From NCBI RefSeq assembly GCF_001677475.2, contig NZ_CP015229.1: 64,000 bases of DNA, one strand, 5' to 3'. The notes under the pieces are model-generated. The model was given only the letters and a program-made list of their open reading frames with translations. It had not been told where the DNA came from and did no database searches. Positions 1-64,000 of this stretch are shown here, in pieces. Origin of the DNA: Escherichia coli (GTDB lineage Bacteria; Pseudomonadota; Gammaproteobacteria; Enterobacterales; Enterobacteriaceae). Positions within the stretch are counted from its first letter, which is position 1, and the number at the start of each line of letters is the position of its first letter. The translations under genes were made by a program, and so were the position numbers.

Positions 1-300
1 CTGAATGAGCTGCTACTGAAACTGGATCGCTACCGGGTGATAGTGGTGGATGATCTTGGCTATGTCAAACGCGATAGTGCCGAAACGGGTGTGCTGTTCG
101 AGTTAATAGCGCATCGCTATGAACGTGGGAGCCTGGTGATAACCAGTAACCATCCGTTCAGCATGTGGGGCAGCATCTTCGTGGATGAGACTATGGCGGT
201 GGCTGCGGCAGACAGGCTGATCCATCACGGATATATGTTCGAACTGAAAGGGGAAAGCTACAGGAAAAAGACAGCGAAGGCAGTAACAAGCGCGACTTGA
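1..300 (+). CDS. istB: IS21-family transposition helper IstB, C-terminal part (gene begins upstream of window)
   Basis: Frame is open from nt 1; C-terminal motif ...DRLIHHGYMFELKGESYRKK typical of IstB AAA+ helper proteins; stop at 298-300. Confidence 0.7.
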   Translation: MNELLLKLDRYRVIVVDDLGYVKRDSAETGVLFELIAHRYERGSLVITSNHPFSMWGSIFVDETMAVAAADRLIHHGYMFELKGESYRKKTAKAVTSAT

Positions 301-366
301 TGTCGCCCTGAAGGGTGCGGCCAGTATAGTTGGCGCGAGTCGGCAAAACTAGTTGACGTCTAATAG
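1..366 (+). mobile_element. IS21-family insertion sequence, 3' portion with right terminal inverted repeat
   Basis: istB 3' end followed by ~45 bp (320-366) that is an imperfect inverted copy of the IS left end at 63429-63480 (GGCCAG.ATA..GGCGC.AG.CGG ... GTCT.ATA). Confidence 0.55.
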
Positions 367-451
367 TTTAAATTTTATCTGGAGCAACACGGCTGGATCG
401 TTGCCCGTAAAGAACAACTGGTGGAACGGTTGATGCGGTTTTAATGCATGC

Positions 452-476
452 AAAACCCCGGATGATCACCGGGGTT
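452..476 (-). terminator. Rho-independent terminator at end of prophage late operon (after tfa)
   Basis: Minus-strand hairpin CCCCGG-7nt-CCGGGG followed by UUUUG, directly downstream of tfa stop. Confidence 0.6.
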
Positions 477-480
477 AATT

Positions 481-1068
481 TTATCGAGCGTGATTGCCGC
501 TAATCGCCATCTCTCTGATTGAGCGTAAATCATCCAGGCTGCTCAGTTCCTCTTTCATCTCCCGCTGACGTTCGTGGATTTTAAAGCCCTCCGCCACCAT
601 GGCCACCATCATGGCATCGTTCAGCGCAATAAGTTTCTCCCTGGTCAGTACGACGTTATTATTATCCGCATCAGTCCAGAAAAATCCCTCCGGAAGCAGT
701 CCGGCCTGTGCTGTTGCAACCACGGGGGCAAGGCGTGACTGCGAGGTTTTTCCGCCATCAAAACGACGGCCATCAAACGTGAAAATAAACTCAACGTTTT
801 CCTGACTGTCGCGCCATGCCTCAATTTCCCGCCTTTTGGCATCCTTTGCCGCTGCAATAAGTTCCGGCGTGACGGTGAACGGGGCGATTTCGCCCCATTT
901 CCCGCTTTGCAGCTCCTGCCAGACATGCTGGCCTGTCGGGGCCATATCATCCTGTATGGCGGTATACAGGACGAACTCCGTTTCACCTTCAAATAACACC
1001 TCGCAGTCAACCGCACCATTTTCAAGATAATGCGCGTTTCTGATGCCTTTCACCGCTCTGATTTTCAT
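481..1068 (-). CDS. tfa: Tail fiber assembly protein (lambda Tfa-like)
   Basis: 195-aa ORF downstream of tail fiber gene; size, position and sequence character match the Tfa chaperone family. Confidence 0.8.
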   Translation of the reverse strand: MKIRAVKGIRNAHYLENGAVDCEVLFEGETEFVLYTAIQDDMAPTGQHVWQELQSGKWGEIAPFTVTPELIAAAKDAKRREIEAWRDSQENVEFIFTFDGRRFDGGKTSQSRLAPVVATAQAGLLPEGFFWTDADNNNVVLTREKLIALNDAMMVAMVAEGFKIHERQREMKEELSSLDDLRSIREMAISGNHAR

Positions 1069-1082
1069 GTCTTATTTCCTTA

Positions 1083-3179
1083 TTACTCAATGCGTACAAA
1101 AAGACCGATATAGCCACGCGTTGTATCGTGACTAATGCGGGTCCCCGAAAGCGCCGTGTAACGACCGGGGAAGTTGTATTCACCAGCACCGCCAATCACA
1201 ACCTGCGGTGAGGATGCGTATGTCCCTGTATCGCTAACCCGTGCACTCATAGCCAGAGGGCCAAGACGGGAACCCGGCACAATATCACCGAGCCCCAGAG
1301 ACGCATCTGCACCAAAACTCTCCCCCTGATATGCCGCCATAATCGGCACACCAACGGCCGGGTATTTATAATATGAGCCTGAGCCCGCCATCCTGGACAG
1401 CAGGTACGCCAGTGAATCTCCGTCGTATACAACTACCCGCGATGACATGTTCCAGCTGTTATCGCTGTCGTTGTACCGGTACTGCATATAGTGAATACAG
1501 TGTTCACCCTGATAATACTGGTTGTAGCACATCAGGGTTTTAAATTTGCGGACTGTGTCGGATTCACTGTTGGCGTACGGTGACCACATCACATCAATAA
1601 TGCCGTTAAATTGCGTGGTACCGGTAAGCAGTTGCGAGGAGTCTGTAATACTGACCGCATACCGCCCCGGCGTGACTTTCTTCAACCACTCAACGAAATC
1701 AGACAGCCCCTCAAACGCCAGAGCGTCAGTGCTGGTGAATGCCTGTCCAAACCCATACATCCCGGACAGGGCCAGCCTGCCCGGTGTGCGGTCACGGATA
1801 TCACTCTGGGGTTCCATCGTCGCAGCCGCGTTCAGCTCAAGCTCCGTGCGCATGGCTTCAGCCGTGTCATGCGCCAGTAATGCGCGGCCCTTCTCTGACA
1901 GCAGAGACAGTGAGGCATTCCCGTCTGTATTGAAGTACAGAAGATTATCTGCCCGTTGCGTCAGTGCGCTGATTGCCGTTAAGACGTCATTAAGCGGTTG
2001 TTTGCCTGCCAGCGCGTTTGTGATTGTCGTCGCAAAGTTCGGGTCATTGCCCAGCGCCGCTGCCAGCTCGTTCAGGGTGTCCAGAACTTCCGGCGATGAG
2101 CCAACCAGCGCAGCAAGCAGTTTGCGCACAAACGCTGCGTTCGCTGCTTCCAGACCGGCGGCATCATCCGGTGGGGTTGGGGTGGTTGGGGTGCCGGTGA
2201 AGGCCGGACTGTCCAGTGGCGCTTTTGTTTTCGCCTCGTCCATGACGTCTTTGACAGCCTTTGGCGTGGCAGCCAGTTCCTCGCTGTCGTTGTCCGTATC
2301 ACTACAGAGTTGCACCAGACCTTTTTCTGTCGTGGAGGCATTTGTTGCATTCAGGTCATCAACTATCTGCTGCGCCTCATCCCTGTACTGTTTCGCTTCC
2401 TGCGCATTGTCTGCACCTGCATCCTGGCTGGCTTTAGCCTGTCGGGCGTATTCGGCGGCACTGTTTTTGTGCCCCAGCGCCGCATTTGCCGACAGTTCTG
2501 AACTGGTCGCTGCTGATGATGCGGCATTATGATAAAGGCGGGCGCGTTCGGCGGCATCGACTGATTCGTCCCGCGCTGTGCCTGATGACTGTGCGCTGTT
2601 TTCTGCCTCACCCGCAAAACGTTCCGCATCATCACGGGCCGTTGCGGTTGTCGTCACATCCTGTGCCGTCTGCTGTGCGTTTCCGGCTGCAGCTTCGGCG
2701 CTCTGCTGTGTCTGATTTTTTAGCTCTTCTGCCTCATCCTTACTAACCGCCGCAGATGTTGCTGCATTGATTGCATCATCAGCAGCTGTTTCTGCTCTCT
2801 CCCTGTCACTGACCACCTGCTCAGACAAGCGAACAACGGTATTTACCATTTCCTCAAAACGCTTCATTACCTCAGGGCGTAAATCACCCTCCTTTGGTGC
2901 ATCCAGAAAAGCATTCAGCGTATCCGGCTCATCTGTCGGTGCAACATAAATTTCCCCCGCCTTTACAGGAGGATGCCCTGAGCGGGACAAAAATACATCA
3001 TAAAATCCCGGCTCAGCATTAATAGTATACCCGCCATCACTTCCCGTAAGACAGGTTGCCACAATATTAACCACAACTGTCGGACTGGTTCTTCTGGCTC
3101 GCAATTCAATCGCACAGTTTACGACAGGCTCACCCGCTCCGTCCTTCAGGACACCTGAAATCTTTACTGCCATATTCAC
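1083..3179 (-). CDS. stf: Side tail fiber protein (Stf-like)
   Basis: 698-aa ORF between lom and tfa; Ala/Gln-rich coiled shaft and C-terminal receptor-binding region. Confidence 0.8.
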   Translation of the reverse strand: MNMAVKISGVLKDGAGEPVVNCAIELRARRTSPTVVVNIVATCLTGSDGGYTINAEPGFYDVFLSRSGHPPVKAGEIYVAPTDEPDTLNAFLDAPKEGDLRPEVMKRFEEMVNTVVRLSEQVVSDRERAETAADDAINAATSAAVSKDEAEELKNQTQQSAEAAAGNAQQTAQDVTTTATARDDAERFAGEAENSAQSSGTARDESVDAAERARLYHNAASSAATSSELSANAALGHKNSAAEYARQAKASQDAGADNAQEAKQYRDEAQQIVDDLNATNASTTEKGLVQLCSDTDNDSEELAATPKAVKDVMDEAKTKAPLDSPAFTGTPTTPTPPDDAAGLEAANAAFVRKLLAALVGSSPEVLDTLNELAAALGNDPNFATTITNALAGKQPLNDVLTAISALTQRADNLLYFNTDGNASLSLLSEKGRALLAHDTAEAMRTELELNAAATMEPQSDIRDRTPGRLALSGMYGFGQAFTSTDALAFEGLSDFVEWLKKVTPGRYAVSITDSSQLLTGTTQFNGIIDVMWSPYANSESDTVRKFKTLMCYNQYYQGEHCIHYMQYRYNDSDNSWNMSSRVVVYDGDSLAYLLSRMAGSGSYYKYPAVGVPIMAAYQGESFGADASLGLGDIVPGSRLGPLAMSARVSDTGTYASSPQVVIGGAGEYNFPGRYTALSGTRISHDTTRGYIGLFVRIE

Positions 3180-3238
3180 CCCACAAAAAAGCCCGCCTGA
3201 ACCCGGCGGGCTGTCATAACACTGTGTTACCTGGCTAA

Positions 3239-3838
3239 TCAGAACTTATAACCGACACCCACGATGAAACCGTCAGTGCGCCAGTCGCCACTGCCGGAGC
3301 CTTCATAAGCAATATCAATAGCCACGGATTCGGTCGGGTTAAACTGCACGCCAGCTCCCCACGCCAGAGACGTGTTGCTGTGGCGACCGTCATCACTTCC
3401 GGTCAGCACATCGTGCGTTTTCCCCTTATTGTCAGTTACGCGGAGATAATCCCCGGAGAAAGTCGACACACGGCTGTAAGCCACACCCGCCATCGCATAC
3501 GCGCTGAACCATTCATTCACGCGCACAGACGGCCCCGCCATTACGCTGAACCAGCGGTTACGAACGGAATCTTCATGCCAGCGGGTATCGCTGTAACGGG
3601 TCAGCTGGCGATTCTTGTCTCCTGCATAGCTGAATGACGTCACCATACCCAGTGTGTCCGTAAACTCATAACGGTATTTCACGTTAATCCCGTTCAGATC
3701 ATCGCTGCCGGGAACGTTCGTCGAGACATGAAGATACCCCGCGCTCAGCGTGGACTGATGTTCAGACGCCCATGCAGGCGCACCGGATAAGGCCAGACAA
3801 ATGGCTGCGGACAAAATGGCGGCATAAAGTTTACGCAT
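3239..3838 (-). CDS. lom: Outer membrane beta-barrel protein Lom (Ail/Lom family)
   Basis: 199 aa, signal peptide (AAICLALSGAPAWA), C-terminal ...GYKF, located right after J as in lambda. Confidence 0.85.
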   Translation of the reverse strand: MRKLYAAILSAAICLALSGAPAWASEHQSTLSAGYLHVSTNVPGSDDLNGINVKYRYEFTDTLGMVTSFSYAGDKNRQLTRYSDTRWHEDSVRNRWFSVMAGPSVRVNEWFSAYAMAGVAYSRVSTFSGDYLRVTDNKGKTHDVLTGSDDGRHSNTSLAWGAGVQFNPTESVAIDIAYEGSGSGDWRTDGFIVGVGYKF

Positions 3839-3904
3839 AATTACCTCTCGCTTTTCTGCAATAAAAAAGGCGTCATTTCTGACGCCCGTTATGGGTTATA
3901 AAAT

Positions 3905-6900
3905 TCAGCTGATACTGATACCTGCTGTGGATTTCTTCATCACCACAACCAGCAGATCGCTGATACTGGTTGTTGGTGTCCAGTTATTCGCTCCTGATGA
4001 AGATACGGTGAATGTCAGTGTCAGCGCCCCCTGTCCGGCAGGCATATCTATAACTGAGGAAAATACGCCCTGAGCATCCGTCGTGGACTGATTAAAAATC
4101 TCCTGACCATTGCGGGTCACTCTTAACCGGCAGGTTGAATACCAGTATGACTGTTGGTTATTACTGTTGAAATTCTCATGCTTACCACCACGGAACAACA
4201 CTGGCGGTATCATGACCTGCCGGTCAAATTTCTGATCATCACTGATTCTTACCGTGATGGTGCCACTGGCATAACTGTTCGTGCGGGGGAAAGACTTGCT
4301 GACCGTTTTGACAATATCGCCTTCAATCTGGTTGGCTGACAGTTTCCCCTTAATCTGACAGTTCTCATTTATCGTGACGTTGTTGAGCGTCCCGGAGTTC
4401 GCATTCACGTTACCGCTGATATCGGCATTTTTAGCGGTCAGCTTTCCGTCCGGTGTCAGGGAAAATGCAGGAGGATTACCGCCGCTGGTAATGGTGGGAG
4501 CCGTCAGATATTTCAGGAACACTTCATTCATGAATATCTGATCACCCTGACCAACAAACATCGGTTTTGTGTTGCCATTTGCAGGATTAATCATCGCAAT
4601 CCTGTCTGCCGCCAGCAGCACCTGACTCTGCATGCCGTCGGGGGTGTTCTCAATACCGGCACCGATACCCGCAATATAAAGGCGACCATCCTGCATCTGC
4701 TGCAGTTTCACGGCCCACATACTGTTCAGGTTATTACTGGTGTCCGTCTGAACCTTTTGTATCTGCTGGATGGTGGCCTCCTGATCTCCCAGCTTCTGGT
4801 CCGTTGTCGTCATGATTTCACTGCTTTTTTGATCCACATACTGGCGAACCTGCGCTATCTGGCGTGCATTCTCCTCATTACTCTGACTGACCGTCTGCGT
4901 GAGTTCGCTGCTGACGTTATCCACTCTCTGGCTCACCTGTGATATACCCAGTGACAGCTCATCATTTTTTTTCGCAACCAGCTGCGTGAGGCTGTTTTCT
5001 GTCTCCCCGATTTTTTGGGTCACTTCAGCAATATCACTCTCTATCTGCTGATTGATCTCATCCTCCAGTTGCTCAACTTCACTGCGCAATGCCGAGGCAT
5101 TAATACGATCGTTCAGCTCCTGCCCCAGCAGGGTGCTGTTTATTTTCCCTTCAAAAAAATGGAGATATTTCTCAGCATCGTTACCCGGCTGGCCAACAGC
5201 CTCCACAAATGCCGATTTGCCGACGGTATTCACACTGCGAACGTAAAAATAATAATTATTGCCCGGCTCAATATCCGGTCCGGAGGCTATCCAGTACAGC
5301 GCCGTACCAAGATAGCGGGCTGTGGTTTCAACCTGCCTGATATCGATAATCCGCTTTTCCGATAACCAGAACTCAAACTGTACCGTCGGGTCATATACAG
5401 CCAGTTTCGGGACCGCCGTTATCTGAAAATACCCCGGTATCAGTTCAATAGTGACAGGCGCTACCGGTGCCGCAATCCGGAACGATACCGACGCCGGATC
5501 ACCCTGCTGCCCCCGGGCATTTACCGCCCGGACCGTCAGCATATAACGCCCCAGCGCCAGTTGTCTGAAGCGGTATGTGGTTTCCGTCGTCCGGGCTGTG
5601 CTGACCAGCCGCTCACTGCCGTCGTCCGCTGCCACGGTCAGGCGAAGCATGAAGCTCACGCCCTTCACCACCTTCGGCGTGTCCCAGCGGGCCAGTACCT
5701 GATACTCCCCGCTGTCTGCGGTGACTTCGGCGGTAAGGTGCTGCACCGCTGGCGGCGTGACACCATTCACCGTGCCGCTCTGGTCGCCGTCAAAGTGCGC
5801 CCCGTTATCCACGATGGCTTCTTTTTCCGGTACATGCTGCACGGCAGTGATGGCATACGTGCCGTCGTCGTTCTCACGGATACTCACGCAGCGGAACAGG
5901 CGCTGGCGCAGCGTCGGCAGCTTCAGCCCCCACACGCTGTATTCTGCAACGCCGTCAGGAACACGGCTCACTTTCACCTTCATGCCGTCGGTGACGGACT
6001 GAACCTCCACGCTGACCGGATTGCCATTTCCGTCAACCAGGCTTATCAGAGTGGTGCCGGAGGATGGCAGCGTGATTTCACGGTCGAGCGTCAGCGTCCG
6101 GGTCTGGCTGTTCACCGCCAGCACGCGACCACCGATGCTGATACCCGCATAGTCATCATCGCAGATTTCAATGATATCGCCCGGCACATGGCGAAGCCCT
6201 TCGGCACCCACGCTGAAGTCCACGGTCTGCGTTTCCAGCAGTTCCGTTTTAATCAGCCACAGCCCGGCGCGGTGCGCCTGCCCCCGGCTGGTACAGCCAA
6301 AGGCATCCATCTTCGTGACGTTACGACCGTAACGGGCAATGGCCTGCGTGTCCTCCACAAGCTCTGTTGCCGTCTCCCAGCCGTTGTCCGGGTCAATCCA
6401 GTTCACCTCAACGGCATTATGGCGGTCCTTCAGGGCGCTGAAGCTGTAGCGGAACGGCGCGCCGTCATCCGGCATCACCACATTACTGCGGTTATAGGTC
6501 CACACCTTATCCGACGGCCGGTCCTGCACGAACGTCAGCGTCTGCCCGTTCCATACCGGCATACAGCGCATCGCCGAGCAGAAATCACTGAGCACATCCC
6601 ACGCCTTACGCTGTGTTGTCAGGTAAGCATTACAGGTGATGCGCGGCTCCGTGCCGCCAAAGCCGTCCGGCACTGACTGGTCGCAGTACTGGCCGATGAC
6701 ATACAGCGCCCATTTATCCACATCCGCCGCACCAAGACGTTTCCCCATGCCGTAGCGCGGATGGGTCAGCATATCCCACAGACACCAGGCCATGTTGTTG
6801 CTGTATGCCGGTTTAAACGTTCCGTCCCAGATACTGCTGTATTGCCGCGTCTGCGGGTTATAGTTCGACGGCACCTGCAGAATGCGCCCGCGAAGATGAT

Positions 6901-7606
6901 AATTACGACTCACCTGCTGGCTGCCGAACTGCTCCGAGTCCACCTGTACACCGACCAGTGCCGTGTTCGGGTAGCCCTGTTTCACATCGATGATTTCGGT
7001 GTATGACGACCAGAGCGTTTTGTTCTGCAGCTGGTCTGTAGTGCTGTCCGGCGTCATCCTGCGCATCCGGATACTGAACGGGCGCGGCGGCAGGTTACCC
7101 ACCACCACCGAGGCCAGATACTGTGAGGTGGTTTTTCCCTTAATGGTGATGTCTTTTTCCGTCACCCAGCCACCGTTACGTTGTATCTGAACCAGCAGGC
7201 GGACTTCCGACGGATTCCGGTCCCCCTTTGAGGTGGTTTCCACCAGTGCCTGCACACCGAAGGTAAAGCGCAGACGGTCGATGTTTGCAGACGTGATGGT
7301 CCGGGTAATCGGCGTGTCGTACTTCACTTCCGTACCCAGCACCGTCTCGGAGCCGGAGGATTCAAATCCCTCCGGCGGTGTCTGCTCCTGCTCACCTGCA
7401 CGGAACACCACCGTGACACCGGAGATATTGGTATTCCCCTCACTGTCCAGCACCGGCGTACTGTTCAGCAGCACGCTTTTTAATCCATCCACCGGACCTT
7501 CAACCGGCCCTTCGCTGATGGCATCGATCACACTCAGCAACTGCGTGGACTTCAGGTTATCCTTCGCTTCGCGCGGGGTATGCCCCTTACTGCTGCCTTT
7601 ACCCAT
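3905..7606 (-). CDS. J: Host specificity / tail tip central fibre protein J
   Basis: 1233-aa ORF; N-terminus [24 protein letters not shown]... resembles lambda J; follows I. Confidence 0.9.
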
Positions 7607-7666
7607 TCCTCACGCTCCATAAACGACAAAACCGCCCGCAGGCGGTTTCACATAAAACATTTTGCA

Positions 7667-8338
7667 TCAGCGACCAATCACCACAACCTGACCACCGTCC
7701 CCCTCGTCTGCCGTGCTGATCTCCTGAGAAGCCACCCGCGACCCCACGCGCATTTCACCGTACAGAACAGGCAGAACATTGCCCTGGGCAACCATGTTAT
7801 CCAGTGAGGAGAAATAGGTGTTCTGCTTACCGTTATCCGTTGTCTGTGTACGGGGAGTTCTGGCTTTCGGTGCCAGCATCTGCGCCACACCACCAAGTAC
7901 CATACTGGCACCGAGAGAAAACAGGATACCGGTCATACCACCGGCCCCAATGGCTGCCCCCCATGCTGCAAGGGTGGCTCCGGCAGTAAAGAATGATCCG
8001 GCAATGGCGGCAGCCCCCAGGACAATCTGGAATACGCCACCTGACTTGGCCCCGGCGACTCTGGGAACAATATGAATCACAGCGCCATCAGGCAGAGTCT
8101 CATGTAACTGCGCCGTTAACCCGGACGTGCTGACGTCCCGCCCGGCAATCCGTACCTGATACCAGCCGTCGCTCAGTTTCTGACGAAACGCCGGGATCTG
8201 CATGACCAGCGCCCGGATGGCTTCGGCCCCCGTTTTCACACGAAGGTCGATGCGGCGGCCAAATCGTTGTAAATCCCCGTAAAGGCAGATGCGTGCCATG
8301 CCCGGTGACGCCAGAGGGAGTGTGTGCGTCGCTGCCAT
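7667..8338 (-). CDS. I: Tail assembly protein I
   Basis: 223 aa, lambda I-like sequence with Gly/Ala-rich hydrophobic C-terminal half. Confidence 0.85.
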   Translation of the reverse strand: MAATHTLPLASPGMARICLYGDLQRFGRRIDLRVKTGAEAIRALVMQIPAFRQKLSDGWYQVRIAGRDVSTSGLTAQLHETLPDGAVIHIVPRVAGAKSGGVFQIVLGAAAIAGSFFTAGATLAAWGAAIGAGGMTGILFSLGASMVLGGVAQMLAPKARTPRTQTTDNGKQNTYFSSLDNMVAQGNVLPVLYGEMRVGSRVASQEISTADEGDGGQVVVIGR

Positions 8339-8979
8339 TTGTCGGTATACCTCTCTCGTTTGCTCAGTTGTTCAGGAATATGGTGCAGCAGCTCGCCGTC
8401 GCCGCAGTAAATGGCGGCATGATTCGGCACCGATGAACCAAAACAGCACAGCAGCACATCGCCCGGTTGTGCTGATGACAACGGCACCTGATACAGCCCT
8501 GTGGCCTCCAGATTATCCAGATAGAGATTCTGGCCGTTACGCCACCAGTCATCCCCGCGATGAAAATCCGGCATCTCAATCCCCGCCAGATGGTAAGCAT
8601 CCCGGAACAGCGTGTAACAGTCCGTCACCCCGTACTCAAAGCGTCGCCCGGTAAGATGTGGCACACAGCGGAACTTGTGAATCGCCCCCCGGCAGACCAG
8701 CCACCACGGCAAATCACTCTGCACCTGCAGCCGCCTGTCGGCCTCACTCAGCCAGGGCAGTCCACCGGGGTGGCTGTGGACCAGCGCCACAATCTCACCC
8801 TGCATTTCTGCCCGCAGCCAGTCCTCCGGCGACATCCGGAAATACGCCTCCGGCTCACCGGAGATATTCACGCAGGGAAGATACCTGTCTCCCTCCGGCG
8901 TTCTCACCACGAAGCCGCACGATTCCGCAGGCGAACACCGCCGGGCGTGCGCCAGAATCGCTGATTCAGTCTGTGTCAT
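8236..8979 (-). CDS. K: Tail assembly protein K (MPN/JAMM plus NlpC/P60-like); alternative start at 8835
   Basis: Starts MTQTESAILAHARR..., contains HSHPGG (JAMM-like) motif; overlaps I by ~100 nt. Confidence 0.8.
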   Translation of the reverse strand: MTQTESAILAHARRCSPAESCGFVVRTPEGDRYLPCVNISGEPEAYFRMSPEDWLRAEMQGEIVALVHSHPGGLPWLSEADRRLQVQSDLPWWLVCRGAIHKFRCVPHLTGRRFEYGVTDCYTLFRDAYHLAGIEMPDFHRGDDWWRNGQNLYLDNLEATGLYQVPLSSAQPGDVLLCCFGSSVPNHAAIYCGDGELLHHIPEQLSKRERYTDKWQRRTHSLWRHRAWHASAFTGIYNDLAAASTFV

Positions 8980-8989
8980 AAAATGGGAT

Positions 8990-9688
8990 TTACTGCGAAA
9001 GTTTGTTAATGGAAAGGAAGCCGCCAAAGTTGCCGACGTTATTGCGGTACTTACAACCGCTCAGGCATTTGCTGCATTTATCCTTCGTGATATCGGACGT
9101 TGGCTGGTCATATTCATCCGCGACCGCCGGACCGTGATAACCGCACTCATCGCCGCGATAGGTCCAGGTGCAGGTGTTGGCCAGCATGATACGTCCCGGA
9201 AAAACAGCGCCGTCCGTTTCCGTCGGCGTGGACAGTACAAAAGAGGCACTCACCGCGCTCAGTTCGCTGCACTGCTCAATGCGCCAGCGGCTGATCACCT
9301 CCTGCTCCGGATCGGCGTCACTGTTTCCGTTGACGAAGTTCACCGCATCCAGAAAACGGGCGTAAACCTTACGCCGGACCACCGTTCCGCCGACCAGACT
9401 CTGCAGATCTTCCGCCATCCCGGTGACCATACCGTACAGGTTAGAAACCGTCAGCGTGGGGCGCGTACTGGTGCCTTTGCCATTCAGTTCGAAACCACTC
9501 CCCTGAATGGGATACGCCTGATACTGTCGCCCCTGCCAGGTGACCGGCTCACCTTTTTCGTTCTGCTCATTACAGAAAAAATAACGTTCTCCACCAACCT
9601 CTGTCAGATCGATTTCCCAGAGCACCACGCTGGCCGACTGCTCCGCACGGGTGCATTCATTCAGTGTTTCCTGTCGGATATCCTGCAT
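8990..9688 (-). CDS. L: Minor tail protein L
   Basis: 232 aa, lambda L-like incl. C-terminal Cys cluster (CSKCLSGCKYRNN). Confidence 0.85.
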   Translation of the reverse strand: MQDIRQETLNECTRAEQSASVVLWEIDLTEVGGERYFFCNEQNEKGEPVTWQGRQYQAYPIQGSGFELNGKGTSTRPTLTVSNLYGMVTGMAEDLQSLVGGTVVRRKVYARFLDAVNFVNGNSDADPEQEVISRWRIEQCSELSAVSASFVLSTPTETDGAVFPGRIMLANTCTWTYRGDECGYHGPAVADEYDQPTSDITKDKCSKCLSGCKYRNNVGNFGGFLSINKLSQ

Positions 9689-10017
9689 CAGTTCACCACC
9701 TGTTCAAACTCTGCGCTGAACTCAACACGCAACATACTGACCCGCGACGACCATTTTGCGCAGGTCACCTTTATCTGCCGGTAGCCATAAGGCGGCGTCC
9801 ACAGAAAGGATTTCCAGCCCCCGTGCTCAGCCAGAAACGACTCAAGCGCCGTGGCCTCCCAACGGGGAACAGAAAGCGTCACGCTGTACGTTTTCAGGTC
9901 GGCATTCAGCCCGGCAGGCGCTCGCTGGGAATAGCCATCACCAAAGCGCACCTTTCTTACGGAAGGGGCCGAAGCCACATCCATACCGGGTTTCACTTTC
10001 CAGCGGAAGGTTTTCAT
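9688..10017 (-). CDS. M: Minor tail protein M
   Basis: 109 aa, lambda M-like; start overlaps H stop. Confidence 0.85.
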   Translation of the reverse strand: MKTFRWKVKPGMDVASAPSVRKVRFGDGYSQRAPAGLNADLKTYSVTLSVPRWEATALESFLAEHGGWKSFLWTPPYGYRQIKVTCAKWSSRVSMLRVEFSAEFEQVVN

Positions 10018-12635
10018 CGTCCACCTCCGGAGAACAGACCACCATCGCGCATCTGCCCGGTCACAACATCCATTGCCGCCTTACGGGCTACGTCATAAAC
10101 AGCCTTCAGTGCCTGTGGCCCTATCTGACCGTTCGTGCCGTCGTTGTTAATCACCACATGGTTATTCTGCTCAAACGTCCCGGACGCCTGCGACCGGCTG
10201 TCCGCCATGCTGCCCGGTGTACCGACATAACCGCCGGTGGCATAGCCGCGCATCAGCCGGTAAAGATTTCCCACGCCAATCCGGCTGGTTGCCTCCTTCG
10301 TGAAGACAAACTCACCACGGTGAACAATCCCCGCTGGCTCATATTTGCCGCCGGTTCCCGTAAATCCTCCGGTCGCAAAATGGAATTTCGCCGCAGCTGC
10401 CTGAATGGCTGTACCACCTGACGCTGATGAGCCGCCACCGGCAGCACCGCCAATGGCGCTGCCGATACTCCCGACAATTCCCACCATTGCCTGCTTAAGC
10501 AGAATTTCTGTCATCATGGACAGCACGGAACGGGTGAAGCTGCGCCAGTTCTGCTCACTGCCGGTCAGCATCGCCGCCATATTCTGCGCAATACCATCAA
10601 AGGTCTGCGTGGCAGCACTTTTAACCTGCGACATACTGTCCGTGGCAGTCTCTTTCCACTCGCTCCAGCCGGACCTGAGGCCTGCCATCCAGCTCCCGCG
10701 AAGCTGGTCTTCAGCTGCCCAGGTCTTTTTCTGCTCTGACATGACGTTATTCAGCGCCAGCGGATTATCGCCATACTGTTCCTTCAGGCGCTGTTCCGTG
10801 GCTTCCCGTTCTGCCTGCCGGTCAGTCAGCCCCCGGCTTTTCGCATCAATAGCGGCCCGTTTTGCCCGTTGCTGCTGTGCGAATTTATCCGCCTGCTGCG
10901 CCAGCGCGTTCAGGCGCTCCTGATACGTAACCTTGTCGCCAAGTGCAGCCAGCTGGCGTTTATACTCCAGCGTCTCATCTTTATGCGCCAGCAGGGATTT
11001 CTCCTGTGCAGACAGCTGGCGACGTTGCGCCGCCTCCTCCAGTACCGCGAACTGACTCTCCGCCTTCCACAAATCCCGGCGCTGCTGGCTGATTTTCTCA
11101 TTCGCTCCGGCATGCTTCTCCAGCGTCCGGAGTTCTGCCTGAAGCGTCAGCAGGGCAGCATGAGCACTGTCTTCCTGACGATCGCCCGCAGACACCTTCA
11201 CGCCGGACTGTTTCGGCTTTTTCAGCGTCGCTTCATAATCCTTTTTCGCCGCCGCCATCAGCGTGTTGTAATCTGCCTGCAGGATTTTCCCGTCTTTCAG
11301 TGCCTTATTCAGTTCTTCCTGACGGGCGGTATATTTCTCCAGTGGCGTCAGCAGGCGCTCATACGCCTTCTGCGCCTCTCCGGTATACTTCAGCTGTGAC
11401 GCCTCACGCTCAGCCCGGTCCCTTGCCACCAGTTCACCGGCTTTTTCCATATCCGACTGCAGCGTGGCTGCCGCCAGCCCCAGACGGGCATTTTCACGGT
11501 CATCCCATGCACCCTGAAGGTTGGCACGGAAAGAGGAGGTCTTTCCCCGGCTCTGACTCCGGCTCTGGTACCACTGCCATTTTTTATCCGCCTCATCAAA
11601 TGCCTTCTGCGCACTGGCGAGCATATCCGCTGAGGATTCAGGACGACCGATATCCAGGATGGCATCCCACATCAATTTGAATGCCTTCCCGGTTTTATCC
11701 GCCCAGGTTTCCAGCGTCCCCATGTTTTCTTTCAGGCGACGGGTCTGCTCATCAAAGCCTTTTGTGGCGATATCGTTCGCCGCCTGTAAGGCCCCTGCCT
11801 CATCACCCGAACGCTGCAGCTGCGCAACATACGCAATCTGCTCTGCCGTCACGTTACGGAACTGGCGCGCCATAGCCATCAGTCCCGACGTCGGGTCGGT
11901 GGTCAGCTTTCCAAAAGCCTCTGCAACCTTGTCCACTTCCACACCGGATACAGAAGCAAAACGCGCCACACTCTGGTTGATGGCATCAAACTGCTCACCA
12001 CCACGCACACCGGCATTCACCAGGGCTGCCAGTGACTCACTCGCCTGGTTAAACGTCAGCCCTGCTGCCTGTCCGGCTCTGGAGAGCGTCAGCATGCGAT
12101 CGGCAGTCAGTCCGGACTGATTACCGGAAAGAACAAGGGTTTTATTAAACGCTGAAAGCGTGGAATCCCCCTGGTACCAGGCATACGCCAGCGCACCTGT
12201 CGCCACCGCCAGCGAGGTGACCCCGACCATCGGCAGGGTGATCGCACCGGCAAGCCCCCTGAACATGGGGAGCATCCCGCCGAAGGCGTCCTTCACCTGA
12301 CCGCCCTGTTGCAGCAGAATAAGCCAGGGATTCTGACCACCGGCAAGCTGCGTGGCGATATCCGTAAACTGTGCAGGCAGGGTACGCATGGCCGCTTTAT
12401 ACTGCCCGACGGAAATCCCGGCTTTTTGTGCAGCCAGCGCCTGACGGCTCAGGCCCTGTTCAACGGCAGTGGCCTGTTTCTTAAAAGACTGGCTGACACG
12501 CCCGGCCATCAAATCCGCAAGGTCACTGGTTTCACCCAGTTCTTTCTTTACCCGTGCAGCCTCTTCAGAAAAACGGGTTGAATCCAGTGTAAGAACAGCT
12601 GTCAGATCGGCAAAATTACCCGCCATAGCGTACAC
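10014..12635 (-). CDS. H: Tail tape measure protein H
   Basis: 873 aa, Ala/Gln-rich helical protein between the G-T chaperone and M. Confidence 0.9.
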   Translation of the reverse strand: MYAMAGNFADLTAVLTLDSTRFSEEAARVKKELGETSDLADLMAGRVSQSFKKQATAVEQGLSRQALAAQKAGISVGQYKAAMRTLPAQFTDIATQLAGGQNPWLILLQQGGQVKDAFGGMLPMFRGLAGAITLPMVGVTSLAVATGALAYAWYQGDSTLSAFNKTLVLSGNQSGLTADRMLTLSRAGQAAGLTFNQASESLAALVNAGVRGGEQFDAINQSVARFASVSGVEVDKVAEAFGKLTTDPTSGLMAMARQFRNVTAEQIAYVAQLQRSGDEAGALQAANDIATKGFDEQTRRLKENMGTLETWADKTGKAFKLMWDAILDIGRPESSADMLASAQKAFDEADKKWQWYQSRSQSRGKTSSFRANLQGAWDDRENARLGLAAATLQSDMEKAGELVARDRAEREASQLKYTGEAQKAYERLLTPLEKYTARQEELNKALKDGKILQADYNTLMAAAKKDYEATLKKPKQSGVKVSAGDRQEDSAHAALLTLQAELRTLEKHAGANEKISQQRRDLWKAESQFAVLEEAAQRRQLSAQEKSLLAHKDETLEYKRQLAALGDKVTYQERLNALAQQADKFAQQQRAKRAAIDAKSRGLTDRQAEREATEQRLKEQYGDNPLALNNVMSEQKKTWAAEDQLRGSWMAGLRSGWSEWKETATDSMSQVKSAATQTFDGIAQNMAAMLTGSEQNWRSFTRSVLSMMTEILLKQAMVGIVGSIGSAIGGAAGGGSSASGGTAIQAAAAKFHFATGGFTGTGGKYEPAGIVHRGEFVFTKEATSRIGVGNLYRLMRGYATGGYVGTPGSMADSRSQASGTFEQNNHVVINNDGTNGQIGPQALKAVYDVARKAAMDVVTGQMRDGGLFSGGGR

Positions 12636-13069
12636 CTCCTGGAATTCCCTCAGACACCATCATCAGCATGGCTTCATCCTCTGTACTGCTCCGCATGTCA
12701 TCACTGACCGTAACGATTTCCTTCCCGTCAGCCCCAAAGCGGACACCACCAGAAAGTCCTGCCGCTTTCCGCATCAGCATATCGTCCTCATCCGGCATCT
12801 CCGTCTGCTCATCATCACGTCGGGGTGCAAGCAGACTGAAATCCGCCGGATGCATATCCGGATCGCAAAAAAACAGGCTGAGTACGGCGTACATCAGCCC
12901 GGAAAAATGCATATCCAGCTGGGTATCCTGAAAATAATGCGTGCGGTAAAAACGGTGCCAGTCGGCATATTCGGTGGATGTCATCCCGGCAAGCATGGTG
13001 CGCCAGTCAGGCCTCCCCATCTCACGCGCCAGTCTGAGGGCAAAATTCAGCTCGCCGTCGAAGACTTTC
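12616..13069 (-). CDS. T: T-frame extension of tail assembly chaperone (G-T fusion made by -1 frameshift)
   Basis: Open -1 frame downstream of slippery heptamer in G; continues ...GKVFDGELNFALRLAREMGRPDW... Confidence 0.8.
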
Positions 13070-13478
13070 CCGCAGAAAAATCATCATCAGTAAGCGCATT
13101 ATTTTTCGCCACTTCGGTGATATCCGTATCCACATGAACAGGCTCACTCATCCCGGACAGACGCAACACCACGTCTTCCGCCCGGGCAATGGCATCAGCA
13201 GGCCAGGTGGTCAGGACTTCCTGCTCAATCTGCATCACAGCCTCATTCATTGACGGTGACTCCGTTTTCTGTGGATGGTTATGCCACAGGGACATCGCCA
13301 CCAGAAACGCCCCGGTTCTGACAAGGTCTTCCACGCTCACCTGCAGGTTGCCGCTGGCTTCAGCCTCTTCTGCCCGCCGTTTCAGGAGGGCAAGATGCTC
13401 AATACGCTGCAGCGCAGACAGTTCGGAAAGGGTGACGGACACGCCGTTATATTCAAATTGTTCTGTTTTCAGAAACAT
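13047..13478 (-). CDS. G: Tail assembly chaperone G
   Basis: 143 aa starting MFLKTEQFEYNGVSVTLSELSALQRIEHLALLKRR (lambda G-like). Confidence 0.9.
   Translation of the reverse strand: MFLKTEQFEYNGVSVTLSELSALQRIEHLALLKRRAEEAEASGNLQVSVEDLVRTGAFLVAMSLWHNHPQKTESPSMNEAVMQIEQEVLTTWPADAIARAEDVVLRLSGMSEPVHVDTDITEVAKNNALTDDDFSAGKSSTAS
13064..13070 (-). other. Programmed -1 ribosomal frameshift slippery site G GGA AAG
   Basis: Heptamer GGGAAAG (minus strand) in codons GCG GGA AAG, 5 codons before the G stop, same as the lambda G-T site. Confidence 0.85.
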
Positions 13479-13498
13479 GCTTTTATCACTCCCTCAGC

Positions 13499-14248
13499 TT
13501 AACCCGCAACACCATCCGTGACGGTAATTTCTGCCACTGCCGCAAACTGACCATTTCCGGTCACCACAGGGATCTGCGCTTTACCGGCCGCAACACCTTT
13601 CACCGTGATCGTGTTCCCTTTCACGGTAATGGTGGCGAAATTCTGATTCGCTGACGTGGCGCGGAAGGTTTTATCCGTCGCCCCTTCCGGCTGAACGGCC
13701 ACAGTCAGGGTGATATTCTGACCTTTTGCCACATTGCCCGTTGATGGCGTCACGGTAATACCGGTGACCGGCGTGATGTCCCCCTGATCTTCCGCCAGCG
13801 ACGGACGGCCGATATTGGTGATCTTCACGGTACGGGTGATCACCTCTTTGGCGGTCACCGCTTTACCAATGGCGCTCACCCAGCCACGGAACACATCCAC
13901 CGTGCCGTTCGGGAAACGGATTTTGTAGGCCCGGCTCTCACTGCTGTCAAACCAGGCGATCAAATCGCGCTGCCCTTTCTCGCCGGGCTTCCAGGCCAGC
14001 GTAAAACTGGTATCCCCTGCTGATTTCTGCCCCTGCCCGGTGGATACCCAGTCCGCATCATCATCATCCAGATAGTTATCATCGTAGGATTCTGCCGTCA
14101 TCTCGCCGGGTGTCAGATCCTTTATTTTTGCCAGGCGCGTCCACTCATCGTCTGACAGCGGGTTTGCATAAGCATCACCAGTGCCGGTGTACACCCATAG
14201 TGTGGTGCCGGAACCTTTCACCGGCTCAAGAGGATTTGGTATTGCCAT
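13499..14248 (-). CDS. V: Major tail tube protein V with C-terminal Ig-like (Big_2) domain
   Basis: 249 aa, lambda V-like; C-terminal Ig-like repeat ([22 protein letters not shown]). Confidence 0.9.
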
Positions 14249-14255
14249 ATCGTCC

Positions 14256-14654
14256 TCACATCTCGTAGGTAATTTTCCACAGGAGATCTGCCGATCCCCA
14301 CATCATAAACTCATCATCCCGGCGGTAGTCATACCCCTGAAGATTCATCTTCAGCAGTAACGCACTGAGGCCGGGAACCGCCTCCAGCGCAGGAAGGATT
14401 TTCTCTTCCATCCACATATCCAGTGCCGAGTCCGATTCTTTTGCCCTGAGAAAAACTTCAATATGCAGTGTCGCCTCCCAGGTCCCCTCATCAACGAACT
14501 CGTCAGCAGCAGACGCATCAGTCAGGTAAACAGCAACAGCAGGTAGTTCCTGTTCATCAATAAAAACCGGGCGGCCGTCAAACCAGCTCACCCGCTCAGA
14601 AATATTTTCTTTCAGGGCAGACAGAACTGCCGCCCGTATTTCACGGTGTTTCAT
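14256..14654 (-). CDS. U: Tail terminator protein U
   Basis: 132 aa, lambda U-like ends ...[25 protein letters not shown]. Confidence 0.85.
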
Positions 14655-14666
14655 ACCCCCTCCCTG

Positions 14667-15290
14667 TCATTTTCTTTTCAGCACCAGGCGTAACTGATGC
14701 GTCATGGCTTTCATCATCTGCACCGGTAATTTTTCCCGGTACATCCGGTCCCGTTCACGTTCAAAGGTTTCTGCCAGCGGTCCGGCAGTCGGAATCTTCA
14801 CCACTTCGATCGGCAGACGGTGGCGTTTCGTCCTCCCTTTGCTGTCCGCACCGGTGGACGATGATGCCCACGGCATACGCTGCATCACATGCCACCGGCC
14901 ATTTTCCAGCCGGGTAATAAAAGCATTCGGGATCCGCCGTTTCCCGACAATCAGCACACTGCTACCGCCTTTCGTGACCGAACGCTCACCTTTCTTTCGC
15001 CGCTTTCTGCGGGAAAGCCGCACGCTGGCCGTCCCCAGTTTTATGGCGGGCAGATTACCGGTGTTGATGATGACCTTCGCATAAACCCTGTCTGCGCTGG
15101 CCCGTTGCAGGCGGATACGCTCACGGATGAGACGGCGTGGGACCGCCAGCTCCCGGGCAACCGAAGAGGCCGTTTTCGCGATGATGGACTCCGCCACACG
15201 GTTAAGCGTCGTGGCGGCAGCCCGGGGAACGGCACGGCGGTTAATCGCATCCAGATTTTTCATGGCCTGCGCCAGACCTTTTATCGCCAT
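14667..15290 (-). CDS. Z: Tail completion protein Z
   Basis: 207 aa starting MAIKGL..., basic RRKRRKKG patch, lambda Z-like. Confidence 0.8.
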   Translation of the reverse strand: MAIKGLAQAMKNLDAINRRAVPRAAATTLNRVAESIIAKTASSVARELAVPRRLIRERIRLQRASADRVYAKVIINTGNLPAIKLGTASVRLSRRKRRKKGERSVTKGGSSVLIVGKRRIPNAFITRLENGRWHVMQRMPWASSSTGADSKGRTKRHRLPIEVVKIPTAGPLAETFERERDRMYREKLPVQMMKAMTHQLRLVLKRK

Positions 15291-15292
15291 AC

Positions 15293-15574
15293 TTATTCCT
15301 GTTCGACAAAAATCCGGGGATTACCGTTGTACGTGTCATAACGGGTCACCACCAGTGAGCGACCGTCAAACACAACCACATCATCGCGGGCCGGCCGGTA
15401 CTGCGCTGAAAACACCACCAGTGACAACTGACTGCCGGAAAGCGCCCCCATATCCGCAGACTCATACTCCGGTATCACGTCATACACTACGCCGTTAATC
15501 TCCGCCGTTTTCCCCATCATGCGTACGGTCGCCAGGTCCATCCGGCTGCACATTCGCGCAAACAGATCAGGCAT
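15293..15574 (-). CDS. Head-tail connector protein (FII-like position)
   Basis: ORF upstream of Z; start chosen at MPDLFARM to avoid overlap with preceding gene. Confidence 0.55.
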   Translation of the reverse strand: MPDLFARMCSRMDLATVRMMGKTAEINGVVYDVIPEYESADMGALSGSQLSLVVFSAQYRPARDDVVVFDGRSLVVTRYDTYNGNPRIFVEQE

Positions 15575-15893
15575 TGATTTTAACCGCCACCGTGGTGGTG
15601 CCTGACGGCGCATGCTCCCATGCCATTCCCGCCGCCACTGCACCGTCTGCGGCAGGCTGCACAGTCCCGTCCTTCAGATAAACCGCCACACCGGCCTGAA
15701 TATCGTCGGCAGACTGTTTGGGCAGCAGGAACACGCCTTCGGCGAACCCGTCACCAGTCTCCCCGGCAGGAATATCGGTAATGGTCACTGCCACCATGCT
15801 GCCAACCACCACAGCGGCACCGCTCAGAATGGTCTGATCCCCGGCATTCACCAGCTCAATGGTGGTGCCGTCCTGTACAAAATTTTTAGCCAT
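15567..15893 (-). CDS. Small Gly/Ala-rich head-associated protein (DUF2190-like)
   Basis: 108 aa from MAKNFVQDGTT..., SD GGAGAG; directly downstream of capsid gene. Confidence 0.55.
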   Translation of the reverse strand: MAKNFVQDGTTIELVNAGDQTILSGAAVVVGSMVAVTITDIPAGETGDGFAEGVFLLPKQSADDIQAGVAVYLKDGTVQPAADGAVAAGMAWEHAPSGTTTVAVKINA

Positions 15894-15938
15894 AATGCTG
15901 TCTCTCCGGACAGCCCCCGGGGGGCTGTTTTCAGGCAT

Positions 15939-15957
15939 AAAAAAAGCCCTTTCGGGC
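15939..15957 (-). terminator. Rho-independent terminator directly after the capsid gene
   Basis: Minus strand GCCCGAAAGGGC hairpin followed by UUUUUUU, 22 nt after capsid stop; 17-bp palindrome CAGCCCCCGGGGGGCTG follows at 15911-15927. Confidence 0.65.
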
Positions 15958-15979
15958 AGTGATTGTGATAACGCGGTTA

Positions 15980-17959
15980 TCAGGCCACCGACGAACGCAC
16001 CAGCCCGCGCCAGTCAAGTGGTGCCACACCGGCATCAATACGGATTTTTGTGGCGATACCGTCAGTGGTGAAACCTTCCTGCTGGTCAATGTAGGGGGTG
16101 TCCACACCATCGAGCCAGGCCACTTCAATGGTGTCGGTGCCCTGTGCCGCAGCCAGGTACCAGGTTTTCGGATCTGCCGCATCAAGACGCGCTTCCGCAA
16201 TTACTTCGGCAAAGTTCTGGATCGGGTTAATGACACCGGCGTTTGCATCCGCCCCTTTCACACTGGCCGATTTGATGGTCTGGTTCGCCACCGTCTCCAG
16301 TGACACCGGCACCAGCATAAAGGCCGGACGGATATTCAGGGCGCGATCGCCTTCTTTCTGCAGGCGCATCATCTGACGGGCCGCATCCAGCCCGGAAACG
16401 GAGATCCCGCCGGTGGCTATATTTTTGTGATCGGTATGGAACAGGGCCTTACCGTCTGACAGTTTCGGGTTATCCGTCAGCACCTTGTAAACCAGGTCAC
16501 CAATCGTTGCCTTCGCCGCACGCCCCATCTTCATCGGCACGTCCACCAGCATATTCAGATCATCATTGATAATGGCCTGGCGGGTGATGGAGAAAATCTC
16601 CCCGTAGGTGGCCAGAGCAATGGTCTCCTTGCGATCTGAGGTGGTGATGTATTTATACTCCGCCCCCTCACGAACCTGACGCAGAGAACCAAAACCGCCC
16701 ATCCCCACGCGATACGCTGTTTTGAAGTCTGACAGGCGTCCCTTACGGGTCCACTTCTGGAAGGTTTCTTCTGATTCCTCCCAGCCCTGGATCAGCCCCT
16801 TGTTCGACACATCCAGCAGAATATTGCCAAAATCAGAGGTGCTGTGCGTCAGCGCCAGCCCGACCATCTGCATGGGGTTATAACTGGCCACCCCAATACC
16901 ACGCTCGGTCAGTGACATGCGAGCCCATTCACGCAGGGTCATCCCGTTATAGACATTATCCTTCTCGACATTTTCATATCCGGCACGGGCCAGCATCGCC
17001 TGGCGGATCCCGTCTCCCACAAAATTGCCGTTTCCGGCATAAATATGGGCCGGTGTGTTTTTGTTGGTCGGCGAGGACTCCTTGCCCATTTCATTCAGAA
17101 GGCGCTCGCGGGCCATTTCCAGCGAACAGTCAGGATCGGCCACACACTGCGCCTGAAGCGCCTGATAGCGCCCGCCAAACATGGCAAACAGATCGTTAAT
17201 GCCTGACATGCGGGCTTTCTGCTCAGCCATAACGCGGGCGCGAATGGTCGCCTCATCAGACACTGCCGGTACCGGTGATGGTTCTGTTACCGCCGGTGCA
17301 GGGATTGTCACTGTGGTATCACGCGGGGCACTGTTGTGTGGCTGCGTGATCATATTTCGGATGGATTCCGGCATCTTTTTAAATTCCTCTGTACGTGTTG
17401 ACTGAATACATGCCATTGCCTTAACGGCTGGCGTCACCTGGTCAGCAAATCCGTGTGCCAGACACTCGGCACCGGACATCCAGGTCTCATCCGCCAGCAT
17501 GGCGGCAATTTCATCGGTAGTTTTTCCGGTTTTCTGCGCATATACCGGCACCATAACCGACTCAAGTTTGTCCAGACGTTCGGCATAAGTGCGCATTTTC
17601 TCCGCATCACCACCGCTGATCCCCCAGGGTTTATGGATCATCATGAAGGCATTTTCCGGCATAATGACCGTGTCACCGGCCATCGCAATCAGGGATGCCA
17701 TCGAGGCGGCAACGCCATCCACATACACGGTAATGGCCGCACCGTGATTTTTCAGGGCATTAAAAATGGCGATGCCTTCAAAGACATCGCCACCCGGTGA
17801 GTTGATGTGGAGATTAATGTGGGTGATATCACCCAGGGCATTCATATCGCTGACAAACTGCTTCGCGGTGACGCCCCAGAAACCAATCTCGTCATAAATA
17901 TAAATATCCGCCTCACCCTGACCCCCCGCCTGCATCCTGAACCAGGATTTATTCTTCAT
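15980..17959 (-). CDS. Prohead protease (ClpP/S49-like) fused to major capsid protein
   Basis: N-terminal protease core (INSPGGDVFEGIAIFNAL...VDGVAASMASLIAMAGD) and long C-terminal capsid-like region in one ORF; start MKNKSWF placed just after portal stop. Confidence 0.7.
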   Translation of the reverse strand: MKNKSWFRMQAGGQGEADIYIYDEIGFWGVTAKQFVSDMNALGDITHINLHINSPGGDVFEGIAIFNALKNHGAAITVYVDGVAASMASLIAMAGDTVIMPENAFMMIHKPWGISGGDAEKMRTYAERLDKLESVMVPVYAQKTGKTTDEIAAMLADETWMSGAECLAHGFADQVTPAVKAMACIQSTRTEEFKKMPESIRNMITQPHNSAPRDTTVTIPAPAVTEPSPVPAVSDEATIRARVMAEQKARMSGINDLFAMFGGRYQALQAQCVADPDCSLEMARERLLNEMGKESSPTNKNTPAHIYAGNGNFVGDGIRQAMLARAGYENVEKDNVYNGMTLREWARMSLTERGIGVASYNPMQMVGLALTHSTSDFGNILLDVSNKGLIQGWEESEETFQKWTRKGRLSDFKTAYRVGMGGFGSLRQVREGAEYKYITTSDRKETIALATYGEIFSITRQAIINDDLNMLVDVPMKMGRAAKATIGDLVYKVLTDNPKLSDGKALFHTDHKNIATGGISVSGLDAARQMMRLQKEGDRALNIRPAFMLVPVSLETVANQTIKSASVKGADANAGVINPIQNFAEVIAEARLDAADPKTWYLAAAQGTDTIEVAWLDGVDTPYIDQQEGFTTDGIATKIRIDAGVAPLDWRGLVRSSVA

Positions 17960-19451
17960 GCTGGCTGTCGGTGGCCTGCTGACGCTGTTGTTCAGTTCCG
18001 GCACTGTTGCCTCCTTTGTCGTTGGCGGGGTCAGTATCAAAGACCAGCCCCAGCCTGCGGTTTTCCTCAGTTTCCGCCTTACGGCGACGTTTGACCTCAT
18101 CCGGGTTGCGCCCGCCTGCGCGGATCCAGTCGGATTCCGTCGCGGCACCACCCCGGATCTGTATCCGCCAGGCTTCAGCCTCCTTAACCGGGTCAATCCA
18201 CGGCATCACCGGACCGGAATACGTCGCGTTATATAGCGTCTTCATCTCCACATCCGCCGGAATTTTCAGCAGACCTGCCGCAACCACCATATTCAGCCAT
18301 GTCCGGTACACCGGGCGGGTTACCGCACCAATAAAACAGTCCTGCAGGATCAGGTAACCATCCGTGGACTCGACCAGCTCCTGCCGCTGGGCGCTGTAGG
18401 TGCCGTTATAGTTACGCGCCGCACTGGAAAAGCTCAGACGACTGCCAGCTGCCACTGCACGCAACTGGCCGTTGCGGAAAGTTTCAAGGTTGGGATTGGG
18501 ACGATCGGATTTGACCATGCCGATATCCTCGCCCTTGCGCAAATCGTCATAAATAATTCCCGGGGTGATATGGACTTCCCGCTCGGTTTCTTTGCTCCCC
18601 GGATCTTCATAGTCCTGTCCGTCACCTTTACGGATATACAGTCCCAGCGCCGCAGCAATACGCGCCGCTGTCAGTTCCGCATCCTCATACTCCTTAAGGG
18701 CACTGATCCGCATCAGCACCCCCGATAACATGGATGAGCCTCGCGTCTGATGCAGACGACGAGTGAACTTCAGGTGGATCATTTTTCCGGCGGCGATTTC
18801 TTTCGTATCACTCTGCCGACCACTGACCGGATAATTTTTATAAACCAGATATTTTTTCGGTCTGCCCCACTCATCAAGAAAAACCCCCTGATTCAGCCCG
18901 GCGGATTCATCACTGCGCATGGGAACAAAATCCGGCTCCATCGCTTCAAGCCAGAATGGCACTCCCGCCGTCCGTTCCAGACCGTTTCCCGCACCACTGA
19001 CCATCTGCGCAAACACTTCACCATCCCGCAGCCAGGTCCGCAGCAGTAAACGCTCAAGCACGGGACGGGTATACTGCCCTGTCACATCCGGACTCACGGA
19101 CCATTCAGCCCACAACCGGCGGATATCCGCAGCCAGCTCTGCCGCCATTTCCCCGTTTTTTCGTAATGGCTGAGGCTCCACAGTAATTCCTCTGGCACCA
19201 ATCACCCGCTCTTCAAGCTTGTCAAACACACCAATCACCAGGTCATGATTGATATCCAGAAAACGGGCCTGCTCCCGCAGGGAAACCGCGCCATATTTAC
19301 TGAGTTGATCAGCAGATCGATTTTCACGCCGGGCTTTATGTGTCCGGGTCGGTTTCACCGCCTCATAGGCCATGATTAACGCCCTTGAACGCAGTCTGGC
19401 CGCTTTCCAGCCTGGAGAGAACACGCCTATCACATCATCAATAATTGCCAT
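17949..19451 (-). CDS. Portal protein (lambda B-like)
   Basis: 500-aa ORF between W-like gene and protease-capsid gene. Confidence 0.8.
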   Translation of the reverse strand: MAIIDDVIGVFSPGWKAARLRSRALIMAYEAVKPTRTHKARRENRSADQLSKYGAVSLREQARFLDINHDLVIGVFDKLEERVIGARGITVEPQPLRKNGEMAAELAADIRRLWAEWSVSPDVTGQYTRPVLERLLLRTWLRDGEVFAQMVSGAGNGLERTAGVPFWLEAMEPDFVPMRSDESAGLNQGVFLDEWGRPKKYLVYKNYPVSGRQSDTKEIAAGKMIHLKFTRRLHQTRGSSMLSGVLMRISALKEYEDAELTAARIAAALGLYIRKGDGQDYEDPGSKETEREVHITPGIIYDDLRKGEDIGMVKSDRPNPNLETFRNGQLRAVAAGSRLSFSSAARNYNGTYSAQRQELVESTDGYLILQDCFIGAVTRPVYRTWLNMVVAAGLLKIPADVEMKTLYNATYSGPVMPWIDPVKEAEAWRIQIRGGAATESDWIRAGGRNPDEVKRRRKAETEENRRLGLVFDTDPANDKGGNSAGTEQQRQQATDSQHEE

Positions 19452-19687
19452 TAAAACCTCGCCAGTTTAAATCCCGGTTTTCCCCGCCTGCGGCTCACCA
19501 TCGCGGCAAGCCTGCGTTCCCACTCCTGACGTCCGGCGCGGATCTGAGAAAGGCTTTCCAGCGTCAGTTGCTGTCCGTTGAAGGTGACAGACTTCCCCTC
19601 CAGTACGGCCATTTCCGCTTCACGGTACCGCTGTATCATTTCTCTGGCTTCTTCTGTGCTCACAACCAGCCTCCTGATGTTATCCAT
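19451..19687 (-). CDS. W: Head-tail joining protein W-like
   Basis: 78 aa ending ...RRRGKPGFKLARF, similar to lambda W C-terminus. Confidence 0.65.
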   Translation of the reverse strand: MDNIRRLVVSTEEAREMIQRYREAEMAVLEGKSVTFNGQQLTLESLSQIRAGRQEWERRLAAMVSRRRGKPGFKLARF

Positions 19688-21783
19688 GGATTATCTTCCG
19701 CACGCTCCGTCCGCAGTTTTTTCTTCCGGCGACGGCGTTTTTCTGCCCCGGCCGTCAGTTCCGGGGATGCCGTTTCACCAGAACGCTCCTGCGGGAAGAC
19801 GAGCCACGTTTCCCGCTGTGCCCAGTCCGGTGCGGAGGGCCAGCGGATCTTTTCGTAACCATGCAGAACGGCAAGCGCATCCGCATAAACCAGCAGGTCA
19901 AACGCCTCGTTAGCGCCCCTGCCCGGTTTTCGCCATTTTCCGTCACTGCCGCGCTCTTCATAGGTCAGCTCATCGTAAAACCACCGCCCCAGCCAGTCGG
20001 GAAAGTGGATATAGTTCGGCCCCGGTGTGTCACGCCACAGGGCATTATTTACACGGTCCTTAAACGCATCCGTCTGAACCAGCCACAGCGCGACATCGCC
20101 ACTGGCTCTGGCACGGCGGGCACTTCTGCCGGTATTATCCGGGAAGGTACGGTTAATCAGCCTGTCACGGCGAAGACCATCCCCCTTGAACAGAAACACC
20201 CTGTTGCCCAGTCCGTCACTCCGGCAACGACGCCAGAAACGATAGGCGTTATCTGTCACCCCGGCTTCCCCTCCCGTATCCACCGCCATGGCCATCAGAC
20301 GCATGCGCACATCCGGATCAGAAGCCAGCGGCCATGTTTTATGGAACACATCCGTCAGCAACAAATCCCAGTCCTCCGGATATGCCGCCGGATCAACCGG
20401 CAGACTTTCACCGTTGGGACTGCAGCGCAGTGAATGCCGGATGTTGTAGCGATCAACAATCCAGCGTTCCCCCTGCTCTCCGTATCCGGTGATCTGCACA
20501 ACAAAACGGCGATTTTTACCGCCCTGTACGTCAACCGTTGCCTCAATAAAACGCACACCATCCGGCACAGATCGCCGGGGAAACGGCTCGGCACGCTGTT
20601 CAAGCAGTTCACTTTTACGCTGTTCCGTGGCTGAACGGGGCAGATAGGGTCGTCCGATATCGGTGTTCACCACCACTTTCAGGGTCTCTTCACTGCCGGT
20701 TCGCTCATACTCTTCTTCTGCCGCCAGCAGTTTAAAAATCAGTTGTTCCCAGGTCTGAAACGCCGCAGCCGGCCCCTCCATCCAGAATGACGCAATCCGG
20801 GAATTTCGTGGCGTTCCGGTGATACTGCCGTCCGCCGCCGCCCGTTCACCTTCACGAAGCCAGATCCCCTGGTTATTCAGTTCACGTTTCTGTTCCGGAG
20901 CAATCAGGCCGCAGCAGTGCGGACACATCAGGCGGGCCGCCTGCCCGGCAGCCACAAAATCAGGGTTATTCCGGTAACCGGTCATGTTATCCATCACCGG
21001 CTGAAAATATTCCCCACAGTGCGGACACGGCCAGTACCACCGACGGCGGTCTCCCCGGTTATACAGGGACAGGATCCCCGTTGTTGGGGGTGCCTCATGT
21101 GTGCCGCCACATCGCCATTTGGTGTCAGTGATATCCCGCCCGGGTGAACTCTCGACCAGGGTCATCCCGGAAGACATAAAGGTGGTGGTACGCTTTGATG
21201 CCAGGGTGAAGGCATCCCCTTCCCCGTCCACGTTTTCAGGGAAACGGTCATAATCCGTCAGCGCCACACGACGGTAATCCGAGGAGGAAAATACGGTGAT
21301 CGACGGCCAGCCAATCTTCAGGAAGGAGCCGTCAAGAAACATTTTATCGTGGACGTTGTTGTCATTACGGGAAGGACTGAGACGCTTACTGACCTCCGGG
21401 CTGTGACGAAACGTTCTGGAAAGACGCGTTCTGGAGTGTTCCCGCGCCTTGGTCTCGGTCATCTGCACCACCAGCATATCCGCCGGATCACAGATGATGC
21501 CGTACACAATCCAGCCATCAATCAGCCCTTCGGTTTTCCCGGTCCGCGCCGGTCCTACAAACACCACCGCGTCATATTCACGGGCTGATAATGTATTAAT
21601 GGGGTCAATCATATAGGGCGTCAGTGATGACTCCCACGGACCGGAAGTGTTGGCTCCCCGTGGTACCCGCATATAACGCCTGATGGCTTCCGCTACTGGT
21701 AACCGGCCAGGTGGGCGAAACAGCGAGGCCACTTCGCGCCAGATATCGGATGCGCGGCTATGGCTCTCGTTCACCTGATTCAC
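19660..21783 (-). CDS. Terminase large subunit (lambda A-like)
   Basis: 707 aa; Walker A-like VGPARTGKTEG, lambda A-like N-terminus, basic C-terminal tail. Confidence 0.85.
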   Translation of the reverse strand: MNQVNESHSRASDIWREVASLFRPPGRLPVAEAIRRYMRVPRGANTSGPWESSLTPYMIDPINTLSAREYDAVVFVGPARTGKTEGLIDGWIVYGIICDPADMLVVQMTETKAREHSRTRLSRTFRHSPEVSKRLSPSRNDNNVHDKMFLDGSFLKIGWPSITVFSSSDYRRVALTDYDRFPENVDGEGDAFTLASKRTTTFMSSGMTLVESSPGRDITDTKWRCGGTHEAPPTTGILSLYNRGDRRRWYWPCPHCGEYFQPVMDNMTGYRNNPDFVAAGQAARLMCPHCCGLIAPEQKRELNNQGIWLREGERAAADGSITGTPRNSRIASFWMEGPAAAFQTWEQLIFKLLAAEEEYERTGSEETLKVVVNTDIGRPYLPRSATEQRKSELLEQRAEPFPRRSVPDGVRFIEATVDVQGGKNRRFVVQITGYGEQGERWIVDRYNIRHSLRCSPNGESLPVDPAAYPEDWDLLLTDVFHKTWPLASDPDVRMRLMAMAVDTGGEAGVTDNAYRFWRRCRSDGLGNRVFLFKGDGLRRDRLINRTFPDNTGRSARRARASGDVALWLVQTDAFKDRVNNALWRDTPGPNYIHFPDWLGRWFYDELTYEERGSDGKWRKPGRGANEAFDLLVYADALAVLHGYEKIRWPSAPDWAQRETWLVFPQERSGETASPELTAGAEKRRRRKKKLRTERAEDNPWITSGGWL

Positions 21784-22256
21784 ATATCGGCCTCATCACA
21801 ACAGTCAATGACTGCCTTTTCCAGTGTGTCGCGGATCTCATCAACCACAATCTGCACTTCGTTCAGTTGTGATGCAGTCCACCCCCTGTCCCTCTCCAGC
21901 CTGTCAGGCCAGGTTTCCAGTACCTGAACTATCGCTTTCACCACGACAGAAAACGACCGCCTGACATCACTGACAGGGACAAGCTGAACAGTTTCATGCT
22001 GAAATTTAAGACGCTCGCGCTCGGACTGATACCATGCCTTGCGATCGTGTGGATTCATCTCCTCATCTTCGGTGGATGGTGTTTTTGCCAGCAGCGCAGT
22101 AATCAGGTCCGTCAGGAGATAAAGTTTTTTCTTCTCATTACTGCCCGGAGCAAGAGGAACATCCGCCATTCTTGCGGTAACGGTCTGCCGGTGCAGGCCT
22201 GAAAGGGCTGCCAGTTGATTAATATTTAACTTCATATTTTTCAGCTCGCCGTCCAT
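21780..22256 (-). CDS. Terminase small subunit (Nu1/Noh-like)
   Basis: 158 aa with N-terminal HTH (LNINQLAALSGLHRQTVTARM) immediately upstream of large subunit. Confidence 0.75.
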   Translation of the reverse strand: MDGELKNMKLNINQLAALSGLHRQTVTARMADVPLAPGSNEKKKLYLLTDLITALLAKTPSTEDEEMNPHDRKAWYQSERERLKFQHETVQLVPVSDVRRSFSVVVKAIVQVLETWPDRLERDRGWTASQLNEVQIVVDEIRDTLEKAVIDCCDEADM

Positions 22257-22379
22257 CTACGCCTCCTCCACATACCCCTCTGAACAGAAGTGATTCTGTT
22301 TTTTTGTAAAGAAATGCCGCCACACAAAGATGTCGAACAAAAATTGGCCACAACCATCATCTTTTTTGCATCAATTACA

Positions 22380-22520
22380 TTAAAAACAACAGTTTACATA
22401 CATGATGATGATGACGATAAAATCACAAAAATGCGCTTTTTTCCGCGCCGACCCGCCCCGTGTACAGGCCCACCCCGCCAGGAGGACCCGAAAAATGATA
22501 ATTGTTATCATTTTGTAATG
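22380..22520 (-). other. cos region (cosN/cosB) of the prophage
   Basis: Minus strand reads CGGGTCCT...ACGGGGCGGGTCGGCGCGG (22443-22459), resembling lambda cos ...ACGGGGCGGCGACCTCGCGG, upstream of the small terminase gene. Confidence 0.5.
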
Positions 22521-22718
22521 TGTTCCGGTTTCTTCCACCATCGCACCGGCCAGGCGACTATGAGGGGACAACGCCGCGCTCCGTTAACGCAGTAAACCCC
22601 GGTGTGTATCGTTTTTGATTATCCCCGCACACTCGCGCAGAGGAGTCTCCCGGTCGGGCTGCGGTCTCTGTTAATGCAGGAATACGGCGACAATACCGCG
22701 CATGGATAATAAGGTCAC

Positions 22719-22943
22719 TCAACACACTGGCTGTAATGCAGCGGATACCATGCGGCATTTAGCGGCATTCATCGTACACTCAACGGTCAGCTCTTCATTC
22801 GTGGCATTCACCTGAAAGGTCCGGGAGTGTAATTGCGTACATTTACCACTGAACGAATCTTCAACAAGAACACGACCACGCTGCAAAATACGGAACGGAA
22901 TTGTTCCCTGAAAAGGCTTTACGGTTACCAATAATTTCTTCAT
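22719..22943 (-). CDS. Hypothetical protein downstream of Rz
   Basis: 74-aa ORF from MKKLLVTVKPFQG... with SD GGAGAA; function unknown. Confidence 0.4.
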   Translation of the reverse strand: MKKLLVTVKPFQGTIPFRILQRGRVLVEDSFSGKCTQLHSRTFQVNATNEELTVECTMNAAKCRMVSAALQPVC

Positions 22944-22966
22944 GCATTCTCCGGATAACAAAAATA

Positions 22967-23434
22967 CTAGTTAATACACTGAGTGCGGATATATTCCTGA
23001 AGCATTCTCAATGCTGCCTGGTCGCTGATGATTCCGTCTCTGATACCGAGAACGTTTCGTCCAGCAACCGGAGAGAGTTCGACGGCGGCATCATTGCCCA
23101 CGCCGGAGGTGCCGGTGGCTTCACGCACGGTACCGGGGCAGGTGGCGTTGATCCGCAGGCGCTTACGACCAGCGGCAACATCAGCACGCAGAGTTTCATT
23201 TTCAGCTCTCGCATCGGCTAATTCCCTCGAGTATTTTGCATCGAGCGCAGCAACATCGCGCTGGCGCACCTGCATATCAGTAATGGTTGCGTTTGCCAGC
23301 TCCAGCTCACTGGCTTTTTTATCGCGCTGCGCTTTGTAGGTGATGGCGTTATCGCGGTAATGATTCAGCCCCAGACTAAGCACACCACAGGCTACCAGCA
23401 GGACAATAATCACCACACACAGAACACGGTTCAT
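22967..23434 (-). CDS. Rz: i-spanin Rz
   Basis: Starts [18 protein letters not shown] (TM anchor) then ...[15 protein letters not shown]... lambda Rz-like. Confidence 0.9.
23008..23199 (-). CDS. Rz1: o-spanin Rz1 lipoprotein embedded in Rz (+1 frame)
   Basis: [15 protein letters not shown] lipobox, Pro-rich [15 protein letters not shown], fully inside Rz. Confidence 0.85.
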
Positions 23435-23435
23435 A

Positions 23436-23549
23436 TCACCACCAACGGATTGCCCAGACCAGAACAGCAATGGCTACAATACGAATGGCAAAAGCTGCCG
23501 CTCTTGTTAAATCCAGACTGGCTGGCGTCTCCACTTCAATGCCTTTCAT
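23436..23549 (-). CDS. Putative 37-aa single-TM micro-protein between endolysin and Rz
   Basis: ATG with GAGG upstream; [37 protein letters not shown]; stop TGA 1 nt before Rz ATG. Confidence 0.3.
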
Positions 23550-23767
23550 AATGGACAACCTCAGAAAGAATCTTTTATACTTCCTCACAGGGAAAGCACC
23601 TCCCTACCCATAATTTCTCCCTTGCCTTATCCAAGGTCAGAAACACAACCCCGCTTGCGACCAACAAACGGGGTTTTTACTTTTATTCACTTAGTTTTTG
23701 TCAGTTCGCAGGATTTCGTGTTATCCGTCCGCGTGAGCAAACGCCATTTTTCAGCAAAATATTCTGC

Positions 23768-24301
23768 TTATCTGTCGATACCCCAGCACGCCAGCGCACT
23801 TTCCTGATCTCGCCGGGATACCTGACCGTAGCAATTATTTGAGCGGATACGGCAATCTCTGCCACCGTCCTTAATCCACCAGCGAATCGCTTCGCAGGCA
23901 CCTTTTCGATCACCTGCATTAATTCGTTTATAAAACGTCGACGGGAAACACTTACCGGGGCCAATGTTATACGGGCAGAATGACGCGATCCCCGCTTTCT
24001 GGGGTTCGGTCAGCGGCACTTTGATGTTTTTCTCCACCCATGCCAGCGCCTTGTCACGTTCGATGGCGTTAACCCGGTCGCATTTTTCCTTTGACAGCTT
24101 CATGCCAGGAATAACAGGCTTACCATCCACCAGAATGGCACCACGGCAGATGGTCCAGATCCCCGCACCATCACGGTATGCCGTGGTGTGGTTACCTTCC
24201 TTTTCATCCAGAAACTGGTCGAGGATTTCAGGCGCAGGCGCACCTGCGGCAATCAGCGCCAGAACGGCAGCCGACAGACCGTATTTGATTTTGGTGTTCA
24301 T
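23768..24301 (-). CDS. R: SAR-type endolysin (lysozyme R21-like)
   Basis: 177 aa; weakly hydrophobic Gly/Ala-rich N-terminal SAR segment (GLSAAVLALIAAGAPA) then lysozyme-like body. Confidence 0.8.
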   Translation of the reverse strand: MNTKIKYGLSAAVLALIAAGAPAPEILDQFLDEKEGNHTTAYRDGAGIWTICRGAILVDGKPVIPGMKLSKEKCDRVNAIERDKALAWVEKNIKVPLTEPQKAGIASFCPYNIGPGKCFPSTFYKRINAGDRKGACEAIRWWIKDGGRDCRIRSNNCYGQVSRRDQESALACWGIDR

Positions 24302-24429
24302 GGATATTTATCAGGATTTATCGGTTCCGAATCCCTGGATATGTTAATTCTTCAGCCCGCCAGTGGTGGGCACTGGTGTTTTACCTGATGGCTGAAATAT
24401 ATCTGACAATTCCCGTCGAGGATTTAGCA

Positions 24430-24744
24430 ATGTATAACGATGAACATAAATATACCGCCTGCATGCAGGCCATGAATGAACAATTTAAATCAGCATTCCT
24501 TAAACTCATTCAGCAAAACCACGAAGCAGTAAAATCCATTCAGGCTGAACCGTATGGACACCTCACACCACCAACTCTCGACATTATGTCCAGAATATTA
24601 ACACCAGCCATGCTTCTACGTCTGAAAGACAATATAAATGACTGGTTAAACGAAGAATTAAACTACCTTGAATGTGAGTGGGATCATCATTACGCCAAAT
24701 CACAAAAAGAACGCATCTTCCGTCGATTATCCGGCAACAGATAA
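24430..24744 (+). CDS. Hypothetical protein (alternative start 24376)
   Basis: 104-aa ORF MYNDEHKYTACMQAMNEQ... convergent with the gene below; no recognised motif. Confidence 0.4.
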   Translation: MYNDEHKYTACMQAMNEQFKSAFLKLIQQNHEAVKSIQAEPYGHLTPPTLDIMSRILTPAMLLRLKDNINDWLNEELNYLECEWDHHYAKSQKERIFRRLSGNR

Positions 24745-24753
24745 CGAGCCAGC

Positions 24754-25395
24754 TTATATACGTCCTTTAAGATAAGTCAGTCCTGGATGAAACCAGTAAG
24801 CCGGCACTTTTTTAAAGGGTGAATTATCAAAATCACGAAGAAGAGCCTCCCGCACAACTGCATCCTTGTCCGCACCACTGGCCAGCGCTTCAATCTCAGC
24901 AGCTACCTGCAGATATCCCATGCAACGACCAACGCGCTTCATTAGTCCCTGCTTTTTATTGTTCTTCAGGTAATCAATGGCAAATTCAATGAGCGCCTCA
25001 CTGTGCTGGTGCGATGCTGGTGTTACTTTTCCATCTTCACGGATCGTGATATTCCAGTCATCGCTTGTCACAATAAAAGATGGCCGATTATCCCCCCATT
25101 CCTGGTCTTTATCCGGTGCAGACGCAATAAAATAACGTTTATTGCCTTCCTCTCCGGCACTTTTAACTGTAATGGAGTACTTTTCTGACAATGCGGTCGG
25201 TAAAAACTTTTCCTGCAAAATCTTCGCAAAGGTCCTGCGAGCAATTTTGATGCAATCATCGTAAAACGCTGCTTCCTGCTCATCGCGGCGTTTTTTTTCA
25301 TCTTCAGAAACCATCAGCACCGACAGTTTTTTATTCAGTTCAGTGATTTCATTTTCCAGGCAACTTATGCGCTGATTCATTTCTTCATGGTTCAT
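24754..25395 (-). CDS. Hypothetical coiled-coil protein translationally coupled to the holin
   Basis: 213 aa; N-terminal coiled coil (ISCLENEITELNKKL...); its start codon overlaps the holin stop by 1 nt (ATGA). Confidence 0.5.
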   Translation of the reverse strand: MNHEEMNQRISCLENEITELNKKLSVLMVSEDEKKRRDEQEAAFYDDCIKIARRTFAKILQEKFLPTALSEKYSITVKSAGEEGNKRYFIASAPDKDQEWGDNRPSFIVTSDDWNITIREDGKVTPASHQHSEALIEFAIDYLKNNKKQGLMKRVGRCMGYLQVAAEIEALASGADKDAVVREALLRDFDNSPFKKVPAYWFHPGLTYLKGRI

Positions 25396-25398
25396 CGT

Positions 25399-25614
25399 CT
25401 ACTCTCCCCGCGCCGCCTTACGCCGGTCTTCTTTAATTTTGAAATACAGGTTCGTCAGGTACGTCAGCAGACCAAACAGCAGACTCCCCAGCACGCCTAT
25501 TGCCACCCACTGGGACGGAGAGACTTTGTCCAGCAGCTGCAGTAACCAGTATCCCGTCCCCACCGCTGACGTGGTGTATGACACACCTGTTGTGATTTTT
25601 TCCATCTGGTACAT
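25399..25614 (-). CDS. S: Pinholin S (S21-like) with dual-start motif
   Basis: [71 protein letters not shown] resembles phage 21 S; two Met starts 3 codons apart. Confidence 0.85.
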
Positions 25615-25786
25615 ACCCCGTCTCCCGTTATCCGGAAGCTGACAACAATAAAAAAGCCACCCGTTAATTACTGATGGTCCTGATACCTCATACATCAGAA
25701 AAATAATTCTGCTCTATGGTTTACATTCAAAATTATCATTTATACTTTTCAGAACATCACCAGCAAGGCATAAATAAGGAAACTAA

Positions 25787-26122
25787 ATGAAGTGGATTGT
25801 GATTGACACAGTTATCCAGCCATCATGTGGAATATCTTTTTCAGCCATATGGAGTAAAATAAAATTAATAATCTGGTATCAATCGGATGTTTTCTTACCT
25901 CCTGAAAGTATATTTACGCTGACTCACACAGGTATCGTACTCAATAACAAAGTGCTACCTGTAACCATTTACAACGTTGTACCATTCAATAAAAGATTCT
26001 GGGATTTAATCAAAAACAGCCAAGAATGCCCTGCAAATTCAGATAACGTATTTAATGAATGCTTTAATAACCGTTGCATTCTGCAAATATGCCCCTACGG
26101 GCTAAAACGACACAGGCCATAA
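25787..26122 (+). CDS. Hypothetical Cys-rich protein in low-GC DNA
   Basis: 111-aa ORF with SD AAGGAAA, opposite strand to late operon, C-terminal [25 protein letters not shown]. Confidence 0.45.
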
Positions 26123-26383
26123 TAAGTTTACGCATGTCTGATAGAATCTGTAGAACCTGTTTATATAAAAAGCCCCTCAGGAGAGGGGCATGCTTGCATG
26201 GTGCCGGGTGCCTCCCGATGAATTCAGTATCAGTACCCGAATCAGCATAATAAAGGAGCAGAACAGAAACATACATCACTCATATGCCCACCACCCGGGG
26301 GGATCCACCATGCAAATTTTTTCTAACAAAAGCTCCGTCAACCAGCAATGCCCAATCAACTTAATTGTGATGGATTTAACATT

Positions 26384-26548
26384 TCACGTCTGTGTATTTT
26401 TTACACTCTTCAGCAAAGGCAACACCATTATCACCATCCCCGCCACCAGCACACCATCTGCCAGTACCGACATCAGCCGTCCGGTGAAATCCACTGCCAC
26501 TACCAGAAACAGCAGGATGGCAGCCAGCACAAGGCGCGCACTTTTCAC
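26384..26548 (-). CDS. Putative 54-aa two-TM membrane peptide, GTG start overlapping preceding stop
   Basis: VKSARLVLAAILLFLVVAVDFTGRLMSVLADGVLVAGMVIMVLPLLKSVKNTQT; GTGA overlap with upstream gene. Confidence 0.4.
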   Translation of the reverse strand: MKSARLVLAAILLFLVVAVDFTGRLMSVLADGVLVAGMVIMVLPLLKSVKNTQT

Positions 26549-26970
26549 AGGTACTGCTCCAGTGGTAGCTGCAGCGCCTGAGCAATTTTCTTGAGCTGTG
26601 CTTCTTCATCCGGACCAATACCATCCTGGTCAGCGATATCCAGACACAGGCACAGCACATTAACTGCGTCATCAGTACCTGCAATATCAGCCAGCTGGCG
26701 GAGGGCTTCGGCATTGGCAGAACGCGGCGATGCTTCATAACGGGCGCGGATATTTGCACTCATTTGTGCAATCTCACCCGAGAACGGCGCAAAGGCAGGA
26801 AGTGCTGCAATGGTTTTCTCCAGTACCGCGATTTCTTTCGCGTCACAGGTGCCGTCAGCATATGCAATGGAATACGCACCCCAGACGGTCGCCTCCACTG
26901 CATCGCGATTCTCCATCTTCTTCACTTCGGTAATGGCCTTGCGTGTTTTCTTTTTGAAAATACCAAACAT
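26545..26970 (-). CDS. TerB-like (tellurite-resistance TerB / DjlA N-domain-like) protein
   Basis: 141 aa, two helical half-repeats each with a DG...E...L signature (AYADGTCDAKEIAVLEK ; IADQDGIGPDEEAQLKKIAQALQL). Confidence 0.45.
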   Translation of the reverse strand: MFGIFKKKTRKAITEVKKMENRDAVEATVWGAYSIAYADGTCDAKEIAVLEKTIAALPAFAPFSGEIAQMSANIRARYEASPRSANAEALRQLADIAGTDDAVNVLCLCLDIADQDGIGPDEEAQLKKIAQALQLPLEQYL

Positions 26971-27180
26971 CGTGACTTTTCCTTTTAGTGGGTGAGCCTG
27001 CGCCCTGGGGTGACCAGCCCACAGAGAAAGTCACACTGACCATCCCGTAAGCTCACCCCTGAAAGGCTCTGTGGTTTTTGATATGCGCCGGGCGTGGCGC
27101 GGATACAAAAAAGGCCACGTAAATGCGCAGCCTGGTGATTCTGAGATTTTCGAACGATTCCTTTTTACGACTCCTGCCTT

Positions 27181-27723
27181 CTATCTTCGGCAGAGATGCT
27201 TTGCCAAATTCACATCATTCATCGACATTAAAATACTGTCTTTGATGAACTCGCATACCTCGTTAATTTTTGCATCGGTATCTACGTGCGAAAATGTTCT
27301 GTCCCCATAACCATTAACTGAAATCGTCAGGTTATCGCCATCAAGCAGCACAATCTTTACACCAACTTCCACACTTGCAGACTGGCGGGGATTGTCATCA
27401 ACAACTGTGTATAAATTAAACGCAACTCCGTCCCTAAGGTCTACCTGCAAATCCTCCGGTCGGACACTGAAGCCATTGAGGCAAATATAGACGTAAGGAT
27501 GTAACTCACCCTCAATGTCTCGCCATTGCAGTTCCGGCAACGCCAGTGAAGACTCATAGGCATTGACCAGCCTTGTGGCTGTATCCCGCAACCGCTGAAT
27601 GTATTCCTGCTTAGCTTTCAGTATTTCGGCCCGTTTTGCCCTGATATCAGCATAAGTGACCACTGTATCAATCCTCTTATGAACAAATAAACAAGCCATC
27701 ATAATAACCGCCAGGGTATACAT
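27181..27723 (-). CDS. Hypothetical N-terminally membrane-anchored protein
   Basis: 180 aa, MYTLAVIMMACLFV anchor then coiled region and beta-rich C-terminus; no recognised family. Confidence 0.45.
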   Translation of the reverse strand: MYTLAVIMMACLFVHKRIDTVVTYADIRAKRAEILKAKQEYIQRLRDTATRLVNAYESSLALPELQWRDIEGELHPYVYICLNGFSVRPEDLQVDLRDGVAFNLYTVVDDNPRQSASVEVGVKIVLLDGDNLTISVNGYGDRTFSHVDTDAKINEVCEFIKDSILMSMNDVNLAKHLCRR

Positions 27724-27761
27724 GAAAAAGGCCGCCGTAGCGAGCCATGAAAAAACAGAAT

Positions 27762-27787
27762 AAAAAAAAACCGCCAGGTGTGGCGGT
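27762..27787 (-). terminator. Rho-independent terminator
   Basis: Minus strand ACCGCCACACCUGGCGG followed by a run of 9 U. Confidence 0.6.
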
Positions 27788-27865
27788 AAAGATGTATTCC
27801 CAGGTTTCAGGTTTTACTTAGTAGCAAATTGTTCTATAACTTACTCTAAGTGATGTTTACAACAT

Positions 27866-27934
27866 CGGAATGGTGCATCACCGGTACCTGCCATAGGGCT
27901 CACTACGTAGCCCAACCAATAATGCACCATTCCG
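27866..27934 (-). repeat. Nested inverted repeat (13-bp perfect arms enclosing an 18-bp palindrome)
   Basis: CGGAATGGTGCAT at 27866-27878 and its reverse complement at 27922-27934; inner GGGCTCACTACGTAGCCC. Confidence 0.6.
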
Positions 27935-28067
27935 GTATTGTAAAAAATCAGCACTGAGGCTAACCTGGCCTCAAAACATAGCCCGAAAACTGAGAGTTCC
28001 TAAAAAAAACAATCTGTCCTCACGTAATAAAAATACGCCAGTGCTGCAATACGCCTCTATCAAATGT

Positions 28068-28142
<75 letters not shown>

Positions 28143-28145
28143 ATA

Positions 28146-28221
<76 letters not shown>

Positions 28222-28335
28222 ATTGCTTCCTCGGATGTGAGATGAAATACATCTGAAATGTAATGCACCTTTCTCTCGAAGTAACCCAATAATACGGGAA
28301 GTTAACATTAATTCATTAGCTTATTGTGCAGTGAT

Positions 28336-28885
28336 TTAATTATCTGCCAACGTAACTATTTCACCCGCAGTATGCTCAAAACGTTCAGACTCAAGTTCAA
28401 CGCTTAACGCCATGCCCCCAAGTGCCAGCGCTGCTTTTATTATGGAGCCTGATCCCATGAAAAAGTCGGCAACCAAATCTCCCGGACGCAAACAGAATGC
28501 GCTCTGTTGCCGGGAAATACGCCCGCAGGCTTTCCTTGTTGCACCCGTTCCAGCGCCCGGACAGCTTCGCCCAGATAATGTGGTTCAGCACATTAAAGCG
28601 CTCACGCATCATGATTTCGATATCAGATGCCAGGCGATGACCACAGAACAGGTAAAGACTTCCGGCGGGTTTTAATACCCACCAGAACTGCGCCAGACAC
28701 TGATCCAGCCATTTCAGGTAATCATCGTCGCCCTTCCACTGGTTATCCCAGCCCTCGGGCTTCACTTTAAAGTATGGCGGGTCTGTGACTATCAGATCGA
28801 CAGAGTTTTCCGGTAAGGTCTGGATAAATTCCAGGAAATCAGCGTTGATTAACTCGCAGCTGGATATTTTTACAGTATTAGCCAT
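28336..28885 (-). pseudogene. DNA methyltransferase (DPPY, beta-class) interrupted by a 1-nt frameshift
   Basis: N-part has DLIVTDPPYF; SAM motif DFFMGSGS and C-terminus lie in another frame after a CCGGG run near 28480. Confidence 0.6.
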
Positions 28886-29035
28886 AGATCAATAAGCACT
28901 TCTCTGATAGGCTCATACCGCTTTTGCGCAAAGCAGATGGGCCTGAGGTTTGCTTGTGACCCCAACGCATGAGCAGATGGCTGGCAGGTGCCGCTAACAC
29001 CCACCAGCCGCCCATTACCACAAATTAAAAAGCCT

Positions 29036-29233
29036 TCACTGCGGAAGGCGTCTGTAACAACCGAACTGATAATCTGCCAGACCCGCCATAACAAGCTGAG
29101 TCAGTATTAACTGGCAGCGCTCGCGTGAAAGGTAAGTATTCTGCGCAATCTCCCCGACGGTCGCCGGTTCGGTGACGCTTAATTCATTAAACACCACTCT
29201 GGCGGTTTCGGTCATATCCTGCTGTTTTAGCAT
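29036..29233 (-). CDS. Small putative HTH protein (ORF extends to 29326)
   Basis: 65 aa from MLKQQDMTETARVVFNELSVTEPATVGEIAQNTYLSRERCQLIL... with SD AAGGGA. Confidence 0.4.
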   Translation of the reverse strand: MLKQQDMTETARVVFNELSVTEPATVGEIAQNTYLSRERCQLILTQLVMAGLADYQFGCYRRLPQ

Positions 29234-29521
29234 GTCTTTTTCCCTTTTCTGGTTAACGTGACATACCAATAACTCTTGTCGAAAAAGCCAGCAAGCAGAA
29301 AGACCAGTATTAATAACCACCAGCACATTTAACGCACTGCGCTACTTTGCGGGCACAAAAAACCCGCTCAGAGGAGGCGGGTTCAGGCTATGCAGTGAAA
29401 TAACCACTCTTAAAAGCATACATGATTTTTTACGTACGTAAATGCTTTGCCGTGCATATTTTTCATGCAAATGTCACATACTGCTATTTTCAGTGTTATA
29501 AATTTAAAGCCATAGAAAAAA

Positions 29522-30340
29522 TCAATTATGTTTTAAGAATGGATAGGTAAAGAATAACAAGTGACACAGATTCAGACCAAAATGGAAAAGGGTTGCCACC
29601 CACAAGCGCCCACTCCACATCCATGACAATCCATACACAACACCAGATAACGTGGCAAATAATACAAGTAAAGCACCACCTGAATAGTGATAAAAACCAA
29701 ACAACAAAGACGCCACAATTAACGCAACCAATGGAGACGTCACTTCTGATAGCCGTGATTGAATATACCCTCTAAATAATGACTCCTCTGCCAGAGACAC
29801 AAAAAACAAATTAGCCAATATAAACTCTGGCAACCACTCTGGAAAATGAATCTCTGGCTTTAACCCACCAAAAAAAACAGCCAAAAACAGGATAAGAGGA
29901 ACAGAGAGCAACAGAGCCGCCCATTTCCACAAAGACACTTCTGATTTCACTTCTTTTTTAAAAAAAGAAGCTGTACACAGGACTAACAAAAATGGCACCA
30001 GCGCTTTATCAAAATTAAAATACATTGTATAGGGAGTGCTTTGAGGTCCGACAGTGACAGACTTTAGCACTACAGGATTGTGAAACCCTGGCCATAAATG
30101 AAAAGATAATGCTATGGCTGATAAAACTATGCCAGCTTCATATATGGATTTAGCCCAGGCGTTATATTTCCAGTTGAACTTCAAAATAATAAAAAAAACG
30201 ATTGTAGCAACAAAAAACAACACCGGCCAATCAATAATATCATTAAGCACAGCCAGGACAACAGACACCGTCAACAATGAAAAAGCCACTACCTTATGCC
30301 AACTGAGAGTTGACAGTGACAGTGCTAACACAATCCACAT
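29522..30340 (-). CDS. CPBP-family intramembrane metalloprotease (Abi/CAAX protease domain)
   Basis: Multi-TM protein with the family motifs EESLFRGY (EExxxR), FGFYH and HFGLN; encoded in AT-rich DNA. Confidence 0.7.
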   Translation of the reverse strand: MWIVLALSLSTLSWHKVVAFSLLTVSVVLAVLNDIIDWPVLFFVATIVFFIILKFNWKYNAWAKSIYEAGIVLSAIALSFHLWPGFHNPVVLKSVTVGPQSTPYTMYFNFDKALVPFLLVLCTASFFKKEVKSEVSLWKWAALLLSVPLILFLAVFFGGLKPEIHFPEWLPEFILANLFFVSLAEESLFRGYIQSRLSEVTSPLVALIVASLLFGFYHYSGGALLVLFATLSGVVYGLSWMWSGRLWVATLFHFGLNLCHLLFFTYPFLKHN

Positions 30341-30494
30341 AAACACTCCTTTTATTTAATGATGAAGATTGATTATCAATATTTTCAATTCACCTGGCAA
30401 CATTTTGTTTACCTTCCATAAAATTCATGACCATCAAAAAAATAAACATATTAATTATAAACACAGAAAACATAACCCTCGTCACTATATATCC

Positions 30495-30869
30495 CTACCG
30501 CATATCCATATCTAACCGGACATTCAGAGCCATAAGCATTCCTTCAATAATACCTTCAGCTTTATAAAGTCTTTTACCAATAAGCCCATCAGAACATCTA
30601 TGCTTACGTGCAAGAGCCATAAATGTCATTCCACCTACGTAATAATCGACCAACAAATCGTGCAAATACTGATTATTCTTGTTTAATCGTGCCATACAGC
30701 CACAAATTATCATGGCGTCATCATCAGAACACTGAGGACGTGATTTCACTTTAGTTGGGATTAATCCTTTAAAACCAGCAGCTATCGAGGACCATGTTAC
30801 ATCTTCATGATTATTTGCTGCCCATGCTCCCCACCGCTCCATAACCAGCTGAATATCACGCAACATCAT
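30495..30869 (-). CDS. Q: Late antiterminator Q (QuuD-like)
   Basis: 124 aa, [34 protein letters not shown]...[16 protein letters not shown] matches the small Q family. Confidence 0.85.
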
Positions 30870-31227
30870 TACATCCTCTTATTACGAATATATTCACGCC
30901 CAGTCGCCCACCGCAAACAGGCAGACCATGCACAATATTGATTTCATCAAACTGCTCGTCGTCTATAAGCAGCCCCGCATGTGTCAGCGCATCCAGCAGT
31001 GCTTTCAGGATATTGTCCAGGTCACGACGGCGCTTATCCGGTGGATCTGCAATAATCTTTATCGCCAGCCTTCCGGACAGGTTTAATTTCAACCGCTGCT
31101 GGCGAACAATGAGCACCACATCACGGCGATAACGCTCACCGGCTTTTGATACAAAATATGTGCTGCCATAACGTCGCCAGTAGGTGTTCACCGTCGGCGG
31201 GTAAGGCAAAACAAACTCTATACGCAT
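30856..31227 (-). CDS. rusA: Holliday junction resolvase RusA
   Basis: 123 aa, catalytic region [30 protein letters not shown]. Confidence 0.85.
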
Positions 31228-31239
31228 CAGTAACCTCTT

Positions 31240-32289
31240 TTACCCAAGCACGCCGGTTGCAAAGGCGTGATCAAGAAAACGAAAAATTAAATCAATCTGG
31301 GAACCATGGTTTTCTTCGAACGCCAGCAGATCCGCATGAAGTTCGTTGTGATGCTCCCGGCACAGCGGTAGTGTAAAAATATCGTGGGCCTTTGTTCCCA
31401 TTCCGCCCTGACCATGACCAATCAGGTGATGGGGATCGTCGGCTGGCTTACCACAACACGCACACGGCTGTGTCTTTACCCAGCGCGTGTATTTCTCATT
31501 TACCCAGCGGCGACGTTTAGGTCGCCTCATGAACGATTCAGGAGACTCCGGATCAACGGCGATACTGACAACCGTTTTTTTCTGTGGTGGATTTTGTTGC
31601 TGGTGGACGTGAAGTGGCAGCGCAATATTTTTTGTGCGCTGCTTCAGTATGCTGGTGGCTGTCGGTTCTCCCGGTATGATGTCGCTCTCGCGGTACACCG
31701 AGCAAATTTTCTCTGCACGTAACCCCAGAGAACGACGTAATACTGTCTCCGGTAGCGCGTCCGCCACCTGATTGCAGACCGCCCACCAGGATAATTCAGC
31801 CAAAGATAATTCACGCTCCTGCGTACCGCTTATTGCGTGACCGATGACGTCAATCATCCATGCTGACAGGTTTTGATGAGCAAGTTGCTCGAGTGATTCG
31901 GATGTCTGGTCACGCAGCTGGTTGTCGCAGTGCCAGCACAACACCATTGCGCCGGTACCATAACGGTGAATGACGGTTTCGCTGTGATGATAATCGCCGT
32001 GTGGCCACTGGCAGGATTTAATATGGCGCAACAGCCAGTCAGACAATGCACCAGCACCACCAGCAGCACGAATCACCCGTGCGTTACTGAAAAACGGCAG
32101 CAATGTTTTGTCTTCCACCAGCGGCTGGCGAACGGCAGGAACGACCCCGGACGGCAGATTACGCATGCTTTTCGGTTCCGGCTCCACCAATACCCGGGTA
32201 TTGTGGAATACCGGCATGGATTCACGGCCCGGCTTAACGATCACCAGCCCGAGTTCCGGTACCAGAACAGGTCGAAGTAATACCCGCAC
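31240..32289 (-). CDS. DUF968-family protein (YdfU-like) with HNH-like Cys/His motif
   Basis: 349 aa; C-terminal CACCGKPADDPHHLIGHGQGGMGTKAHD...CREHHNELH. Confidence 0.7.
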   Translation of the reverse strand: MRVLLRPVLVPELGLVIVKPGRESMPVFHNTRVLVEPEPKSMRNLPSGVVPAVRQPLVEDKTLLPFFSNARVIRAAGGAGALSDWLLRHIKSCQWPHGDYHHSETVIHRYGTGAMVLCWHCDNQLRDQTSESLEQLAHQNLSAWMIDVIGHAISGTQERELSLAELSWWAVCNQVADALPETVLRRSLGLRAEKICSVYRESDIIPGEPTATSILKQRTKNIALPLHVHQQQNPPQKKTVVSIAVDPESPESFMRRPKRRRWVNEKYTRWVKTQPCACCGKPADDPHHLIGHGQGGMGTKAHDIFTLPLCREHHNELHADLLAFEENHGSQIDLIFRFLDHAFATGVLG

Positions 32290-32290
32290 G

Positions 32291-32569
32291 TTACCTCCAG
32301 ATGCGTTGCTGGAATGTGCGAGACGGACGCGGTGGGCGCTCGGAGTACGGCAGCCTGACGTAGATTATCCAGAGACGATAATCGAGGCTGAGGGATTTCT
32401 TAATCTCGTATCCACGCCTGCGGTAGTTCTGAATCAGCCATTTGGCCTGTTCTTCAGTGCATGGTTCATGCTGGAACCAGTCAGATTTGAATGTGAGAGA
32501 ACGCCGCCCGTGCCTGCTGGCAAAGACGGCTGAATTATCGGAATTGTGTAGTCTGGAATTTTGCGCCAT
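32291..32569 (-). CDS. Hypothetical nin-region protein
   Basis: 92-aa ORF abutting the DUF968 gene; no recognised motif. Confidence 0.35.
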   Translation of the reverse strand: MAQNSRLHNSDNSAVFASRHGRRSLTFKSDWFQHEPCTEEQAKWLIQNYRRRGYEIKKSLSLDYRLWIIYVRLPYSERPPRPSRTFQQRIWR

Positions 32570-32635
32570 CGGCTTTCTCCGCTGGCACAGTGTTACTCAA
32601 CAGGGGTTCAGCCCTGCGCTGAATTGTAGTTGAAT

Positions 32636-32899
32636 TCACTCATATTCAAAAGCAGAAAAACCAGCCTTAAGCTCAGCTTCTTTCAGAGACTGCAATGATG
32701 TGACAAATTCATTTTCACGCAAAATAAAACCATCCGTCACAAATCCATCCACAAAATAAATTAACGCAGCTCCACTCTTCCCTTGTTGAGACTGTAAACA
32801 TTTAATACGGCAGTGACTGACAATAGCGCCATTCTCAACGCGCGCAGTGTAGAGGCCATCTTCACTAAAAATTTCACGTAATTCTTCGATTTTCATCAA
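32636..32899 (-). CDS. Hypothetical protein
   Basis: 87-aa ORF downstream of hok. Confidence 0.4.
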   Translation of the reverse strand: MMKIEELREIFSEDGLYTARVENGAIVSHCRIKCLQSQQGKSGAALIYFVDGFVTDGFILRENEFVTSLQSLKEAELKAGFSAFEYE

Positions 32900-33050
32900 C
32901 AGAATCCTTCCAGATAAATAGCACTCCCCTGTTCGGGGTCCATCCCTCTTCTCCCTGCGCGCTAACTAAGTAATATGATTCTATTTACCCCAAACGCCCC
33001 CTCAAGAACCGCAACCAATGGAGTACACAAAAAGCTAATCAGCTACGCTA

Positions 33051-33078
33051 CGCAATAAAAAACCCGCCGAAGCGGGTT
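33051..33078 (-). terminator. Rho-independent terminator downstream of hok
   Basis: Minus strand AACCCGCUUCGGCGGGUU followed by UUUUUAUU. Confidence 0.65.
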
Positions 33079-33148
33079 AAGTGCGGGCGCGTTGAGGATG
33101 CCTGACACATCAGAGGTGGCGAGGGATTTCTCCCTCGCCAGGTCACTC

Positions 33149-33304
33149 TTACTCCTCAGATTCGTAAGCTGTGAAGACAGCGACCTCCGTCTGGCCGGTT
33201 CGGATTCGCACCTCGCAGAGGTCTTTCCTCGTTACCAGTGCCGTCACTATGACGGTTAAACAGATGACGATCAGGGCGATTAACATCGCCTTTTGCTGCT
33301 TCAT
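33149..33304 (-). CDS. hokD: Hok/Gef-family membrane toxin (HokD/RelF-like)
   Basis: MKQQKAMLIALIVICLTVIVTALVTRKDLCEVRIRTGQTEVAVFTAYESEE, near-identical to E. coli HokD; longer overlapping in-frame ORF is mok-like. Confidence 0.9.
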   Translation of the reverse strand: MKQQKAMLIALIVICLTVIVTALVTRKDLCEVRIRTGQTEVAVFTAYESEE

Positions 33305-33594
33305 AGCCTGCTTCTCCTTGCCTTTCGGCACGTAAGAGGCTAACCTACATGTGCAAAGCATGAAATTGGCCTCAGATTAATGTTAAGCGTCTTGCCGGAC
33401 GCGTAATGTTAACTGGGGCTTTTCTCTATCTGCCGTTGGTGTTCATGCCCGAGGCAGATAGCCTCAAGCACCCGCTGCAATTCTACTTAACTCTCCTTTT
33501 CCCGCAAACCGTTTTTATCCCCAGCGGCAAATCGAATACACCACCAGCGCCACCGCAAGTGCAATTCCTACCGTTGTGAATGCTTCAGGCCAGG

Positions 33595-34017
33595 TCATCG
33601 ATTCACCTCCTGCTCAATATTTTTAAGGTCATTTTCCGCATACAGTATTGCTGTCCTGGCTGCTCGTAACCGGGCTTTGGCATTTTTCTCTTCACGTTCA
33701 AGTTTTTCCACAGCTTCACGAAGAGCATCCCGCTTTGCATAGAGTGATTTAATCTCAGACACTATGTTTTCACCGTTTCTCGCACGGTCGAGAACAAGCT
33801 CGAACGGATCTAAAGCCAATCCGCATCGGTTACAGGTAATCGTACGATTCACTTCTGAAATTGTTGTACGGATATGCTGACAGCATTTTTGCTCGCCGCT
33901 TTTTCTGTCGGTTATCACAACGTTGAGAAGCCCTTCTTCCTCTGATTTTGGTTGCACAAGGGTGATAACATTGTCGATGTCATTTTTCATTAGCCCCCCA
34001 CTCTTGTGGTGATTCAT
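33595..34017 (-). CDS. Hypothetical Zn-ribbon plus coiled-coil protein
   Basis: 140 aa; CCQH...CNRCG Cys pairs and C-terminal coiled coil (LREAVEKLEREEKNAKARLRAAR); start overlaps upstream stop (ATGA). Confidence 0.45.
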   Translation of the reverse strand: MNHHKSGGLMKNDIDNVITLVQPKSEEEGLLNVVITDRKSGEQKCCQHIRTTISEVNRTITCNRCGLALDPFELVLDRARNGENIVSEIKSLYAKRDALREAVEKLEREEKNAKARLRAARTAILYAENDLKNIEQEVNR

Positions 34018-34190
34018 TCATCACCCCACTCATCACAATATGCTTCGACAGGTGTTTTTCCTGCTTCGTAGTCATCACGCCAGGCTTCAGCATCAACAGC
34101 ACTTCCACCACGTAACTCTGCATAGTCCATTAACAGTTCATGCCATTCTTCAAAACTGACGTTGTATTTAGTTGAACCAAAATCAGCCAT
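34014..34190 (-). CDS. Hypothetical small acidic protein (58 aa), not in ORF track
   Basis: MADFGSTKYNVSFEEWHELLMDYAELRGGSAVDAEAWRDDYEAGKTPVEAYCDEWGDE; coupled to flanking genes. Confidence 0.4.
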   Translation of the reverse strand: MADFGSTKYNVSFEEWHELLMDYAELRGGSAVDAEAWRDDYEAGKTPVEAYCDEWGDE

Positions 34191-34365
34191 TTTGTTCTTC
34201 CTCTTCGTCTTTTATTGCGTGATATGAGTAATTGCAGTAGTTAAAGAAAATTTCTTTTGCTTCATCATGAATTTCATCAGGTGTTGCGTCATCGCCCACT
34301 TCGAATACATCCTCAAAATCTCCACCAGCTATTCCCGTTTCAATAATTATTTTGAACTTTCGCAT
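34183..34365 (-). CDS. Hypothetical small acidic protein
   Basis: 60 aa from MRKFKIIIETGIAGGDFEDVFEV...; hairpin CCGCCCTTTCGGGCGG immediately 5' of start. Confidence 0.4.
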   Translation of the reverse strand: MRKFKIIIETGIAGGDFEDVFEVGDDATPDEIHDEAKEIFFNYCNYSYHAIKDEEEEQNG

Positions 34366-34509
34366 TTCACTACCGCCCTTTCGGGCGGCCTCCTGATGAT
34401 TTGAGAGTGCAAAAATCACTCCGGTTAAGGATTAAATTTTATTTACAGAACTGAATTTAATTATTCAGATATACGTATCTGTAACCCTACGAACCTACTC
34501 ACTGGATGC

Positions 34510-34983
34510 CTATTTCATAAAAATAATCCAGTGAGTTTTATCGTTTTTTCCTGTTCGTTGACCGATAACAGGTTTTCTGTCGGTCAGTGCCAATATCTGG
34601 CGAACAGGTATTTGCGTTTCATTCCATTTGAAAATCAGAACGCCGTATGGCTGCAACACACGAAAGGCTTCTTTAAATCCCTGCCGCAAATCATCACGCC
34701 AGGTATCTTTATTTAGCCGTCCATATTTCTTTCCCATCCAGGCGTTATCACCAACACGCTCAAGATGCGGAGGGTCGAATACAACCATCGAAAAAGATGC
34801 GTCTGCAAATGGTAGTGCACGAAAATCTGCTATCAGGTCAGGGCTAATTATCAGGCGTCGTCCATCACATAATGTGTGCTCTTCTTTTCTGATATCGCTA
34901 AATATCGCCCGGTCGTCATTCTTATCGAACCAGAACATACGACTACCACAGGACATATCAAGAATGGTTGCCGATTCACTCAC
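34510..34983 (-). CDS. Putative SAM-dependent (DNA) methyltransferase
   Basis: 157 aa; motif I-like ILDMSCGSRMFW and motif IV-like MVVFDPPH. Confidence 0.5.
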   Translation of the reverse strand: MSESATILDMSCGSRMFWFDKNDDRAIFSDIRKEEHTLCDGRRLIISPDLIADFRALPFADASFSMVVFDPPHLERVGDNAWMGKKYGRLNKDTWRDDLRQGFKEAFRVLQPYGVLIFKWNETQIPVRQILALTDRKPVIGQRTGKNDKTHWIIFMK

Positions 34984-35203
34984 TGTTTACCTCCTGCAAC
35001 GCTACCCGGTACGCCTTCTTTATCCACGCTGTACTGCCATATAACTTCGTCTTCATAAAAAACACCCCTGCACGGCTCGCCGATATCCCCGGACAGGCTA
35101 ACAGCACTGCATCCACCACACGGTTATGCTTCCGGAACTCCATTACAGTACTGCTGATAACCACCTGTCCCACCGGGCCGTAATCCTGATACAGGATTTT
35201 CAC
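34976..35203 (-). CDS. Hypothetical protein
   Basis: 75-aa ORF with start overlapping upstream stop (ATGA). Confidence 0.4.
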   Translation of the reverse strand: MKILYQDYGPVGQVVISSTVMEFRKHNRVVDAVLLACPGISASRAGVFFMKTKLYGSTAWIKKAYRVALQEVNSE

Positions 35204-35454
35204 GCAGACACCCTCCTGTCGAAATAAACGTAGTTATTCACTGTGCGCAGCGGCATTCCAAATTTTCTGGCGATTTCTCTCCTGGACACGCCACGCTGAT
35301 GCAATTGTCGCGTCAGCTCAATATCACTCTGCGGATATTTTGCTGACTGGTGATAATCACCCCGTAACATCATACTAATACCCAGTTCCCGCGCTTTCGT
35401 TCTGACCGCCGCCTCACTACGGCCAATCAGACTGCCGATGCTTTTTACCTTCAT
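35200..35454 (-). CDS. Small DNA-binding protein with two HTH-like segments
   Basis: 84 aa from MKVKSIGSLIGRSEAAVRTKARELGI...GVSRREIARKFGMPLRTVNNYV. Confidence 0.45.
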   Translation of the reverse strand: MKVKSIGSLIGRSEAAVRTKARELGISMMLRGDYHQSAKYPQSDIELTRQLHQRGVSRREIARKFGMPLRTVNNYVYFDRRVSA

Positions 35455-35510
35455 TGTTCCCGCGCACTGCCGAAGAATAAGGATTTCAGCCCGCACCCAG
35501 CCACGCCATC

Positions 35511-36272
35511 TCACTTCACATCCTCTCTGGAACAATTCATCTGCCGTATAATATCCCGGTACTTGTTCAGCTCCCGCAGCGCGGCGCAGACACGCTCCCA
35601 CTTCTGGACATGGCTTTTCGCCCGACGCAATTCGCGGTTTGCTATATGCAGCGATGGTAAAATCAGGTCATCCCCTTGCGTTTCGGTGAGCGATGGTAAC
35701 GACTGCACCATGTCCGCCACAGTTTCTGTTTTAATATCTTCCTGTGTTGCAGCTTCCTGTACCGGTAACGCAACACCGGCTGGCTGAGGAAAGGCTTTAC
35801 CATCGGTTTCCGCTACCGATGCGGCTTTCAGCTCTGCTGGTAAATTATCTCCCGGCATGCAGTAGCGAAATTTACCGTTCTGGTTTACGCGTGCCAGCCG
35901 CCCCGTTGCGGTTACTACTGCCAGCGTGGAAGCAACCTTGCGAGTGCTGACACAGAACTTACCCGCCAGTTCCTCACACGTTTTAGCTCCCTCCTGACCG
36001 ATAAACTCAATCATCATGTCAGCGGTAACTTTTCGTTCGACCGCCCTGGTCAGCACATCCGGTACTTCAGATTGTGCTGGCTGCTCTTCGGTTACCCCGG
36101 ATTCACCTTCGCCAGCCAGAAACCAGGTGTGACCCGTTTTATCAACGACGCCATTTCTTTTCAGTTCCCACAGCTCGTTCAGCACTTCTTCACGACTGAT
36201 ATCAAGTCGCGCAGCCAGTTCTGTCGACGTGGCTTTCCCCATTGCTTTCAGTGCGTCAAAAACAGTCTCCAT
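35511..36272 (-). CDS. Hypothetical phage protein (DUF1627-like), N-terminal winged-helix
   Basis: 253 aa from [43 protein letters not shown]. Confidence 0.5.
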
Positions 36273-36306
36273 TAAAATTTCCTCCCGGTAAAAATCACTT
36301 CTCAAC

Positions 36307-36972
36307 TCAAACAAAACCAGCCGTTTTCCGGCGTTCATACTCCTGTTTCAGCAACTCAATTGGCGTTGGTCCCGACGGGCGTTTGGGTGCCGCCAGTTGT
36401 CGCCGGACTGGCGGAATGCTCAGGCCATTACCAACATGCTTTGCCCATTTCGTCAGTTGCCGTTCTGCAAGCCGTTTTAACTCCCCTTCGGTCATCTGGC
36501 GCTCAATCCCCTTTGAACGCATCTCGAGGCAAATGTGATACAGCACAGGCTGAGACCACGGGTACTTATCACTTCCGTCGTATCGCCAGGACTCATTGCG
36601 CCAGCGGCGGTACTCCTCCATCACAGCATCCACCGTCAGACCGAATGGATTGGCTCCGCTTTCCGAAATCAGTGCCACAAACTCAGCCAGGTCCGGAGGC
36701 CATGTTTCACCCGCCCGGCAGCGGTCCATGCACTGGCGGCAGACCTGCCGGATTTGCTGCTCAGTCATCGCGCCAATCTGTGCAATCCAGAGCTTCGAAG
36801 GTGCGGCCCCGTTCTTCCGGGGCCAGCGGTTCGAATAAACCTCCCCCATGAGTTCCCACAGCTTCCAGGCCGTTTCCGTCGCTGATAAATCCGTTTTCAC
36901 GTTCCCACTGCTCACGTGCTGCCCGAATTTCCTGAACTGCCCGTGATGCGGTGCCACCTGGTGCTGCTGCAT
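36307..36972 (-). CDS. Replication protein P-like helicase loader (true start probably internal, ~36768)
   Basis: C-terminal half resembles lambda P ([16 protein letters not shown] ; [14 protein letters not shown]...IPPV); 5' part overlaps the O-like gene. Confidence 0.6.
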
Positions 36973-37801
36973 GGTTTGCCCCCTTGCTGACTGGTTTAAC
37001 CTGTGCCCTGACGTGATTTACGTGACGGGCGAATTTCTGCTCCCACTGAACCTGCGTGAAAACTTTACCCTCCTCAGTCCAGTAATCCCTGAATGCGGCA
37101 AGTTCAGCAGGTGTAAATTCCGGCTCTGGCAGAGCCATCCCCCACAACGCAGCCCGTCGTCGAAAATCCCGTGACGGATACCAGCTATCGGTCATCGGAA
37201 ATTTTCCGATGGGTTCGTTCACGCCGTCCAGGAGCACGGGGGGGGTTGTCTGTAGCGACAAAACTCCCCGCTCACTGGTCGGAGCACTCTCACGTGCGTT
37301 ATGTGTGGGGTTTAGATCTTTGGGTTCCTTTGGGTTCCGTGATCCGTTTTTGGGTGTCTTTGATGGAAAATTTGGGTGTCTTTGGTTATTTTCCATGCAG
37401 CAAAGAGTTCCGTTTTTGGGGCTGTTTTGTGCTGAAACATAACCGTTTTCGGTACTGTTTTTATTAACAGCACCAATTTTACCCACCTTTAAAGACACCC
37501 GTTTTTGGGTGTATTCAGGCTCGGCAACACTTTCTTCTACACCGATAAGTCGGTACACCACAATTTGCTTTGTTCTGCCTTTTCTCTCACCGGTATCAAT
37601 AATTAACCCAATCTCCATCAGGTGTCGTAAGCTGTCCTGCACAGTCTTTTTGTTCAGTTCCGTTACTTCTGCCAGTGCAGATACAGACGGGTATGCACAC
37701 AAATCGGCACCGCACATATCAGCAAGCCAGGTCAATACTGACTTACTGGATGAACTGCCGGTTTTCACCTTTTTAGCCCACCGTAGTGCATCGATACTCA
37801 T
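36761..37801 (-). CDS. Replication initiator (lambda O-like), contains ori iterons
   Basis: 346 aa from MSIDALRWAKKVKTGSSSSKSVLTWLADMCGADLCAYPSVSALAEV (HTH); internal repeated KTPKNG / PKEPKD encoded by iterons. Confidence 0.65.
   Translation of the reverse strand: MSIDALRWAKKVKTGSSSSKSVLTWLADMCGADLCAYPSVSALAEVTELNKKTVQDSLRHLMEIGLIIDTGERKGRTKQIVVYRLIGVEESVAEPEYTQKRVSLKVGKIGAVNKNSTENGYVSAQNSPKNGTLCCMENNQRHPNFPSKTPKNGSRNPKEPKDLNPTHNARESAPTSERGVLSLQTTPPVLLDGVNEPIGKFPMTDSWYPSRDFRRRAALWGMALPEPEFTPAELAAFRDYWTEEGKVFTQVQWEQKFARHVNHVRAQVKPVSKGANHAAAPGGTASRAVQEIRAAREQWERENGFISDGNGLEAVGTHGGGLFEPLAPEERGRTFEALDCTDWRDD
37320..37530 (-). repeat. Putative replication origin iterons inside O-like gene
   Basis: Repeats of TTTGGGTGTCTTTG / TTTGGGTTCC / CGTTTTTGGG in direct and inverted orientation. 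Confidence 0.55.
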
Positions 37802-38324
37802 ACGAACCTCTGGCAGACATTTGTTTATCTGCAAAGTAATAATGATATTGCTGACGATACGCATGCTTGAAAGCAATAGCTTTTTCTATAAGCTCGTCAG
37901 TCTCACGTTCCACAACAGATGGATCCGCAAAAAGCAGCCCGGACTCCACCACATCGCCATATTCTTTGTTTAACCCGGCGATCATGTACGTAATGCTTTT
38001 TCCGTCAGTAATTTCACAATACAACCTGAAATCGCTGATCCGGATAGCCTCCATAATTGCCGGAATCAGCGCCGTGAATTTTTCCCGCTTATCCCTGGTG
38101 TCGATAGCTTTCCAGCGTTCGAATATCTTCACCCGGTTAACGCCCAGCGCCCGTTGATCAACCTCGCCATCATTAAACGTGACGCGTTGAACATCGATGT
38201 TCGGGCGTTCTTTCAGAGCCCAGAATGCTTCCGTGATTAAAATAGTCGCCTGCTCCTGTGTCATTCCTGGTCGGCATACCCAGGCATCCAGAGCCTCACA
38301 AACCTGTTCAGGGGTGATTTTCAT
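37773..38324 (-). CDS. YdaT-like regulatory protein (cII-position gene)
   Basis: 183 aa starting MKITPEQVCEALDAW..., located between the cro-like gene and O. Confidence 0.45.
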   Translation of the reverse strand: MKITPEQVCEALDAWVCRPGMTQEQATILITEAFWALKERPNIDVQRVTFNDGEVDQRALGVNRVKIFERWKAIDTRDKREKFTALIPAIMEAIRISDFRLYCEITDGKSITYMIAGLNKEYGDVVESGLLFADPSVVERETDELIEKAIAFKHAYRQQYHYYFADKQMSARGSYEYRCTTVG

Positions 38325-38535
38325 TGTTCAACCGCCCCGCCCGCTTTGCCTTACGATATTCGTCATAAACTTTGGGGTCGTACTGAAGTTCCCCGCCGGA
38401 TGCCTCTTGCAGGCGCATCGCGCGACCTTCAGGAACCAGTTCCCCCCATGCAGCAATGCTTGCCAGCCTAACTCCTGCGGCATTGGCAAGCTTTGTTTTG
38501 CTGCCAAAAAACGCTATAGCATCAATTTTCAACAT
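38308..38535 (-). CDS. dicC: Cro-like repressor (DicC-like)
   Basis: 75 aa, MLKIDAIAFFGSKTKLANAAGVRLASIAAWGELVPEGRAMRLQEASGGELQYDPKVY, P22 Cro/DicC-type. Confidence 0.75.
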   Translation of the reverse strand: MLKIDAIAFFGSKTKLANAAGVRLASIAAWGELVPEGRAMRLQEASGGELQYDPKVYDEYRKAKRAGRLNNENHP

Positions 38536-38611
38536 ATCGAGTTCCTTAGATTTTCCTAAGGAAACTAGATCGTAGAGAAACCTAAGTCAATAAAAATTAG
38601 AATTCCCTAAT
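38536..38611 (+). promoter_or_regulatory. Divergent promoter/operator region between dicC and dicA
   Basis: Palindrome TTCCTTAG-ATTTTC-CTAAGGAA (38542-38563) plus further ACCTAAG half-sites. Confidence 0.6.
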
Positions 38612-39019
38612 ATGAAAAACGAAACCTTCGGTGCTCGCCTCTTACATAGGCGTAAAAAATTAAAACTGTCTCAGGCCGCATTAGGTAAGCTGGTCAAAGT
38701 GGCTCACGTAACAATTTCTCAATGGGAAAGAGATGAAACACAGCCGGCGGGGAAAAGATTATTCGCACTGAGCCAAGCGCTTCAGTGCTCACCGACTTGG
38801 CTTCTTTTTGGGGATGAAGATAAACAACCAGGCGAACCGATCCCGGATAATCAGCCAGCCATTCTGACAGAAGATCAAAAAGAGTTACTTCAACTGTTCG
38901 ACGCACTGCCTGAGTCAGAGCAAAAGGCCCTGTTGTCAGAGATGCGTGCTCGAGTTGAAAATTTCAACAAACTTTTTGAAGAACTACTCAAAGCTCGCAA
39001 AAGAAGCGCAAACAAATAA
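38612..39019 (+). CDS. dicA: Prophage repressor DicA-like (XRE HTH, no LexA-type peptidase domain)
   Basis: 135 aa; LSQAALGKLVKVAHVTISQWERDETQP...CSPTWLLFGDEDKQP...NFNKLFEELLKARKR resembles DicA. Confidence 0.8.
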   Translation: MKNETFGARLLHRRKKLKLSQAALGKLVKVAHVTISQWERDETQPAGKRLFALSQALQCSPTWLLFGDEDKQPGEPIPDNQPAILTEDQKELLQLFDALPESEQKALLSEMRARVENFNKLFEELLKARKRSANK

Positions 39020-39079
39020 CCCCCTTTTTTCTCCACACCCTGTAATAAAAAGCACAAAATTTCAAACAATTGTGTTTTT

Positions 39080-39150
39080 TACATCAAAAAACTTAGGTTT
39101 TTCTACATAAACAGCTTGACCACATACCTTAGGTTATTCTAAATTTCATT
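39080..39150 (+). promoter_or_regulatory. Second operator cluster (OL-like) downstream of dicA
   Basis: Repeated CTTAGG/CCTAAG half-sites (AAACTTAGGTTTTTC ... ATACCTTAGGTTATTC) like those between dicC and dicA. Confidence 0.45.
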
Positions 39151-39221
39151 CATCAAGACACCGCACGGTGTTCTCAGCAAACAGTTCCGCTACCCCAGCG
39201 TTAAGGGGAAATGAGGTCAGC

Positions 39222-39377
39222 ATGGATACTATCGATCTTGGTAACAACGAATCTCTGGTGTGCGGCGTGTTCCCAAACCAGGACGGCACATTCACCGCGA
39301 TGACGTATACCAGAAGCAAAACGTTTAAAACCGAAGCTGGCGCGCGTCGCTGGCTGGAAAGAAATTCAGGTGAGTGA
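39222..39377 (+). CDS. ydfA: YdfA-like small protein (DUF1391)
   Basis: 51 aa MDTIDLGNNESLVCGVFPNQDGTFTAMTYTRSKTFKTEAGARRWLERNSGE; SD GGGGAAATGAGG. Confidence 0.6.
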   Translation: MDTIDLGNNESLVCGVFPNQDGTFTAMTYTRSKTFKTEAGARRWLERNSGE

Positions 39378-39378
39378 T

Positions 39379-39507
39379 ATGGATTTCGACGCAATCATGG
39401 AAAAGGCTTACGAAGAATACTTCGAAGGCCTTGCCGAAGGCGAAGAAGCTCTCAGCTTCAGTGAGTTTAAACAGACGCTTTCCAGTTCGGCAAAATCTAA
39501 CGACTGA
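39379..39507 (+). CDS. ydfB: YdfB-like small acidic protein
   Basis: 42 aa MDFDAIMEKAYEEYFEGLAEGEEALSFSEFKQTLSSSAKSND; start 1 nt after ydfA stop. Confidence 0.5.
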   Translation: MDFDAIMEKAYEEYFEGLAEGEEALSFSEFKQTLSSSAKSND

Positions 39508-39536
39508 TAAGAGAAGCGGCACCGCGAGGAATCAGT

Positions 39537-39752
39537 ATGCAGAAACGAGAACCCGTCATCATCGCACCAGACTATACCGAGGATGAAATTTACGAATGGA
39601 TGTGCGGAAAGATACGCGCCATTAATTACCTGAAGCAGGCCGCTGACTACAAAGAGCGCCTCTCTAAAGAACTGGTGTCAGCGGAGCAGGATATTACCAC
39701 TCTGGCAAAAAGCGCGGCATTAAACGTTTCGCGAGTGACTGAAAACTACTGA
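39537..39752 (+). CDS. ydfC: YdfC-like protein
   Basis: 71 aa MQKREPVIIAPDYTEDEIYEWMCGKIRA... Confidence 0.55.
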   Translation: MQKREPVIIAPDYTEDEIYEWMCGKIRAINYLKQAADYKERLSKELVSAEQDITTLAKSAALNVSRVTENY

Positions 39753-39841
39753 CCACTGAGCTCAAGTAGTTCTCCACAGATGAAGTGCGTGCGCCGGACA
39801 CGGATAAACCTCCGGCATGCTCTTTAACAATCTGGATATTC

Positions 39842-40288
39842 CTAACCACAAAGAAATCGCATCAATTTGGATTTTGTGGGCAACTTCTCTTGTTGTTCGA
39901 TGGAGACGCCCATTTTGATCTGTGTTTTTAAGATCGCAATATCTTTAAGTGATGACCAAATATGACCATCTGTTTTTTCCAGAATTTTTAACTGAATTTT
40001 CAATTCCGAATCAGAATATTTTTCTGCATCATCAAAAAGCTGCAAATATTCTGCGGATTTTCTCATGGCATTACCTGACTTTTGTCCGAATCCATAAATC
40101 GTTTGGACGGTTGCGATCACAACAATAAAAACGCCAGAAATTTCCGGAATGAATCCGCCAATGACAGATGAACCGAGGATAACACTCACTACTGAGAGAA
40201 GTTTATCGAGACGACCAGTCGCTACAGAAAATAGTTGCTCAAGAAAATAGCCATATAAAATTCTGTCAAGAATATCATCCCGGTCCAT
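39842..40288 (-). CDS. Hypothetical two-TM membrane protein (accessory, antisense to dicB operon)
   Basis: 148 aa, SD AGGTGA; adjacent TM helices LLSVVSVILGSSVIGGFI and ISGVFIVVIATVQTIYGF; low-GC DNA. Confidence 0.55.
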   Translation of the reverse strand: MDRDDILDRILYGYFLEQLFSVATGRLDKLLSVVSVILGSSVIGGFIPEISGVFIVVIATVQTIYGFGQKSGNAMRKSAEYLQLFDDAEKYSDSELKIQLKILEKTDGHIWSSLKDIAILKTQIKMGVSIEQQEKLPTKSKLMRFLCG

Positions 40289-40294
40289 ACATCA

Positions 40295-40442
40295 TCACCT
40301 GCTTGTTTGGTTGTTGCTGTTCCCCCTCTCCTCCGAAGGAGTTGGAGATGGTTTTGGTCGAATGTTTTTCTCTGGTATGTGATCCCAGACTGTTTTATGC
40401 GTCGAATTGCCACCACCTGCTTGTGCTCTTTGCTCTGTCATA
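40295..40442 (-). CDS. Hypothetical 48-aa Pro/Gly/Asn-rich peptide upstream of the 2-TM protein (longer 87-aa frame to 40558 possible)
   Basis: MTEQRAQAGGGNSTHKTVWDHIPEKNIRPKPSPTPSEERGNSNNQTSR with SD AAGGAAA; stop 7 nt before next gene. Confidence 0.4.
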
Positions 40443-40746
40443 TGATTTCCTTGGATCGTTGGGGATATCCAGATTATACAGATTTCCTGTCGTTGGGGAA
40501 TGACGGAAACCACCTCGCCTGACGTGGTTAAAAGCAGGCACACAACACGAAAGCGCACGGCGAAGTTCGTCTCACTGTACGGTGTCGGTAAATTTAATTC
40601 GACCGTGCGCTTCCGGTTGTGGCACTCCGCGAAATGACGCGGCGGTAAGTATGGCGGGGTTATTCTTTCCCCGTTGAGGACACCGGGTTGTCAGGTTGAC
40701 CATACGCTTAAGTGACAACCCCGCTGCAACGCCCTCTGTTATCAAT

Positions 40747-40799
40747 ATTCTGGTGACATTTGGCGGTATCAGTTTTACTCCGTGACTGCTCTGCCGCCC
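40747..40799 (+). ncRNA. dicF: DicF small RNA
   Basis: TTCTGGTGACATTTGGCGGTATCAGTTTTACTCCGTGACTGCTCTGCCGCCC followed by TTTTT, matches DicF sRNA upstream of dicB. Confidence 0.8.
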
Positions 40800-40983
40800 T
40801 TTTTAAAAGTGAATTTTGTGATGCGGTGAATGCGGCTCAGCGCACGCGGAACAGTTAAATCGGTAAAGAGGTCATTTGCTGAGTAACGGGAATGCTCTGT
40901 ATCCGGCGTTAATTGTTAACTGGTTAACGTCACCTGGAGGCACCAGGCACTGCATCACAAAATTCATTGTTGAGGACGCGATA

Positions 40984-41172
40984 ATGGAAAAGTTATCATG
41001 CAATGCCAGTACGTCTGAACTTCGTTTCGAAATTGGCGTTATCACTGGAGAAAAAACATTTATTGAAGACGCCATTAAGCAGAGAAAACTCGAGCAGGAC
41101 CTGTTAAATGAAGTATGCATTCCTTCAATGCTGGCTCGTCTGGACCTGCTGCAAAAAGGATATAAACAATGA
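40984..41172 (+). CDS. dicB: Cell-division inhibitor DicB
   Basis: 62 aa MEKLSCNASTSELRFEIGVITGEKTFIEDAIKQRKLEQDLLNEVCIPSMLARLDLLQKGYKQ. Confidence 0.8.
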   Translation: MEKLSCNASTSELRFEIGVITGEKTFIEDAIKQRKLEQDLLNEVCIPSMLARLDLLQKGYKQ

Positions 41173-41360
41173 ATACAACATTTGCACTCGTTCTGACAGT
41201 TTATCTTGTTTCCGGCGAATCTCTTGAGCTGGTGACTGGCTTATACGGTTCAATGAAAGAATGCATGGCTGCCGCAGCAGAACAAAAAATTCCCGGTAAC
41301 TGTTATCCGGTAGATAAAGCTACTCACACTAATAATAACGAAATACCGGCGGGACTTTAA
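41169..41360 (+). CDS. ydfD: YdfD-like small protein with N-terminal hydrophobic segment
   Basis: 63 aa MNTTFALVLTVYLVSGESLEL...; overlaps dicB stop. Confidence 0.55.
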   Translation: MNTTFALVLTVYLVSGESLELVTGLYGSMKECMAAAAEQKIPGNCYPVDKATHTNNNEIPAGL

Positions 41361-41453
41361 AACAGCACCGAAATAAACATCCGGTTTCATTTTTATATGC
41401 CAGCAATGGCAGGGATTTGTTCACCCTTAAATCTGTAATGAGGTTAAAACAAA

Positions 41454-43925
41454 ATGAATAAAGTCTTTATTTGCGCAGCTATTCCGGACGAACAGGCAAT
41501 AAAGGAAGAAGGTGCAGTCGCTGTGGCCTCTGCCATTGAAGCCGGTGACGAGCGCCGCGCCCGTGCCAAATTTACCTGGCAATTCCTGGAGCAATATCCG
41601 GCTGCTCAGGACTGCGCTTATAAATTTCTTGTCTGTGAGGATAAACCCGGCATGCCCCGCCCTGCCATTGACTCCTGGGATACCGAATATATGCAGGAAA
41701 ACCGCTGGGATGAGGAATGCGCTTCCTTTGTTCCGGTCGAACCAGAATCCGATCCGATGAACGTCAATTTTGACAAGCTGTCCCCTGAAGTACAGAACGC
41801 GGTCCTGATTAAGTTCGGTACATGTGAAAACATCACCGTTGATATGGCGATTGACGCTCAGGAATTACTGCAGGAAGACGTGGCTACCTTTGACGGGCAT
41901 ATCGTTGAAGCACTGATGAAAACGCCTGAAATTAACGCTATGTATCCGGAACGCAAACTGTTCGCTATCGGATGGGTTAAACACAAATGTAAGCCGGGTA
42001 CCAAATGGACCGAAATTCAGGCTGAATTACGTAACTGGAAAAAACGGCAGGACGCAGAGCGCAAAGAGACTGGAAAATACACGTCTGTTGTTGATCTTGC
42101 CCGCGCCAGAGTCAACCGACATAGCACTGAAAACTCAGCAGAAAAAATCAATTCTGTCACTGCCGCCATTCGTCGCGAATACAAGCAGACCTGGAAAACA
42201 CTGGATAAAGAACTGGCCTATGCTCTCTGGCCTGGTGACATTGATGTCCGGAACATTGACGGCAGCATCCATAGATGGGCAAAAAATGAAGTTATCGACA
42301 AGGATCGCGAAGACTGGAAACGCATCTCCGCATCAATGCGCAAACAGCCTGATGCGATTCGCTACAGCCGTCAGACGATTTTTGGCCTTGTTCGTGAACG
42401 TCCGGTCGACATTCACAAAGACCCCGTGGCACTGAATAAATACATCACTGAATACCTTGCGACAAAGGGCGTGTTTGAAGATGAAGAAGAAGATCAGAGC
42501 GTTGTTGATGTTCTCCAGTCGTCAGCATCACAAACTGATGCAGTGGAAACTGAAGTACCTGATACCCAAAAAAATGAAAGCGCGCTGGAAGATGAATCAT
42601 CTGTAGAGCGTGAGGGGCCGTTCTACTTCCTCTTCAGCGATAAGGATGGAGAAAAATACGGTCGCGCAAACAAACTTTCAGGTCTGAATAAGGCGCTCGC
42701 TGCAGGGGCTACTGAAATCACGAAAGAAGAATATTTTGCTCGAAAAAACGGTACATACTCAGGTTCACAACAAAATACTGGTGCATCTGACACGACCGCA
42801 CAACCAGAGCCGGTAAAAGTTACTGCTGACGAAGTGAACAAAATTATGCAGGCAGCCAATATCAGCCTGCCTGACGCCAGTCAGTTGCTCGCTGCATCAC
42901 GTGGTGAATTTGTTGCAGGGATTAGCGACCCGAATGATCTGAAATGGATTAAAGGGATCCAGACCCGCGATTCTATGAACCAAAACCAGCAAGAAACGGA
43001 ACAGAACGACCAGAAAGCGGAACAAAGCAGCCCAAATGCGCAACAAAACGAGCCAGAAACGAAACAATCCGAACCAGTAGTGCAACAGGAACCGGAAAAA
43101 GTCTGCACCGCCTGCGGTCAGAGCGGTGGCGGCAACTGCCCCGATTGTGGCGCGGTCATGGGCAACGCAACATACCAGGAAACATTCGATGAAGAGAATC
43201 AGGTTGAAGCTCAGGAGAATGATCCGGAGGAAATGGAAGGCGCTGAACATCCACACAAGGAGAACACTGGCGGCAATCAGCATCACGCCAGCGATAGTGA
43301 AACTGGCGAGACGGCAGATCCCTTAATTACGGTGAACAGTCATCACGTTATCACATCCACCAGCAGGACGTGTGACCATCTAATGATCGACCTTGAAGCC
43401 ATGGGAATAAATCCTGATGCCCCGATTATCTCAATAGGTGCAATATTTTTCGATCCGCAAACCGGAGATATGGGACCGGAATTTAGTAAGACTGTCGATC
43501 TGGAAACTGCTGGCGGAGTCATTGATCGGGACGCCATTAAATGGTGGCTTAAGCAATCACGCGAAGCGCAATCTGCCATTATGACCGATGAAATCCCGTT
43601 AGATGATGCACTGTTACAATTGCGGGAATTTATCGACGAAAACTCCGGTGAATTTTTTGTTCAGGTCTGGGGAAATGGAGCAAACTTCGACAACACGATT
43701 TTGCGCCGTTCATACGAACGGCAGGGGATCCCCTGCCCGTGGCGTTACTACAACGATCGCGATGTGCGCACAATCGTTGAGCTGGGGAAAGCCATAGACT
43801 TCGATGCCAGAACTGCTATCCCATTCGAAGGTGAGCGCCATAATGCACTTGATGACGCTCGTTACCAGGCAAAATACGTTTCAGCTATCTGGCAAAAACT
43901 GATCCCGAGTCAGGCTGATTTTTAA
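41454..43925 (+). CDS. Large prophage exonuclease (YdfE/RecE-position) with Zn-ribbon and C-terminal DEDDh 3'-5' exonuclease domain
   Basis: 823 aa; CTACGQSGGGNCPDCG ribbon; C-terminal DnaQ-like motifs (MIDLEAMG..., HNALDDARY). Confidence 0.65.
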   Translation: MNKVFICAAIPDEQAIKEEGAVAVASAIEAGDERRARAKFTWQFLEQYPAAQDCAYKFLVCEDKPGMPRPAIDSWDTEYMQENRWDEECASFVPVEPESDPMNVNFDKLSPEVQNAVLIKFGTCENITVDMAIDAQELLQEDVATFDGHIVEALMKTPEINAMYPERKLFAIGWVKHKCKPGTKWTEIQAELRNWKKRQDAERKETGKYTSVVDLARARVNRHSTENSAEKINSVTAAIRREYKQTWKTLDKELAYALWPGDIDVRNIDGSIHRWAKNEVIDKDREDWKRISASMRKQPDAIRYSRQTIFGLVRERPVDIHKDPVALNKYITEYLATKGVFEDEEEDQSVVDVLQSSASQTDAVETEVPDTQKNESALEDESSVEREGPFYFLFSDKDGEKYGRANKLSGLNKALAAGATEITKEEYFARKNGTYSGSQQNTGASDTTAQPEPVKVTADEVNKIMQAANISLPDASQLLAASRGEFVAGISDPNDLKWIKGIQTRDSMNQNQQETEQNDQKAEQSSPNAQQNEPETKQSEPVVQQEPEKVCTACGQSGGGNCPDCGAVMGNATYQETFDEENQVEAQENDPEEMEGAEHPHKENTGGNQHHASDSETGETADPLITVNSHHVITSTSRTCDHLMIDLEAMGINPDAPIISIGAIFFDPQTGDMGPEFSKTVDLETAGGVIDRDAIKWWLKQSREAQSAIMTDEIPLDDALLQLREFIDENSGEFFVQVWGNGANFDNTILRRSYERQGIPCPWRYYNDRDVRTIVELGKAIDFDARTAIPFEGERHNALDDARYQAKYVSAIWQKLIPSQADF

Positions 43926-43977
43926 TGTTCAACCCTAATTGCCGCTAACCGTATATAGTTAGCGGCGGTTATGAGAT

Positions 43978-44187
43978 ATGGCTATGAGCAGCTTATTTTT
44001 AACCGAAGATGAATTGCTAATATTAACGGGCTGCAAATATGCAAGCCACCAGCGAAAATGGTTAATGGAAAACGGGCTTCCGTTCTATACCAATCGTAGT
44101 GGCAAACCGATTGTCAGCCGGGATCTATTTACCTGCAATAAAACTTTACCACCACGCGAGGTAGAGCCGAATTTTGGTGCAATCTGA
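43978..44187 (+). CDS. xis: Excisionase-like protein
   Basis: 69-aa ORF immediately upstream of and overlapping integrase start. Confidence 0.6.
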   Translation: MAMSSLFLTEDELLILTGCKYASHQRKWLMENGLPFYTNRSGKPIVSRDLFTCNKTLPPREVEPNFGAI

Positions 44188-45212
44188 TGGGAAGACGAAG
44201 GAAAAATCCTGAACACGAAAAATTACCTCCAAATGTATACCCAAATAAATATAGTTATGTATGGAAACCAACATCCAGAGAATCTGTCACACTAACCGCC
44301 ATCAAGGATGGTTTAGCTGCTTTATGGAAAAAGTATGAGGAAACTGTAAATAATCGCGATCGCGCAATGACATTCGGTCGCTTGTGGGAAAAATTCCTCG
44401 CCAGCGCCTATTACAGTGACCTCAGTCCAAGAACACAAAAAGATTATCTGCAACATCAAAAAAAGTTGCTTGCCGTATTCGGTAAGGTGCCGGCAGATTC
44501 CATAAAACCAGAACACATCCGTCGATACATGGACAAGAGAGGGGAACAGAGTAAAACGCAAGCCAACCATGAAAAAAGCAGTATGTCCCGCGTTTACAAT
44601 TGGGGGTATGAGCGAGGGTACGTGAAGGGTAACCCATGTGCAGGTGTAAGTAAATTCAAGGCCAAAAACCGCGAACGATATGTAACCGACAAAGAATACC
44701 AGGCAGTATTAAGTGTTGCACCTCTTCCTGTTTTTATCGCAATGGAAATTGCCTATCTGTGTGCAGCGAGGGTTTCCGATGTGTTATCACTGAAATGGGA
44801 GCAGATTGGAAACGACGGGATCTTTATCCAGCAAGGGAAAACAGGGAAAAAACAGATAAAAGCATGGAGTCCACGATTACAGGCGGCGATCGAAAAAGCA
44901 AAACAGTTACCAACATCTGCCTATGTAATCAGCAATCAATATGGCAACCGATATATGTACAAAGGTTTTAACGAAATGTGGGTAGAAGCAAGAAATCACG
45001 CAGGCAAAATTTCAGGTATTTTAACCGACTTCACCTTTCATGATCTGAAGGCGAAAGGAATTTCAGACTATGAAGGAAGCAGCCGGGATAAGCAACTTTT
45101 CTCTGGTCACAAAACCGAAGGGCAAGTGCTAATCTATGACAGAAAGGTTAAAGTTTCACCAACACTTGATGTCCCGTTACCTGATAATATTCCAAGAAAA
45201 TATTCCAAGTAA
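44187..45212 (+). CDS. int: Tyrosine integrase
   Basis: 341 aa; C-terminal catalytic region with R...HDLKAKG...GHKTEGQVLIY; 3' end 43 nt from serU. Confidence 0.9.
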   Translation: MGRRRKNPEHEKLPPNVYPNKYSYVWKPTSRESVTLTAIKDGLAALWKKYEETVNNRDRAMTFGRLWEKFLASAYYSDLSPRTQKDYLQHQKKLLAVFGKVPADSIKPEHIRRYMDKRGEQSKTQANHEKSSMSRVYNWGYERGYVKGNPCAGVSKFKAKNRERYVTDKEYQAVLSVAPLPVFIAMEIAYLCAARVSDVLSLKWEQIGNDGIFIQQGKTGKKQIKAWSPRLQAAIEKAKQLPTSAYVISNQYGNRYMYKGFNEMWVEARNHAGKISGILTDFTFHDLKAKGISDYEGSSRDKQLFSGHKTEGQVLIYDRKVKVSPTLDVPLPDNIPRKYSK

Positions 45213-45254
45213 TTCCAAGTGTGATTTTTGTCACTGACTTAATGATGTGTAAGT

Positions 45255-45344
45255 GATTGAATTTTGGCGGAGAGAGGGGGATTTGAACCCCCGGTGGAGT
45301 TGCCCCCACTCCGGTTTTCGAGACCGGTCCGTTCAGCCGCTCCG
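45255..45344 (-). tRNA. serU: tRNA-Ser (anticodon CGA), serU; prophage attachment site
   Basis: 90-nt tRNA with long variable arm, anticodon loop CUCGAAA, GGTTCAAATCC T-arm, CCA end. Confidence 0.9.
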
Positions 45345-45447
45345 GCATCTCTCCGTTCAGATGGTTGCCATGATGCCAGGAAATTTGGCATTTTAACAGT
45401 CCCTGTCCGTGCAATTTTGTTCAAGTGACGAGTTTGCGAGCAAAACG

Positions 45448-46245
45448 ATGATTAAGTGGCCCTGGAAAGTACAAGAATCAGCACATCAAACTGCCCTTCC
45501 CTGGCAGGAAGCACTATCGATCCCCCTTTTAACGTGTCTGACGGAACAGGAACAAAGCAAATTAGTCACTCTTGCCGAACGTTTTTTACAGCAAAAACGG
45601 CTTGTTCCTTTACAGGGCTTTGAACTGGATTCATTAAGAAGCTGCCGGATAGCACTTCTATTTTGCCTGCCCGTTCTGGAGTTAGGACTGGAATGGCTGG
45701 ATGGTTTTCATGAAGTCTTAATTTATCCTGCGCCATTTGTGGTCGATGATGAATGGGAAGACGATATCGGTCTGGTGCATAACCAACGTATTGTTCAGTC
45801 AGGTCAGAGCTGGCAGCAAGGGCCTATCGTTTTGAACTGGTTGGATATACAAGATTCTTTTGATGCTTCTGGTTTTAACCTGATTATTCATGAAGTCGCT
45901 CATAAGCTGGACACCCGTAACGGCGATCGCGCCAGTGGAGTTCCCTTTATTCCGTTGCGTGAGGTTGCTGGCTGGGAACACGATCTTCATGCTGCAATGA
46001 ACAACATTCAGGAAGAAATCGAATTAGTTGGCGAGAATGCGGCGAGCATTGATGCTTATGCTGCCAGTGATCCTGCTGAATGTTTTGCCGTACTTTCTGA
46101 ATATTTCTTTAACGCCCCAGAACTTTTTGCTCCTCGTTTCCCTTCATTGTGGCAACGTTTCTGCCAATTTTATCAACAAGATCCTTTGCAGAGACTGCAT
46201 CACGCTAATGATACAGACTCGTTTTCGGCGACGAATGTTCATTAA
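45448..46245 (+). CDS. mtfA: Mlc titration factor MtfA (zinc peptidase)
   Basis: From MIKWPWKVQ...; HEVAHKLD zinc-binding motif; precedes asnT. Confidence 0.85.
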
Positions 46246-46345
46246 TTAACAACTTTGCAGATTAATTAACCAATTGAAATGACTTATGAAATTTAGTGTT
46301 GACAGACAAGGTACCGCTAAGTAATATGCGCCCCGTTCACACGAT

Positions 46346-46421
46346 TCCTCTGTAGTTCAGTCGGTAGAACGGCGGACTGTTAATCCGTATGTCACTGGTT
46401 CGAGTCCAGTCAGAGGAGCCA
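46346..46421 (+). tRNA. asnT: tRNA-Asn (GUU)
   Basis: TCCTCTGTAGTTCAGTCGGTAGAACGGCGGACTGTTAATCCGT...GGTTCGAGTCC...CCA. Confidence 0.95.
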
Positions 46422-46734
46422 AATTCTAAAAATTCGCTTTTTTAGCGCAATGTCACTGACCTTAGTTGAACATTGTTTTTTAACGGATAGCGGTTTTTTA
46501 ACATCTTAAGCGCCCTCGACCTTTATGGTTGAGGGCGTTTTGCTATGAACGCCATCACCATTTTCCCCTCGATTATAAAACTTGAGTTATTCAGTAGTCT
46601 CCCCTCTTGCAACTCACACCCAAAACTGCCTAACGAAAAGTTATTAATTTTCAATCATATTGCTATCAGGATTTACATTTTTTCGCTGTGCTAGAAAGGG
46701 CGCATTTATGTTAGCTCGTTCAGGGAAGGTCAGC

Positions 46735-54738
<8,004 letters not shown>

Positions 54739-55319
54739 TTTTTCGTTATAATTTCTTACAGAGTGCTCCATTCGGGGCGCTCTGCTTTTACATTCGTTTA
54801 CTGTCAAACGCTCTATTAATATACCTGCATTTCCCATACCCCCCTGTTAGTTTGAAGATAGTCGAGCCTCCTTACTTTTTTTATAAAAGCTTTCACACAC
54901 GATATAACCACCTGTTCCACGCCAGCAGGAAACGAAGTACATGAGCTATTTTTGATAGCTATGATTGTTGCTATGTAGTCAAATTACGTTAATGTTTAGC
55001 TAATTACATCAAGAAGGAAGATATGTTAGGACGTACAAACAACATTAATTCATATTTCAATATTACAAATTACATCAGTACCACTCATAATAATGTATGC
55101 CTGTTAACGGAGATTTAAGTTCAGGTTGTCTTATTTATGATGGTGAAATACATTACAATGTTTTAGTTCCACCTGAATCGCGTTCGGTGTGACTATGATC
55201 ATTTTCGGTGAGTACTGCTTTGATCCAAAGGCTGGTTTTCTGTGATGATTAACCAGCCTCAGGGTATTGATGACACCACCGTTCATAACAGATCGGCATT
55301 ACTTTGCATACGTACTGCT

Positions 55320-56372
55320 TCATATTCTTGCCAAAACACTTTTTAATGCCTTTGCGAATTCATCCAGACTTATATTGTCAATTTTTTGCCCAACGACGAC
55401 TGACTCCGAGACATCGGCCATTGCGGGCCATCGCGTTTTGTAATCAGCATAAATTGCAACAACGGGGGTATTATAGGCACTTGCCATATGTAATATTGAG
55501 GTGTCAGGAGTTATTGCGATATAAGCATCTTTTATGATTGCTGCCGAACGTTTAATCGAGGGTGATAAGGATAAACGGAAGACATTATTATAACAATCCA
55601 CTAATACCCTGGCTTTATCTTCCCCTTTTGGTCCATGAACGATCACTATTGGCATATCTGTTTCATTTTTAATTTTTGCTATTAGATTTTCTGCTATCGA
55701 TAATGAAAATGTACGTTCCTGTGCACTACCTTCTAAATTGAGCGCAATGTAAGCTCCTAACGATCGCATTTCCTCGCGCACCTCATCGAGTACATCCTCG
55801 CTTAATGGCAATTCATATATTGGCCTGACTGCAGGAAAACCCGCTTCACGCATCATAAACGCCCATGTCATGGGTACGGGAGCCCTGAGATTCTGATCCA
55901 TCCGGGACGCGTTCTTACACAAAGGGGAATAGCACTTCATGGTTAAACCGACAACCTGAAAATTCGTTTTTGCTTTCAACTGACTGATAAATAACATCGT
56001 TTTCAGGTTCTTTTTACGCATCGCCTCTATACAAAGATCCGGCGTACCGTATTGCTGTGTTATGTTCTTCGCTAAATCTTTTATTTCTTTTAATGTTGCG
56101 TGATCCTGCATAGTCATTGTGACTAATGTTAATTTAGTCTGTTCAAGTTTGAGCGCATTAAAGACTTCTAAATTAATAGTCGAAGTAACAATTAAAAGAT
56201 GCTTTATTTTATGCATTTCAATCGCCCGAATAACTGGAAAGATGGCCATCGCATCGCCAATTTGATCGGGAATATGGATGACAACAAAGTCTGTTTTTCC
56301 AATATTGAAATTATTAGCTTTATAATCGTAGTAACTAAATGCAATACGTCTCAACAATGATGCTAAAAACAT
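55320..56372 (-). CDS. yeeL: Glycosyltransferase family 9 (heptosyltransferase-like) YeeL, intact
   Basis: 350-aa uninterrupted ORF between yeeJ and shiA. Confidence 0.6.
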   Translation of the reverse strand: MFLASLLRRIAFSYYDYKANNFNIGKTDFVVIHIPDQIGDAMAIFPVIRAIEMHKIKHLLIVTSTINLEVFNALKLEQTKLTLVTMTMQDHATLKEIKDLAKNITQQYGTPDLCIEAMRKKNLKTMLFISQLKAKTNFQVVGLTMKCYSPLCKNASRMDQNLRAPVPMTWAFMMREAGFPAVRPIYELPLSEDVLDEVREEMRSLGAYIALNLEGSAQERTFSLSIAENLIAKIKNETDMPIVIVHGPKGEDKARVLVDCYNNVFRLSLSPSIKRSAAIIKDAYIAITPDTSILHMASAYNTPVVAIYADYKTRWPAMADVSESVVVGQKIDNISLDEFAKALKSVLARI

Positions 56373-56686
56373 ACCTAACCTCGCCTCCCTACTGGTTATA
56401 ATGCAATGCAGTCTATCAGACTCATCAGGGTGCTATTTTGTACATATGCGGACTTTTATGTTTCATATCTCGAACCTGTGGGTGCTCTGCTTAATCCTTA
56501 AACAACACCAGCAACACCTGCGCTTTCATCTTCCATCGAATTTTTCATGTTGCCGTTAATCAGCTATAAAATCATTTGCAGATGCGCTCTGTCGAGGTAG
56601 TCTCATAAGGTTCGTTTATAGATCGACGGCAATGTGAGTTACCTTTTCCATACTAATTATAAAAAGACAGTACAAACAGGATCATT

Positions 56687-58003
56687 ATGGACTCCACGCT
56701 CATCTCCACTCGTCCCGATGAAGGGACGCTTTCGTTAAGTCGCGCCCGACGAGCTGCGTTAGGCAGTTTTGCCGGTGCCGTCGTCGACTGGTATGATTTT
56801 TTACTCTATGGCATTACCGCCGCACTGGTGTTTAATCGCGAGTTTTTCCCGCAAGTAAGCCCGGCTATGGGAACGCTCGCCGCATTTGCTACCTTTGGCG
56901 TCGGATTCCTTTTCCGTCCGCTCGGCGGTGTCATTTTCGGTCACTTTGGCGACCGACTGGGACGTAAGCGCATGTTAATGCTGACCGTCTGGATGATGGG
57001 CATCGCGACAGCCTTGATTGGTATTCTTCCTTCCTTCTCGACCATTGGGTGGTGGGCACCTATTTTGCTGGTGACACTGCGTGCCATTCAGGGATTTGCC
57101 GTCGGCGGCGAATGGGGAGGCGCAGCGTTGCTTTCCGTTGAAAGTGCGCCGGAAAATAAAAAAGCCTTTTACAGTAGCGGTGTACAAGTTGGCTACGGTG
57201 TAGGTTTACTGCTTTCAACCGGACTGGTTTCATTGATCAGTATGATGACGACCGACGAACAATTTTTAAGCTGGGGCTGGCGCATTCCTTTCCTGTTTAG
57301 CATCGTACTGGTACTGGGAGCATTGTGGGTGCGCAATGGCATGGAGGAGTCCGCGGAATTTGAACAACAGCAACATAATCAAGCGGCCGCGAAAAAACGC
57401 ATCCCGGTTATCGAAGCACTATTACGACATCCCGGTGCTTTCCTGAAGATTATTGCGCTACGACTGTGCGAGTTGCTGACGATGTACATCGTTACCGCCT
57501 TTGCACTTAATTATTCAACCCAGAATATGGGTTTACCGCGCGAACTTTTCCTTAATATAGGTTTGCTGGTCGGTGGATTAAGCTGCCTGACAATTCCCTG
57601 TTTTGCCTGGCTTGCCGATCGTTTTGGTCGCCGCAGGGTTTATATCACAGGCGCGTTGATCGGAACGTTGAGCGCATTTCCTTTCTTTATGGCGCTTGAA
57701 GCACAATCTATTTTCTGGATAGTTTTCTTCTCCATAATGCTGGCAAACATTGCGCATGACATGGTGGTGTGTGTACAACAACCGATGTTTACCGAAATGT
57801 TTGGTGCCAGTTATCGCTATAGTGGCGCTGGAGTCGGTTATCAGGTTGCCAGTGTGGTTGGTGGTGGATTTACACCTTTTATTGCCGCTGCACTCATCAC
57901 TTACTTTGCCGGGAACTGGCATAGCGTCGCCATTTATTTGCTGGCTGGATGCCTGATTTCCGCAATAACCGCTTCGTTGATGAAAGACAATCAACGCGCT
58001 TGA
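56687..58003 (+). CDS. shiA: Shikimate transporter ShiA (MFS)
   Basis: 438 aa, 12-TM MFS signature (GHFGDRLGRKRM). Confidence 0.85.
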   Translation: MDSTLISTRPDEGTLSLSRARRAALGSFAGAVVDWYDFLLYGITAALVFNREFFPQVSPAMGTLAAFATFGVGFLFRPLGGVIFGHFGDRLGRKRMLMLTVWMMGIATALIGILPSFSTIGWWAPILLVTLRAIQGFAVGGEWGGAALLSVESAPENKKAFYSSGVQVGYGVGLLLSTGLVSLISMMTTDEQFLSWGWRIPFLFSIVLVLGALWVRNGMEESAEFEQQQHNQAAAKKRIPVIEALLRHPGAFLKIIALRLCELLTMYIVTAFALNYSTQNMGLPRELFLNIGLLVGGLSCLTIPCFAWLADRFGRRRVYITGALIGTLSAFPFFMALEAQSIFWIVFFSIMLANIAHDMVVCVQQPMFTEMFGASYRYSGAGVGYQVASVVGGGFTPFIAAALITYFAGNWHSVAIYLLAGCLISAITASLMKDNQRA

Positions 58004-58104
58004 TAGTCTGGCGAAGATCATCCGATCTTCGCCTTACACTTTTGTTTCACATTCCTGTGACATACTATCGGATGTGCGGTAATTGTATGGAACAGGAGAC
58101 ACAC

Positions 58105-59559
58105 ATGAATAATAAGGGCTCCGGTCTGACCCCAGCTCAGGCACTGGATAAACTCGACGCGCTGTATGAGCAATCTGTAGTCGCTTTACGCAACGCCATT
58201 GGCAAATATATTACAAGTGGCGAATTACCTGATGAAAACGCCCGCAAACAAGGTCTTTTTGTCTATCCATCACTGACCGTAACCTGGGACGGTAGCACAA
58301 CCAATCCCCCCAAAACGCGCGCATTTGGTCGTTTTACTCACGCAGGCAGCTACACCACCACGATTACTCGCCCTACTCTCTTTCGTTCGTATCTCAATGA
58401 ACAACTTACGTTGCTGTATCAGGATTATGGTGCGCATATCTCTGTGCAACCCTCGCAGCATGAAATCCCTTATCCTTATGTCATCGATGGCTCTGAATTG
58501 ACACTTGATCGCTCAATGAGCGCTGGGTTAACTCGCTATTTCCCGACAACAGAACTGGCGCAAATTGGCGATGAAACTGCAGACGGCATTTATCATCCAA
58601 CTGAATTCTCCCCGCTATCGCATTTTGATGCGCGCCGCGTCGATTTTTCCCTCGCGCGGTTGCGCCATTATACCGGTACGCCGGTTGAACATTTTCAGCC
58701 GTTCGTCTTGTTTACCAACTACACACGTTATGTGGATGAATTCGTTCGTTGGGGATGCAACCAGATCCTCGATCCTGATAGTCCCTACATTGCCCTTTCT
58801 TGTGCTGGCGGGAACTGGATCACCGCCGAAACCGAAGCGCCAGAAGAAGCCATTTCCGACCTTGCATGGAAAAAACACCAGATGCCCGCATGGCATTTAA
58901 TTACCGCCGATGGTCAGGGTATTACTCTGGTGAATATTGGCGTGGGACCGTCAAATGCTAAAACCATCTGCGATCATCTGGCGGTGCTACGCCCGGATGT
59001 CTGGTTGATGATTGGTCACTGTGGTGGCTTACGTGAAAGCCAGGCCATTGGAGATTATGTACTTGCACACGCTTATTTACGCGATGACCACGTTCTTGAT
59101 GCGGTACTGCCGCCCGATATTCCTATTCCGAGCATTGCTGAAGTGCAACGTGCGCTTTATGACGCTACCAAGTTAGTCAGCGGCAGGCCAGGTGAGGAAG
59201 TTAAACAGCGGCTACGTACTGGCACTGTGGTAACCACAGATGACAGGAACTGGGAATTACGTTACTCAGCTTCTGCACTTCGTTTTAACTTAAGCCGGGC
59301 CGTAGCAATTGATATGGAAAGTGCAACCATTGCCGCGCAAGGATATCGTTTCCGCGTGCCATACGGGACACTACTGTGTGTTTCAGATAAACCGTTGCAT
59401 GGTGAGATTAAACTTCCCGGTCAGGCTAACCGTTTTTATGAAGGCGCTATTTCCGAACACCTGCAAATTGGCATTCGGGCGATCGATTTGCTGCGCGCAG
59501 AAGGCGACCGACTGCATTCGCGTAAATTACGAACCTTTAATGAGCCGCCGTTCCGATAA
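58105..59559 (+). CDS. amn: AMP nucleosidase
   Basis: 484 aa from MNNKGSGLTPAQALDKLDALYEQSV...; upstream ORF extension in track is not coding. Confidence 0.85.
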   Translation: MNNKGSGLTPAQALDKLDALYEQSVVALRNAIGKYITSGELPDENARKQGLFVYPSLTVTWDGSTTNPPKTRAFGRFTHAGSYTTTITRPTLFRSYLNEQLTLLYQDYGAHISVQPSQHEIPYPYVIDGSELTLDRSMSAGLTRYFPTTELAQIGDETADGIYHPTEFSPLSHFDARRVDFSLARLRHYTGTPVEHFQPFVLFTNYTRYVDEFVRWGCNQILDPDSPYIALSCAGGNWITAETEAPEEAISDLAWKKHQMPAWHLITADGQGITLVNIGVGPSNAKTICDHLAVLRPDVWLMIGHCGGLRESQAIGDYVLAHAYLRDDHVLDAVLPPDIPIPSIAEVQRALYDATKLVSGRPGEEVKQRLRTGTVVTTDDRNWELRYSASALRFNLSRAVAIDMESATIAAQGYRFRVPYGTLLCVSDKPLHGEIKLPGQANRFYEGAISEHLQIGIRAIDLLRAEGDRLHSRKLRTFNEPPFR

Positions 59560-59901
59560 TAAGTTCTGAACCTTCTTATCAAAAATAGATGTGAAGGATT
59601 AAGTAAGACATCTGGCAAATAGCCCGCAATAAACGCGGGCTGTTTGCTTCCTTGGGCGGATACGAGTTTTATTATCGTCTTAATGATTTCCACATATTAA
59701 AAGCAAGTATGCTTTCAAAACACAATTATAAAAAATTCCGCCAACAATATAAGTTTTTATAAAATTAAATATAAGATTATGGCTTTAGAATATTTTTATT
59801 TCTAATAGACGAGATTTTTCCTGTTATGATATAATATGCCGAATTAACACATGTTAACGATTTACCAGTAATGTAAATAAATTTTCGAGGAGATCATTCC
59901 A

Positions 59902-60618
59902 GTGGGACGTAAATGGGCCAATATTGTTGCTAAAAAAACGGCTAAAGACGGTGCAACGTCTAAAATTTATGCAAAATTCGGTGTAGAAATCTATGCCGCT
60001 GCCAAACAAGGTGAACCCGATCCAGAATTAAACACATCTTTAAAATTCGTTATTGAACGAGCAAAGCAGGCACAAGTTCCAAAGCATGTTATTGATAAAG
60101 CAATTGATAAAGCCAAAGGCGGCGGAGATGAAACGTTCGTGCAGGGCCGTTATGAAGGCTTTGGTCCTAATGGCTCAATGATTATCGCTGAGACCTTGAC
60201 TTCCAATGTTAACCGTACGATTGCTAACGTTCGCACAATTTTCAATAAAAAAGGCGGCAATATCGGAGCGGCAGGTTCTGTCAGCTATATGTTTGACAAT
60301 ACGGGTGTGATTGTATTTAAAGGAACAGACCCTGACCATATTTTTGAAATTTTACTTGAAGCTGAAGTTGATGTTCGTGATGTAACTGAAGAAGAAGGTA
60401 ATATTGTTATTTATACTGAACCTACTGACCTTCATAAAGAAATCGCGGCTCTAAAAGCAGCTGGAATCACTGAGTTCTCAACAACAGAATTAGAAATGAT
60501 TGCTCAATCTGAAGTTGAGCTTTCCCCAGAAGATTTAGAAATCTTTGAAGGGCTTGTTGATGCCCTTGAAGATGACGACGATGTTCAAAAAGTTTATCAT
60601 AACGTCGCAAATCTCTAA
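59902..60618 (+). CDS. yeeN: YebC/PmpR-family transcriptional regulator YeeN (GTG start)
   Basis: 238 aa; [15 protein letters not shown]... family N-terminus. Confidence 0.85.
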
Positions 60619-60627
60619 TTATATTTT

Positions 60628-60660
60628 AAAGAAATCTGTCTTTATGGCAGATTTCTTTAA
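60628..60660 (+). terminator. Rho-independent terminator after yeeN
   Basis: GAAATCTG-tctttatgg-CAGATTTC followed by TTTAAT. Confidence 0.6.
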
Positions 60661-61071
60661 TCTCATATAATTCTTATAAAAAATATAATATTCAACTCGT
60701 CATATTGATTATAAAAATACCGGTCCCAGAGAAATAATATTTATTAAATTTCCAGGTTTTCTTTTTCTGATTACAGAAGACAAAGTGGCAATTACGTTTA
60801 GTTTCCCGATAAAAACGCGACAGCAACATCCCGCATAAGGCATTTTTCTCTTTATCTTTGTACGATACTTCATGGAACAGAGTTTTTGACCTTGTGAATC
60901 GTGATGTCTGTTGGGGAGGGGCAATTTGCTCACTGAAGCGTGAGACTCGATTAAGCGCACGAAACACAGAAATCAAAAAACCCGGTCACTTTTTTACAAG
61001 GTAACCGGGTAAAAATAATTTTTATTTTTTAATTGTTTTGAGACTCATAGAGATGTCTCAAAACTAAAATT

Positions 61072-61147
61072 TGGCTCCTCTGACTGGACTCGAACCAGTG
61101 ACATACGGATTAACAGTCCGCCGTTCTACCGACTGAACTACAGAGGA
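61072..61147 (-). tRNA. asnW: tRNA-Asn (GUU)
   Basis: Reverse complement identical to the asnT sequence. Confidence 0.95.
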
Positions 61148-61247
61148 ATCGTGAGAACGAGGCGAATATTAGCGATGCCCATCCACAATGTCAAAGCCTG
61201 TTTTTTAAATTTGAAATCGTTTGCTGAAATAATCTGCATTTTGTCGT

Positions 61248-62735
61248 TTATTCCGACACAACTGGCTTTTTTTCACACTTTTGCGGCTCGGGTCGAGGGT
61301 ATTTCCATAGCCAACGTCCAGTAACCATTCGCCAGTAAAACAGCACGGCCCGCACAGCCCAGTCGGCAAACATTCCCATCCAGACACCAACCACACCCCA
61401 GCCAAGCATGATTCCCAGCACATAACCGACTACAACCCGGCAACCCCACATGCTCAACATAGAAACCCACATGGCGTAACGGGCATCACGAGCACCTTTA
61501 AATCCAGCGGGTAGCACCCATGAGGCGGACCAAATAGGCATAAATAAAGCATTTAGCCAAATCAGAATCACAACGACATGTTTAACCTGTGGATCCTGGG
61601 TGTAAAACGATGCCATAAGCCCGGCAAAGGGAGCCGTTAGCCAGGCGATGGCCGTTAACCCAAGAGTGGACAGCCAGAACACATGCCGCAACTGAATCTC
61701 TGCTTGCGCTATCTGCCCTACCCCCAACCTTCGGCCTGTAATGATCGTAGAAGCAGAGCCGAGCGCACTTCCGGGTAAGTTGATAAGAGCCGCAATTGAA
61801 AACGCGATAAAATTTCCGGCAATAACACTGGTCCCCATCCCGGCAACGAACATTTGGGTTAATAACCGACCACTGGTAAATAACACTGATTCGACACTCG
61901 CGGGAATACCAATCCCCATGACTTCCCAGATAATGCTAAAATTCAGCGGTTTAAAATAGCTCTTTAACGAAATCCTTAGCGCAGGATTAAAACCAATCGC
62001 CAGCACCCACAAAATTGCAACTGCGCCAATATAACGAGAAATGGTTAAACCCAACCCAGCCCCGACAAATCCCAGTCCCGGCCAGGAGAAAAGGCCGTAA
62101 ATCAATATGCCGCTAATAATAATATTAAGAATATTCAGGCTACCGTTAATCAGTAGCGGTATTTTCGTATTCCCTGCACCACGAAGTGCCCCGCTACCAA
62201 TTAGAGTGATGGCAGCTGCTGGATAACTGAGTACCGTCAGCTCCAGATAAGTCAACGCCAGTGCTTTAACTTCTGTCGTGGCATCACCCGCGACGAAATC
62301 AATAATTTGCTCGCCAAAATGATGAATAAGCGTTGCCAACAGTACGGCAAACAACGTCATGATCACCAATGACTGCCGCGTCGCCACCCTCGCTCGTCGT
62401 CGATCCCGCTTACCGAGACTAAATGCCACAACGACAGTAGTACCAAGATCGATAGCAGCAAAAAAAGCCATAATGACCATATTGAAGCTGTCCGCCAATC
62501 CCACGCCGGCCATCGCATCTTTTCCCAGCCAGCTGACCAGAAAAGTGCTCAGGACCCCCATCAGCAGGACACAGGCATTCTCCATGAAGATAGGAACAGC
62601 AAGCGGGGTTATCTCGCGCCAGAACAACACTTTGTAGCTCTTGCGTTTAGCGTGCCAGCGAGTGCCGTGAACAACCTGGCGTAAAGCAGAGGAGATATTC
62701 AAAGCCGACCTTAATTGCAGAAAGTGAAACCACAT
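61248..62735 (-). CDS. yeeO: MATE-family efflux transporter YeeO (ORF open to 62888; start at MWFHFLQ chosen)
   Basis: 12-TM MATE-like protein between asnW and asnU. Confidence 0.8.
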   Translation of the reverse strand: MWFHFLQLRSALNISSALRQVVHGTRWHAKRKSYKVLFWREITPLAVPIFMENACVLLMGVLSTFLVSWLGKDAMAGVGLADSFNMVIMAFFAAIDLGTTVVVAFSLGKRDRRRARVATRQSLVIMTLFAVLLATLIHHFGEQIIDFVAGDATTEVKALALTYLELTVLSYPAAAITLIGSGALRGAGNTKIPLLINGSLNILNIIISGILIYGLFSWPGLGFVGAGLGLTISRYIGAVAILWVLAIGFNPALRISLKSYFKPLNFSIIWEVMGIGIPASVESVLFTSGRLLTQMFVAGMGTSVIAGNFIAFSIAALINLPGSALGSASTIITGRRLGVGQIAQAEIQLRHVFWLSTLGLTAIAWLTAPFAGLMASFYTQDPQVKHVVVILIWLNALFMPIWSASWVLPAGFKGARDARYAMWVSMLSMWGCRVVVGYVLGIMLGWGVVGVWMGMFADWAVRAVLFYWRMVTGRWLWKYPRPEPQKCEKKPVVSE

Positions 62736-62895
62736 TTCAAATGATGAGGGAGAATCAGCAAAGCTGCAAAGATTTTCGCCAACAAATTGTCTGCAAATGC
62801 AACAAACTGTTGATAGAAACGGCAAACAGTTGGGGAATTTAAAAATCGGGTTTGACAAAAGATTTTTCGCCGTTAAGATGTGCCTCAACAGCGAT

Positions 62896-62971
62896 TCCTC
62901 TGTAGTTCAGTCGGTAGAACGGCGGACTGTTAATCCGTATGTCACTGGTTCGAGTCCAGTCAGAGGAGCCA
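62896..62971 (+). tRNA. asnU: tRNA-Asn (GUU)
   Basis: Identical to asnT sequence. Confidence 0.95.
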
Positions 62972-62980
62972 AATTTCTAA

Positions 62981-63008
62981 AAAGCCCGCTTTTTTAGCGG
63001 GCTTTTTG
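62981..63008 (+). terminator. Bidirectional rho-independent terminator between asnU and cbl
   Basis: AGCCCGC-TTTTTTA-GCGGGCT flanked by A-run and T-run. Confidence 0.7.
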
Positions 63009-63428
63009 CTATATCTGATAATCAATTTCCTCTTCACTGTTTTCCATCACCTGCCGCTTAATATCCTCAACTGACAGTCCTGCATTACAAAGTTCCAGAA
63101 AGCGCCAGACATAGTTACGCTGAAGTTGTCCTCGCTTGAGTCCCAACCAGACAGTATTAGCATCAAAAAGATGCCGCGTATCCAGGCGGATTAGATTCTC
63201 TTCCTCTTGTTCGCCGCTGGATTGTTCGGCAACTAATCCGATCCCAAGCCCAAGAGCAACATAGGTTTTAATGACATCAGAATCCTGCGCACTTAATACA
63301 ATATCTGCCAGCAAACCTTTGCGGGCAAATGCGTCATCAATACGTGAGCGCCCCGTAATCCCCTGTCGGTAAGTGATTAACGGCCACTTCGCTATTGATT
63401 CCAGCGTCAATGGTGAAATTTGCGTCAA
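63009..63428 (-). pseudogene. cbl: cbl (LysR-family sulfonate regulator), C-terminal 139 codons only; truncated by IS insertion
   Basis: LTQISPLTLESIAKWPLITYRQGITGRSRIDD... to stop; N-terminal HTH and first ~175 codons replaced by IS sequence from 63429. Confidence 0.8.
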
Positions 63429-64000
63429 GTATGAGACGACAATAACTCAGTCCGCCTGGCGCCGATTATTCTGGCCGGTTTTGTAACCTGAGTGTCATTT
63501 ACATGATCCAACAGGAAATGGCGTGACGCTCAATACTTCTCAGGTCAGTTACTATATGACTCAGCGTAAGAAAGGTATAACTCAGCATATCTCGGCCATG
63601 AAGGCTGGTATCTCAGTCCGTTCTGGTCGTCGGATCGAAAAAGGAGAGTGGGCAAAAAACAGTGTTCGGCACTGGCGCACACGCAAAGATCCTCTGGAAG
63701 CTGTGTGGGACAGCATGCTTGTTCCTCTGTTGAAAGAGAGGCCGGCTCTGACACCAACAACTCTACTGGAGATGCTACAGGATAAATATCCCGGCCAGTA
63801 CCCCAACAGCCTTCGAAGAACAATGCAACGGCGGGTTCGCGAATGGAAACTACAGTATGGTACAGAGCAGGAGGTCATGTTCCGCCAGCAACATCAGCCC
63901 GGCCTGCGAGGCCTGTCGGACTTTACTGAACTGAAAGGTGTAGTTGTCACCATCGCCGGTAAGTTGTTGGCGCATAAGTTGTATCACTTCCGTCTGGAAT
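63429..64000 (+). mobile_element. IS21-family insertion sequence, 5' portion (left inverted repeat and istA start), continues beyond window
   Basis: Junction with cbl at 63428/63429; terminal ~50 bp is inverse of the IS end at 320-366; istA follows. Confidence 0.6.
63556..64000 (+). CDS. istA: IS21-family transposase IstA, N-terminal part (runs off window)
   Basis: MTQRKKGITQHISAMKAGISVRSGRRIEKGE... HTH then start of DDE domain; no stop before window end. Confidence 0.65.
   Translation, partial: MTQRKKGITQHISAMKAGISVRSGRRIEKGEWAKNSVRHWRTRKDPLEAVWDSMLVPLLKERPALTPTTLLEMLQDKYPGQYPNSLRRTMQRRVREWKLQYGTEQEVMFRQQHQPGLRGLSDFTELKGVVVTIAGKLLAHKLYHFRLE

What the first reader, a model, noticed from the sequence alone, without database searches (positions are those of the whole stretch)
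13047..13070. Conserved G-T programmed -1 frameshift signal
The slippery heptamer G GGA AAG is in the correct frame five codons before the G stop, and the -1 frame is open into T. This indicates the tail-chaperone recoding mechanism is intact and that the two ORFs should be annotated as G plus a G-T fusion, not as separate genes.
Basis: partly seen in the sequence, partly recalled or inferred. Interest (0 to 1): 0.25.

Follow-up and report, generated by a model that had tools for sequence, protein, structure and literature searches.

The report
Lambda-type G-T tail-chaperone frameshift site
This is the ordinary, well-known ribosome "slip" signal that lambda-like phages use to make a small amount of a longer tail-assembly helper protein; it is intact in this E. 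coli prophage.

Summary
On the minus strand, the gpG homologue (13478..13047, 143 aa) carries G GGA AAG at 13071..13065. It is in the X XXY YYZ phase, with five codons (SSTAS) before the TGA stop. The -1 frame has no stop from the heptamer to the T stop at 12618..12616 (151 codons).

The predicted 287-aa fusion is 70% identical to lambda gpGT, and the slip sites align codon for codon. It matches the G and T family models, and the genes sit between the major tail and tape-measure genes as in lambda.

In 60 distinct junction sequences, all keep a Lys slip site (N NNA AAR) and none has a -1-frame stop. Third-codon-position variability in the T frame starts at the slip site. The ATG that RefSeq uses as the T start is Met in only 13 of 60.

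Frameshifting was not measured here; the ~4% rate is carried over from lambda.

A possible downstream RNA helix is not conserved across the family. This is textbook biology, and similar DNA is found in 3,488 of 5,426 complete E. coli genomes. Interest is low.

The parts
13047..13478 (-). Gene G: tail assembly chaperone gpG homologue, 143 aa. This is the zero-frame product, ending at TGA 13049..13047.
   Evidence: ORF and translation. Matches PF06894 at 1.6e-49 and TIGR01674 at 2.3e-48. Annotated 'phage tail assembly chaperone G' in the 99.9% identical E. coli N96 stretch.
13065..13071 (-). Slippery heptamer G GGA AAG (Gly-Lys in both frames), the site of the -1 shift.
   Evidence: Position and phase. 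The heptamer and codon position are identical to lambda. It is kept in 79 of 80 close relatives.
12616..13478 (-). G-T fusion coding region: 13478..13065 in frame 0, then 13065..12616 in frame -1, with base 13065 read twice. The predicted product is 287 aa.
   Evidence: Constructed and translated. It is 70% identical to lambda gpGT across the junction (E = 6e-148).
12616..13064 (-). T-frame (-1) coding segment downstream of the slip site. The 45 nt at 13065..13021 lie upstream of the ATG at 13020..13018 that pipelines take as the T start (base 13065 is shared with the heptamer).
   Evidence: The frame is open. The TIGR01715 match begins before the ATG. Third-position variability in the T frame starts at the slip site, and that ATG is Met in only 13 of 60 relatives.
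13081..13089 (-). Three consecutive TGA codons in the -1 frame (G's GAT GAT GAT read out of frame), three codons upstream of the heptamer. They close the T frame on the 5' side, so T has no upstream start of its own.
   Evidence: The translation reads '***FFCGKVF'. The -1 frame is open for only 3 codons upstream of the heptamer.
13489..13495 (-). Shine-Dalgarno-like GAGGGAG, 10 nt upstream of the G start codon. It would be the single translation start serving both G and G-T.
   Evidence: Read directly from the sequence. No comparable motif precedes the ATG at 13020; the upstream sequence there is ctggcgcgtgag.
13499..14248 (-). Major tail tube protein (gpV homologue with a C-terminal Big_2 domain). 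It is the inferred binding partner of the T domain.
   Evidence: PF16461 at 8.3e-67 and PF02368. The partner role is from PMC5009743.
10014..12626 (-). Tape measure protein (gpH homologue). Its start overlaps the T stop, as in lambda. It is the inferred binding partner of the G domain.
   Evidence: PF06791 at 2.1e-68 and PF09718. Annotation. The overlap is read.

Best explanation
[quoted passage not shown] It belongs to a lambdoid prophage of E. coli that lies next to the tRNA-Ser(cga) gene.

Ribosomes start at the G start codon. Most read straight through G GGA AAG and stop five codons later, giving gpG (143 aa). A small fraction slip back one base while tRNA-Gly and tRNA-Lys occupy GGA and AAG, and re-pair on GGG and AAA. 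They then continue in the -1 frame for 149 more codons, giving gpGT (287 aa). By analogy with lambda that fraction would be about 4%, roughly 1 in 30.

By inference from lambda, many gpG molecules plus a few gpGT coat the tape measure protein through the G part. The T part recruits the major tail protein, so the tail tube polymerises to the right length. Neither protein ends up in the virion.

Shown here: the sequence anatomy, homology, gene order, and evolutionary conservation of the slip site and of -1-frame coding from the slip site onward.

Inferred: that slippage actually occurs, its rate, and the protein interactions.
For: Anatomy:
- The heptamer is in phase, five codons before the stop, and the -1 frame is open for 151 codons.

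Homology:
- The fusion is 70% identical to lambda gpGT, with aligned slip sites.
- It matches Pfam PF06894 + PF06223 and NCBIfam equivalogs TIGR01674 + TIGR01715.
- The local nucleotide context is nearly identical to lambda.

Synteny:
- The order Z-U-V-G-T-H-M-L-K-I-J is the same as in lambda.

Conservation:
- 79 of 80 close IMG/VR relatives keep GGGAAAG five codons before the stop.
- More distant relatives have A AAA AAG (Stx phages), G GAA AAG (phi80, mEp237, mEp043, Fels-1, Gifsy-1) or G GCA AAA followed directly by TAG. All are in the same phase at the same junction.
- Across 60 distinct junctions, 60 of 60 have N NNA AAR and 0 of 60 have a T-frame stop.
- T-frame third-position entropy is 1.34 bits against about 0.7 bits for positions 1 and 2, starting at the slip site.
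- The ATG annotated as the T start is Phe in 47 of 60.
- The phi80 record explicitly annotates the slippery sequence and a joined G-T CDS. Gifsy-1 annotates T as made by frameshifting.

Literature:
- The lambda slippery sequence is GGGAAAG, and the zero frame is kept about 96% of the time (PMC3296357).
- The 30:1 ratio is crucial. G binds the tape measure protein and T binds the major tail protein (PMC5009743).
- G_GGA_AAG is highly shift-prone in E. coli (PMC5009743).
Against: - Nothing in the sequence argues against it.
- There is no direct measurement of frameshifting for this prophage.
- The window's downstream 90 nt fold no better than shuffles (z = -1.07), so no stimulator is evident. 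The low rate known for lambda does not obviously need one.
- Whether this prophage is inducible, and the site therefore still used, is unknown. All virion genes do look full-length.
Confidence: 0.95

Rival explanations
1. T is a separate gene translated on its own from the ATG at 13020..13018, either by de novo initiation or by re-initiation after ribosomes stop at the G stop 26 nt upstream. On this reading the heptamer is an inherited but irrelevant sequence.
For: An ATG-started ORF of 134 aa exists (12616..13020). RefSeq/PGAP annotates exactly that ORF as 'phage tail assembly protein T'.
Against: - No Shine-Dalgarno motif precedes that ATG.
- The 45 nt between the slip site and the ATG evolve as coding sequence in the T frame.
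- The TIGR01715 match begins 11 residues upstream of the Met.
- The codon is Phe (TTC/TTT) in 47 of 60 relatives, so it cannot be the family's start.
- In lambda the T frame is expressed as the G-T fusion (PMC5009743, PMC3296357).
Confidence: 0.03
2. The frame change is made by RNA polymerase slippage on the A run, giving an mRNA with one extra or one missing base, rather than by the ribosome.
For: Some relatives carry a longer A run at the site, such as AAAAAAG in the Stx phages. Transcriptional slippage is used in other systems (PMC5009743).
Against: - The run here is only three A's. By my own knowledge of the field, productive transcriptional slippage needs runs of about 7-9 identical bases.
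- The conserved feature across the family is the tRNA-Lys tetranucleotide A_AAR in a fixed codon phase, not run length.
- The lambda event is described as ribosomal (PMC5009743).
Confidence: 0.01
3. The signal is a fossil. The prophage is defective, and the site, though intact in sequence, is no longer expressed or under selection in this genome.
For: Many E. coli prophages are cryptic. The related N96 prophage carries IS66 insertions and pseudogenes elsewhere. Nothing here shows induction.
Against: - In the window all tail and head genes from the terminase to the tail fibre are full-length ORFs.
- G, the slip site and T show no disruption.
- This is a statement about use, not about what the element is, so it does not compete with the mechanism.
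Confidence: 0.15

Closest known systems
Bacteriophage lambda genes G and T (gpG NP_040593, gpGT; slip site G GGA AAG at 10109-10115 of NC_001416)
   Same: - The heptamer, phase and distance to the G stop (5 codons) are identical.
- The Gly-Lys junction is followed by VFDGEL in both.
- Protein identity is 70% over the whole fusion.
- The neighbours are the same (V upstream, H downstream with overlapping stop/start), and both match the same Pfam/TIGRFAM families.
   Different: - The C-terminal ~25 residues of the G part just before the slip site are unrelated (…EPVHVDTDITEVAKNNALTDDDF versus …YEFVVNNAPEQTEDAGPAEPV).
- The fusion is 8 aa longer.
- The codon after the heptamer is GTC rather than lambda's GTG, so the GTG that RefSeq uses as lambda's T start (10115) is absent here.
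- The head module is different: a ClpP-like protease/major capsid fusion rather than lambda C/Nu3/E.
G-T frameshift sites of other lambdoid phages (phi80, mEp237, mEp043, Fels-1, Gifsy-1, Stx-converting phages)
   Same: - The architecture is the same, and so is the junction position in the protein alignment.
- The A-site Lys codon is the same (A_AAG).
- The conserved T-frame motif ..EL.F...LARE..R.DWR.ML follows directly.
   Different: - Their first three heptamer bases differ: G GAA AAG, A AAA AAG, or G GCA AAA followed by a stop.
- The G stop is 0, 1, 4 or 5 codons away.
- Their T parts are shorter, at 115-119 aa against 151 here.
E. coli dnaX -1 frameshift (A AAA AAG)
   Same: It is a -1 tandem slip that depends on the single E. 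coli tRNA-Lys on A_AAG (PMC5009743).
   Different: - By my own knowledge, dnaX shifts at about 50%, helped by an upstream Shine-Dalgarno-like element and a downstream stem-loop.
- Here no upstream SD-like element is visible and no conserved downstream structure was found. That fits a low-rate site.
- dnaX frameshifting yields a shorter product, whereas this one yields a longer one.

Membership tests
Lambda-type tail assembly chaperone G/GT with conserved -1 frameshift (Levin 1993; Xu, Hendrix & Duda 2004, as cited in PMC5009743) | Two overlapping ORFs lie between the major tail protein gene and the tape measure gene. | tested here: met
   V 13499..14248, G 13047..13478, T frame 12616..13071 and H 10014..12626 are all on the minus strand.
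Lambda-type tail assembly chaperone G/GT with conserved -1 frameshift (Levin 1993; Xu, Hendrix & Duda 2004, as cited in PMC5009743) | The upstream ORF belongs to the gpG family. | tested here: met
   PF06894 scores 167.3 bits (cut-off 27). TIGR01674 (equivalog) scores 163.6 bits (cut-off 74.45).
Lambda-type tail assembly chaperone G/GT with conserved -1 frameshift (Levin 1993; Xu, Hendrix & Duda 2004, as cited in PMC5009743) | The downstream ORF is in the -1 frame relative to G and belongs to the T family. | tested here: met
   PF06223 scores 50.3 bits (cut-off 25.9). TIGR01715 (equivalog) scores 200.1 bits (cut-off 77.35). The frame relation is.
Lambda-type tail assembly chaperone G/GT with conserved -1 frameshift (Levin 1993; Xu, Hendrix & Duda 2004, as cited in PMC5009743) | A slippery heptamer X XXY YYZ lies in the zero-frame phase near the 3' end of G. 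| tested here: met
   G GGA AAG at 13071..13065 is in phase 2 of the ORF, five codons before the stop.
Lambda-type tail assembly chaperone G/GT with conserved -1 frameshift (Levin 1993; Xu, Hendrix & Duda 2004, as cited in PMC5009743) | The -1 frame is uninterrupted from the slip site to the end of T. | tested here: met
   151 codons with no stop. 0 of 60 relatives have a stop over the first 35 codons.
Lambda-type tail assembly chaperone G/GT with conserved -1 frameshift (Levin 1993; Xu, Hendrix & Duda 2004, as cited in PMC5009743) | T-frame coding begins at the slip site and T has no conserved start of its own. | tested here: met
   Codon-position entropy switches at the heptamer. The ATG is present in only 13 of 60 junctions. 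The -1 frame is closed by TGA TGA TGA three codons upstream.
Lambda-type tail assembly chaperone G/GT with conserved -1 frameshift (Levin 1993; Xu, Hendrix & Duda 2004, as cited in PMC5009743) | Two proteins, G and GT, are actually made at a ratio of about 30:1. | not testable with these tools
   This needs an expression or reporter assay. The lambda values come from PMC5009743 and PMC3296357.
Lambda-type tail assembly chaperone G/GT with conserved -1 frameshift (Levin 1993; Xu, Hendrix & Duda 2004, as cited in PMC5009743) | The G part binds the tape measure protein, the T part binds the major tail protein, and both are needed for tail assembly but absent from virions. | not testable with these tools
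   Known for lambda (PMC5009743). Inferred here from 70% identity.
Stimulated -1 PRF sites (dnaX / IS-element type) | A conserved downstream stem-loop or pseudoknot lies 5-9 nt after the heptamer. | tested here: not met
   - A helix 8 nt downstream is predicted in the window and in lambda (z = -1.07 and -2.52), and it looks supported in 10 sequences.
- In 61 diverse junctions only 71% of its cells pair.
- The robust covariation measures do not exceed shuffles (353/500 and 399/500).
- RNAalifold does not recover it.
Stimulated -1 PRF sites (dnaX / IS-element type) | An upstream Shine-Dalgarno-like stimulator lies about 10 nt 5' of the heptamer. | tested here: not met
   The upstream sequence is ...ctgatgatgatttttctgc and has no GGAGG-like motif. 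It is also not conserved between the window and lambda.
Transcriptional slippage sites | A long homopolymer run (about 7 or more identical bases) lies at the frame junction. | tested here: not met
   The run is only AAA.

The most novel reading that the evidence does not exclude
Two readings are not excluded.

1. Within the lambda/phi80/Stx subclade, to which the window belongs, frameshift efficiency may be tuned by a clade-specific long-range helix. It would start 8 nt after the heptamer (GGCGAGC at 13056..13050 pairing with GCUUGCC at 12994..12988). It shows one apparent compensatory change between lambda-type (G...C) and phi80-type (A...U) sequences.
2. The prophage's own tRNA-Gly(UCC) at 28068..28142 reads the P-site codons GGA/GGG and may modulate slippage.

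Either would add a regulatory layer to a site usually treated as an unassisted slippery heptamer.
Probability: 0.07. Interest if true: 0.35.

Novelty: already known. Interest (0 to 1): 0.07.

Why it matters
Mainly for annotation. Automatic pipelines (RefSeq/PGAP, and many phage records) list G and T as two genes. They give T an artificial start, so the real 287-aa product is missing from protein databases. A joined CDS with ribosomal slippage at 13065 would be the correct annotation. Biologically it confirms only that this prophage keeps an apparently functional tail-assembly module. It opens no new question.

Tried and rejected
1. Downstream stimulatory RNA structure.
   - Single-sequence folds gave z = -1.07 for the window and -2.52 for lambda.
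   - RNAalifold and pair counting on 10 sequences looked encouraging: 92.8% of cells paired and 5 pairs changed on both sides.
   - I then fetched 80 more diverse loci and rebuilt a gapless 61-sequence alignment.
   - There, the helix nearest the slip site (alignment columns 28-34 with 90-96) was paired in only 71% of cells.
   - The two robust measures did not exceed shuffles, and RNAalifold's consensus was -1.5 kcal/mol with an unrelated 4-bp hairpin.
   - I rejected it as a family feature. It remains a weak clade-level possibility.
2. Independent initiation of T. Rejected.
3. Solved structures. A PDB sequence search found only spurious low-complexity hits to designed WD-repeat proteins, so there is no structural homologue by sequence.
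4. Literature. I tried to read Xu et al. 2013 (PMC3762263) for details on stimulators, but it is not held. A second literature search added nothing new. Levin et al. 1993 and Xu et al. 2004 could be cited only through reviews.
5. First related-loci scan. The scan with the G protein returned only relatives that were 94-100% identical. These were useful for showing that the heptamer is kept, but not for covariation.

Full report
**Observation.** The relevant genes are on the minus strand.
- The 143-aa ORF at 13478..13047 ends ...TDDDFSAGKSSTAS*.
- Its 3' end reads GAT GAT GAT TTT TCT GCG GGA AAG TCT TCG ACG GCG AGC TGA.
- GGGAAAG occupies 13071..13065. It starts at offset 407 of the ORF, which is phase 2, so the zero frame reads G GGA AAG.
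- Five sense codons separate it from the TGA at 13049..13047.
- The finding's range (13047-13070) misses the first G of the heptamer by one base. It is otherwise accurate.
- The -1 frame reads ***FFCGKVFDGELNFALRLAREMGRPDW...GVRYGG*. It is closed by three TGA codons three codons upstream of the heptamer. It is open for 151 codons downstream, to TAA at 12618..12616.

**Is it more than chance?**
- The 7-mer alone is not unusual: 13 copies in the window against 8.5 +/- 3.0 expected.
- The configuration is unusual. I scanned all 154 stop-to-stop ORFs of at least 100 codons. Sixteen have an in-phase XXXYYYZ in their last 30 codons. Three of those are followed by at least 100 open -1 codons. Only this one ends in AAAG.
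- From their positions I read the other two (58870, 15947) as ORFs in non-coding frames; this was not tested.

**What it is.**
- I joined the frames at the heptamer, which gives a 287-aa protein. It is 70% identical (E = 6e-148) to the lambda gpGT that I built the same way from NC_001416. The two slip sites align codon for codon (...SAGK|VFDGEL...).
- The fusion matches Pfam Phage_TAC_2 (residues 1-117) and Phage_tail_T.
- It also matches the NCBIfam equivalogs phage_lambda_G (1-138) and phage_lam_T (143-252). The T match begins 11 residues before the Met that pipelines use as the T start.
- The neighbours are homologues of gpZ, gpU and gpV (with a Big_2 domain) upstream, and of gpH, M, L, K, I, J and Lom downstream. 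This is lambda's order.
- The nucleotide context is almost the same as lambda's. From TTCTGC GGGAAAG through ...GCGCGTGAGATGGGG there are five differences in about 60 nt.

**Where the window comes from.**
- The window is E. coli chromosome carrying a lambdoid prophage.
- The virion-gene module (3242-22703) is 99.1% identical to a prophage of E. coli N96.
- The prophage ends with an integrase (44187..45212) next to tRNA-Ser(cga). This is followed by an M90 peptidase gene, tRNA-Asn and a giant inverse-autotransporter adhesin.
- DNA similar to the G-T stretch occurs in 3,488 of 5,426 complete E. coli genomes.

**Comparative evidence for recoding.**
- Of 80 close relatives from IMG/VR, 79 have GGGAAAG five codons before the G stop. 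The remaining locus ends at the G boundary, so no G ORF could be placed in it.
- More distant lambdoid phages keep the site at the same alignment position and phase, with variant first halves:
  - A AAA AAG in Stx phages;
  - G GAA AAG in phi80, mEp237, mEp043, PhiR47_1, Fels-1 and Gifsy-1.
- The phi80 record annotates the slippery sequence and a joined G-T CDS. Gifsy-1 annotates T as part of a frameshift product.
- A second scan with a T-domain alignment brought 80 more loci at 50-91% identity to Fels-1 T. Of these, 67 have N NNA AAG. The other 13 have G GCA AAA or G GAA AAA followed directly by TAG.
- The pooled gapless alignment has 60 distinct junctions. In it:
  - every sequence has a Lys slip site of the form N NNA AAR;
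  - none has a T-frame stop;
  - variability by T-frame codon position is 0.72, 0.68 and 1.34 bits in the 45 nt between the slip site and the window's ATG;
  - the pattern is the same further downstream (0.63, 0.37, 1.30 bits);
  - upstream of the heptamer the periodicity belongs to the G frame.
- The codon that is ATG in the window and in lambda is TTC or TTT (Phe) in 47 of 60.
- T-frame translation therefore begins at the slip site, not at an internal start.

**Mechanism (inferred).**
- From the literature on lambda:
  - the slippery sequence is GGGAAAG;
  - the zero frame is kept about 96% of the time;
  - both Lys codons are read by the single tRNA-Lys(mnm5s2UUU), whose thiolation level changes the gpG:gpGT ratio and phage yield (PMC3296357; PMC7618472);
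  - the roughly 30:1 ratio is crucial;
  - gpG and the G part of gpGT bind the tape measure protein, and the T part binds the major tail protein;
  - neither protein is in the virion (PMC5009743);
  - G_GGA_AAG is among the most shift-prone heptamers in E. coli (PMC5009743).
- Given the identical heptamer and near-identical flanks, the same events and a similar low rate are the best inference for the window. This was not measured.
- G has a good Shine-Dalgarno motif (GAGGGAG, 13495..13489). The ATG at 13020 has none.

**Side investigation: a downstream stimulator?**
- Both the window and lambda are predicted to form a helix that starts 8 nt after the heptamer (GGCGAGC...GCUUGCC).
- The fold is not better than shuffles for the window (z = -1.07) and moderately better for lambda (z = -2.52).
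- On ten divergent sequences the consensus structure had 92.8% of cells paired and five pairs changed on both sides.
- On the 61-sequence alignment the helix nearest the slip site was paired in only 71% of cells.
- The measures that are robust to phylogeny were no better than shuffles (353/500 and 399/500). RNAalifold did not recover the structure.
- I conclude that there is no family-wide stimulatory structure. One compensatory change separates the lambda-type from the phi80-type sequences, so a subclade-specific element remains an untested, low-probability possibility.

**Rivals.**
- Independent initiation of T is contradicted by the data above.
- Transcriptional slippage is implausible on a run of three A's.
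- Whether the prophage is still active is unknown. That does not change what the element is.

**Verdict.** This is a textbook feature, the orthologue of the lambda G-T site, and it is present in most E. coli genomes. Its only practical consequence is annotation: RefSeq/PGAP splits it into two CDS. Novelty: already known. Interest: about 0.07.

Noticed in passing
window 28068..28221 (-): The prophage carries two adjacent tRNA genes, tRNA-Thr(tgt) and tRNA-Gly(tcc) (sequence). tRNA-Gly(UCC) reads GGA and GGG, which are the P-site codons of the G GGA AAG slip site. This is probably just rare-codon supply for late genes. A link to frameshift efficiency was not tested.
   Followed up: no
window 15980..17959 (-): The head module is not lambda's. 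A single ORF encodes a ClpP-like prohead protease fused to the major capsid protein (annotation of the 99.1% identical N96 module). It is joined to a lambda-type tail module, which is an example of lambdoid mosaicism.
   Followed up: no
window 44187..45354: A tyrosine integrase gene (44187..45212, +) lies directly next to tRNA-Ser(cga) (45265..45354, -). This marks the prophage end and the likely attachment site. Chromosomal genes follow: an M90 peptidase, tRNA-Asn and others.
   Followed up: partly
window 46660..54738 (+): A 2,692-aa ORF encodes an inverse-autotransporter adhesin. It has an IAT_beta domain followed by about 16-17 Big_1/Invasin_D3 repeats and an Invasin_D4 domain. By my own knowledge of the K-12 gene order it looks yeeJ-like. 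It is outside the prophage.
   Followed up: no
window 13081..13089 (-): G's Asp-Asp-Asp (GAT GAT GAT) reads TGA TGA TGA in the -1 frame, immediately upstream of the slip site. Any ribosome that shifted to -1 in the codons just upstream of this triple stop would terminate there. Lambda lacks this; its -1 frame is open for 13 codons upstream.
   Followed up: partly
L130, L132, L135, L138, L141-L144, L153, L161, L162, L165, L172 (position ~701 of each): In 13 distant relatives the slip site is G GCA AAA or G GAA AAA, with the G stop codon TAG directly after it. This is a variant in which the adjacent stop codon could itself promote the shift.
   Followed up: partly
L001 1216 (NC_001416 position 10115): RefSeq lambda annotates T as a stand-alone CDS that starts at GTG, formed by the last G of the heptamer plus TG. 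It is not annotated as a joined G-T CDS. In the window this codon is GTC, so that start does not exist.
   Followed up: yes
window 29522..30346 (-) and 26545..26970 (-): Possible prophage cargo lies between the lysis and Q regions. One gene encodes a CPBP/Rce1-like intramembrane protease family protein. The other ORF (26545..26970) falls in a block that aligns at 98.6% to the N96 region containing a TerB-family protein gene; the ORF itself was not scanned.
   Followed up: no

Follow-up and report, generated by a model that had tools for sequence, protein, structure and literature searches.

The window analysed is a 64,000-nucleotide stretch of Escherichia coli DNA (contig NZ_CP015229.1), and its minus strand carries a prophage head gene whose single polypeptide combines a prohead protease with a scaffold-like domain and a major capsid protein. 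The reading frame is uninterrupted; it ends at the TGA at 15980-15982 and encodes 659 amino acids when read from the ATG at 17959, the version whose residue numbers are used below for domains and catalytic residues. The genes and protein domains are as follows.

15980..18004 (-): fused prohead protease / scaffold-like / major capsid protein gene (open reading frame, NF045540, PHROG 133)
17420..17911 (-): ClpP-family (MEROPS S14-like) serine protease domain, residues ~17-180
17255..17374 (-): Pro-rich linker, predicted to be disordered, residues ~196-235 (AlphaFold, family alignment)
16925..17254 (-): all-helical middle domain, residues ~236-345 (AlphaFold model)
15983..16924 (-): HK97-fold major capsid protein domain, residues ~346-659, N-terminal boundary approximate
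15567..15907 (-): head decoration (cement) protein gene, 108 amino acids, with its ribosome-binding site (Pfam, PHROG)
17949..19451 (-): lambda-family portal gene, directly upstream of the fused gene (Phage_portal_2, 6e-81; TIGR01539, 1.8e-132)
30495..30869 (-): Q-family late antiterminator gene of the same prophage (Pfam Phage_antitermQ, 3.1e-51)

The fused protein matched the NCBIfam model NF045540 over its full length, with 993 bits against a cut-off of 475 and residues 17-657 aligned to positions 2-651 of the 652 in the model. This family is named 'ClpP-like prohead protease/major capsid protein fusion protein' (NCBI short name 'scaf_prot_MCP1'). PHROG 133 also matched the fused protein over its full length, and the Pfam domains CLP_protease and Phage_capsid_4 were both found in it. 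The 99.9% identical copy in E. coli N96 is given the NF045540 name by PGAP, as are copies of 95-99.9% identity, which are present in 2069 of 5426 complete E. coli genomes. Further copies were found in 74 phage records, and at least 150 clusters (50% identity) matched the protein, mostly in a single collinear stretch of nearly full length. The nearest relatives are in CP-1639, VT1-Sakai and Stx2 phages (96-99%), LLS gene 5 is 75.5% identical, and a cluster look-up of a Salmonella homologue returned generic names only. The gene is an ordinary member of the Gifsy-2-type prophage head gene family, and its arrangement is already known and curated. The window as a whole is collinear with E. coli N96 only across 3242-22703 (99.1%), the remainder being mosaic.

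The N-terminal ClpP fold retains both the catalytic serine (Ser86, codon 17702-17704) and the catalytic histidine (His109, codon 17633-17635), with Gly56-Gly57 forming the oxyanion turn. These four residues are invariant among relatives, and residue 158 is acidic in this protein and in 96% of them. The Pro-rich linker has AlphaFold pLDDT values below 50 at residues 210-233, and is the least conserved part of the family alignment, with the most insertions and deletions. The middle domain was modelled at high pLDDT as helices spanning residues 236-259, 266-274, 280-293, 313-326 and 342-352; by analogy with Gifsy-2, HK97 and lambda, it may act as a scaffolding or delta-like domain. The C-terminal region has the HK97 capsid fold and lies in the same reading frame as the ClpP domain. 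The initial annotation, which had described a protease and a major capsid protein encoded as one open reading frame with a capsid-like C-terminal half, was borne out in these respects: the ClpP domain is N-terminal, the capsid domain is C-terminal, and the HK97-like fold on which that proposal depended is present.

The neighbourhood was described less accurately. The gene that adjoins the capsid gene had been taken for a tail gene, and a separate decoration gene had been said to be missing; both statements are wrong. The product of this gene (coding 15567-15893, ATG at 15893, ribosome-binding site GGAGAG at 15902-15907) matches Pfam PF09956 Phage_cement_2 (3.9e-19, 69.4 bits against a cut-off of 24) and PHROG 122 'head decoration' (2.7e-36), is labelled a DUF2190 family protein by PGAP, and is 50% identical to Gifsy-2 STM1034. 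The tail genes Z, U and V begin two genes further on. Another in-frame ATG upstream of the decoration start, at 15938, lies inside the terminator tail described below and is absent from relatives. The Q gene shares its strand with the lysis and head genes and lies upstream of them; its counterpart in the homologous N96 prophage carries the annotation 'antiterminator Q family protein'.

Reading frame, translation start and head assembly

It was considered whether a sequencing or assembly frameshift had merged separate protease-scaffold and capsid genes, or whether the frame encodes only a protease/scaffold protein and the capsid gene lies elsewhere. Many phage records do use the names 'protease/scaffold protein', 'Clp protease' or 'Nu3', which would speak for such a reading. 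However, the same frame is intact in the 74 phage records, in ~2000 complete E. coli genomes and in the at least 150 divergent clusters, the HK97 capsid fold occupies the C-terminal 300 residues of this very frame, and the genes from terminase to tail are all accounted for, none of them being a second capsid gene. The Gifsy-2 genes, too, are reported to be fused (PMC12315714). A frameshift artefact is refuted by these comparative data, and the probability left to either possibility is negligible; the two genes that the initial annotation had allowed might be hidden by a frameshift are a single gene across relatives.

Translation probably starts, judging from the sequence, at the GTG at 18004 rather than at the ATG at 17959, giving a protein of 674 amino acids. 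The GTG is preceded, with a spacer of 5 nt, by the ribosome-binding site AAGGAGG (duplex energy -11.6 kcal/mol). This arrangement is conserved in LLS and mEp460, neither of which has an ATG at the position equivalent to 17959, and the annotated Gifsy-2 start aligns with the GTG (MPEV versus VPEL). With this start the last 56 nt of the portal gene overlap the fused gene. The ATG at 17959 is the start in both the PGAP and the initial annotation; PGAP probably places it 15 codons too far downstream, and the 659 amino acids first given are correct as a count from that ATG but the conserved start is likelier to be the one that yields 674.

On the domain identities, folds, catalytic residues, family membership and synteny observed, and on the conservation of both hairpins described below, the locus very probably comprises a tripartite head gene with Gifsy-2-like assembly and processing, a separate decoration gene and a two-part hairpin module. 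The assembly and cleavage pathway can be proposed from homology to Gifsy-2, HK97 and lambda. A single polypeptide of 73 kDa contains, in order, the ClpP-family serine protease, the flexible Pro-rich linker, the helical scaffold-like domain and the HK97-fold major capsid protein. Several hundred copies would assemble together, starting on the portal, to form a T=7 procapsid whose interior holds the tethered protease and scaffold parts, and crowding there would switch on the Ser86/His109 protease. The protease would then cut off roughly the N-terminal 300-350 residues, leaving a capsid subunit of ~33-39 kDa; the shell would expand upon DNA packaging and would afterwards be cemented by trimers of the decoration protein (15567-15893). 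The autoproteolytic release of the mature subunit and the T=7 decorated shell are suggested by analogy with the Gifsy-2 literature.

A nested arrangement like that of lambda C/Nu3, in which most of the shell would consist of a scaffold-capsid protein translated without the protease from an internal in-frame start and only a minority of subunits would carry the protease, is unlikely. An ATG for Met196 (17374) does lie just past the protease domain, with GAGG 10 nt upstream (duplex energy -6.0 kcal/mol), and a shell made entirely of full-length protein would hold several hundred protease domains, which by rough estimate would be crowded. However, most of 92 relatives have V, A, I or P at position 196, residues 180-360 contain no Met that is conserved across the same 92, and every internal site is far weaker than the ribosome-binding site of the GTG. 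Among these relatives no internal start preceded by a ribosome-binding site is conserved, the only candidate being Met196, which is weak and lineage-specific.

The junction between the capsid and decoration genes

From the stop codon of the fused gene to the ribosome-binding site of the decoration gene, the following elements were found.

15966..15982 (-): small hairpin TGATAAC-CGC-GTTATCA over the tandem stops TGA TAA (from the sequence)
15939..15957 (-): hairpin 1, GCCC-GAAA-GGGC followed by T7, minimal and intrinsic-terminator-like (-7.9 kcal/mol, z -2.4)
15928..15938 (-): single-stranded linker ATGCCTGAAAA (from alignments; consensus AT(A/G)CCTGAAA(N))
15911..15927 (-): hairpin 2, the '17-bp palindrome', stem CAGCCCC/GGGGCTG with a short loop (-16.3 kcal/mol)

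Hairpin 1 begins 22 nt past the stop codon, and its stem-loop (15946-15957) is followed directly by the T7 run (15939-15945). It had been called a canonical strong terminator, and the hairpin and U-run downstream of the stop are indeed present, but the stem has only 4 bp, where an intrinsic terminator is expected to have at least ~5 bp, and its folding energy is small. A consensus terminator scan with a minimum stem of 5 bp did not report it. The stem and U-tract are nevertheless kept in nearly all of 80 IMG/VR loci (with one variant, GGGT, in the 3' arm and U-runs of 6-8) and in mEp460, LLS, Klebsiella, Gifsy-2, Fels-1 and Providencia phages, while the loop takes eight different sequences among relatives. 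As the stem does not vary, it offers no covariation evidence.

Hairpin 2 is an 8+1+8 dyad, CAGCCCCC-C-GGGGGCTG, which precedes the ribosome-binding site of the decoration gene by 3 nt. Perfect dyads with 8-bp arms are not rare (2-5 per spacing class in the 64 kb), and it is only the conservation of a hairpin at this place in relatives that marks the palindrome as real. The perfect palindrome first described is therefore present, but as one allele of a hairpin in which both loop and stem are variable. Loops in relatives include ACA, ACT, GCA, GTC, TGC, GAAA, GCAA, TGAAC and others, and at the same position the stem is swapped for another in Gifsy-2 (CCGGCAC/GTGCCGG), Fels-1 and Providencia PSTCR8lys. 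In four of the seven pairs both partners change, pairing holds in 95% of cells, and none of 500 shuffles reached the observed values; this covariation reflects few independent events, essentially E. coli/Klebsiella versus Salmonella/Providencia.

The Pseudomonas relatives have one larger terminator hairpin and lack hairpin 2, and so the two-part module is not essential to the fused-gene design. An Rfam scan of 15500-18300 (E<=1) matched no family. When the 76-nt junction was compared by BLAST with all phage records, only the closest relatives with the same head type (E. coli Stx-type phages) were found, together with one further 24-nt hit at chance level, and so other head types do not share the module as a mobile cassette. 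The hairpin over the stop codons is weak (~-5 kcal/mol, z -0.3), is confined to the closest relatives, being absent in LLS, mEp460 and Gifsy-2, and is probably incidental.

The initial annotation had proposed that a strong terminator and the palindrome attenuate readthrough, so that the downstream (tail) genes are expressed below the capsid gene. Stem-loops are common after major capsid genes in phage late operons, and the conservation of hairpin 1 with its U6-8 in nearly every enterobacterial relative examined would suit such a role. The mEp460 record annotates hairpin 1 as a 'rho-independent terminator', a terminator feature in phage Ayreon also falls under the match, and in the Pseudomonas relatives this place is taken by a stronger terminator-like hairpin. 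Attenuation nevertheless appears doubtful: the 4-bp stem of -7.9 kcal/mol fails the consensus scan, hairpin 2 lacks a coding-strand U-run, and the gene that follows encodes a decoration protein, expected at ~1:1 with the capsid protein. Lambdoid Q-modified polymerase, moreover, ignores intrinsic terminators and late transcription is terminator-resistant; as this prophage encodes a Q antiterminator, strong attenuation is doubtful. A classical attenuator was rejected: the 3' arm of hairpin 1 and its U-run can pair with GAAAACAGCCC, but this partner lies downstream of the U-tract and therefore cannot prevent termination, and the cross-pairing is impossible in Gifsy-2, where the hairpin 2 stem differs. 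An alternative hairpin, GCUGUC/GACAGC, which holds the ribosome-binding site in its loop, occurs in the closest relatives only and not in LLS or L066.

There is very little likelihood that the palindrome is instead bound as DNA by a dimeric protein (as an operator, restriction-like or packaging site) or forms the hairpin of an antisense terminator. Its perfect 8+1+8 symmetry would fit a protein-binding site, but dyads of this kind recur in the window at the frequency given above, even near-identical relatives differ in the length and sequence of the central bases, and Gifsy-2, Fels-1 and Providencia carry other arms, unrelated to these but complementary to each other. A variable centre with swapped arms points to a hairpin rather than a sequence-specific site. 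On the plus strand a TTTT run comes after the palindrome, which the scanner reports there as terminator-like; the antisense terminator was rejected because this T-run is not conserved, being down to 3 T in mEp460, LLS and Gifsy-2.

It is more likely that the module tunes mRNA processing, stability or translation than that it sharply attenuates the downstream genes. Hairpin 1 with its U7 could serve as a weak intrinsic terminator or as a 3'-end stabiliser of the capsid message, and hairpin 2 is a stem of conserved structure placed immediately before the ribosome-binding site of the decoration gene; any function of the hairpins is an inference. The linker ATGCCTGAAAA could, purely as a guess, be a target of RNase E. 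As the operon is driven by the Q antiterminator, most late transcription probably reads through the junction. It can be suggested tentatively that the terminator-like hairpin with U7, the invariant CCUGAAA linker and the co-varying hairpin 2 form a dedicated RNA element that sets the capsid : decoration : downstream ratio. Such an element may be a processing/stability punctuation mark or a translational control device in the Q-antiterminated late operons of Gifsy-2-type heads. We know of no prior characterisation of the two-hairpin module, which is the only uncharacterised element of the locus, and a minor one.

Significance and comparison with known systems

With the family curated and its prototype, Gifsy-2, already studied, the locus has little importance beyond correct annotation. 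The fused gene is a very common component of enterobacterial and Pseudomonas prophages, Stx1 and Stx2 phages among them. Many database records give it no other name than 'Clp protease', 'scaffold' or 'Nu3' and list the genes beside it as 'membrane protein' or 'DNA breaking-rejoining protein', so that the capsid genes of such prophages can be missed. The two-hairpin junction poses a small, testable question, namely what determines the expression ratios of genes within a late operon under antitermination.

The Gifsy-2 tripartite capsid gene was reportedly treated by Effantin et al. in 2010, in Virology 402:355. Two later papers cite this work on the 'tripartite capsid gene' (PMC12315714, PMC8538268). 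The Gifsy-2 gene (NC_010393 STM1034.3n, annotated 'Clp protease involved in capsid processing') has the same domain order of ClpP-like protease, middle domain and major capsid protein, and its product is collinear with the fused protein at 60-61% identity (residues 1-673 versus 1-696). The neighbours are also the same (lambda-type terminase, small ORF, portal, fused gene and DUF2190 decoration gene), and in both phages a PF13856 'Gifsy-2' family gene and then Z, U and V follow the decoration gene. The intergenic layout is likewise shared: GCCC/GGGC hairpin, U7, ATACCTGAAAT, second hairpin and ribosome-binding site. The locus described here differs in belonging to an E. coli lineage, in its GTG rather than ATG start, in its hairpin 2 stem and in being known from sequence alone. 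Compared with NF045540 and PHROG 133, no difference of consequence was found, apart from the probably truncated PGAP start.

HK97 gp4/gp5 offers a further likeness, with an HK97-fold shell protein and an N-terminal scaffolding part (in HK97 the delta domain, fused to the capsid protein) that the prohead protease removes after assembly. In HK97, however, the protease is a separate gene of another, not ClpP-like, family, and the shell is covalently cross-linked and lacks a decoration protein, whereas here a decoration gene follows the capsid gene.

Lambda resembles this prophage in the family of its terminase and portal, in its tail genes and in Q-dependent late transcription, and lambda C/Nu3 in the physical linkage of protease to scaffold. 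It differs in having a separate capsid gene, E, downstream of D, and gpC is not known to be of the ClpP type. Gifsy-2 is listed among phages with a trimeric decoration protein at the 3-fold axes (PMC8538268), the position that gpD has in lambda. In the Pfam search of the decoration protein no gpD match was seen, the protein belonging to DUF2190/Phage_cement_2.

The junction may be compared with the intercistronic stem-loops, such as those of E. coli papBA, that set differential mRNA stability in operons. As there, a 3' hairpin ends the message of an abundant protein, an A/U-rich linker is single-stranded, and a stable 5' hairpin precedes the next ribosome-binding site; the comparison is one of functional analogy only.

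The fused protease and capsid gene

Residue numbers follow the 659-aa version of the fused protein.

Head-gene features
17949-18004, minus strand: overlap of the fused gene (from GTG 18004) with the 3' end of the portal gene
15980-18004, minus strand: fused gene encoding protease, scaffold-like region and major capsid protein
15939-15957: hairpin 1, a GCCC/GGGC stem followed by T7
15911-15927: hairpin 2, a 17-bp palindrome
15567-15893, minus strand: decoration gene
15293-15574, minus strand: ORF matching Pfam PF13856 'Gifsy-2', in the head-tail joining position

The minus-strand frame is unbroken from 18196 to the TGA at 15980-15982, and the single 659-aa ORF described in the initial annotation is obtained from ATG 17959; this ORF and its downstream features are real and lie where they had been placed. 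An AAGGAGG motif lies 5 nt ahead of GTG 18004; it pairs with the tail of the 16S rRNA at a duplex energy of -11.6 kcal/mol, and the other in-frame starts are far weaker. Phages LLS and mEp460 keep both the ribosome-binding site and the GTG and lack an ATG equivalent to 17959, and the annotated N-terminus of the Salmonella phage Gifsy-2 homologue (MPEV) aligns with VPEL in the window. Because of the strong ribosome-binding site, its conservation and this alignment, the product is probably a 674-aa protein of 73.3 kDa initiated at GTG 18004, which would give a 56-nt overlap with the portal gene. An internal start of the lambda Nu3 type is not supported by the sequence, since residues 180-360 contain no conserved Met, and Met196 has a weak ribosome-binding site and is itself lineage-specific.

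In databases the protein is listed with a length of either about 659 or about 674 aa, and ATG 17959 is the PGAP start in E. coli N96, whose copy of the gene is 99.9% identical. A weak 7-bp hairpin, TGATAAC-CGC-GTTATCA (15966-15982, minus strand), covers the tandem stops TGA TAA and is limited to the closest relatives.

Residues 30-176 match Pfam CLP_protease (1.5e-36) and residues 369-656 match Phage_capsid_4 (1.8e-55). The whole protein matches PHROG 133. It also scores 993 bits, end to end, with the NCBIfam model NF045540, 'ClpP-like prohead protease/major capsid protein fusion protein', whose curated cut-off is 475. With a 2.75-kb segment containing the gene as query, 2069 of the 5426 complete E. 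coli genomes gave a match, and the best-matching copies (95-99.9% identical) carry exactly the NF045540 product name in PGAP. Full-length relatives at E<=1e-100 occur in 74 phage records, including CP-1639, VT1-Sakai and many Stx2 phages (96-99% identity), mEp460, cdtI, mEp213 and LLS (about 75%), Fels-1 (62%), Gifsy-2 (61%) and about 30 Pseudomonas phages (57%). With clustering at 50% identity, an exhaustive HMMER scan yielded no fewer than 150 clusters, the majority of them aligning as one collinear, nearly full-length stretch. A sequencing frameshift that joined two genes is excluded by the breadth of these intact relatives, the same fusion being found in E. coli genomes, phage records and HMMER clusters alike.

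In the Stx1 phage VT1-Sakai (AP000400.1, 22758-26822), IS629 cuts the homologous gene in two, and the head gene of that prophage is therefore inactivated.

An AlphaFold model of the fused protein, built on 92 relatives (34-54% identity), has a mean pLDDT of 90. It comprises a compact alpha/beta domain (residues 1 to ~180), a disordered Pro-rich linker (210-233), a run of helices (236 to ~395) and an alpha/beta domain with a long helix (468-496). The linker is the stretch with the lowest conservation and the most indels. None of the 92 sequences departs from Ser86, His109 or the ClpP oxyanion Gly-Gly (56-57), and 96% have Glu or Asp where ClpP has its catalytic Asp. The proposed fold and structure predictions thus bear out both the N-terminal and the C-terminal half.

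The decoration gene and the two-hairpin junction

The initial annotation had found no separate decoration gene; however, the next ORF scores 69 bits with Phage_cement_2/DUF2190, for which the cut-off is 24, matches PHROG 122 'head decoration', and is 50% identical to the corresponding Gifsy-2 gene. It starts at ATG 15893, preceded by GGAGAG, giving 108 aa. The PF13856 gene follows, with lambda-like Z, U and V after it. Because the next ORF is the decoration gene, the hairpins separate the capsid and decoration genes rather than fronting the tail genes.

A mechanical ORF list gave a 123-aa version from ATG 15938; this codon lies in the tail of the terminator U-tract, where relatives read ATA or GTA, and it was rejected. 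PGAP and several phage records name the 15293-15574 ORF 'DNA breaking-rejoining protein', which looks like a propagated misnomer; its counterpart in the LLS record is 'head-tail joining'. The label 'membrane protein' at the decoration gene's position in several Stx2 phage records likewise looks like a misnomer.

Hairpin 1 consists of GCCC-GAAA-GGGC (15946-15957) and T7 (15939-15945), and starts 22 nt past the stop. It had been described as a strong canonical terminator, but its stem is 4 bp (-7.9 kcal/mol) and a consensus terminator scanner did not report it; as a terminator it is minimal. The perfect 8+1+8 dyad, CAGCCCCC-C-GGGGGCTG, is present as hairpin 2.

The junction was compared across 80 IMG/VR loci (23 distinct variants), mEp460, LLS, CP-1639, a Klebsiella phage, Gifsy-2, Fels-1 and Providencia PSTCR8lys. 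The conserved layout is GCCC-(4-nt loop)-GGGC, U6-8 and A/G-U-N-C-C-U-G-A-A-A-N, followed by a G+C-rich hairpin 2, 3-5 nt, GGAG and the decoration start codon. The hairpin 1 stem is identical in nearly all loci, the exception being one IMG/VR variant with a GGGT 3' arm, whereas eight different loops occur. The loop of hairpin 2 differs in sequence and length even between near-identical prophages; CAGCCCC-ACA-GGGGCTG is the commonest close allele, and the stem is CCGGCAC/GTGCCGG in Gifsy-2, CCGG.CA/TG.CCGG in Fels-1 and CCGGCT/AGCCGG in the Providencia phage. Since both loop and stem vary, the perfect 17-bp dyad is an accident of a single loop allele. Other dyads with arms of 8 bp are also far from unusual within the window.

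In an 11-sequence alignment, four of the seven hairpin 2 pairs differ in both partners and pairing holds in 95% of cells, values matched by none of 500 shuffles, and pairing collapses when the 3' partners are slid by 1-3 columns. As independent events are few, this covariation is supportive of hairpin 2, not conclusive. Pseudomonas relatives have one larger terminator-like hairpin and lack the second. No Rfam family matched the junction region, and the module was not found beside other head types.

Assembly and expression of the head genes

By homology, several hundred full-length copies would build a shell on the portal that encloses their protease and helical domains. The Ser/His protease would then cut off roughly the first 300-350 residues, leaving an HK97-fold subunit of ~33-39 kDa that would expand on packaging, and DUF2190 trimers would stabilise the shell.

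The hairpins had been suggested to attenuate readthrough into the tail genes. Their positions stand and the premise that a decoration gene was missing does not, and the attenuation reading is weakened. In lambdoid phages, intrinsic terminators are read through by Q-modified RNA polymerase. A Q antiterminator gene lies in the same prophage, on the same strand and upstream of the lysis and head genes, and the decoration protein is needed at a level similar to that of the capsid protein; for both reasons, sharp attenuation at the junction is unlikely. It is more plausible that hairpin 1 acts as a leaky terminator or as a stabiliser of the capsid message 3' end, that hairpin 2 protects or insulates the decoration cistron as a 5' hairpin, and that cleavage may occur in the A/U-rich linker between them. 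The role of this conserved junction is a minor question.

Relationship to other prophages and to Gifsy-2

The window is collinear with N96 (NZ_CM169999.1) in the structural region only (3242-22703, 99.1%). Its lysis, Q and early regions match as a mosaic at 89-98%, interrupted by gaps, and two IS66 elements of the N96 copy are absent from the corresponding places in the window.

Accessory features
28068-28221, minus strand: tRNA-Gly(tcc) and tRNA-Thr(tgt), in the prophage, with Q on one side and the lysis cassette on the other
29522-30346, minus strand: ORF with a CAAX-protease-like (Rce1-like) domain, just downstream of Q
45265-45354, 46346-46421, 61072-61147, 62896-62971: tRNA-Ser(cga) and three tRNA-Asn(gtt), right of the prophage

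In Stx-like lambdoid prophages, tRNA and moron cargo usually lies downstream of the late promoter, as at 28068-28221. The 29522-30346 ORF, whose N96 homologue is named 'lysostaphin resistance A-like protein' by PGAP, is likely a moron gene. The tRNA-Ser lies near the end of similarity to the N96 prophage and could be the integration site.

Work on Gifsy-2 by Effantin and colleagues in 2010 reportedly described a ClpP-like N-terminus, a central domain of ~200 residues and a C-terminal capsid protein. The central domain is said to be possibly scaffolding, and the T=7 capsids reportedly could be modelled with HK97 gp5 and lambda gpD. In the Gifsy-2 record (NC_010393) the homologue carries the label 'bacteriophage Clp protease involved in capsid processing'. 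PMC12315714 reports, citing the 2010 work, that the Gifsy-2 genes are fused, and assigns the mEp213 and LLS heads to this type. The window protein and its Gifsy-2 homologue are 60% identical and align over their whole length, beginning at residue 1. The fusion is genuine but ordinary and previously described.

Follow-up and report, generated by a model that had tools for sequence, protein, structure and literature searches.

A predicted lambda-type cos site with a variant cosN in a lambdoid prophage of Escherichia coli

Gene context and anatomy of the cos region

The DNA analysed, referred to below as the window, is a stretch of 64,000 nucleotides from Escherichia coli. It carries an apparently complete lambdoid prophage, about 45 kb long. 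The integrase gene adjoins a tRNA-Ser(cga) gene at 45265-45354, and beyond the prophage the E. coli backbone was found, with tRNA-Asn genes and a yeeJ-like inverse autotransporter among its features. Upstream in the window are the genes for tape measure, J and tail fibres; the replication genes, an ExoVIII-like nuclease and the integrase are located on the opposite side. An intact open reading frame is present for each of the terS, terL, portal, protease-capsid, tail, lysis, replication and integrase genes. The region of interest is organised as follows.

22967-23470, minus strand: Rz, Pfam Phage_lysis
About 22321-22510, minus strand: cos, between Rz and terS/terL
21780-22256, minus strand: terS, small terminase, 158 aa, DUF1441 (Pfam PF07278, E 5.5e-49)
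19660-21783, minus strand: terL, large terminase, 707 aa, Pfam GpA_ATPase (5e-81) and GpA_nuclease (1e-83)
19451-19687, minus strand: W-sized ORF without Pfam match
17949-19451, minus strand: portal, lambda family
15980-18196, minus strand: ClpP-protease/capsid fusion, Pfam CLP_protease and Phage_capsid_4

The succession of a DUF1441 TerS, a gpA-type TerL, a lambda-family portal and a ClpP-protease/capsid fusion is the one that defines the DUF1441-TerS group, and the same DUF1441/TerL/portal module is annotated in E. coli 08-00022, VT1-Sakai and Fels-1.

The minus strand at 22443-22461 reads ACGGGGCGGGTCGGCGCGG, and the longer read across the cos region is TGATAACAATTATCATTTTTCGGGTCCTCCTGGCGGGGTGGGCCTGTACACGGGGCGGGTCGGCGCGGAAAAAAGCGCATTTTTGTGATTTTATCGTCATCATCATCATG. 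In the lambda record J02459 the junction is ...GGGTCCTTTCCGGTGATCCGACAGGTTACG/GGGCGGCGACCT/CGCGGG (slashes mark the nicks here and below), as it had been quoted in the original prediction; the longer lambda read is ...GATAATCATTATCACTTTACGGGTCCTTTCCGGTGATCCGACAGGTTACG/GGGCGGCGACCT/CGCGGGTTTTCGC... The colinear similarity to lambda takes in a dyad that precedes cosQ and extends through CGCGG. The region had been described as related to lambda cosN yet different from it, and the match in fact goes well past the 12-mer, with GGGCGG and both flanks identical. The placement upstream of the small terminase gene was likewise confirmed, since cosN is located about 200 bp upstream of the terS ATG (22256). 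The range first proposed, 22380-22520, does enclose cosN; the whole cos site occupies about 22321-22510 and slightly overshoots the start at 22380. The two strings that had been compared are unequal in length (19 nt for the window, 20 nt for lambda), and the interval from CG to CGCGG is 11 bp in the window versus 12 in lambda, a point that had been missed. The following subsites were recognised.

22496-22510, minus strand: dyad TGATAACAATTATCA, directly upstream of cosQ, conserved
22483-22489, minus strand: cosQ GGGTCCT, packaging-termination subsite, identical to lambda cosQ
22459-22482, minus strand: cosQ-cosN spacer, 24 nt, its terminal CG preceding the predicted top-strand nick
22443-22460, minus strand: cosN CG/GGGCGGGTCGG/CGCGG, left half GGGCGG and both flanks matching lambda
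22417-22442, minus strand: phased A/T tracts AAAAAA GCGC ATTTTT GTGA TTTTAT, between cosN and R3
22397-22416, minus strand: R3 CGTCATCATCATCATGTATG, one arm of a 14-nt inverted repeat with R2
22384-22396, plus strand: IHF-consensus-like site AAACAACAGTTTA, one mismatch to WATCAANNNNTTR
22352-22368, plus strand: R2 CATCATCTTTTTTG, inverted relative to R3 and R1
22321-22336, minus strand: R1 TCGACATCTTTGTGTG, a direct copy of the CATCTTT core that is also present in R2

The dyad has counterparts in lambda (GATAATCATTATC) and in VT1-Sakai and CP-1639 (GATAACCATTATCA), and a partial one in cdtI. The cosQ heptamer is highly conserved among lambda-like phages (PMC4669245). It was found in all E. coli relatives, with GGTACT at this place in Fels-1 and GGGTCCC in Cr-LKS3. 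In the window it lies 24 nt before the predicted nick, within the 20-25 bp or so typical of cosQ. The cosN segment has GGGCGG, and only with a core of 11 bp does it have CG at both nicks. The top-strand nick is predicted between 22459 and 22458, and the bottom-strand nick would fall at 22447/22448 for an 11-nt end or at 22446/22447 for a 12-nt end.

The phased A/T tracts correspond to GGGTTTTCGCTATTTATGAAAATTTT in lambda and are probably a bend or an I2-like segment; within them, GCGCATTTTT is nearly invariant across the family. R3 is proposed as the principal TerS binding site. Its start lies 31 nt past CGCGG in both the window and Fels-1, and about 31-34 nt past it in yong2. R3 and R2, 28 nt apart, form the sole inverted repeat detected in the region. 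The IHF-like site falls in this 28-nt gap, which is the position of I1 in lambda. A scan of the window with the IHF consensus gave 47 such matches versus 58 expected, so that a match is not significant alone; the position of this one is suggestive. The inverted AAGATGATG element of R2 is also present in VT1-Sakai, Fels-1 and a satellite island of Nissle 1917, and R1 has counterparts in VT1-Sakai and the Nissle island (TTCGACATCTTT) and in Fels-1 (TTCATCATCTTC). By sequence, all the elements expected of cosB (R3, an IHF site, an inverted R2 and R1) are found as candidate binding sites between cosN and terS. The plan R3-I1-R2(inverted)-R1 is known from lambda, 21, phi80 and Gifsy-1 (PMC9026076), and the window follows it.

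An eight-way phage alignment revealed that CGCGG is invariant (8/8) and that cosQ, GGGCGG and GC..TTTTT are conserved. The combination distinctive of the DUF1441-TerS group, CGCGG(A/G)...GC..TTTTT downstream of cosN and an R3 some 31 nt beyond CGCGG, was found in the window. No promoter or terminator above chance was detected by scanning 22200-23000, which fits read-through late transcription across cos.

The locus is very probably the ordinary DNA-packaging (cos, cohesive-end) site of a lambdoid prophage that is complete, has a head module of the Gifsy/Fels-1/O157 'Sp' type and is integrated at tRNA-Ser. The proposal of a lambda-type cos with a variant cosN was upheld by the location upstream of terS/terL, the cosQ heptamer, GGGCGG, the CG and CGCGG flanks, the R3/R2/R1 repeats and the gpA-family TerL. 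The observations on which it stands are the sequence anatomy, the TerL and TerS families, conservation and covariation in relatives, and relatives that are packaged or functional.

Terminase proteins and packaging specificity

The TerL encoded directly downstream belongs to the gpA family. It was aligned with lambda gpA over its full length (24% identity, BLASTP E 7e-19), and PF05876 and PF20454 were matched over their full lengths. By analogy with gpA it is expected to be the enzyme that nicks cosN. It is identical at 702/707 positions to the TerL of the functional phage 1720a-02.

The TerS falls outside the Nu1 sequence family, DUF1441 being its sole Pfam match. No significant similarity to lambda Nu1 was detected by BLASTP (E 0.48), and a TerS profile run against the PDB sequences returned nothing below E 0.07. 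In an AlphaFold model (shallow alignment; pLDDT 76, pTM 0.35) helices at residues 12-19 and 23-32 are followed by short strands. The best fold matches, all at E of at least 0.02, were 54-56-residue chains from a study of a viral DNA-packaging motor (TM 0.70) and MerR-type winged helix-turn-helix proteins. The model thus suggests a MerR-type-like winged helix-turn-helix at the N-terminus. The DNA-binding domain of Nu1 falls in the MerR-type winged helix-turn-helix class too, and on this ground TerS and Nu1 would work alike while belonging to different sequence families.

When 76 loci collected by TerS homology were compared, a perfect association was found between the type of R3 and the helix/wing type of TerS:

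TerS wing APGSNEK(K/N)K: R3 type CATCATCATCAT
TerS wing AGGHESNLK: R3 type CATCACCAC
TerS wing AGGHDKLK: R3 type CCACCATCATC

The assignment of cosB is supported by this association. The phages CP-1639 and 1720a-02 have the cosQ-cosN part and the C-terminal half of TerS in common with the window; their repeats (CACCATCACCACC, CACCAC) and the TerS N-terminus (GGHESNLK wing) are of another kind. Judged from this covariation, cosB and TerS are a putative specificity cassette.

The changed cohesive end had been put forward as a determinant of packaging compatibility. The present data point instead to cosB and the DNA-binding domain of TerS as the seat of specificity. Changes in bp 7-12 of cosN are common in nature, occurring in N15, phiD326 and Gifsy-1; in lambda they have little phenotype and mismatched ends are viable, whereas selection acts on cosQ, on the left half and on the CG dinucleotides at the nicks (PMC4669245). 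In agreement with this published picture, core positions 7-10 were found to be a local hot spot of variation between cosQ and R3 in 55 unique O157-type sites. The cosB repeats of the window are of the CATCATC type and unrelated to the lambda R sequences. Lambda terminase and in vitro extracts would be expected to reject the prophage DNA whatever its cosN, because the cosB/TerS pair is unrelated to that of lambda and not because of the cohesive end.

By analogy with lambda, we infer each binding and nicking step of the following scheme, and likewise the overhang length. During lytic growth, the N-terminal winged helix-turn-helix of the DUF1441 TerS would bind the CATCATC-type R3, the inverted R2 and R1, probably spanning a bend induced by IHF or by the A-tracts. 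The bound TerS would place the gpA-family TerL on cosN, where it would nick the top strand after ACACG (22459/22458) and cut the bottom one at the CGCGG flank or beside it. The terS-proximal end would be packaged next, and at the following cos on the concatemer cosQ (GGGTCCT) and cosN would direct the terminating cut. The cosN allele appears to have retained the selected left half, CG/GGGCGG, and the flanks, with change confined to the tolerated right half.

Related sites and distribution of the allele

Homologous cos sites upstream of a DUF1441 terS were found in VT1-Sakai (Sp15), CP-1639, 1720a-02, several Stx2a phages, Fels-1, mEp460, cdtI and the Hafnia phage yong2. In E. coli 08-00022 the same late region is present (97.6% identity); the segment from cosQ to terS is identical and is left unannotated. 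The exact allele is rare, being present in 2/5426 complete E. coli genomes (at least 99% identity over 76 nt) and in about 7 of 100 O157-type sites in IMG/VR; the same core recurs with 90-100% identical TerS in about 10 independent contigs. The whole cosQ-cosN-cosB arrangement is also copied in satellite islands of about 11 kb, one of them located at tRNA-Pro in Nissle 1917.

That lambda-like cos sites can have a variant right half is already established, including for the Gifsy-1 group. Gifsy-1 differs at bp 8, 9 and 11, and mEp213/LLS has GGGCGGCGCGCT (PMC4669245, PMC12315714). For the O157 prophages, the putative cos sites of Sp4 and Sp14 were the only ones aligned to lambda in Figure S8 of PMC2669165, and they are lambda-identical. 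Literature searches with the end sequence GGGCGGGTCGGC and related 11-12-mers did not return the present allele; in these searches Vahanian et al. 2017 (Virology 509:140) was represented by the papers that cite it.

With lambda, the site shares the order and approximate spacing of the subsites, identical cosQ, CG/GGGCGG and CGCGG, A/T tracts after cosN, R3, a site at the IHF position, inverted R2 and R1, a distance of about 200 bp to terS and a gpA-family TerL. In contrast to lambda, the core has 11 bp instead of 12 and differs from position 7 on, the spacer has 24 nt instead of 23, R3 begins about 6 bp nearer cosN, the R sequences are CATCATC/CATCTTT where lambda has the CGTTTCC type, and TerS is a DUF1441 protein without similarity to Nu1.

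The closest counterparts are the O157-type sites of VT1-Sakai, 1720a-02 and CP-1639, in which the segment from cosQ through the spacer is 90-100% identical and the 24-nt spacer, the flanks and the A/T tracts match. VT1-Sakai also has the cosB type of the window and a TerS that is 95% identical. The core alleles differ: the window has GGGCGGGTCGG, Sakai GGGCGGGCGGG (11 bp), and 1720a-02 and CP-1639 GGGCGGGCGG (10 bp). In Gifsy-1, Fels-1, cdtI, mEp460 and mEp213-LLS, a group of lambda-like cos sites surveyed by Feiss and colleagues, a DUF1441 TerS, a gpA-type TerL and a tripartite cosB are likewise present. Variation in their cosN is in the right half, with conservation of the flanks and the left half, and the R sequences of Fels-1 are also of the CATCATC type. 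These phages have a 12-bp core and a 22-nt spacer, compared with 11 bp and 24 nt in the window. N15 and phiD326 have 12-nt ends with two substitutions (bp 9 and 12), whereas in the window the interval between the flanks is changed as well; the cosB of N15 has a single R (PMC4669245). The Cylindrospermopsis phage Cr-LKS3 has a homologous TerS, GGGTCCC in place of cosQ, the left nick CG/GGGC, CGCGG, and a cosQ-to-CGCGG distance of 35. It differs in its reported 9-nt overhang after a 26-nt spacer and in its distant host and genome (PMC9303873).

Length of the cohesive ends

The distances between cosQ, the core and the right flank were compared among the relatives, with the following result.

Lambda: spacer 23 nt, core 12 bp, cosQ to CGCGG 35
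cdtI, mEp460, Fels-1 and yong2: spacer 22 nt, core 12 bp, cosQ to CGCGG 34
Most O157-type sites: spacer 24 nt, core 10 bp, cosQ to CGCGG 34
A few sites with the core of the window: spacer 23 nt, core 11 bp, cosQ to CGCGG 34
Window and VT1-Sakai: spacer 24 nt, core 11 bp, cosQ to CGCGG 35
Cr-LKS3: spacer 26 nt, core 9 bp, cosQ to CGCGG 35

The distance from cosQ to CGCGG was 34 in 66/76 loci, reached as 22+12, 23+11 or 24+10. This total is kept across differing combinations of spacer and core, which indicates that the CG/GGGCGG motif floats while the right flank is fixed. The distance from CGCGG to R3 is also constant while the core length varies. In the simplest reading of these sequences, the right nick would be fixed relative to cosB and cosQ, the left nick would follow CG/GGGCGG, and the overhang would equal the core length. 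In the window this would give a 5' overhang of 11 nt, 5'-GGGCGGGTCGG, with the plus-strand 5' end at 22448 (CCGACCCGCCC), rather than the 12 nt originally assumed. From the sequence comparison we give the 11-nt overhang, the most likely length, about an even chance. Since the conserved flanks are 11 bp apart, an 11-nt end is at least as likely as the 12-nt GGGCGGGTCGGC; the symmetric CG...CG flanks are kept solely in the 11-nt register. The cosQ-to-CGCGG distance of the window, 35 (24+11), is off the modal 34 and counts against the 11-nt reading.

For Cr-LKS3, 5' overhangs of 9 nt (GGGCTCGCG) have been reported, and the conserved CG flanks enclose them (PMC9303873). The boundaries of its record agree with these ends, and it was the only relative found for which an end other than 12 nt is reported as determined. 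The cdtI record starts with GGGCGGGAGCGT and ends with ...CCACG, and the yong2 record is broken exactly before CGCGG; both boundaries may have been set by analogy and not by experiment. These three more distant phages are the only ones whose records are cut at or near cosN. Among 18 DNA matches in the phage collection, no record started or ended at the cos of the window, and a search for mapped virion ends of any member with a 10- or 11-bp core returned none. In the assembly of ASU11, a mitomycin-induced phage, 44 bp are missing exactly over the predicted cosN, as expected from lost virion termini. The literature on yong2 and ASU11 yielded nothing relevant.

Other contig and record boundaries near cos were considered as well. 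Four IMG/VR contigs stop 2-5 nt short of the nick; they were discarded as ends because they are draft isolate assemblies breaking at repeats. A metagenome scan gave 25 contigs, none of which ended at cos; one begins with a Nextera adapter. The mEp460_4F5 record is broken 5 nt upstream and its core is shortened, which is probably an assembly artefact.

A functional cos with a 12-nt overhang anchored at the left nick, 5'-GGGCGGGTCGGC (22447-22458), is the arrangement originally predicted, and we regard it as possible but rather unlikely. The geometry of TerL would fix a 12-bp stagger and the bottom nick would lie one base inside the CGCGG flank, the plus-strand 5' end being GCCGACCCGCCC at 22447. 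This is consistent with the 12-nt ends of lambda and its studied relatives and with the view that nicking is due to symmetrically placed TerL subunits, which might fix such a stagger (PMC4669245, PMC9026076). The TerL of the window is a full-length gpA homologue, and in lambda the sequence has relatively little influence on nicking of the bottom strand. However, the conserved CG at the right nick would be destroyed and almost no rotational symmetry would be left. Core lengths of 10 bp and of 11 bp are both served by a 99% identical TerL, R3 keeps its distance from the right flank whatever the core length, and Cr-LKS3, with a homologous TerS, has its 9-nt end bounded by the conserved flanks.

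If the 12-nt overhang were anchored at the right nick, 5'-GGGGCGGGTCGG, the top nick would lie one base upstream, after ACAC, at a distance set by cosB-bound TerS and cosQ. The distances from cosQ to CGCGG and from CGCGG to R3 are indeed the conserved ones, and the placement of the nick in lambda depends on the anchoring of TerS at R3. Such an arrangement would nevertheless leave CG/GGGCGG, a motif that is sequence-critical in lambda genetics, without fixed relation to the nick, and the reported end of Cr-LKS3 starts with GGGC directly after CG. It is considered improbable.

There is a similarly small probability that the site is a relic, a decayed cos in a defective prophage in which the shortening of the core by one base and the changes in the right half inactivated cutting. 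Many O157-type lambdoid prophages are defective or partly defective (PMC2669165), and the exact allele is rare, as noted above. Against this, 10- and 11-bp cores are usual in the lineage, the flanking subsites are all intact, the prophage genes are intact open reading frames and the core recurs in independent contigs with closely related TerS. The lineage includes 1720a-02, which has a 10-bp core and a TerL 99% identical to that of the window and infects and lysogenises E. coli K-12 (PMC6328086), and Sp15 (VT1-Sakai), which has an 11-bp core and is packaged into particles (PMC2669165); both papers report functionality and neither includes end mapping. The satellite islands that copy the site and the gap in the ASU11 assembly are further, indirect pointers to a working cos.

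A chance resemblance of a G+C-rich stretch to lambda cosN, with no role in packaging, has a negligible probability: GGGCGGGTCGGC, found once in the window (22447-22458, minus strand), does have six further matches at two mismatches, which is the chance level, but the composite GGGTCCT-N22-CGGGGCGG occurs exactly once in the 64 kb (0.19 expected even with two mismatches allowed), at the canonical place upstream of terS, and the hypothesis is effectively refuted by the comparative data, in which the architecture of about 190 bp is conserved across Escherichia, Salmonella and Hafnia phages while the neighbouring sequence is mosaic.

Returning to an overhang that follows the core, it is plausible, though on balance somewhat doubtful, that the length of the cohesive ends is polymorphic within a single terminase lineage, as the sequences of the flanks suggest. 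A near-identical TerL (702/707) serves flanks that are 10 bp apart in 1720a-02 and 11 bp apart in the window. Most O157-type prophages resemble 1720a-02 in this respect, and VT1-Sakai resembles the window. DUF1441-TerS/gpA-TerL relatives with more divergent terminases have flanks 12 bp apart (cdtI, mEp460, Fels-1) or 9 bp apart (Cr-LKS3). Opposing changes in the cosQ-cosN spacer hold the distance from cosQ to cosB at 34-35 bp. Should nicking keep to the flanks, it would be the DNA sequence and the anchoring of TerS, and not a rigid enzyme geometry, that set the stagger; ends of 10-11 nt produced by the same TerL would require the view of a fixed 12-bp stagger in gpA-type terminases to be revised. 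Ends of unequal length in co-resident prophages and satellites could then not anneal or be ligated together, and the mismatch may be a barrier or a sorting device in poly-lysogens. Such end incompatibility would become testable. Any wider interest is limited to this possible polymorphism of end length under a near-identical TerL.

For practical purposes, the packaging site of a common E. coli prophage type has been located, and the genome termini expected in the sequencing of induced phage can be supplied. Lambda packaging reagents are not expected to work on this DNA, the cause being cosB and TerS. In public records the site is either unannotated or has a spurious ORF placed across it.

Geometry and mosaicism of the cos site

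Between the end of cosQ and the CGCGG flank of cosN lie 34 bp in 66 of 76 DUF1441-TerS loci, the window (22443-22489) and the comparison stretches L230-L309 being examined. This distance was made up by compensating pairs of cosQ-cosN spacer (nt) and core (bp), namely 22+12, 23+11 and 24+10; the CG|GGGCGG motif thus floats by up to 2 bp inside a fixed frame. In comparison, this distance is 35 bp both in lambda (23+12) and in Cr-LKS3 (26+9).

When window 22256-22420 was compared with CP-1639 and phage 1720a-02 (L004/L005), a mosaic joint was observed about 30 bp past cosN. The segment from cosQ to cosN and the C-terminal half of TerS are common to the window and these relatives, and cosB is exchanged among relatives together with the first ~75 TerS residues, as a single cassette. 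This exchange parallels the lambda/21 specificity swap.

Three further features lie at or beside the site:

22496-22510, minus strand: dyad TGATAACAATTATCA, 6 nt upstream of cosQ
22380-22571, minus strand: mechanical ORF across cos, 63 aa
22290-22595, plus strand: mechanical ORF across cos, 101 aa

The dyad has a lambda counterpart, GATAATCATTATC, at the equivalent place and is kept in other relatives too; it is not known to have been assigned a function. Open reading frames over cos also occur in public records. A 49-aa "hypothetical protein" is annotated over the same site in 1720a-02 (L005 2985-3134), and some RefSeq genomes do likewise. Such ORFs are probably spurious calls on a non-coding packaging site.

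Record ends near the predicted cosN

The record of Escherichia phage ASU11 (ON416862.2, L336), a mitomycin-induced phage deposited as a "complete genome", reads GGGTCCTCCTGGTGGGGTGGGCCT|TTATGGCACCATCACC at 420-460. It lacks 44 bp relative to CP-1639, and the missing stretch comprises all of the predicted cosN and its flanks. The virion termini were most likely dropped in assembly and the remaining ends then joined, and the gap gives crude support for physical ends at this position. The break in the mEp460_4F5 record (LR595868.1, L010/L011) falls 5 nt upstream of the predicted left nick, which is a further sign of ends at this site. Its core is GGGCGGGAG followed by CGCGG (9 bp) and that of mEp460 itself is GGGCGGGAGCGG (12 bp); the shortening is probably an end-assembly artefact.

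At the start of the examined stretch of OWZI01000003.1 (L320, public human gut metagenome contig; 1-33), the Nextera transposase adapter TCGTCGGCAGCGTCAGATGTGTATAAGAGACAG is joined to ...CCTGAACACGGGGCGGGAGG. A phage terminus at this start was rejected, the sequence being adapter contamination.

A satellite-like island carrying cos

A complete O157-type cosQ-cosN-cosB, including the CATCATC R3/R2/R1 repeats, is copied (L226 3007-3180) in an island of E. coli Nissle 1917:

NZ_CP022686.1, about 937.8-948.5 kb (L226/L310): ~11 kb island at tRNA-Pro

Its gene order is integrase, Icd-like genes, primase, SSB, cos, major capsid protein, decoration protein and "terminase small subunit", and its cosN core is GGGCGGGAGG (10 bp). 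Matches at ~94% over 76 nt occur in about 190 complete E. coli genomes. The majority of the 25 metagenome matches (L311-L335) correspond to the Nissle-type tRNA-Pro island. The island looks like a phage satellite; whereas Rpp-type PICIs redirect TerS, it appears to mimic the entire cos of its helper.

tRNA genes and integration site of the prophage

28068-28221, minus strand: tRNA-Gly(tcc) and tRNA-Thr(tgt), in the late regulatory region of the prophage
44187-45212: integrase, beside tRNA-Ser(cga)
45265-45354, minus strand: tRNA-Ser(cga), adjoining the integrated prophage

Past the prophage, the host backbone carries a yeeJ-like inverse autotransporter of 2692 aa, together with three tRNA-Asn genes.

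Follow-up and report, generated by a model that had tools for sequence, protein, structure and literature searches.

The interval between the endolysin gene R and the i-spanin gene Rz of an Escherichia coli prophage raises the question of whether it holds a gene of its own and, if so, what the product of that gene does. The window, i.e. the whole stretch of 64,000 nt that was analyzed, carries the lysis genes on its minus strand. These are an S21-type class II holin of 71 aa (MYQMEK...; 25399-25614; PF04971, E 2.1e-32), homologues of which are annotated as 71 or 68 aa; an uncharacterized gene of 213 aa; R, a lysozyme-type endolysin with the signal-anchor-like N-terminus YGLSAAVLALIAAGA (23768-24301; PF00959, E 3.2e-24; phrog_7); and Rz, 155 aa (22967-23434; PF03245, E 6.8e-40; phrog_13, E 4.8e-74). 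The o-spanin lipoprotein Rz1 was taken from the list of ORFs, embedded in Rz at 23008-23199 (start approximate); strain Xuzhou21 has an annotated Rz1 family lipoprotein at the corresponding position. An Rfam scan of positions 22000-26500 (E ≤ 1) gave STnc100, upstream of the holin gene, as its sole match, and none in the R-Rz gap.

The original prediction placed a 37-aa micro-ORF in this gap, which it put at about 330 bp, with an upstream GAGG and a stop codon one nucleotide from the Rz start. The gap measured 333 nt from the R stop (23768) to the Rz start, and the ORF was recovered as described at 23436-23549 on the minus strand (ATG 23549-23547, 37 codons, TGA 23438-23436). The single base 23435 separates its TGA from the Rz ATG at 23434. 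No second copy of the gene was found within the window.

Annotation, relatives and coding status

The description of the ORF as unannotated is correct for a list of ORFs with a 60-aa cutoff but not for RefSeq, where PGAP annotates exactly the 37-aa frame as the hypothetical protein WP_000675931.1. The peptide is also entered for phage GER2 (AVD99013.1), and source records call it either 'hypothetical' or a 'putative transmembrane protein'. The 37-aa form matched positions 14-54 of the 56-position profile of phrog_4493 (E 5.5e-16), and a 50-aa form, read from an upstream GTG, matched positions 1-54 of the same profile (E 1.4e-24). Weaker matches were obtained to phrog_1115 and phrog_3246; all three are labeled 'unknown function', and one related PHROG bears the label 'moron... 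membrane protein'. The gene is already catalogued, its product belonging to PHROG 4493 and having the same sequence as the RefSeq protein, with its function uncharacterized; since neither the PHROG nor the RefSeq entry carries a function, membership explains nothing about mechanism. Profile searches against Pfam, NCBIfam, PADLOC and PDB gave no match, nor any homology to the holin, antiholin, releasin or defense families contained in them. A literature search found the accession or the peptide strings in no paper. The peptide is absent from the supplements of the Ribo-seq study of intergenic small genes in strain Sakai and goes unmentioned in a spanin survey and in a survey of Stx-phage lysis. 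When 1.84 billion representative proteins were searched with the profile, only 36 relatives came back; they have in common the layout M-x-x-Y-[KR]-[KR]-x-F-R-[LM]-R-x-S-M-[KN]-x-G-[LI]-E-x-x-A-P-...-S-[RK]-A-x-A-F-[AF]-[IL]-R-(TM)-[IV]-R-W-W; those more distant, at 35-55% identity, have lengths of 50-62 aa.

The length of the ORF was rejected as evidence for a gene because, when the R-Rz gap is shuffled, 27% of the resulting sequences contain a sense-strand ATG ORF that reaches 37 codons or more. Taken by itself the ORF does not exceed chance expectation, and the case for a gene depends on comparison with relatives. In IMG/VR, 80 loci with the peptide gene were retrieved by a pattern scan, and they split into two lineages: lineage 1 is window-like (S21 holin, R, Rz), whereas the flanks of lineage 2 are entirely different. 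Approximately 20 of the 37 codons differ between the lineages, 16 of them by purely synonymous third-position changes and four by I/L/V replacements. The Nei-Gojobori counts were 19.5 synonymous versus 4.5 non-synonymous differences, with a dN/dS of 0.026, and the variable alignment columns were distributed over codon positions 1, 2 and 3 of the peptide frame as 6, 0 and 25. Both shifted sense frames and two antisense frames had dN/dS values above 1, whereas the antisense frame that shares the wobble positions gave 0.086. The latter value is regarded as a by-product, given the shared wobble positions and the loss of ATGs in lineage 2, and the antisense ORF at 23470-23613 (plus strand) was rejected on the same two grounds. 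The peptide ORF is intact in 84 of 85 copies sampled. Of 5426 complete E. coli genomes, 798 (about 15%) contain its 153-nt CDS, counted from the upstream GTG, at a coverage of at least 80%, and start, stop and transmembrane (TM) design are kept in relatives down to approximately 35% identity. Conservation of the frame in related prophages had been proposed as a check of the original prediction, and loss of the frame as its refutation; frame, ATG, stop and a GAGG-type Shine-Dalgarno sequence were all found to be kept.

A chance ORF in a non-coding spacer, conserved for the sake of DNA elements such as the Rz ribosome-binding region, would be in line with the frequency of such lengths among gap shuffles and with the low dN/dS of the in-phase antisense frame. 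The overwhelmingly third-position substitutions, the survival of start, stop and TM design in distant relatives and the missing antisense ATGs of lineage 2 argue against it, and this reading, effectively refuted by the comparative data, is exceedingly improbable. Judged by its pattern of substitution, the ORF is almost certainly a genuine, strongly conserved protein-coding gene.

Start sites, RNA structures and predicted product

The 37-aa ORF, genuine as coding sequence, is probably not the full length of the gene. The frame is open upstream to a GTG at 23588, 13 codons before the ATG, and the probable full CDS (23436-23588, minus strand) comprises 50 codons, i.e. MRKYKRFFLRLSI followed by the 37 aa, with ATG 23549 as Met14 of the long form. 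Among 12 diverse units of the family, 11 have an in-frame upstream start (8 ATG, 3 GTG), located two or three codons 5' of a conserved Tyr. The leader motif Y-K/R-K/R-x-F-R-L-R-x-S-M is kept at the protein level while its codons change synonymously, the conserved Ser being TCN or AGY depending on the unit, and whole-codon indels occur among the leaders of diverse units; the synonymous variation and the whole-codon indels indicate that the leader is translated. The internal Met is invariant in all 12 units. Three or four codons 5' of it stands an Arg that is encoded by AGG or AGA in 12 of 12 units, compared with 10 of the 45 other Arg codons, and an NTG codon always precedes this Arg, which results in a conserved UGAGR 6-9 nt before the internal AUG. 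In the window this element contains the originally noted GAGG, at 23559-23562 on the minus strand and 9 nt before the ATG. From this codon bias, UGAGR is read as a Shine-Dalgarno sequence. PGAP picks the 37-aa form; a coding sequence that begins at GTG 23588 and has a dual start is nevertheless the more probable arrangement, by a modest degree of confidence. Two isoforms of 50 and 37 aa are likely, because the internal Met is invariant and has a conserved Shine-Dalgarno sequence of its own.

In the window the GTG start is preceded at a spacing of 10 nt by the Shine-Dalgarno sequence GGGAGG, which is sequestered in a predicted stem-loop with a 7-bp stem (AGGGAGG...UCCCU; 23589-23605, minus strand). 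An 8-codon upstream ORF, read from the sequence as ATG GGT AGG GAG GTG CTT TCC CTG TGA (23585-23611, minus strand), ends over the start codon, its TGA overlapping the GTG (GTGA). The ATG of this upstream ORF aligns with the start ATG of a paralogous peptide termed A-type, and a 23-nt insertion in the lineage of the window puts it out of frame; in lineage 2 the upstream ORF is not kept in frame. Given the GTG start, the paired GGGAGG and the upstream ORF ending over the GTG, the long form may be minor and the short form predominant in the lineage of the window. The 39-nt leader is identical at 36 of 39 positions between the two lineages, whereas synonymous sites in the coding part have reached saturation. 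This near-identity fits overlapping constraints, though it is not fully explained by them, and could also derive from recent recombination or another nucleotide-level constraint.

Two hairpins are predicted farther upstream on the minus strand. Hairpin 1 (23647-23675), detected by terminator scan and folding, is terminator-like, with 12 pairs, and is preceded by an A-tract and followed by a U-rich tract; a comparably strong and similarly flanked hairpin, with differing sequences, stands 5' of the unit in the other members of the family that were examined. Hairpin 2 (CCUUG-N7-CAAGG; 23620-23636) has a 3' arm that enters a purine-rich Shine-Dalgarno-like stretch. Of 14 units folded independently, 10 had a second hairpin predicted between hairpin 1 and the upstream start, with stems that differ by unit (CCUUG/CAAGG, CCUAU/AUAGG, CUUUA/UAAAG, CGUGU/GCACG). 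No sense-strand sigma-70-like promoter was found between hairpin 1 and the ORF. The peptide gene would be transcribed within the late (lysis) operon of the prophage and, as the region has a terminator-like hairpin upstream and no promoter-like site on the sense strand, would be expressed only with that operon.

A hydrophobic peptide behind a structured leader is also reminiscent of a type I toxin-antitoxin-like module, in which an antisense RNA from the plus strand would control the toxin. Like Hok, TisB and ZorO, the product has 30-50 aa with one hydrophobic helix and a leader that hides the Shine-Dalgarno sequence, and the 39-nt leader is unusually conserved at the nucleotide level. The plus strand has a promoter-like site (TGGACA-18-TATACT, 23552-23581) and a hairpin plus T-run near 23647-23690. 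Of 12 units, however, only 6 have the promoter-like site at the corresponding position; the site is made of conserved codons, and the number of such matches equals the expectation from shuffles. The gap has no Rfam match. Unlike type I toxin loci, this one has no conserved antisense RNA gene, and the gene, coupled downstream, is read in the same direction as the phage late operon around it. With the antisense promoter-like site present in only half of the units, assignment to the type I toxins was not demonstrable and was rejected; such a module is very improbable here.

At its 3' end the peptide gene runs into Rz through the junction UGG UGG UGA U AUG (23432-23444, minus strand), i.e. Trp-Trp-stop of the peptide followed by the Rz start, in which UGGUGGUGAUAUG places the Shine-Dalgarno-like GGUGGUGA before the Rz AUG. 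The TGA-N-ATG junction is present in both lineages despite a different downstream gene, and family genes end in (I/V)RWW-stop, with the next gene usually 0-5 nt on in other relatives. Elsewhere, too, Rz is joined to the gene before it: R overlaps it in K-12 Qin, and two further types of peptide (B- and D-type) abut it. The coupling that had been suggested from the distance between stop and start gains from the persistence of this junction where the next gene is not Rz, and translational coupling of the peptide gene to Rz is considered probable. Ribosomes would end translation of the peptide in GGUGGUGA and re-initiate on Rz, and by handing ribosomes on in this manner the insertion would leave the usual coupling of Rz to its preceding gene unbroken.

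Such a junction could in principle be the whole purpose of the ORF, its translation serving only in cis to bring ribosomes to Rz past a structured gap, with the peptide itself irrelevant. The conserved stop-N-ATG inside a Shine-Dalgarno-like sequence fits this, as does the coupling of Rz to whatever precedes it in other cassettes. A cis-only ORF needs no amino-acid conservation, yet dN/dS is as low as 0.026 and the replacements are all conservative. Moreover, the TM-plus-RWW design is kept in two units (L087 unit 1 and L088 unit 1) with no gene immediately downstream. This explanation is rated as highly unlikely.

The hydrophobic helix of about 20 residues in the original prediction corresponds to a stretch of 18-21 residues with one internal Arg, whose best 17-residue segment has a Kyte-Doolittle mean of 2.51. 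Sums on the Hessa scale were -0.66 kcal/mol for this segment of the peptide, -0.47 for the holin TMD, -4.07 for the Rz TMD and +3.2 for the signal-anchor segment of R. An AlphaFold2 model built with the family alignment showed a helix at residues 25-49 (pLDDT about 90), a low-confidence helix at 3-14 and a disordered linker. The product is with good confidence predicted to be a small single-TM membrane peptide of 37-50 residues. Its N-terminal helix (KYKRFFLRLSI) would be basic and probably amphipathic (leader net charge +5) and would be followed by a short acidic linker (net charge -1) and by one TM helix of moderate hydrophobicity in the inner membrane, with the Arg-Trp-Trp end in the periplasm. 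The periplasmic part would consist of these 3 residues (RWW), a charged C-terminal tail being absent. According to the positive-inside rule, the long form should be a tail-anchored N-in/C-out protein, and the short form, which lacks the five positive charges, should be topologically less constrained.

Genomic context of the peptide gene

Regarding lineage 1, the peptide is constant while the N-terminal TMD of Rz varies (MNRVLCVV... versus MNRVLYGV...). In lineage 2 the peptide is approximately 90% identical and lies 3' of Phage_holin_8, Phage_holin_3_7 and an endolysin that is a soluble GH108/PG_binding_3 or Peptidase_M15_4 protein; a 60-aa lipoprotein (phrog_7528) is encoded downstream of it, and Rz is absent. 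The gap between R and Rz is itself variable. In K-12 Qin, rrrQ overlaps rzpQ and there is no gap; other R-Rz gaps hold the paralogous A-type peptide (phrog_1115) or the unrelated 43-aa B-type (phrog_4906); examples of alternative inserts are found in L005, L006, L100 and L101.

More distant members lie directly 3' of major capsid genes, in a baseplate module just 5' of the sheath-initiator gene, 3' of tail-fiber genes and 5' of a portal-like gene. Other relatives directly precede signal-anchored lysozymes, or lie 5' of Rz, once in a remnant prophage of Salmonella and once in another contig. One contig has five tandem small TM genes, with near-identical hairpins between them, in the interval from the capsid gene to a SAR-type endolysin. 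The members beside capsid, baseplate, tail-fiber and portal-like genes indicate that adjacency to lysis genes is no rule. From the occurrence of relatives with other holins and endolysins and beside structural genes, the gene is interpreted as a portable accessory of late operons with no dedicated partner in R or Rz.

The original prediction pointed out that small membrane peptides in lysis cassettes can act as lysis modulators. Of this, the small membrane peptide stands, as a predicted single-TM protein, whereas the idea of a modulator specific to R or Rz is weakened by the cassettes with other holins and endolysins and without Rz. A dedicated modulator would act on its own SAR endolysin R or on Rz through direct TM-TM contact, in the manner of a releasin or of a partner-specific antiholin, and it would be in line with the position of the gene between R and Rz, with its coupling to Rz and with the relatives that directly precede Rz or signal-anchored lysozymes; Mu gp25 is a precedent for control of SAR endolysin release by a protein tethered to the membrane. 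Such a partnership is hard to reconcile with a nearly identical peptide beside soluble GH108 or M15 endolysins, with an Rz whose N-terminal TMD varies over an unchanged peptide in lineage 1, or with homologous cassettes that work without the peptide (K-12 Qin); nor does the peptide match DUF2730 or any other Pfam family. It is considered improbable.

A further ORF, the D-type of Stx phages (phrog_6632), has 45 codons, occupies the R|Rz slot and ends in IRWW-stop, with a single base between this stop and Rz. The D-type ORF was found in 53 phage records, most of those listed leaving it unannotated, and in Salmonella phage SEN34 it occupies the same baseplate slot as the distant family member. 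The D-type resembles the present family in its slots (R|Rz, and the baseplate slot flanked by the baseplate assembly gene and the sheath-initiator-like gene), size, two-start layout and (I/V)RWW-stop junction. Homology between the phrog_4493 family and the D-type was rejected, since their profiles align over the last 8 residues only; unlike a demonstrable homologue, the D-type is analogous or shares the tail only.

Comparison with known systems and proposed role

In lambda S, the RNA stem at the ribosome-binding site is the sdi structure. The peptide gene is like lambda S105/S107 and S68/S71 of phage 21 in encoding a small predicted membrane protein of a lysis cassette with two probable in-frame starts, and like dual-start holins in general in its predicted RNA stem at the ribosome-binding site and a TM hydrophobicity near that of a pinholin TMD. 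It differs from them in having one TMD rather than two or three, and in the 13 codons and five basic residues between its putative starts, compared with 2-3 codons and one basic residue in holins. It also lacks a charged C-terminal tail and holin-family homology, lies 3' of the endolysin gene in a cassette in which a separate S21-type holin is already present, and has family members outside lysis cassettes. The dual-start holin/antiholin precedent, in which the N-terminus of the longer product has additional positive charge, is described in PMC9636201; the putative 50-aa form would share this trait. By analogy, the gene is built most like a dual-start holin/antiholin, yet it fails the tests of homology, TMD number and tail.

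Morons of temperate-phage late operons have been defined for HK97/HK022 and P22-like phages (PMC2629481). The peptide gene is like these in being present or absent at syntenic junctions, dispensable for the flanking functions and subject to a high flux of alternative inserts, and, as the overlap of rrrQ and rzpQ in K-12 Qin shows, it is inserted between genes that are adjacent in relatives. The gene accords with the comparative definition of a moron, but a promoter of its own and a downstream terminator are not found; instead, the terminator-like hairpin is upstream, and the gene is coupled to the next late gene. The releasin family of Mu gp25 is characterized by DUF2730, with an N-terminal TMD and a cytoplasmic domain, and phages whose endolysins are cytoplasmic have DUF2730 members as well (PMC9239132). 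Like Mu gp25, the predicted peptide is a small protein tethered to the membrane, has a cytoplasmic part and is encoded close to the genes for a SAR endolysin and the spanins; it is, however, much smaller. Assignment to the releasins was rejected because DUF2730 is absent and the TM is at the opposite, C-terminal end. The peptide was likewise rejected as an i-spanin, its periplasmic part being 3 residues long and, unlike the product of the downstream gene, without a match to PF03245.

The explanation that we favor overall, at slightly less than even confidence, is a late-operon membrane micro-protein with a dual start, which is portable and tunes the state of the membrane. Its first start would be GUG 23588, giving 50 aa, with its Shine-Dalgarno GGGAGG folded in a stem, and its second AUG 23549, giving 37 aa, with its own conserved UGAGG. 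The two isoforms would differ by five cytoplasmic positive charges, which makes them formally akin to a dual-start holin/antiholin. The portable, non-essential unit would consist of the hairpin(s), the structured leader, the peptide and the RWW-stop junction; related cassettes exist without the unit or with other small peptides. Since the neighboring lysis proteins vary among carriers while the peptide is nearly constant, its target would more likely be the host membrane, a host protein or the peptide itself through self-assembly than a particular lysis protein of the phage. More tentatively, and by analogy, the peptide may tune the late membrane state and hence the timing of holin triggering or endolysin release, independently of the cassette type; it is the holin/antiholin-like design, together with the independent placements beside endolysin and Rz genes, that suggests a link to lysis timing.

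A late accessory membrane peptide might instead have a task unrelated to lysis timing, e.g. countering a membrane-bound defense of the host, blocking envelope functions while virions are assembled or another form of host takeover, the gene merely occupying tolerated intergenic slots such as R|Rz. This would be in agreement with the capsid, baseplate, tail-fiber and portal-side slots of the family and the D-type, with the indifference of the peptide to the accompanying holin, endolysin and spanin and with the moron label of the related PHROG. Expression in the lysogen is, however, unlikely as no sense-strand promoter of its own was detected, there is no PADLOC match, several independent placements adjoin endolysin or Rz genes, and the dual-start, structured-RBS design resembles lysis-gene control. 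A role of this kind is the main rival, though rated as somewhat unlikely.

The favored membrane-tuning micro-protein can be extended to a broader and more speculative reading, which is held to be unlikely: hairpin-bounded, dual-start, RWW-tailed single-TM micro-protein cassettes might form an unrecognized, widespread class of late genes that regulate the lysis clock independently of the cassette. Both the family described here and the D-type of Stx phages, which is for the most part unannotated, would belong to this class. The two isoforms, their topologies opposite or locked, would act as a portable antiholin/holin pair on membrane energization, and the cassettes would spread between phages through recombination, with the hairpin upstream and the RWW-stop/start junction as its sites.

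The peptide is best placed among the small membrane proteins that phages encode as accessories in their late operons. Lysis timing sets the burst size of a phage and, in STEC, the moment of toxin release. A conserved and strongly selected lysis-cassette gene is carried by about 15% of complete E. coli genomes and has been ignored as 'hypothetical', and an analogous ORF, mostly uncalled, is found in many Stx phages. The pattern of dual-start/RWW cassettes is a concrete, testable lead, while a new mechanism is not demonstrated by sequence evidence. If the peptide proved to have no phenotype, the correction of the annotation would remain: the start is probably GTG 23588, and the ORFs of the Stx phages need to be called. 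To learn whether the peptide is a modulator of the lysis clock, has another late membrane function or belongs to a selfish cassette would fill a gap in the well-worked lambdoid lysis paradigm, and the peptide could serve as a clean model for dual-start micro-proteins.

Genes flanking the peptide in the window

The lysis cassette of the window is preceded on its holin side by a full-length Rfam match to the small RNA STnc100 (26167-26342, minus strand; 93.7 bits, E = 4e-20), which lies a short way upstream of the holin gene. Judged by where it lies, this RNA may be the short leader made from the late promoter region. The holin ORF (25399-25695, minus strand) is listed with 98 aa, whereas its homologues carry annotated lengths of 71 or 68 aa. 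At 71 aa the window holin begins with MYQMEK and shares two methionines with S21 71/68, but differs from it in having no basic residue between them. Relatives have this type of holin start whether or not they carry the peptide.

The holin gene is separated from the endolysin gene by a 213-aa gene of unknown function (24754-25395, minus strand; phrog_1085), for which no match was found in Pfam, and within the cassette, on the opposite strand, lies a 122-aa ORF (24376-24744, plus strand; phrog_1853). Relatives carry other genes at the holin-endolysin position, e.g., of the YdfR/DUF1327 type. Directly downstream of Rz, an 80-aa ORF (22719-22961, minus strand) matches only positions 98-172 of the 291 positions of the phrog_2571 profile and, because of this partial coverage, seems to be what is left of a longer gene.

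Antisense to the peptide leader, a sigma-70-like site (TGGACA-18-TATACT, 10/12; 23552-23581, plus strand) is directed at the hairpin, which has a T-run on the plus strand too. Only six of the 12 family units keep the site, which probably arises as a side effect of codon conservation.

Lineage-2 cassettes and a tandem array

The lineage-2 cassettes, which carry the same peptide in other surroundings (IMG/VR loci L077, L082, L059 and L074, about 600-2330), consist of Phage_holin_8, Phage_holin_3_7, an endolysin of the GH108 (or M15) type, the peptide and a lipoprotein of 60 aa, which has an LVGC lipobox and belongs to phrog_7528 (unknown function). Neither Rz/Rz1 nor a u-spanin was recognizable in these cassettes. 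In another comparison locus, L087, five small TM-protein genes stand in tandem (3001-3903), with a major capsid gene on one side and a SAR-type endolysin on the other; two of the five proteins have the VRWW end, and near-identical GC-rich hairpins separate successive units, as if the unit of hairpin and gene had been duplicated.

Mini-genes of other R-Rz gaps

In phage TL-2011c (L100, 1991-2128) a 45-codon ORF, (GTG)VFDFSKLIREIRVMAEKLSTWKYILIWLVFVIMASGYFIGQIRWW, with a match to phrog_6632 lies between R and Rz; the same ORF is present in SPN3UB (L103, 1801-1938) and in many Stx1a/2a/2c phages. It ends one base ahead of the Rz ATG and has an internal ATG of its own with GGGAG upstream. In all, 53 phage records contain the ORF, and most of those listed give no annotation for it.

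A prophage remnant in Salmonella chromosomes (L092-L094, 3001-3601) contains only a family member and Rz, and adjoins a host hydrolase gene. The family member has 49 aa, its leader being truncated at the remnant boundary; with 1647 blocks of the sequence collection indexed for this protein, the remnant is widespread.

The R-Rz gaps of further E. coli prophages (L005, 2826-3174; L006, 2689-3015; L101, 1990-2318) contain the 60-aa A-type paralogue, the B-type 43-aa TM peptide (phrog_4906) and a 28-aa RWW form in various combinations. Among these, some resemble recombinant or start-less fragments, which indicates that such mini-genes turn over rapidly.

Follow-up and report, generated by a model that had tools for sequence, protein, structure and literature searches.

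Two convergent genes between the holin and endolysin genes of an Escherichia coli lysis cassette: a candidate accessory module of lambdoid prophages

Genes and features of the locus

The window studied here, a stretch of 64,000 nucleotides from contig NZ_CP015229.1 of Escherichia coli, contains a phage lysis cassette in which every lysis gene is encoded on the minus strand (Table 1). The holin has a dual-start motif, M1/M4 (MYQMEK), and matches phrog_9876 and phrog_20. A 100%-identical holin in locus L004 is named a class II holin family protein by PGAP, and we take the protein to be a pinholin from its likeness to the S21 family. The endolysin combines an N-terminal Gly/Ala-rich, weakly hydrophobic segment with an E-x8-D-x5-T motif, and is presumably of the SAR type, judging from its sequence and from what is known of R21 and P1 Lyz. 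An Rz/Rz1-like pair is found downstream of the endolysin.

An earlier note on this DNA described two extra genes in a gap of 1.1 kb between holin and endolysin. Both are confirmed by their open reading frames, and the gap from the holin stop to the endolysin start measures 1097 bp. The gene for a 104-aa protein does lie on the opposite strand and converge on the gene for a 213-aa protein, as had been described; the two stop codons are 9 bp apart, which leaves no room for a terminator.

Table 1. Coordinates of the features discussed, numbered from the first nucleotide of the window
Feature	Position	Strand	Basis
S21-type (class II) pinholin gene, type presumed, 71 aa	25399-25614	-	ORF, sequence, PHROG matches
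213-aa gene, "headless" YdfR-family protein (phrog_1085)	24754-25395	-	ORF, PHROG, homology, junction sequence
Module 1 of the 213-aa protein, predicted leucine-zipper coiled coil, residues 1-64	25204-25395	-	homology, helices, heptads
Module 2 of the 213-aa protein, linker YSITVKSAGEEGNKRYFIASAPDKD, residues 65-98	25102-25203	-	alignment A1, class counts
Module 3 of the 213-aa protein, C-terminal domain, residues 99-213	24757-25101	-	alignments A1 and A4, AlphaFold2, dN/dS
104-aa convergent gene (phrog_1853)	24430-24744	+	ORF, PHROG, dN/dS, pairing
Hairpin/palindrome CGCCAGTG-GTGGG-CACTGGTG, then TTTT	24358-24378	+	conservation across loci
Conserved linker, endolysin start codon to hairpin	24302-24357		93% mean column identity in alignment A3
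Endolysin (lysozyme) gene	23768-24301	-	ORF; phrog_7 endolysin; PGAP "lysozyme"

The start of the 213-aa gene had been described as overlapping the holin stop codon in an ATGA sequence. The junction instead reads GGGGAGAG-TAG-ACG-ATG, with a spacer of 3 nt, and the same holds for relatives, given that all 10 of the holin/YdfR-family junctions inspected have a spacer of 3-4 nt and none of the 10 overlaps. The related proposal, that the 213-aa gene is placed for translation straight after the holin, agrees with the sequence, as the Shine-Dalgarno sequence, GGGGAGAG (25402-25409), falls within the last holin codons. The 104-aa gene has its own Shine-Dalgarno sequence, GAGGA, 7 nt 5' of the ATG, which is kept in the Salmonella relatives. 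The start at 24376 given in the earlier note belongs to a GTG-extended form of this reading frame, and the longer 118-aa start assigned by PGAP is blocked by a stop codon in phage-86-type alleles.

A hairpin of the form CGCCAGTG-loop-CACTGG(C/T)G occurs once in the window, about 50 nt 5' of the start of the 104-aa gene. It is kept between the E. coli and Salmonella loci, though the 104-aa protein there is only about 40-45% identical, and both the hairpin and the conserved linker also precede the DUF1823 gene of other phages. All changes in the stem are one-sided and are G·U-compatible on the plus strand only; a covariation check found no compensatory double changes in the stem, and a search of the slot against Rfam gave no match. 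The one-sided stem changes are suggestive of an RNA element that has the same sense as the small gene. Scanning 5' of the 104-aa gene, in the window and in locus L144, revealed no sigma-70 consensus promoter.

Protein families and modules

The 213-aa protein matches phrog_1085 (E=1.8e-100), with residues 1-213 aligned to profile positions 117-296 of 296. The 104-aa protein matches phrog_1853 (E=1.5e-45; residues 1-103 on profile positions 57-158 of 159), as do its relatives in loci L005 and L015. The PHROG label of both families is function not assigned. The earlier statement that neither protein has a recognizable motif holds for Pfam, which gives no match for the 213-aa protein, the 104-aa protein or any single member of the 104-aa alignment, but it fails in the broader sense, since both proteins belong to catalogued families. 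NCBIfam and PADLOC have no match to either protein (0 families in PADLOC), and the matches to lysis-family PHROGs come from the holin and endolysin only, not from the two inserted genes. The literature searched on DUF1327, on ydfR and on genes within lysis cassettes yielded no work on the function of either the C-terminal domain or the 104-aa family. The homology searches proposed in the earlier note, together with fold searches of the C-terminal domain, place neither protein in a family of known function or in a defense model.

The architecture of the 213-aa protein is clearer when it is set among its relatives. A database search returned 151 of these, many with a length of 268-333 aa and an N-terminal PF07041 (DUF1327) domain. 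Many of the PF07041-bearing matches span 99% of the 213-aa query, and identity to the 287-296-aa forms is 60-65% over 99% of the query. Over its last 147 residues, the protein has 80% identity to the C-terminal portion of gp05 of Stx2 phage 86 (BLASTP E=6e-90), a 268-aa protein annotated as a "YdfR family protein", and over its first 60 residues it matches the C-terminal tail of a DUF1327 protein of 169 aa at 61% identity (BLASTP E=8e-21). In alignment A1, the order of parts in the family is a DUF1327 head, a PEKRP... linker, a coiled coil, a segment with the sequence "SITVKSAGEEG" and a C-terminal domain of about 115 aa. The head, the PEKRP... linker and the "SITVKSAGEEG" segment are optional modules, and the C-terminal domain is constant.

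The 213-aa protein consists of the coiled coil, the "SITVKSAGEEG" segment and the C-terminal domain, without the DUF1327 head. No PF07041 match was found in it by Pfam scan, the N-terminal domain is absent from it in alignment A1, and a tblastn search of the whole window with a DUF1327 query found nothing. The protein is therefore a YdfR-family protein of "headless" build, which has lost the DUF1327 domain. The comparison with ydfR-type genes proposed earlier proves informative, in that the coiled coil and C-terminal domain are common to the long YdfR-family proteins found in the same slot.

Two motifs mark the C-terminal domain, GRCMGxLQxAAEIE and DFDNPPFK...W..PG..YLK.RI. Several independent in-frame N-terminal deletions are seen among the relatives, all with the start context retained; in one truncated relative of 130 aa, eight N-terminal residues are fused straight onto the C-terminal domain. 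Because these in-frame truncations retain both the C-terminal domain and the start context, the domain is likely to be the selected core of the protein. Remote relatives of the domain, found by an exhaustive profile search, mostly have a DUF1327-like N-terminal domain.

AlphaFold2 predicts helices at residues 3-27 and 31-64 of the 213-aa protein (pLDDT about 80 at the start), and the a/d positions of the heptads are hydrophobic (M6, I10, L13, I17, L20, L24 and L27). The description of the protein as a coiled-coil protein is consequently apt for the N terminus, but not for the rest. A model of the full protein from 17 sequences has a pLDDT of 48 and was left out of the fold search. The C-terminal domain was modeled from 12 diverse sequences, including the remote relatives, with a pLDDT of 88 and a pTM of 0.80, as a three-strand beta-meander with four helices. 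Foldseek matches of this model in AFDB50 are limited to its own family in E. coli, Shigella and Salmonella, and a fold search of BFVD found nothing. Given that the fold searches are empty outside its own family, the modeled fold looks to be an orphan. Profile searches of PDB sequences with both families gave nothing below E=0.09, and neither these nor the fold searches of the C-terminal domain revealed a likeness in sequence or fold to a toxin or nuclease.

Both proteins are predicted to be soluble. The pI of the 213-aa protein is 6.2, and the two proteins have pI values of about 6.2-6.5. Both are hydrophilic overall, with a highest 19-residue Kyte-Doolittle window average of 0.75 for the 213-aa protein and 0.94 for the 104-aa protein, and the Kyte-Doolittle scan found no transmembrane segment in either.

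Purifying selection acts on both genes: in pairwise comparisons, dN/dS ranges over 0.24-0.56 among seven alleles of the 104-aa gene and over 0.13-0.40 among nine alleles of the C-terminal domain, and neither set of alleles has indels. Of the 5426 complete E. coli genomes, 94 have the 104-aa gene, in each case at full length. Purifying selection, the lack of indels, the conserved Shine-Dalgarno sequences and the existence of distant homologues, down to 23-43% identity, together argue that both reading frames are real genes. These observations bear on a less generous reading of the locus, in which the 213-aa reading frame is a truncated relic of ydfR and the 104-aa reading frame a chance antisense ORF, such that the insert is in decay or is an artifact of annotation. 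The absence of the DUF1327 domain would fit, as would the labeling of some relatives as pseudogenes by PGAP, the frameshift in the relative at L015 and the IS1 insertion in the H31 copy. However, the "pseudogenes" of PGAP are intact reading frames of 268-330 aa, the Salmonella homologues are retained with a conserved Shine-Dalgarno sequence and start, and the C-terminal domain folds confidently in the model. With the selection data and the uniformly full-length 104-aa gene added, this reading is largely refuted, and we regard it as highly improbable.

Pairing of the two genes and distribution of the insert

The 104-aa family is small and narrowly distributed. A collection of 5.8 billion proteins has just 36 clusters of it; every one comes from E. 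coli or Salmonella enterica and bears the name "hypothetical". Stx2 phage 86 and Stx2_12E129 are the only deposited phage genomes with the gene, and both have it at the same place as in the window. Wherever it occurs, it is accompanied by the gene for the C-terminal domain: the latter lies convergent beside it in 43 of 43 IMG/VR loci in which the contig is long enough, and in every one of about 55 informative loci overall, with all such locus counts drawn from redundant prophage collections and so not phylogenetically independent. Distant members of the 104-aa family, at 23-47% identity, are equally paired (L005, L007, L015, L141, L142/143 and L144).

The Salmonella-type loci have the pair outside the holin-endolysin interval, with the Q antiterminator (and HicAB close by) on one side and a PF16080 holin on the other; one or two small genes sometimes part the pair from this holin. 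The pair in L005 is likewise located in the interval between Q and holin. These loci indicate that the pairing survives relocation and deep divergence, whereas the position behind the S gene does not.

The association runs one way. In a set of 80 IMG/VR loci with the closest C-terminal domain genes, the 104-aa gene is found at 21 and is missing from 59, with Stx2_95 and an ST131 prophage among the latter. Within this set, the 104-aa gene is present in 21 of the 27 loci that have the "SITVKSAGEEG" segment and in none of the 53 that lack it; three exceptions to the rule occur in another IMG/VR sample (L009, L012 and L013). Presence or absence of the gene varies between otherwise collinear phages, as for a moron. 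The two components do not co-occur obligatorily, since the 59 C-terminal domain genes that stand without a 104-aa gene are intact. The strict pairing seen from the side of the 104-aa gene could stem from the tight physical linkage of the two genes, at 9 bp, instead of from function.

Conservation of the pair across genera would also be expected if the late C-terminal domain protein were toxic, or an effector of abortive infection or superinfection exclusion, that is neutralized by a 104-aa protein expressed in the lysogen. The location of the partner on the opposite strand resembles that of morons expressed in lysogens, the classic example in the lysis region being lambda bor. The presence of HicAB in the same interval of Salmonella-type loci suggests, moreover, a hotspot for accessory cargo. 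An obligatory antidote is nevertheless hard to square with the 59 of 80 intact C-terminal domain genes that have no partner. The two genes are convergent and not co-transcribed, the promoter scan came back empty for the 104-aa gene, and neither the PADLOC search nor the comparison with toxins and nucleases gave a match. We therefore think a toxin-antidote or defense pair very doubtful.

The distribution of the insert as a whole was assessed in 51 phage records, an evenly spaced sample of those that match both S and R. The earlier note had it that pinholin and SAR endolysin genes are normally adjacent. This is the case in 37 of the 51 records, including those of the VT2-Sakai, P13374 and TL-2011c types, and adjacency is the rule for most deposited 933W/Sakai-type Stx2a phages; it is not the case in the other 14, nor in the Qin prophage of K-12. 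The inserts in those 14 records are of roughly 0.3-1.2 kb, and typically contain a DUF1327 gene with or without a DUF1823 gene on the opposite strand. The notion that the arrangement is unusual is not borne out: Stx2 phage 86 and Stx2_12E129 already have it, and 956 of the 5426 complete E. coli genomes contain DNA that resembles the insert. The split cassette is a common alternative for this phage group, not an anomaly. Since the arrangement occurs in published phage genomes and both families are catalogued, this much was already known. Modestly new are the headless architecture, the invariant orphan C-terminal domain, the strict one-way pairing in two genera and the conserved hairpin.

Possible roles and comparison with known systems

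We favor, with moderate confidence, the interpretation that the two genes of the interval are an accessory module that recurs in lambdoid prophages of enterobacteria, and not part of the lysis machinery. The module is likely to be dispensable, given that 59 of 80 C-terminal domain loci lack the 104-aa gene and 37 of 51 related phage records lack the insert, and loss of either gene should not abolish lysis. The 213-aa protein would be a late product of the Q-antiterminated operon, translated by re-initiation behind the holin gene, and would act in the cytoplasm, with the coiled coil supplying oligomerization. By the logic of domain fusion, its C-terminal domain probably belongs to the same pathway as the DUF1327 domain. 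The 104-aa protein would be a moron-like partner, transcribed separately, with a regulatory or antagonistic effect on the C-terminal domain protein, and this partner would be optional, because most C-terminal domain genes are found without it.

The DUF1327 domain provides a hint as to the pathway. Residues 1-72 of YdfR from K-12 bind the N-terminal (catalytic) half of RNase E as well as RNase G, and YdfR co-purifies with RNA (PMC13232886). Combined deficiency of RNases E and G delays lysis and lowers the yield of Stx2 phage (PMC8443680). The 213-aa protein would accordingly most likely modulate RNA metabolism of the host or the phage, or serve some other late host-takeover function, and such a role is more probable than a part in the disruption of the envelope. 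The link from RNase E to the 213-aa protein is indirect, since DUF1327, the only domain with functional data, is missing there.

The earlier note proposed a role in lysis timing on the basis of the position behind the holin. In its fullest form, this would have a cytoplasmic 213-aa protein, made in a fixed ratio with the pinholin, bind the charged C-terminal tail of the holin or otherwise tune triggering or release of the SAR endolysin, with the 104-aa protein modulating the 213-aa protein. In every E. coli variant the gene starts 3-4 nt past the holin stop, with its Shine-Dalgarno sequence inside the holin gene. All loci examined, E. coli and Salmonella alike, place the module in the late operon, no more than a few genes from the holin-endolysin cassette, a position that a lysis-related role would explain equally well. 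Such coupling to S is, however, not conserved: in prophages of the Salmonella type, the gene precedes a holin that is of a different family (PF16080), sometimes with one or two genes between, and this undercuts the positional argument. In addition, 37 of the 51 related phages have the same S and R without an insert, and the N-terminal modules vary freely. To our knowledge, the known antiholins and releasins are membrane proteins, whereas neither inserted protein has a transmembrane segment, and membrane association of the holin or antiholin type is found for neither. A ydfR mutant of K-12 is reported from an envelope-integrity screen, as cited in PMC13232886. On balance, we judge a lysis-timing regulator to be possible but unlikely; it is still the most plausible of the alternatives to the accessory module, ahead of a toxin-antidote or defense pair and then of a non-functional remnant.

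The accessory module might be taken a step further, to a more speculative picture that we consider quite unlikely as a whole. The pair would then be an undescribed two-component phage system with orphan folds, distributed from E. coli to Salmonella. A late C-terminal domain effector would be brought to RNase E/G by the DUF1327 head in the long forms, or by association through the coiled coil in the headless forms, and would reprogram host RNA decay with effects on late-gene expression, lysis and toxin release. The 104-aa protein, transcribed on its own and under control of the 5' hairpin, would restrain the effector in the lysogen.

If the module does act on late expression or the timing of lysis, phage yield would be affected, and so would toxin release in those Stx phages that have the module, such as phage 86 and Stx2_12E129. 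The analysis also defines the YdfR/DUF1327 family more clearly, as one in which the C-terminal domain is invariant and the N-terminal heads can be exchanged, and adds to it a strictly associated partner gene, a conserved hairpin that is probably an RNA element, and a testable link to the binding of RNase E/G by YdfR.

Several phages have extra late genes among those for holin and endolysin, as for the P1 antiholin LydB, P2 LysA/LysB and the Mu releasin gp25. It is well established that those proteins are membrane-associated, in contrast to the inserted proteins described here, which have no transmembrane segment. The 104-aa protein, predicted to be soluble, also differs from Bor, an outer-membrane lipoprotein encoded on the opposite strand of the lambda lysis region. 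Closer in position are the genes for DUF1823 in PhiR12-type phages and for DUF1883 in a Salmonella-type locus, which like the 104-aa gene are small, variable, encoded on the opposite strand of the slot and convergent on a YdfR-family gene. The possibility that the opposite-strand genes of the slot form a single superfamily found no support in hhalign, in which the 104-aa family showed no relation to DUF1823 or DUF1883 (probability below 1%). The nearest counterparts of the 104-aa protein are orf6/gp06 of phage 86 and BCI50506 of Stx2_12E129, both 104 aa and in phrog_1853, which have 67-68% identity, the same length and the same convergent position; they represent a different allele from that in the window and are annotated as hypothetical proteins.

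For the 213-aa protein, the comparison with YdfR of the K-12 Qin prophage is the most instructive. That protein (103 aa, DUF1327 only) occupies the same slot, from an S21-type holin to an endolysin (essQ/rrrQ), but has no domain in common with the 213-aa protein; its RNase-binding domain is exactly the part that the latter lacks. The two are related through the long fusion proteins of the family (gp05 with 268 aa, E. coli forms with 287-333 aa; phrog_1085). The long proteins differ from the 213-aa protein in having the DUF1327 domain, but they share with it the coiled-coil, linker and C-terminal modules, and are encoded in the same slot behind a class II holin and with the same start context.

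The start of the 104-aa gene and its upstream sequence

In E. coli 09-00049, where the locus is identical, the start assigned by PGAP to the 104-aa gene, which lies between holin and endolysin and converges on the 213-aa YdfR-family gene, is the ATG at 24388, giving a product of 118 aa, whereas the 104-aa form begins at 24430. Of these two starts, only that of the 104-aa form is conserved, given that in alleles of the phage-86 type the 118-aa extension is closed by a stop codon ahead of the conserved SD-ATG. A short upstream reading frame, MAEIYLTI..., is recurrent among the aligned E. coli alleles, and in Salmonella a different upstream frame, MADCFW..., is initiated at ATG-GCT-GA. The short frame upstream of the 104-aa gene might be a uORF.

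Two unrelated families of opposite-strand genes that converge on the YdfR-family gene, phrog_1853 (the 104-aa family) and DUF1823, are each preceded by a conserved hairpin or palindrome, CGCCAGTG-N5-6-CACTGG(C/T)G, with a short T run after it, in E. coli and Salmonella loci. Among the compared loci, G·U pairing in the stem tolerates every variant on the + strand only. As to its role, a 5'-UTR element for stability or regulation, a weak terminator and a palindrome bound by protein are all possible.

Co-occurrence with the SITVKSAGEEGNKRYFIASAPDKD segment, and integrity of the module

In a sample of 80 IMG/VR loci encoding the C-terminal domain of the YdfR family, the 104-aa gene accompanies 21 of the 27 domain genes with the SITVKSAGEEGNKRYFIASAPDKD segment and none of the 53 that are without it. 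In the other sample, the 104-aa gene is present without the segment in three loci (L009, L012 and L013). The co-occurrence may hint at the partner's site of action, or may reflect shared ancestry.

Long YdfR-family genes are called pseudogenes by PGAP ('incomplete; missing C-terminus'), with an annotation that spans the DUF1327 part only, and intact reading frames carry this label in three related prophage loci (see table). The label is an annotation artefact, which conceals the C-terminal domain in RefSeq genomes. The family is generally intact, with occasional decay: an IS1 element has inserted into one of the module's copies, 99.7% identical (H31, E. coli GB089, NZ_CP013663.1 1493454-1495324), and a relative of the 213-aa gene is frameshifted in L015 (1964-2634), where the adjoining 104-aa-family gene (47% identical) is intact.

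Features of the window and of related prophage loci (L numbers)
Feature	Locus	Position	Strand	Remarks
Hairpin	window	24358-24378	+	short T run directly after
Hairpin	L003	2659-2677
Hairpin	L005	2764-2785
Hairpin	L144	3927-3948
111-aa gene	window	25787-26122	+	immediately 5' of holin, opposite strand; 'anti-adapter protein IraM' in near-identical E. coli 09-00049 prophage
Match to sRNA STnc100	window	26167-26342	-	Rfam RF02076, strong match, 93.7 bits, E=7.5e-20
Terminator-like hairpin	window	26189-26172		within STnc100 match
DUF3927, TerB-family (tellurite-resistance-like) and 180-aa hypothetical genes	window	26384-26970 and 27181-27723	-
tRNA-Gly(TCC), phage-borne	window	28068-28142	-	upstream of late genes
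tRNA-Thr(TGT), phage-borne	window	28146-28221	-	upstream of late genes
Intact ORF, PGAP pseudogene	L011	2325-3131		268 aa
Intact ORF, PGAP pseudogene	L012	2322-3314		330 aa
Intact ORF, PGAP pseudogene	L014	about 2500-3390		296 aa

Possible cargo between Q and the holin

The IraM-like gene is a further moron-like gene of the late region. The STnc100 match lies with this gene on one side and the DUF3927 and TerB genes on the other. In Salmonella-type prophages (L139, L140 and L142-L144), a HicA/HicB toxin-antitoxin pair has the Q antiterminator as its direct neighbour on one side and the YdfR-family/104-aa module on the other, suggesting that in these prophages as well the stretch from Q to the holin is a hotspot for cargo. 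At the position between Q and the holin that stx/nanS take up in Stx phages, the window has the DUF3927, TerB-family and 180-aa hypothetical genes.
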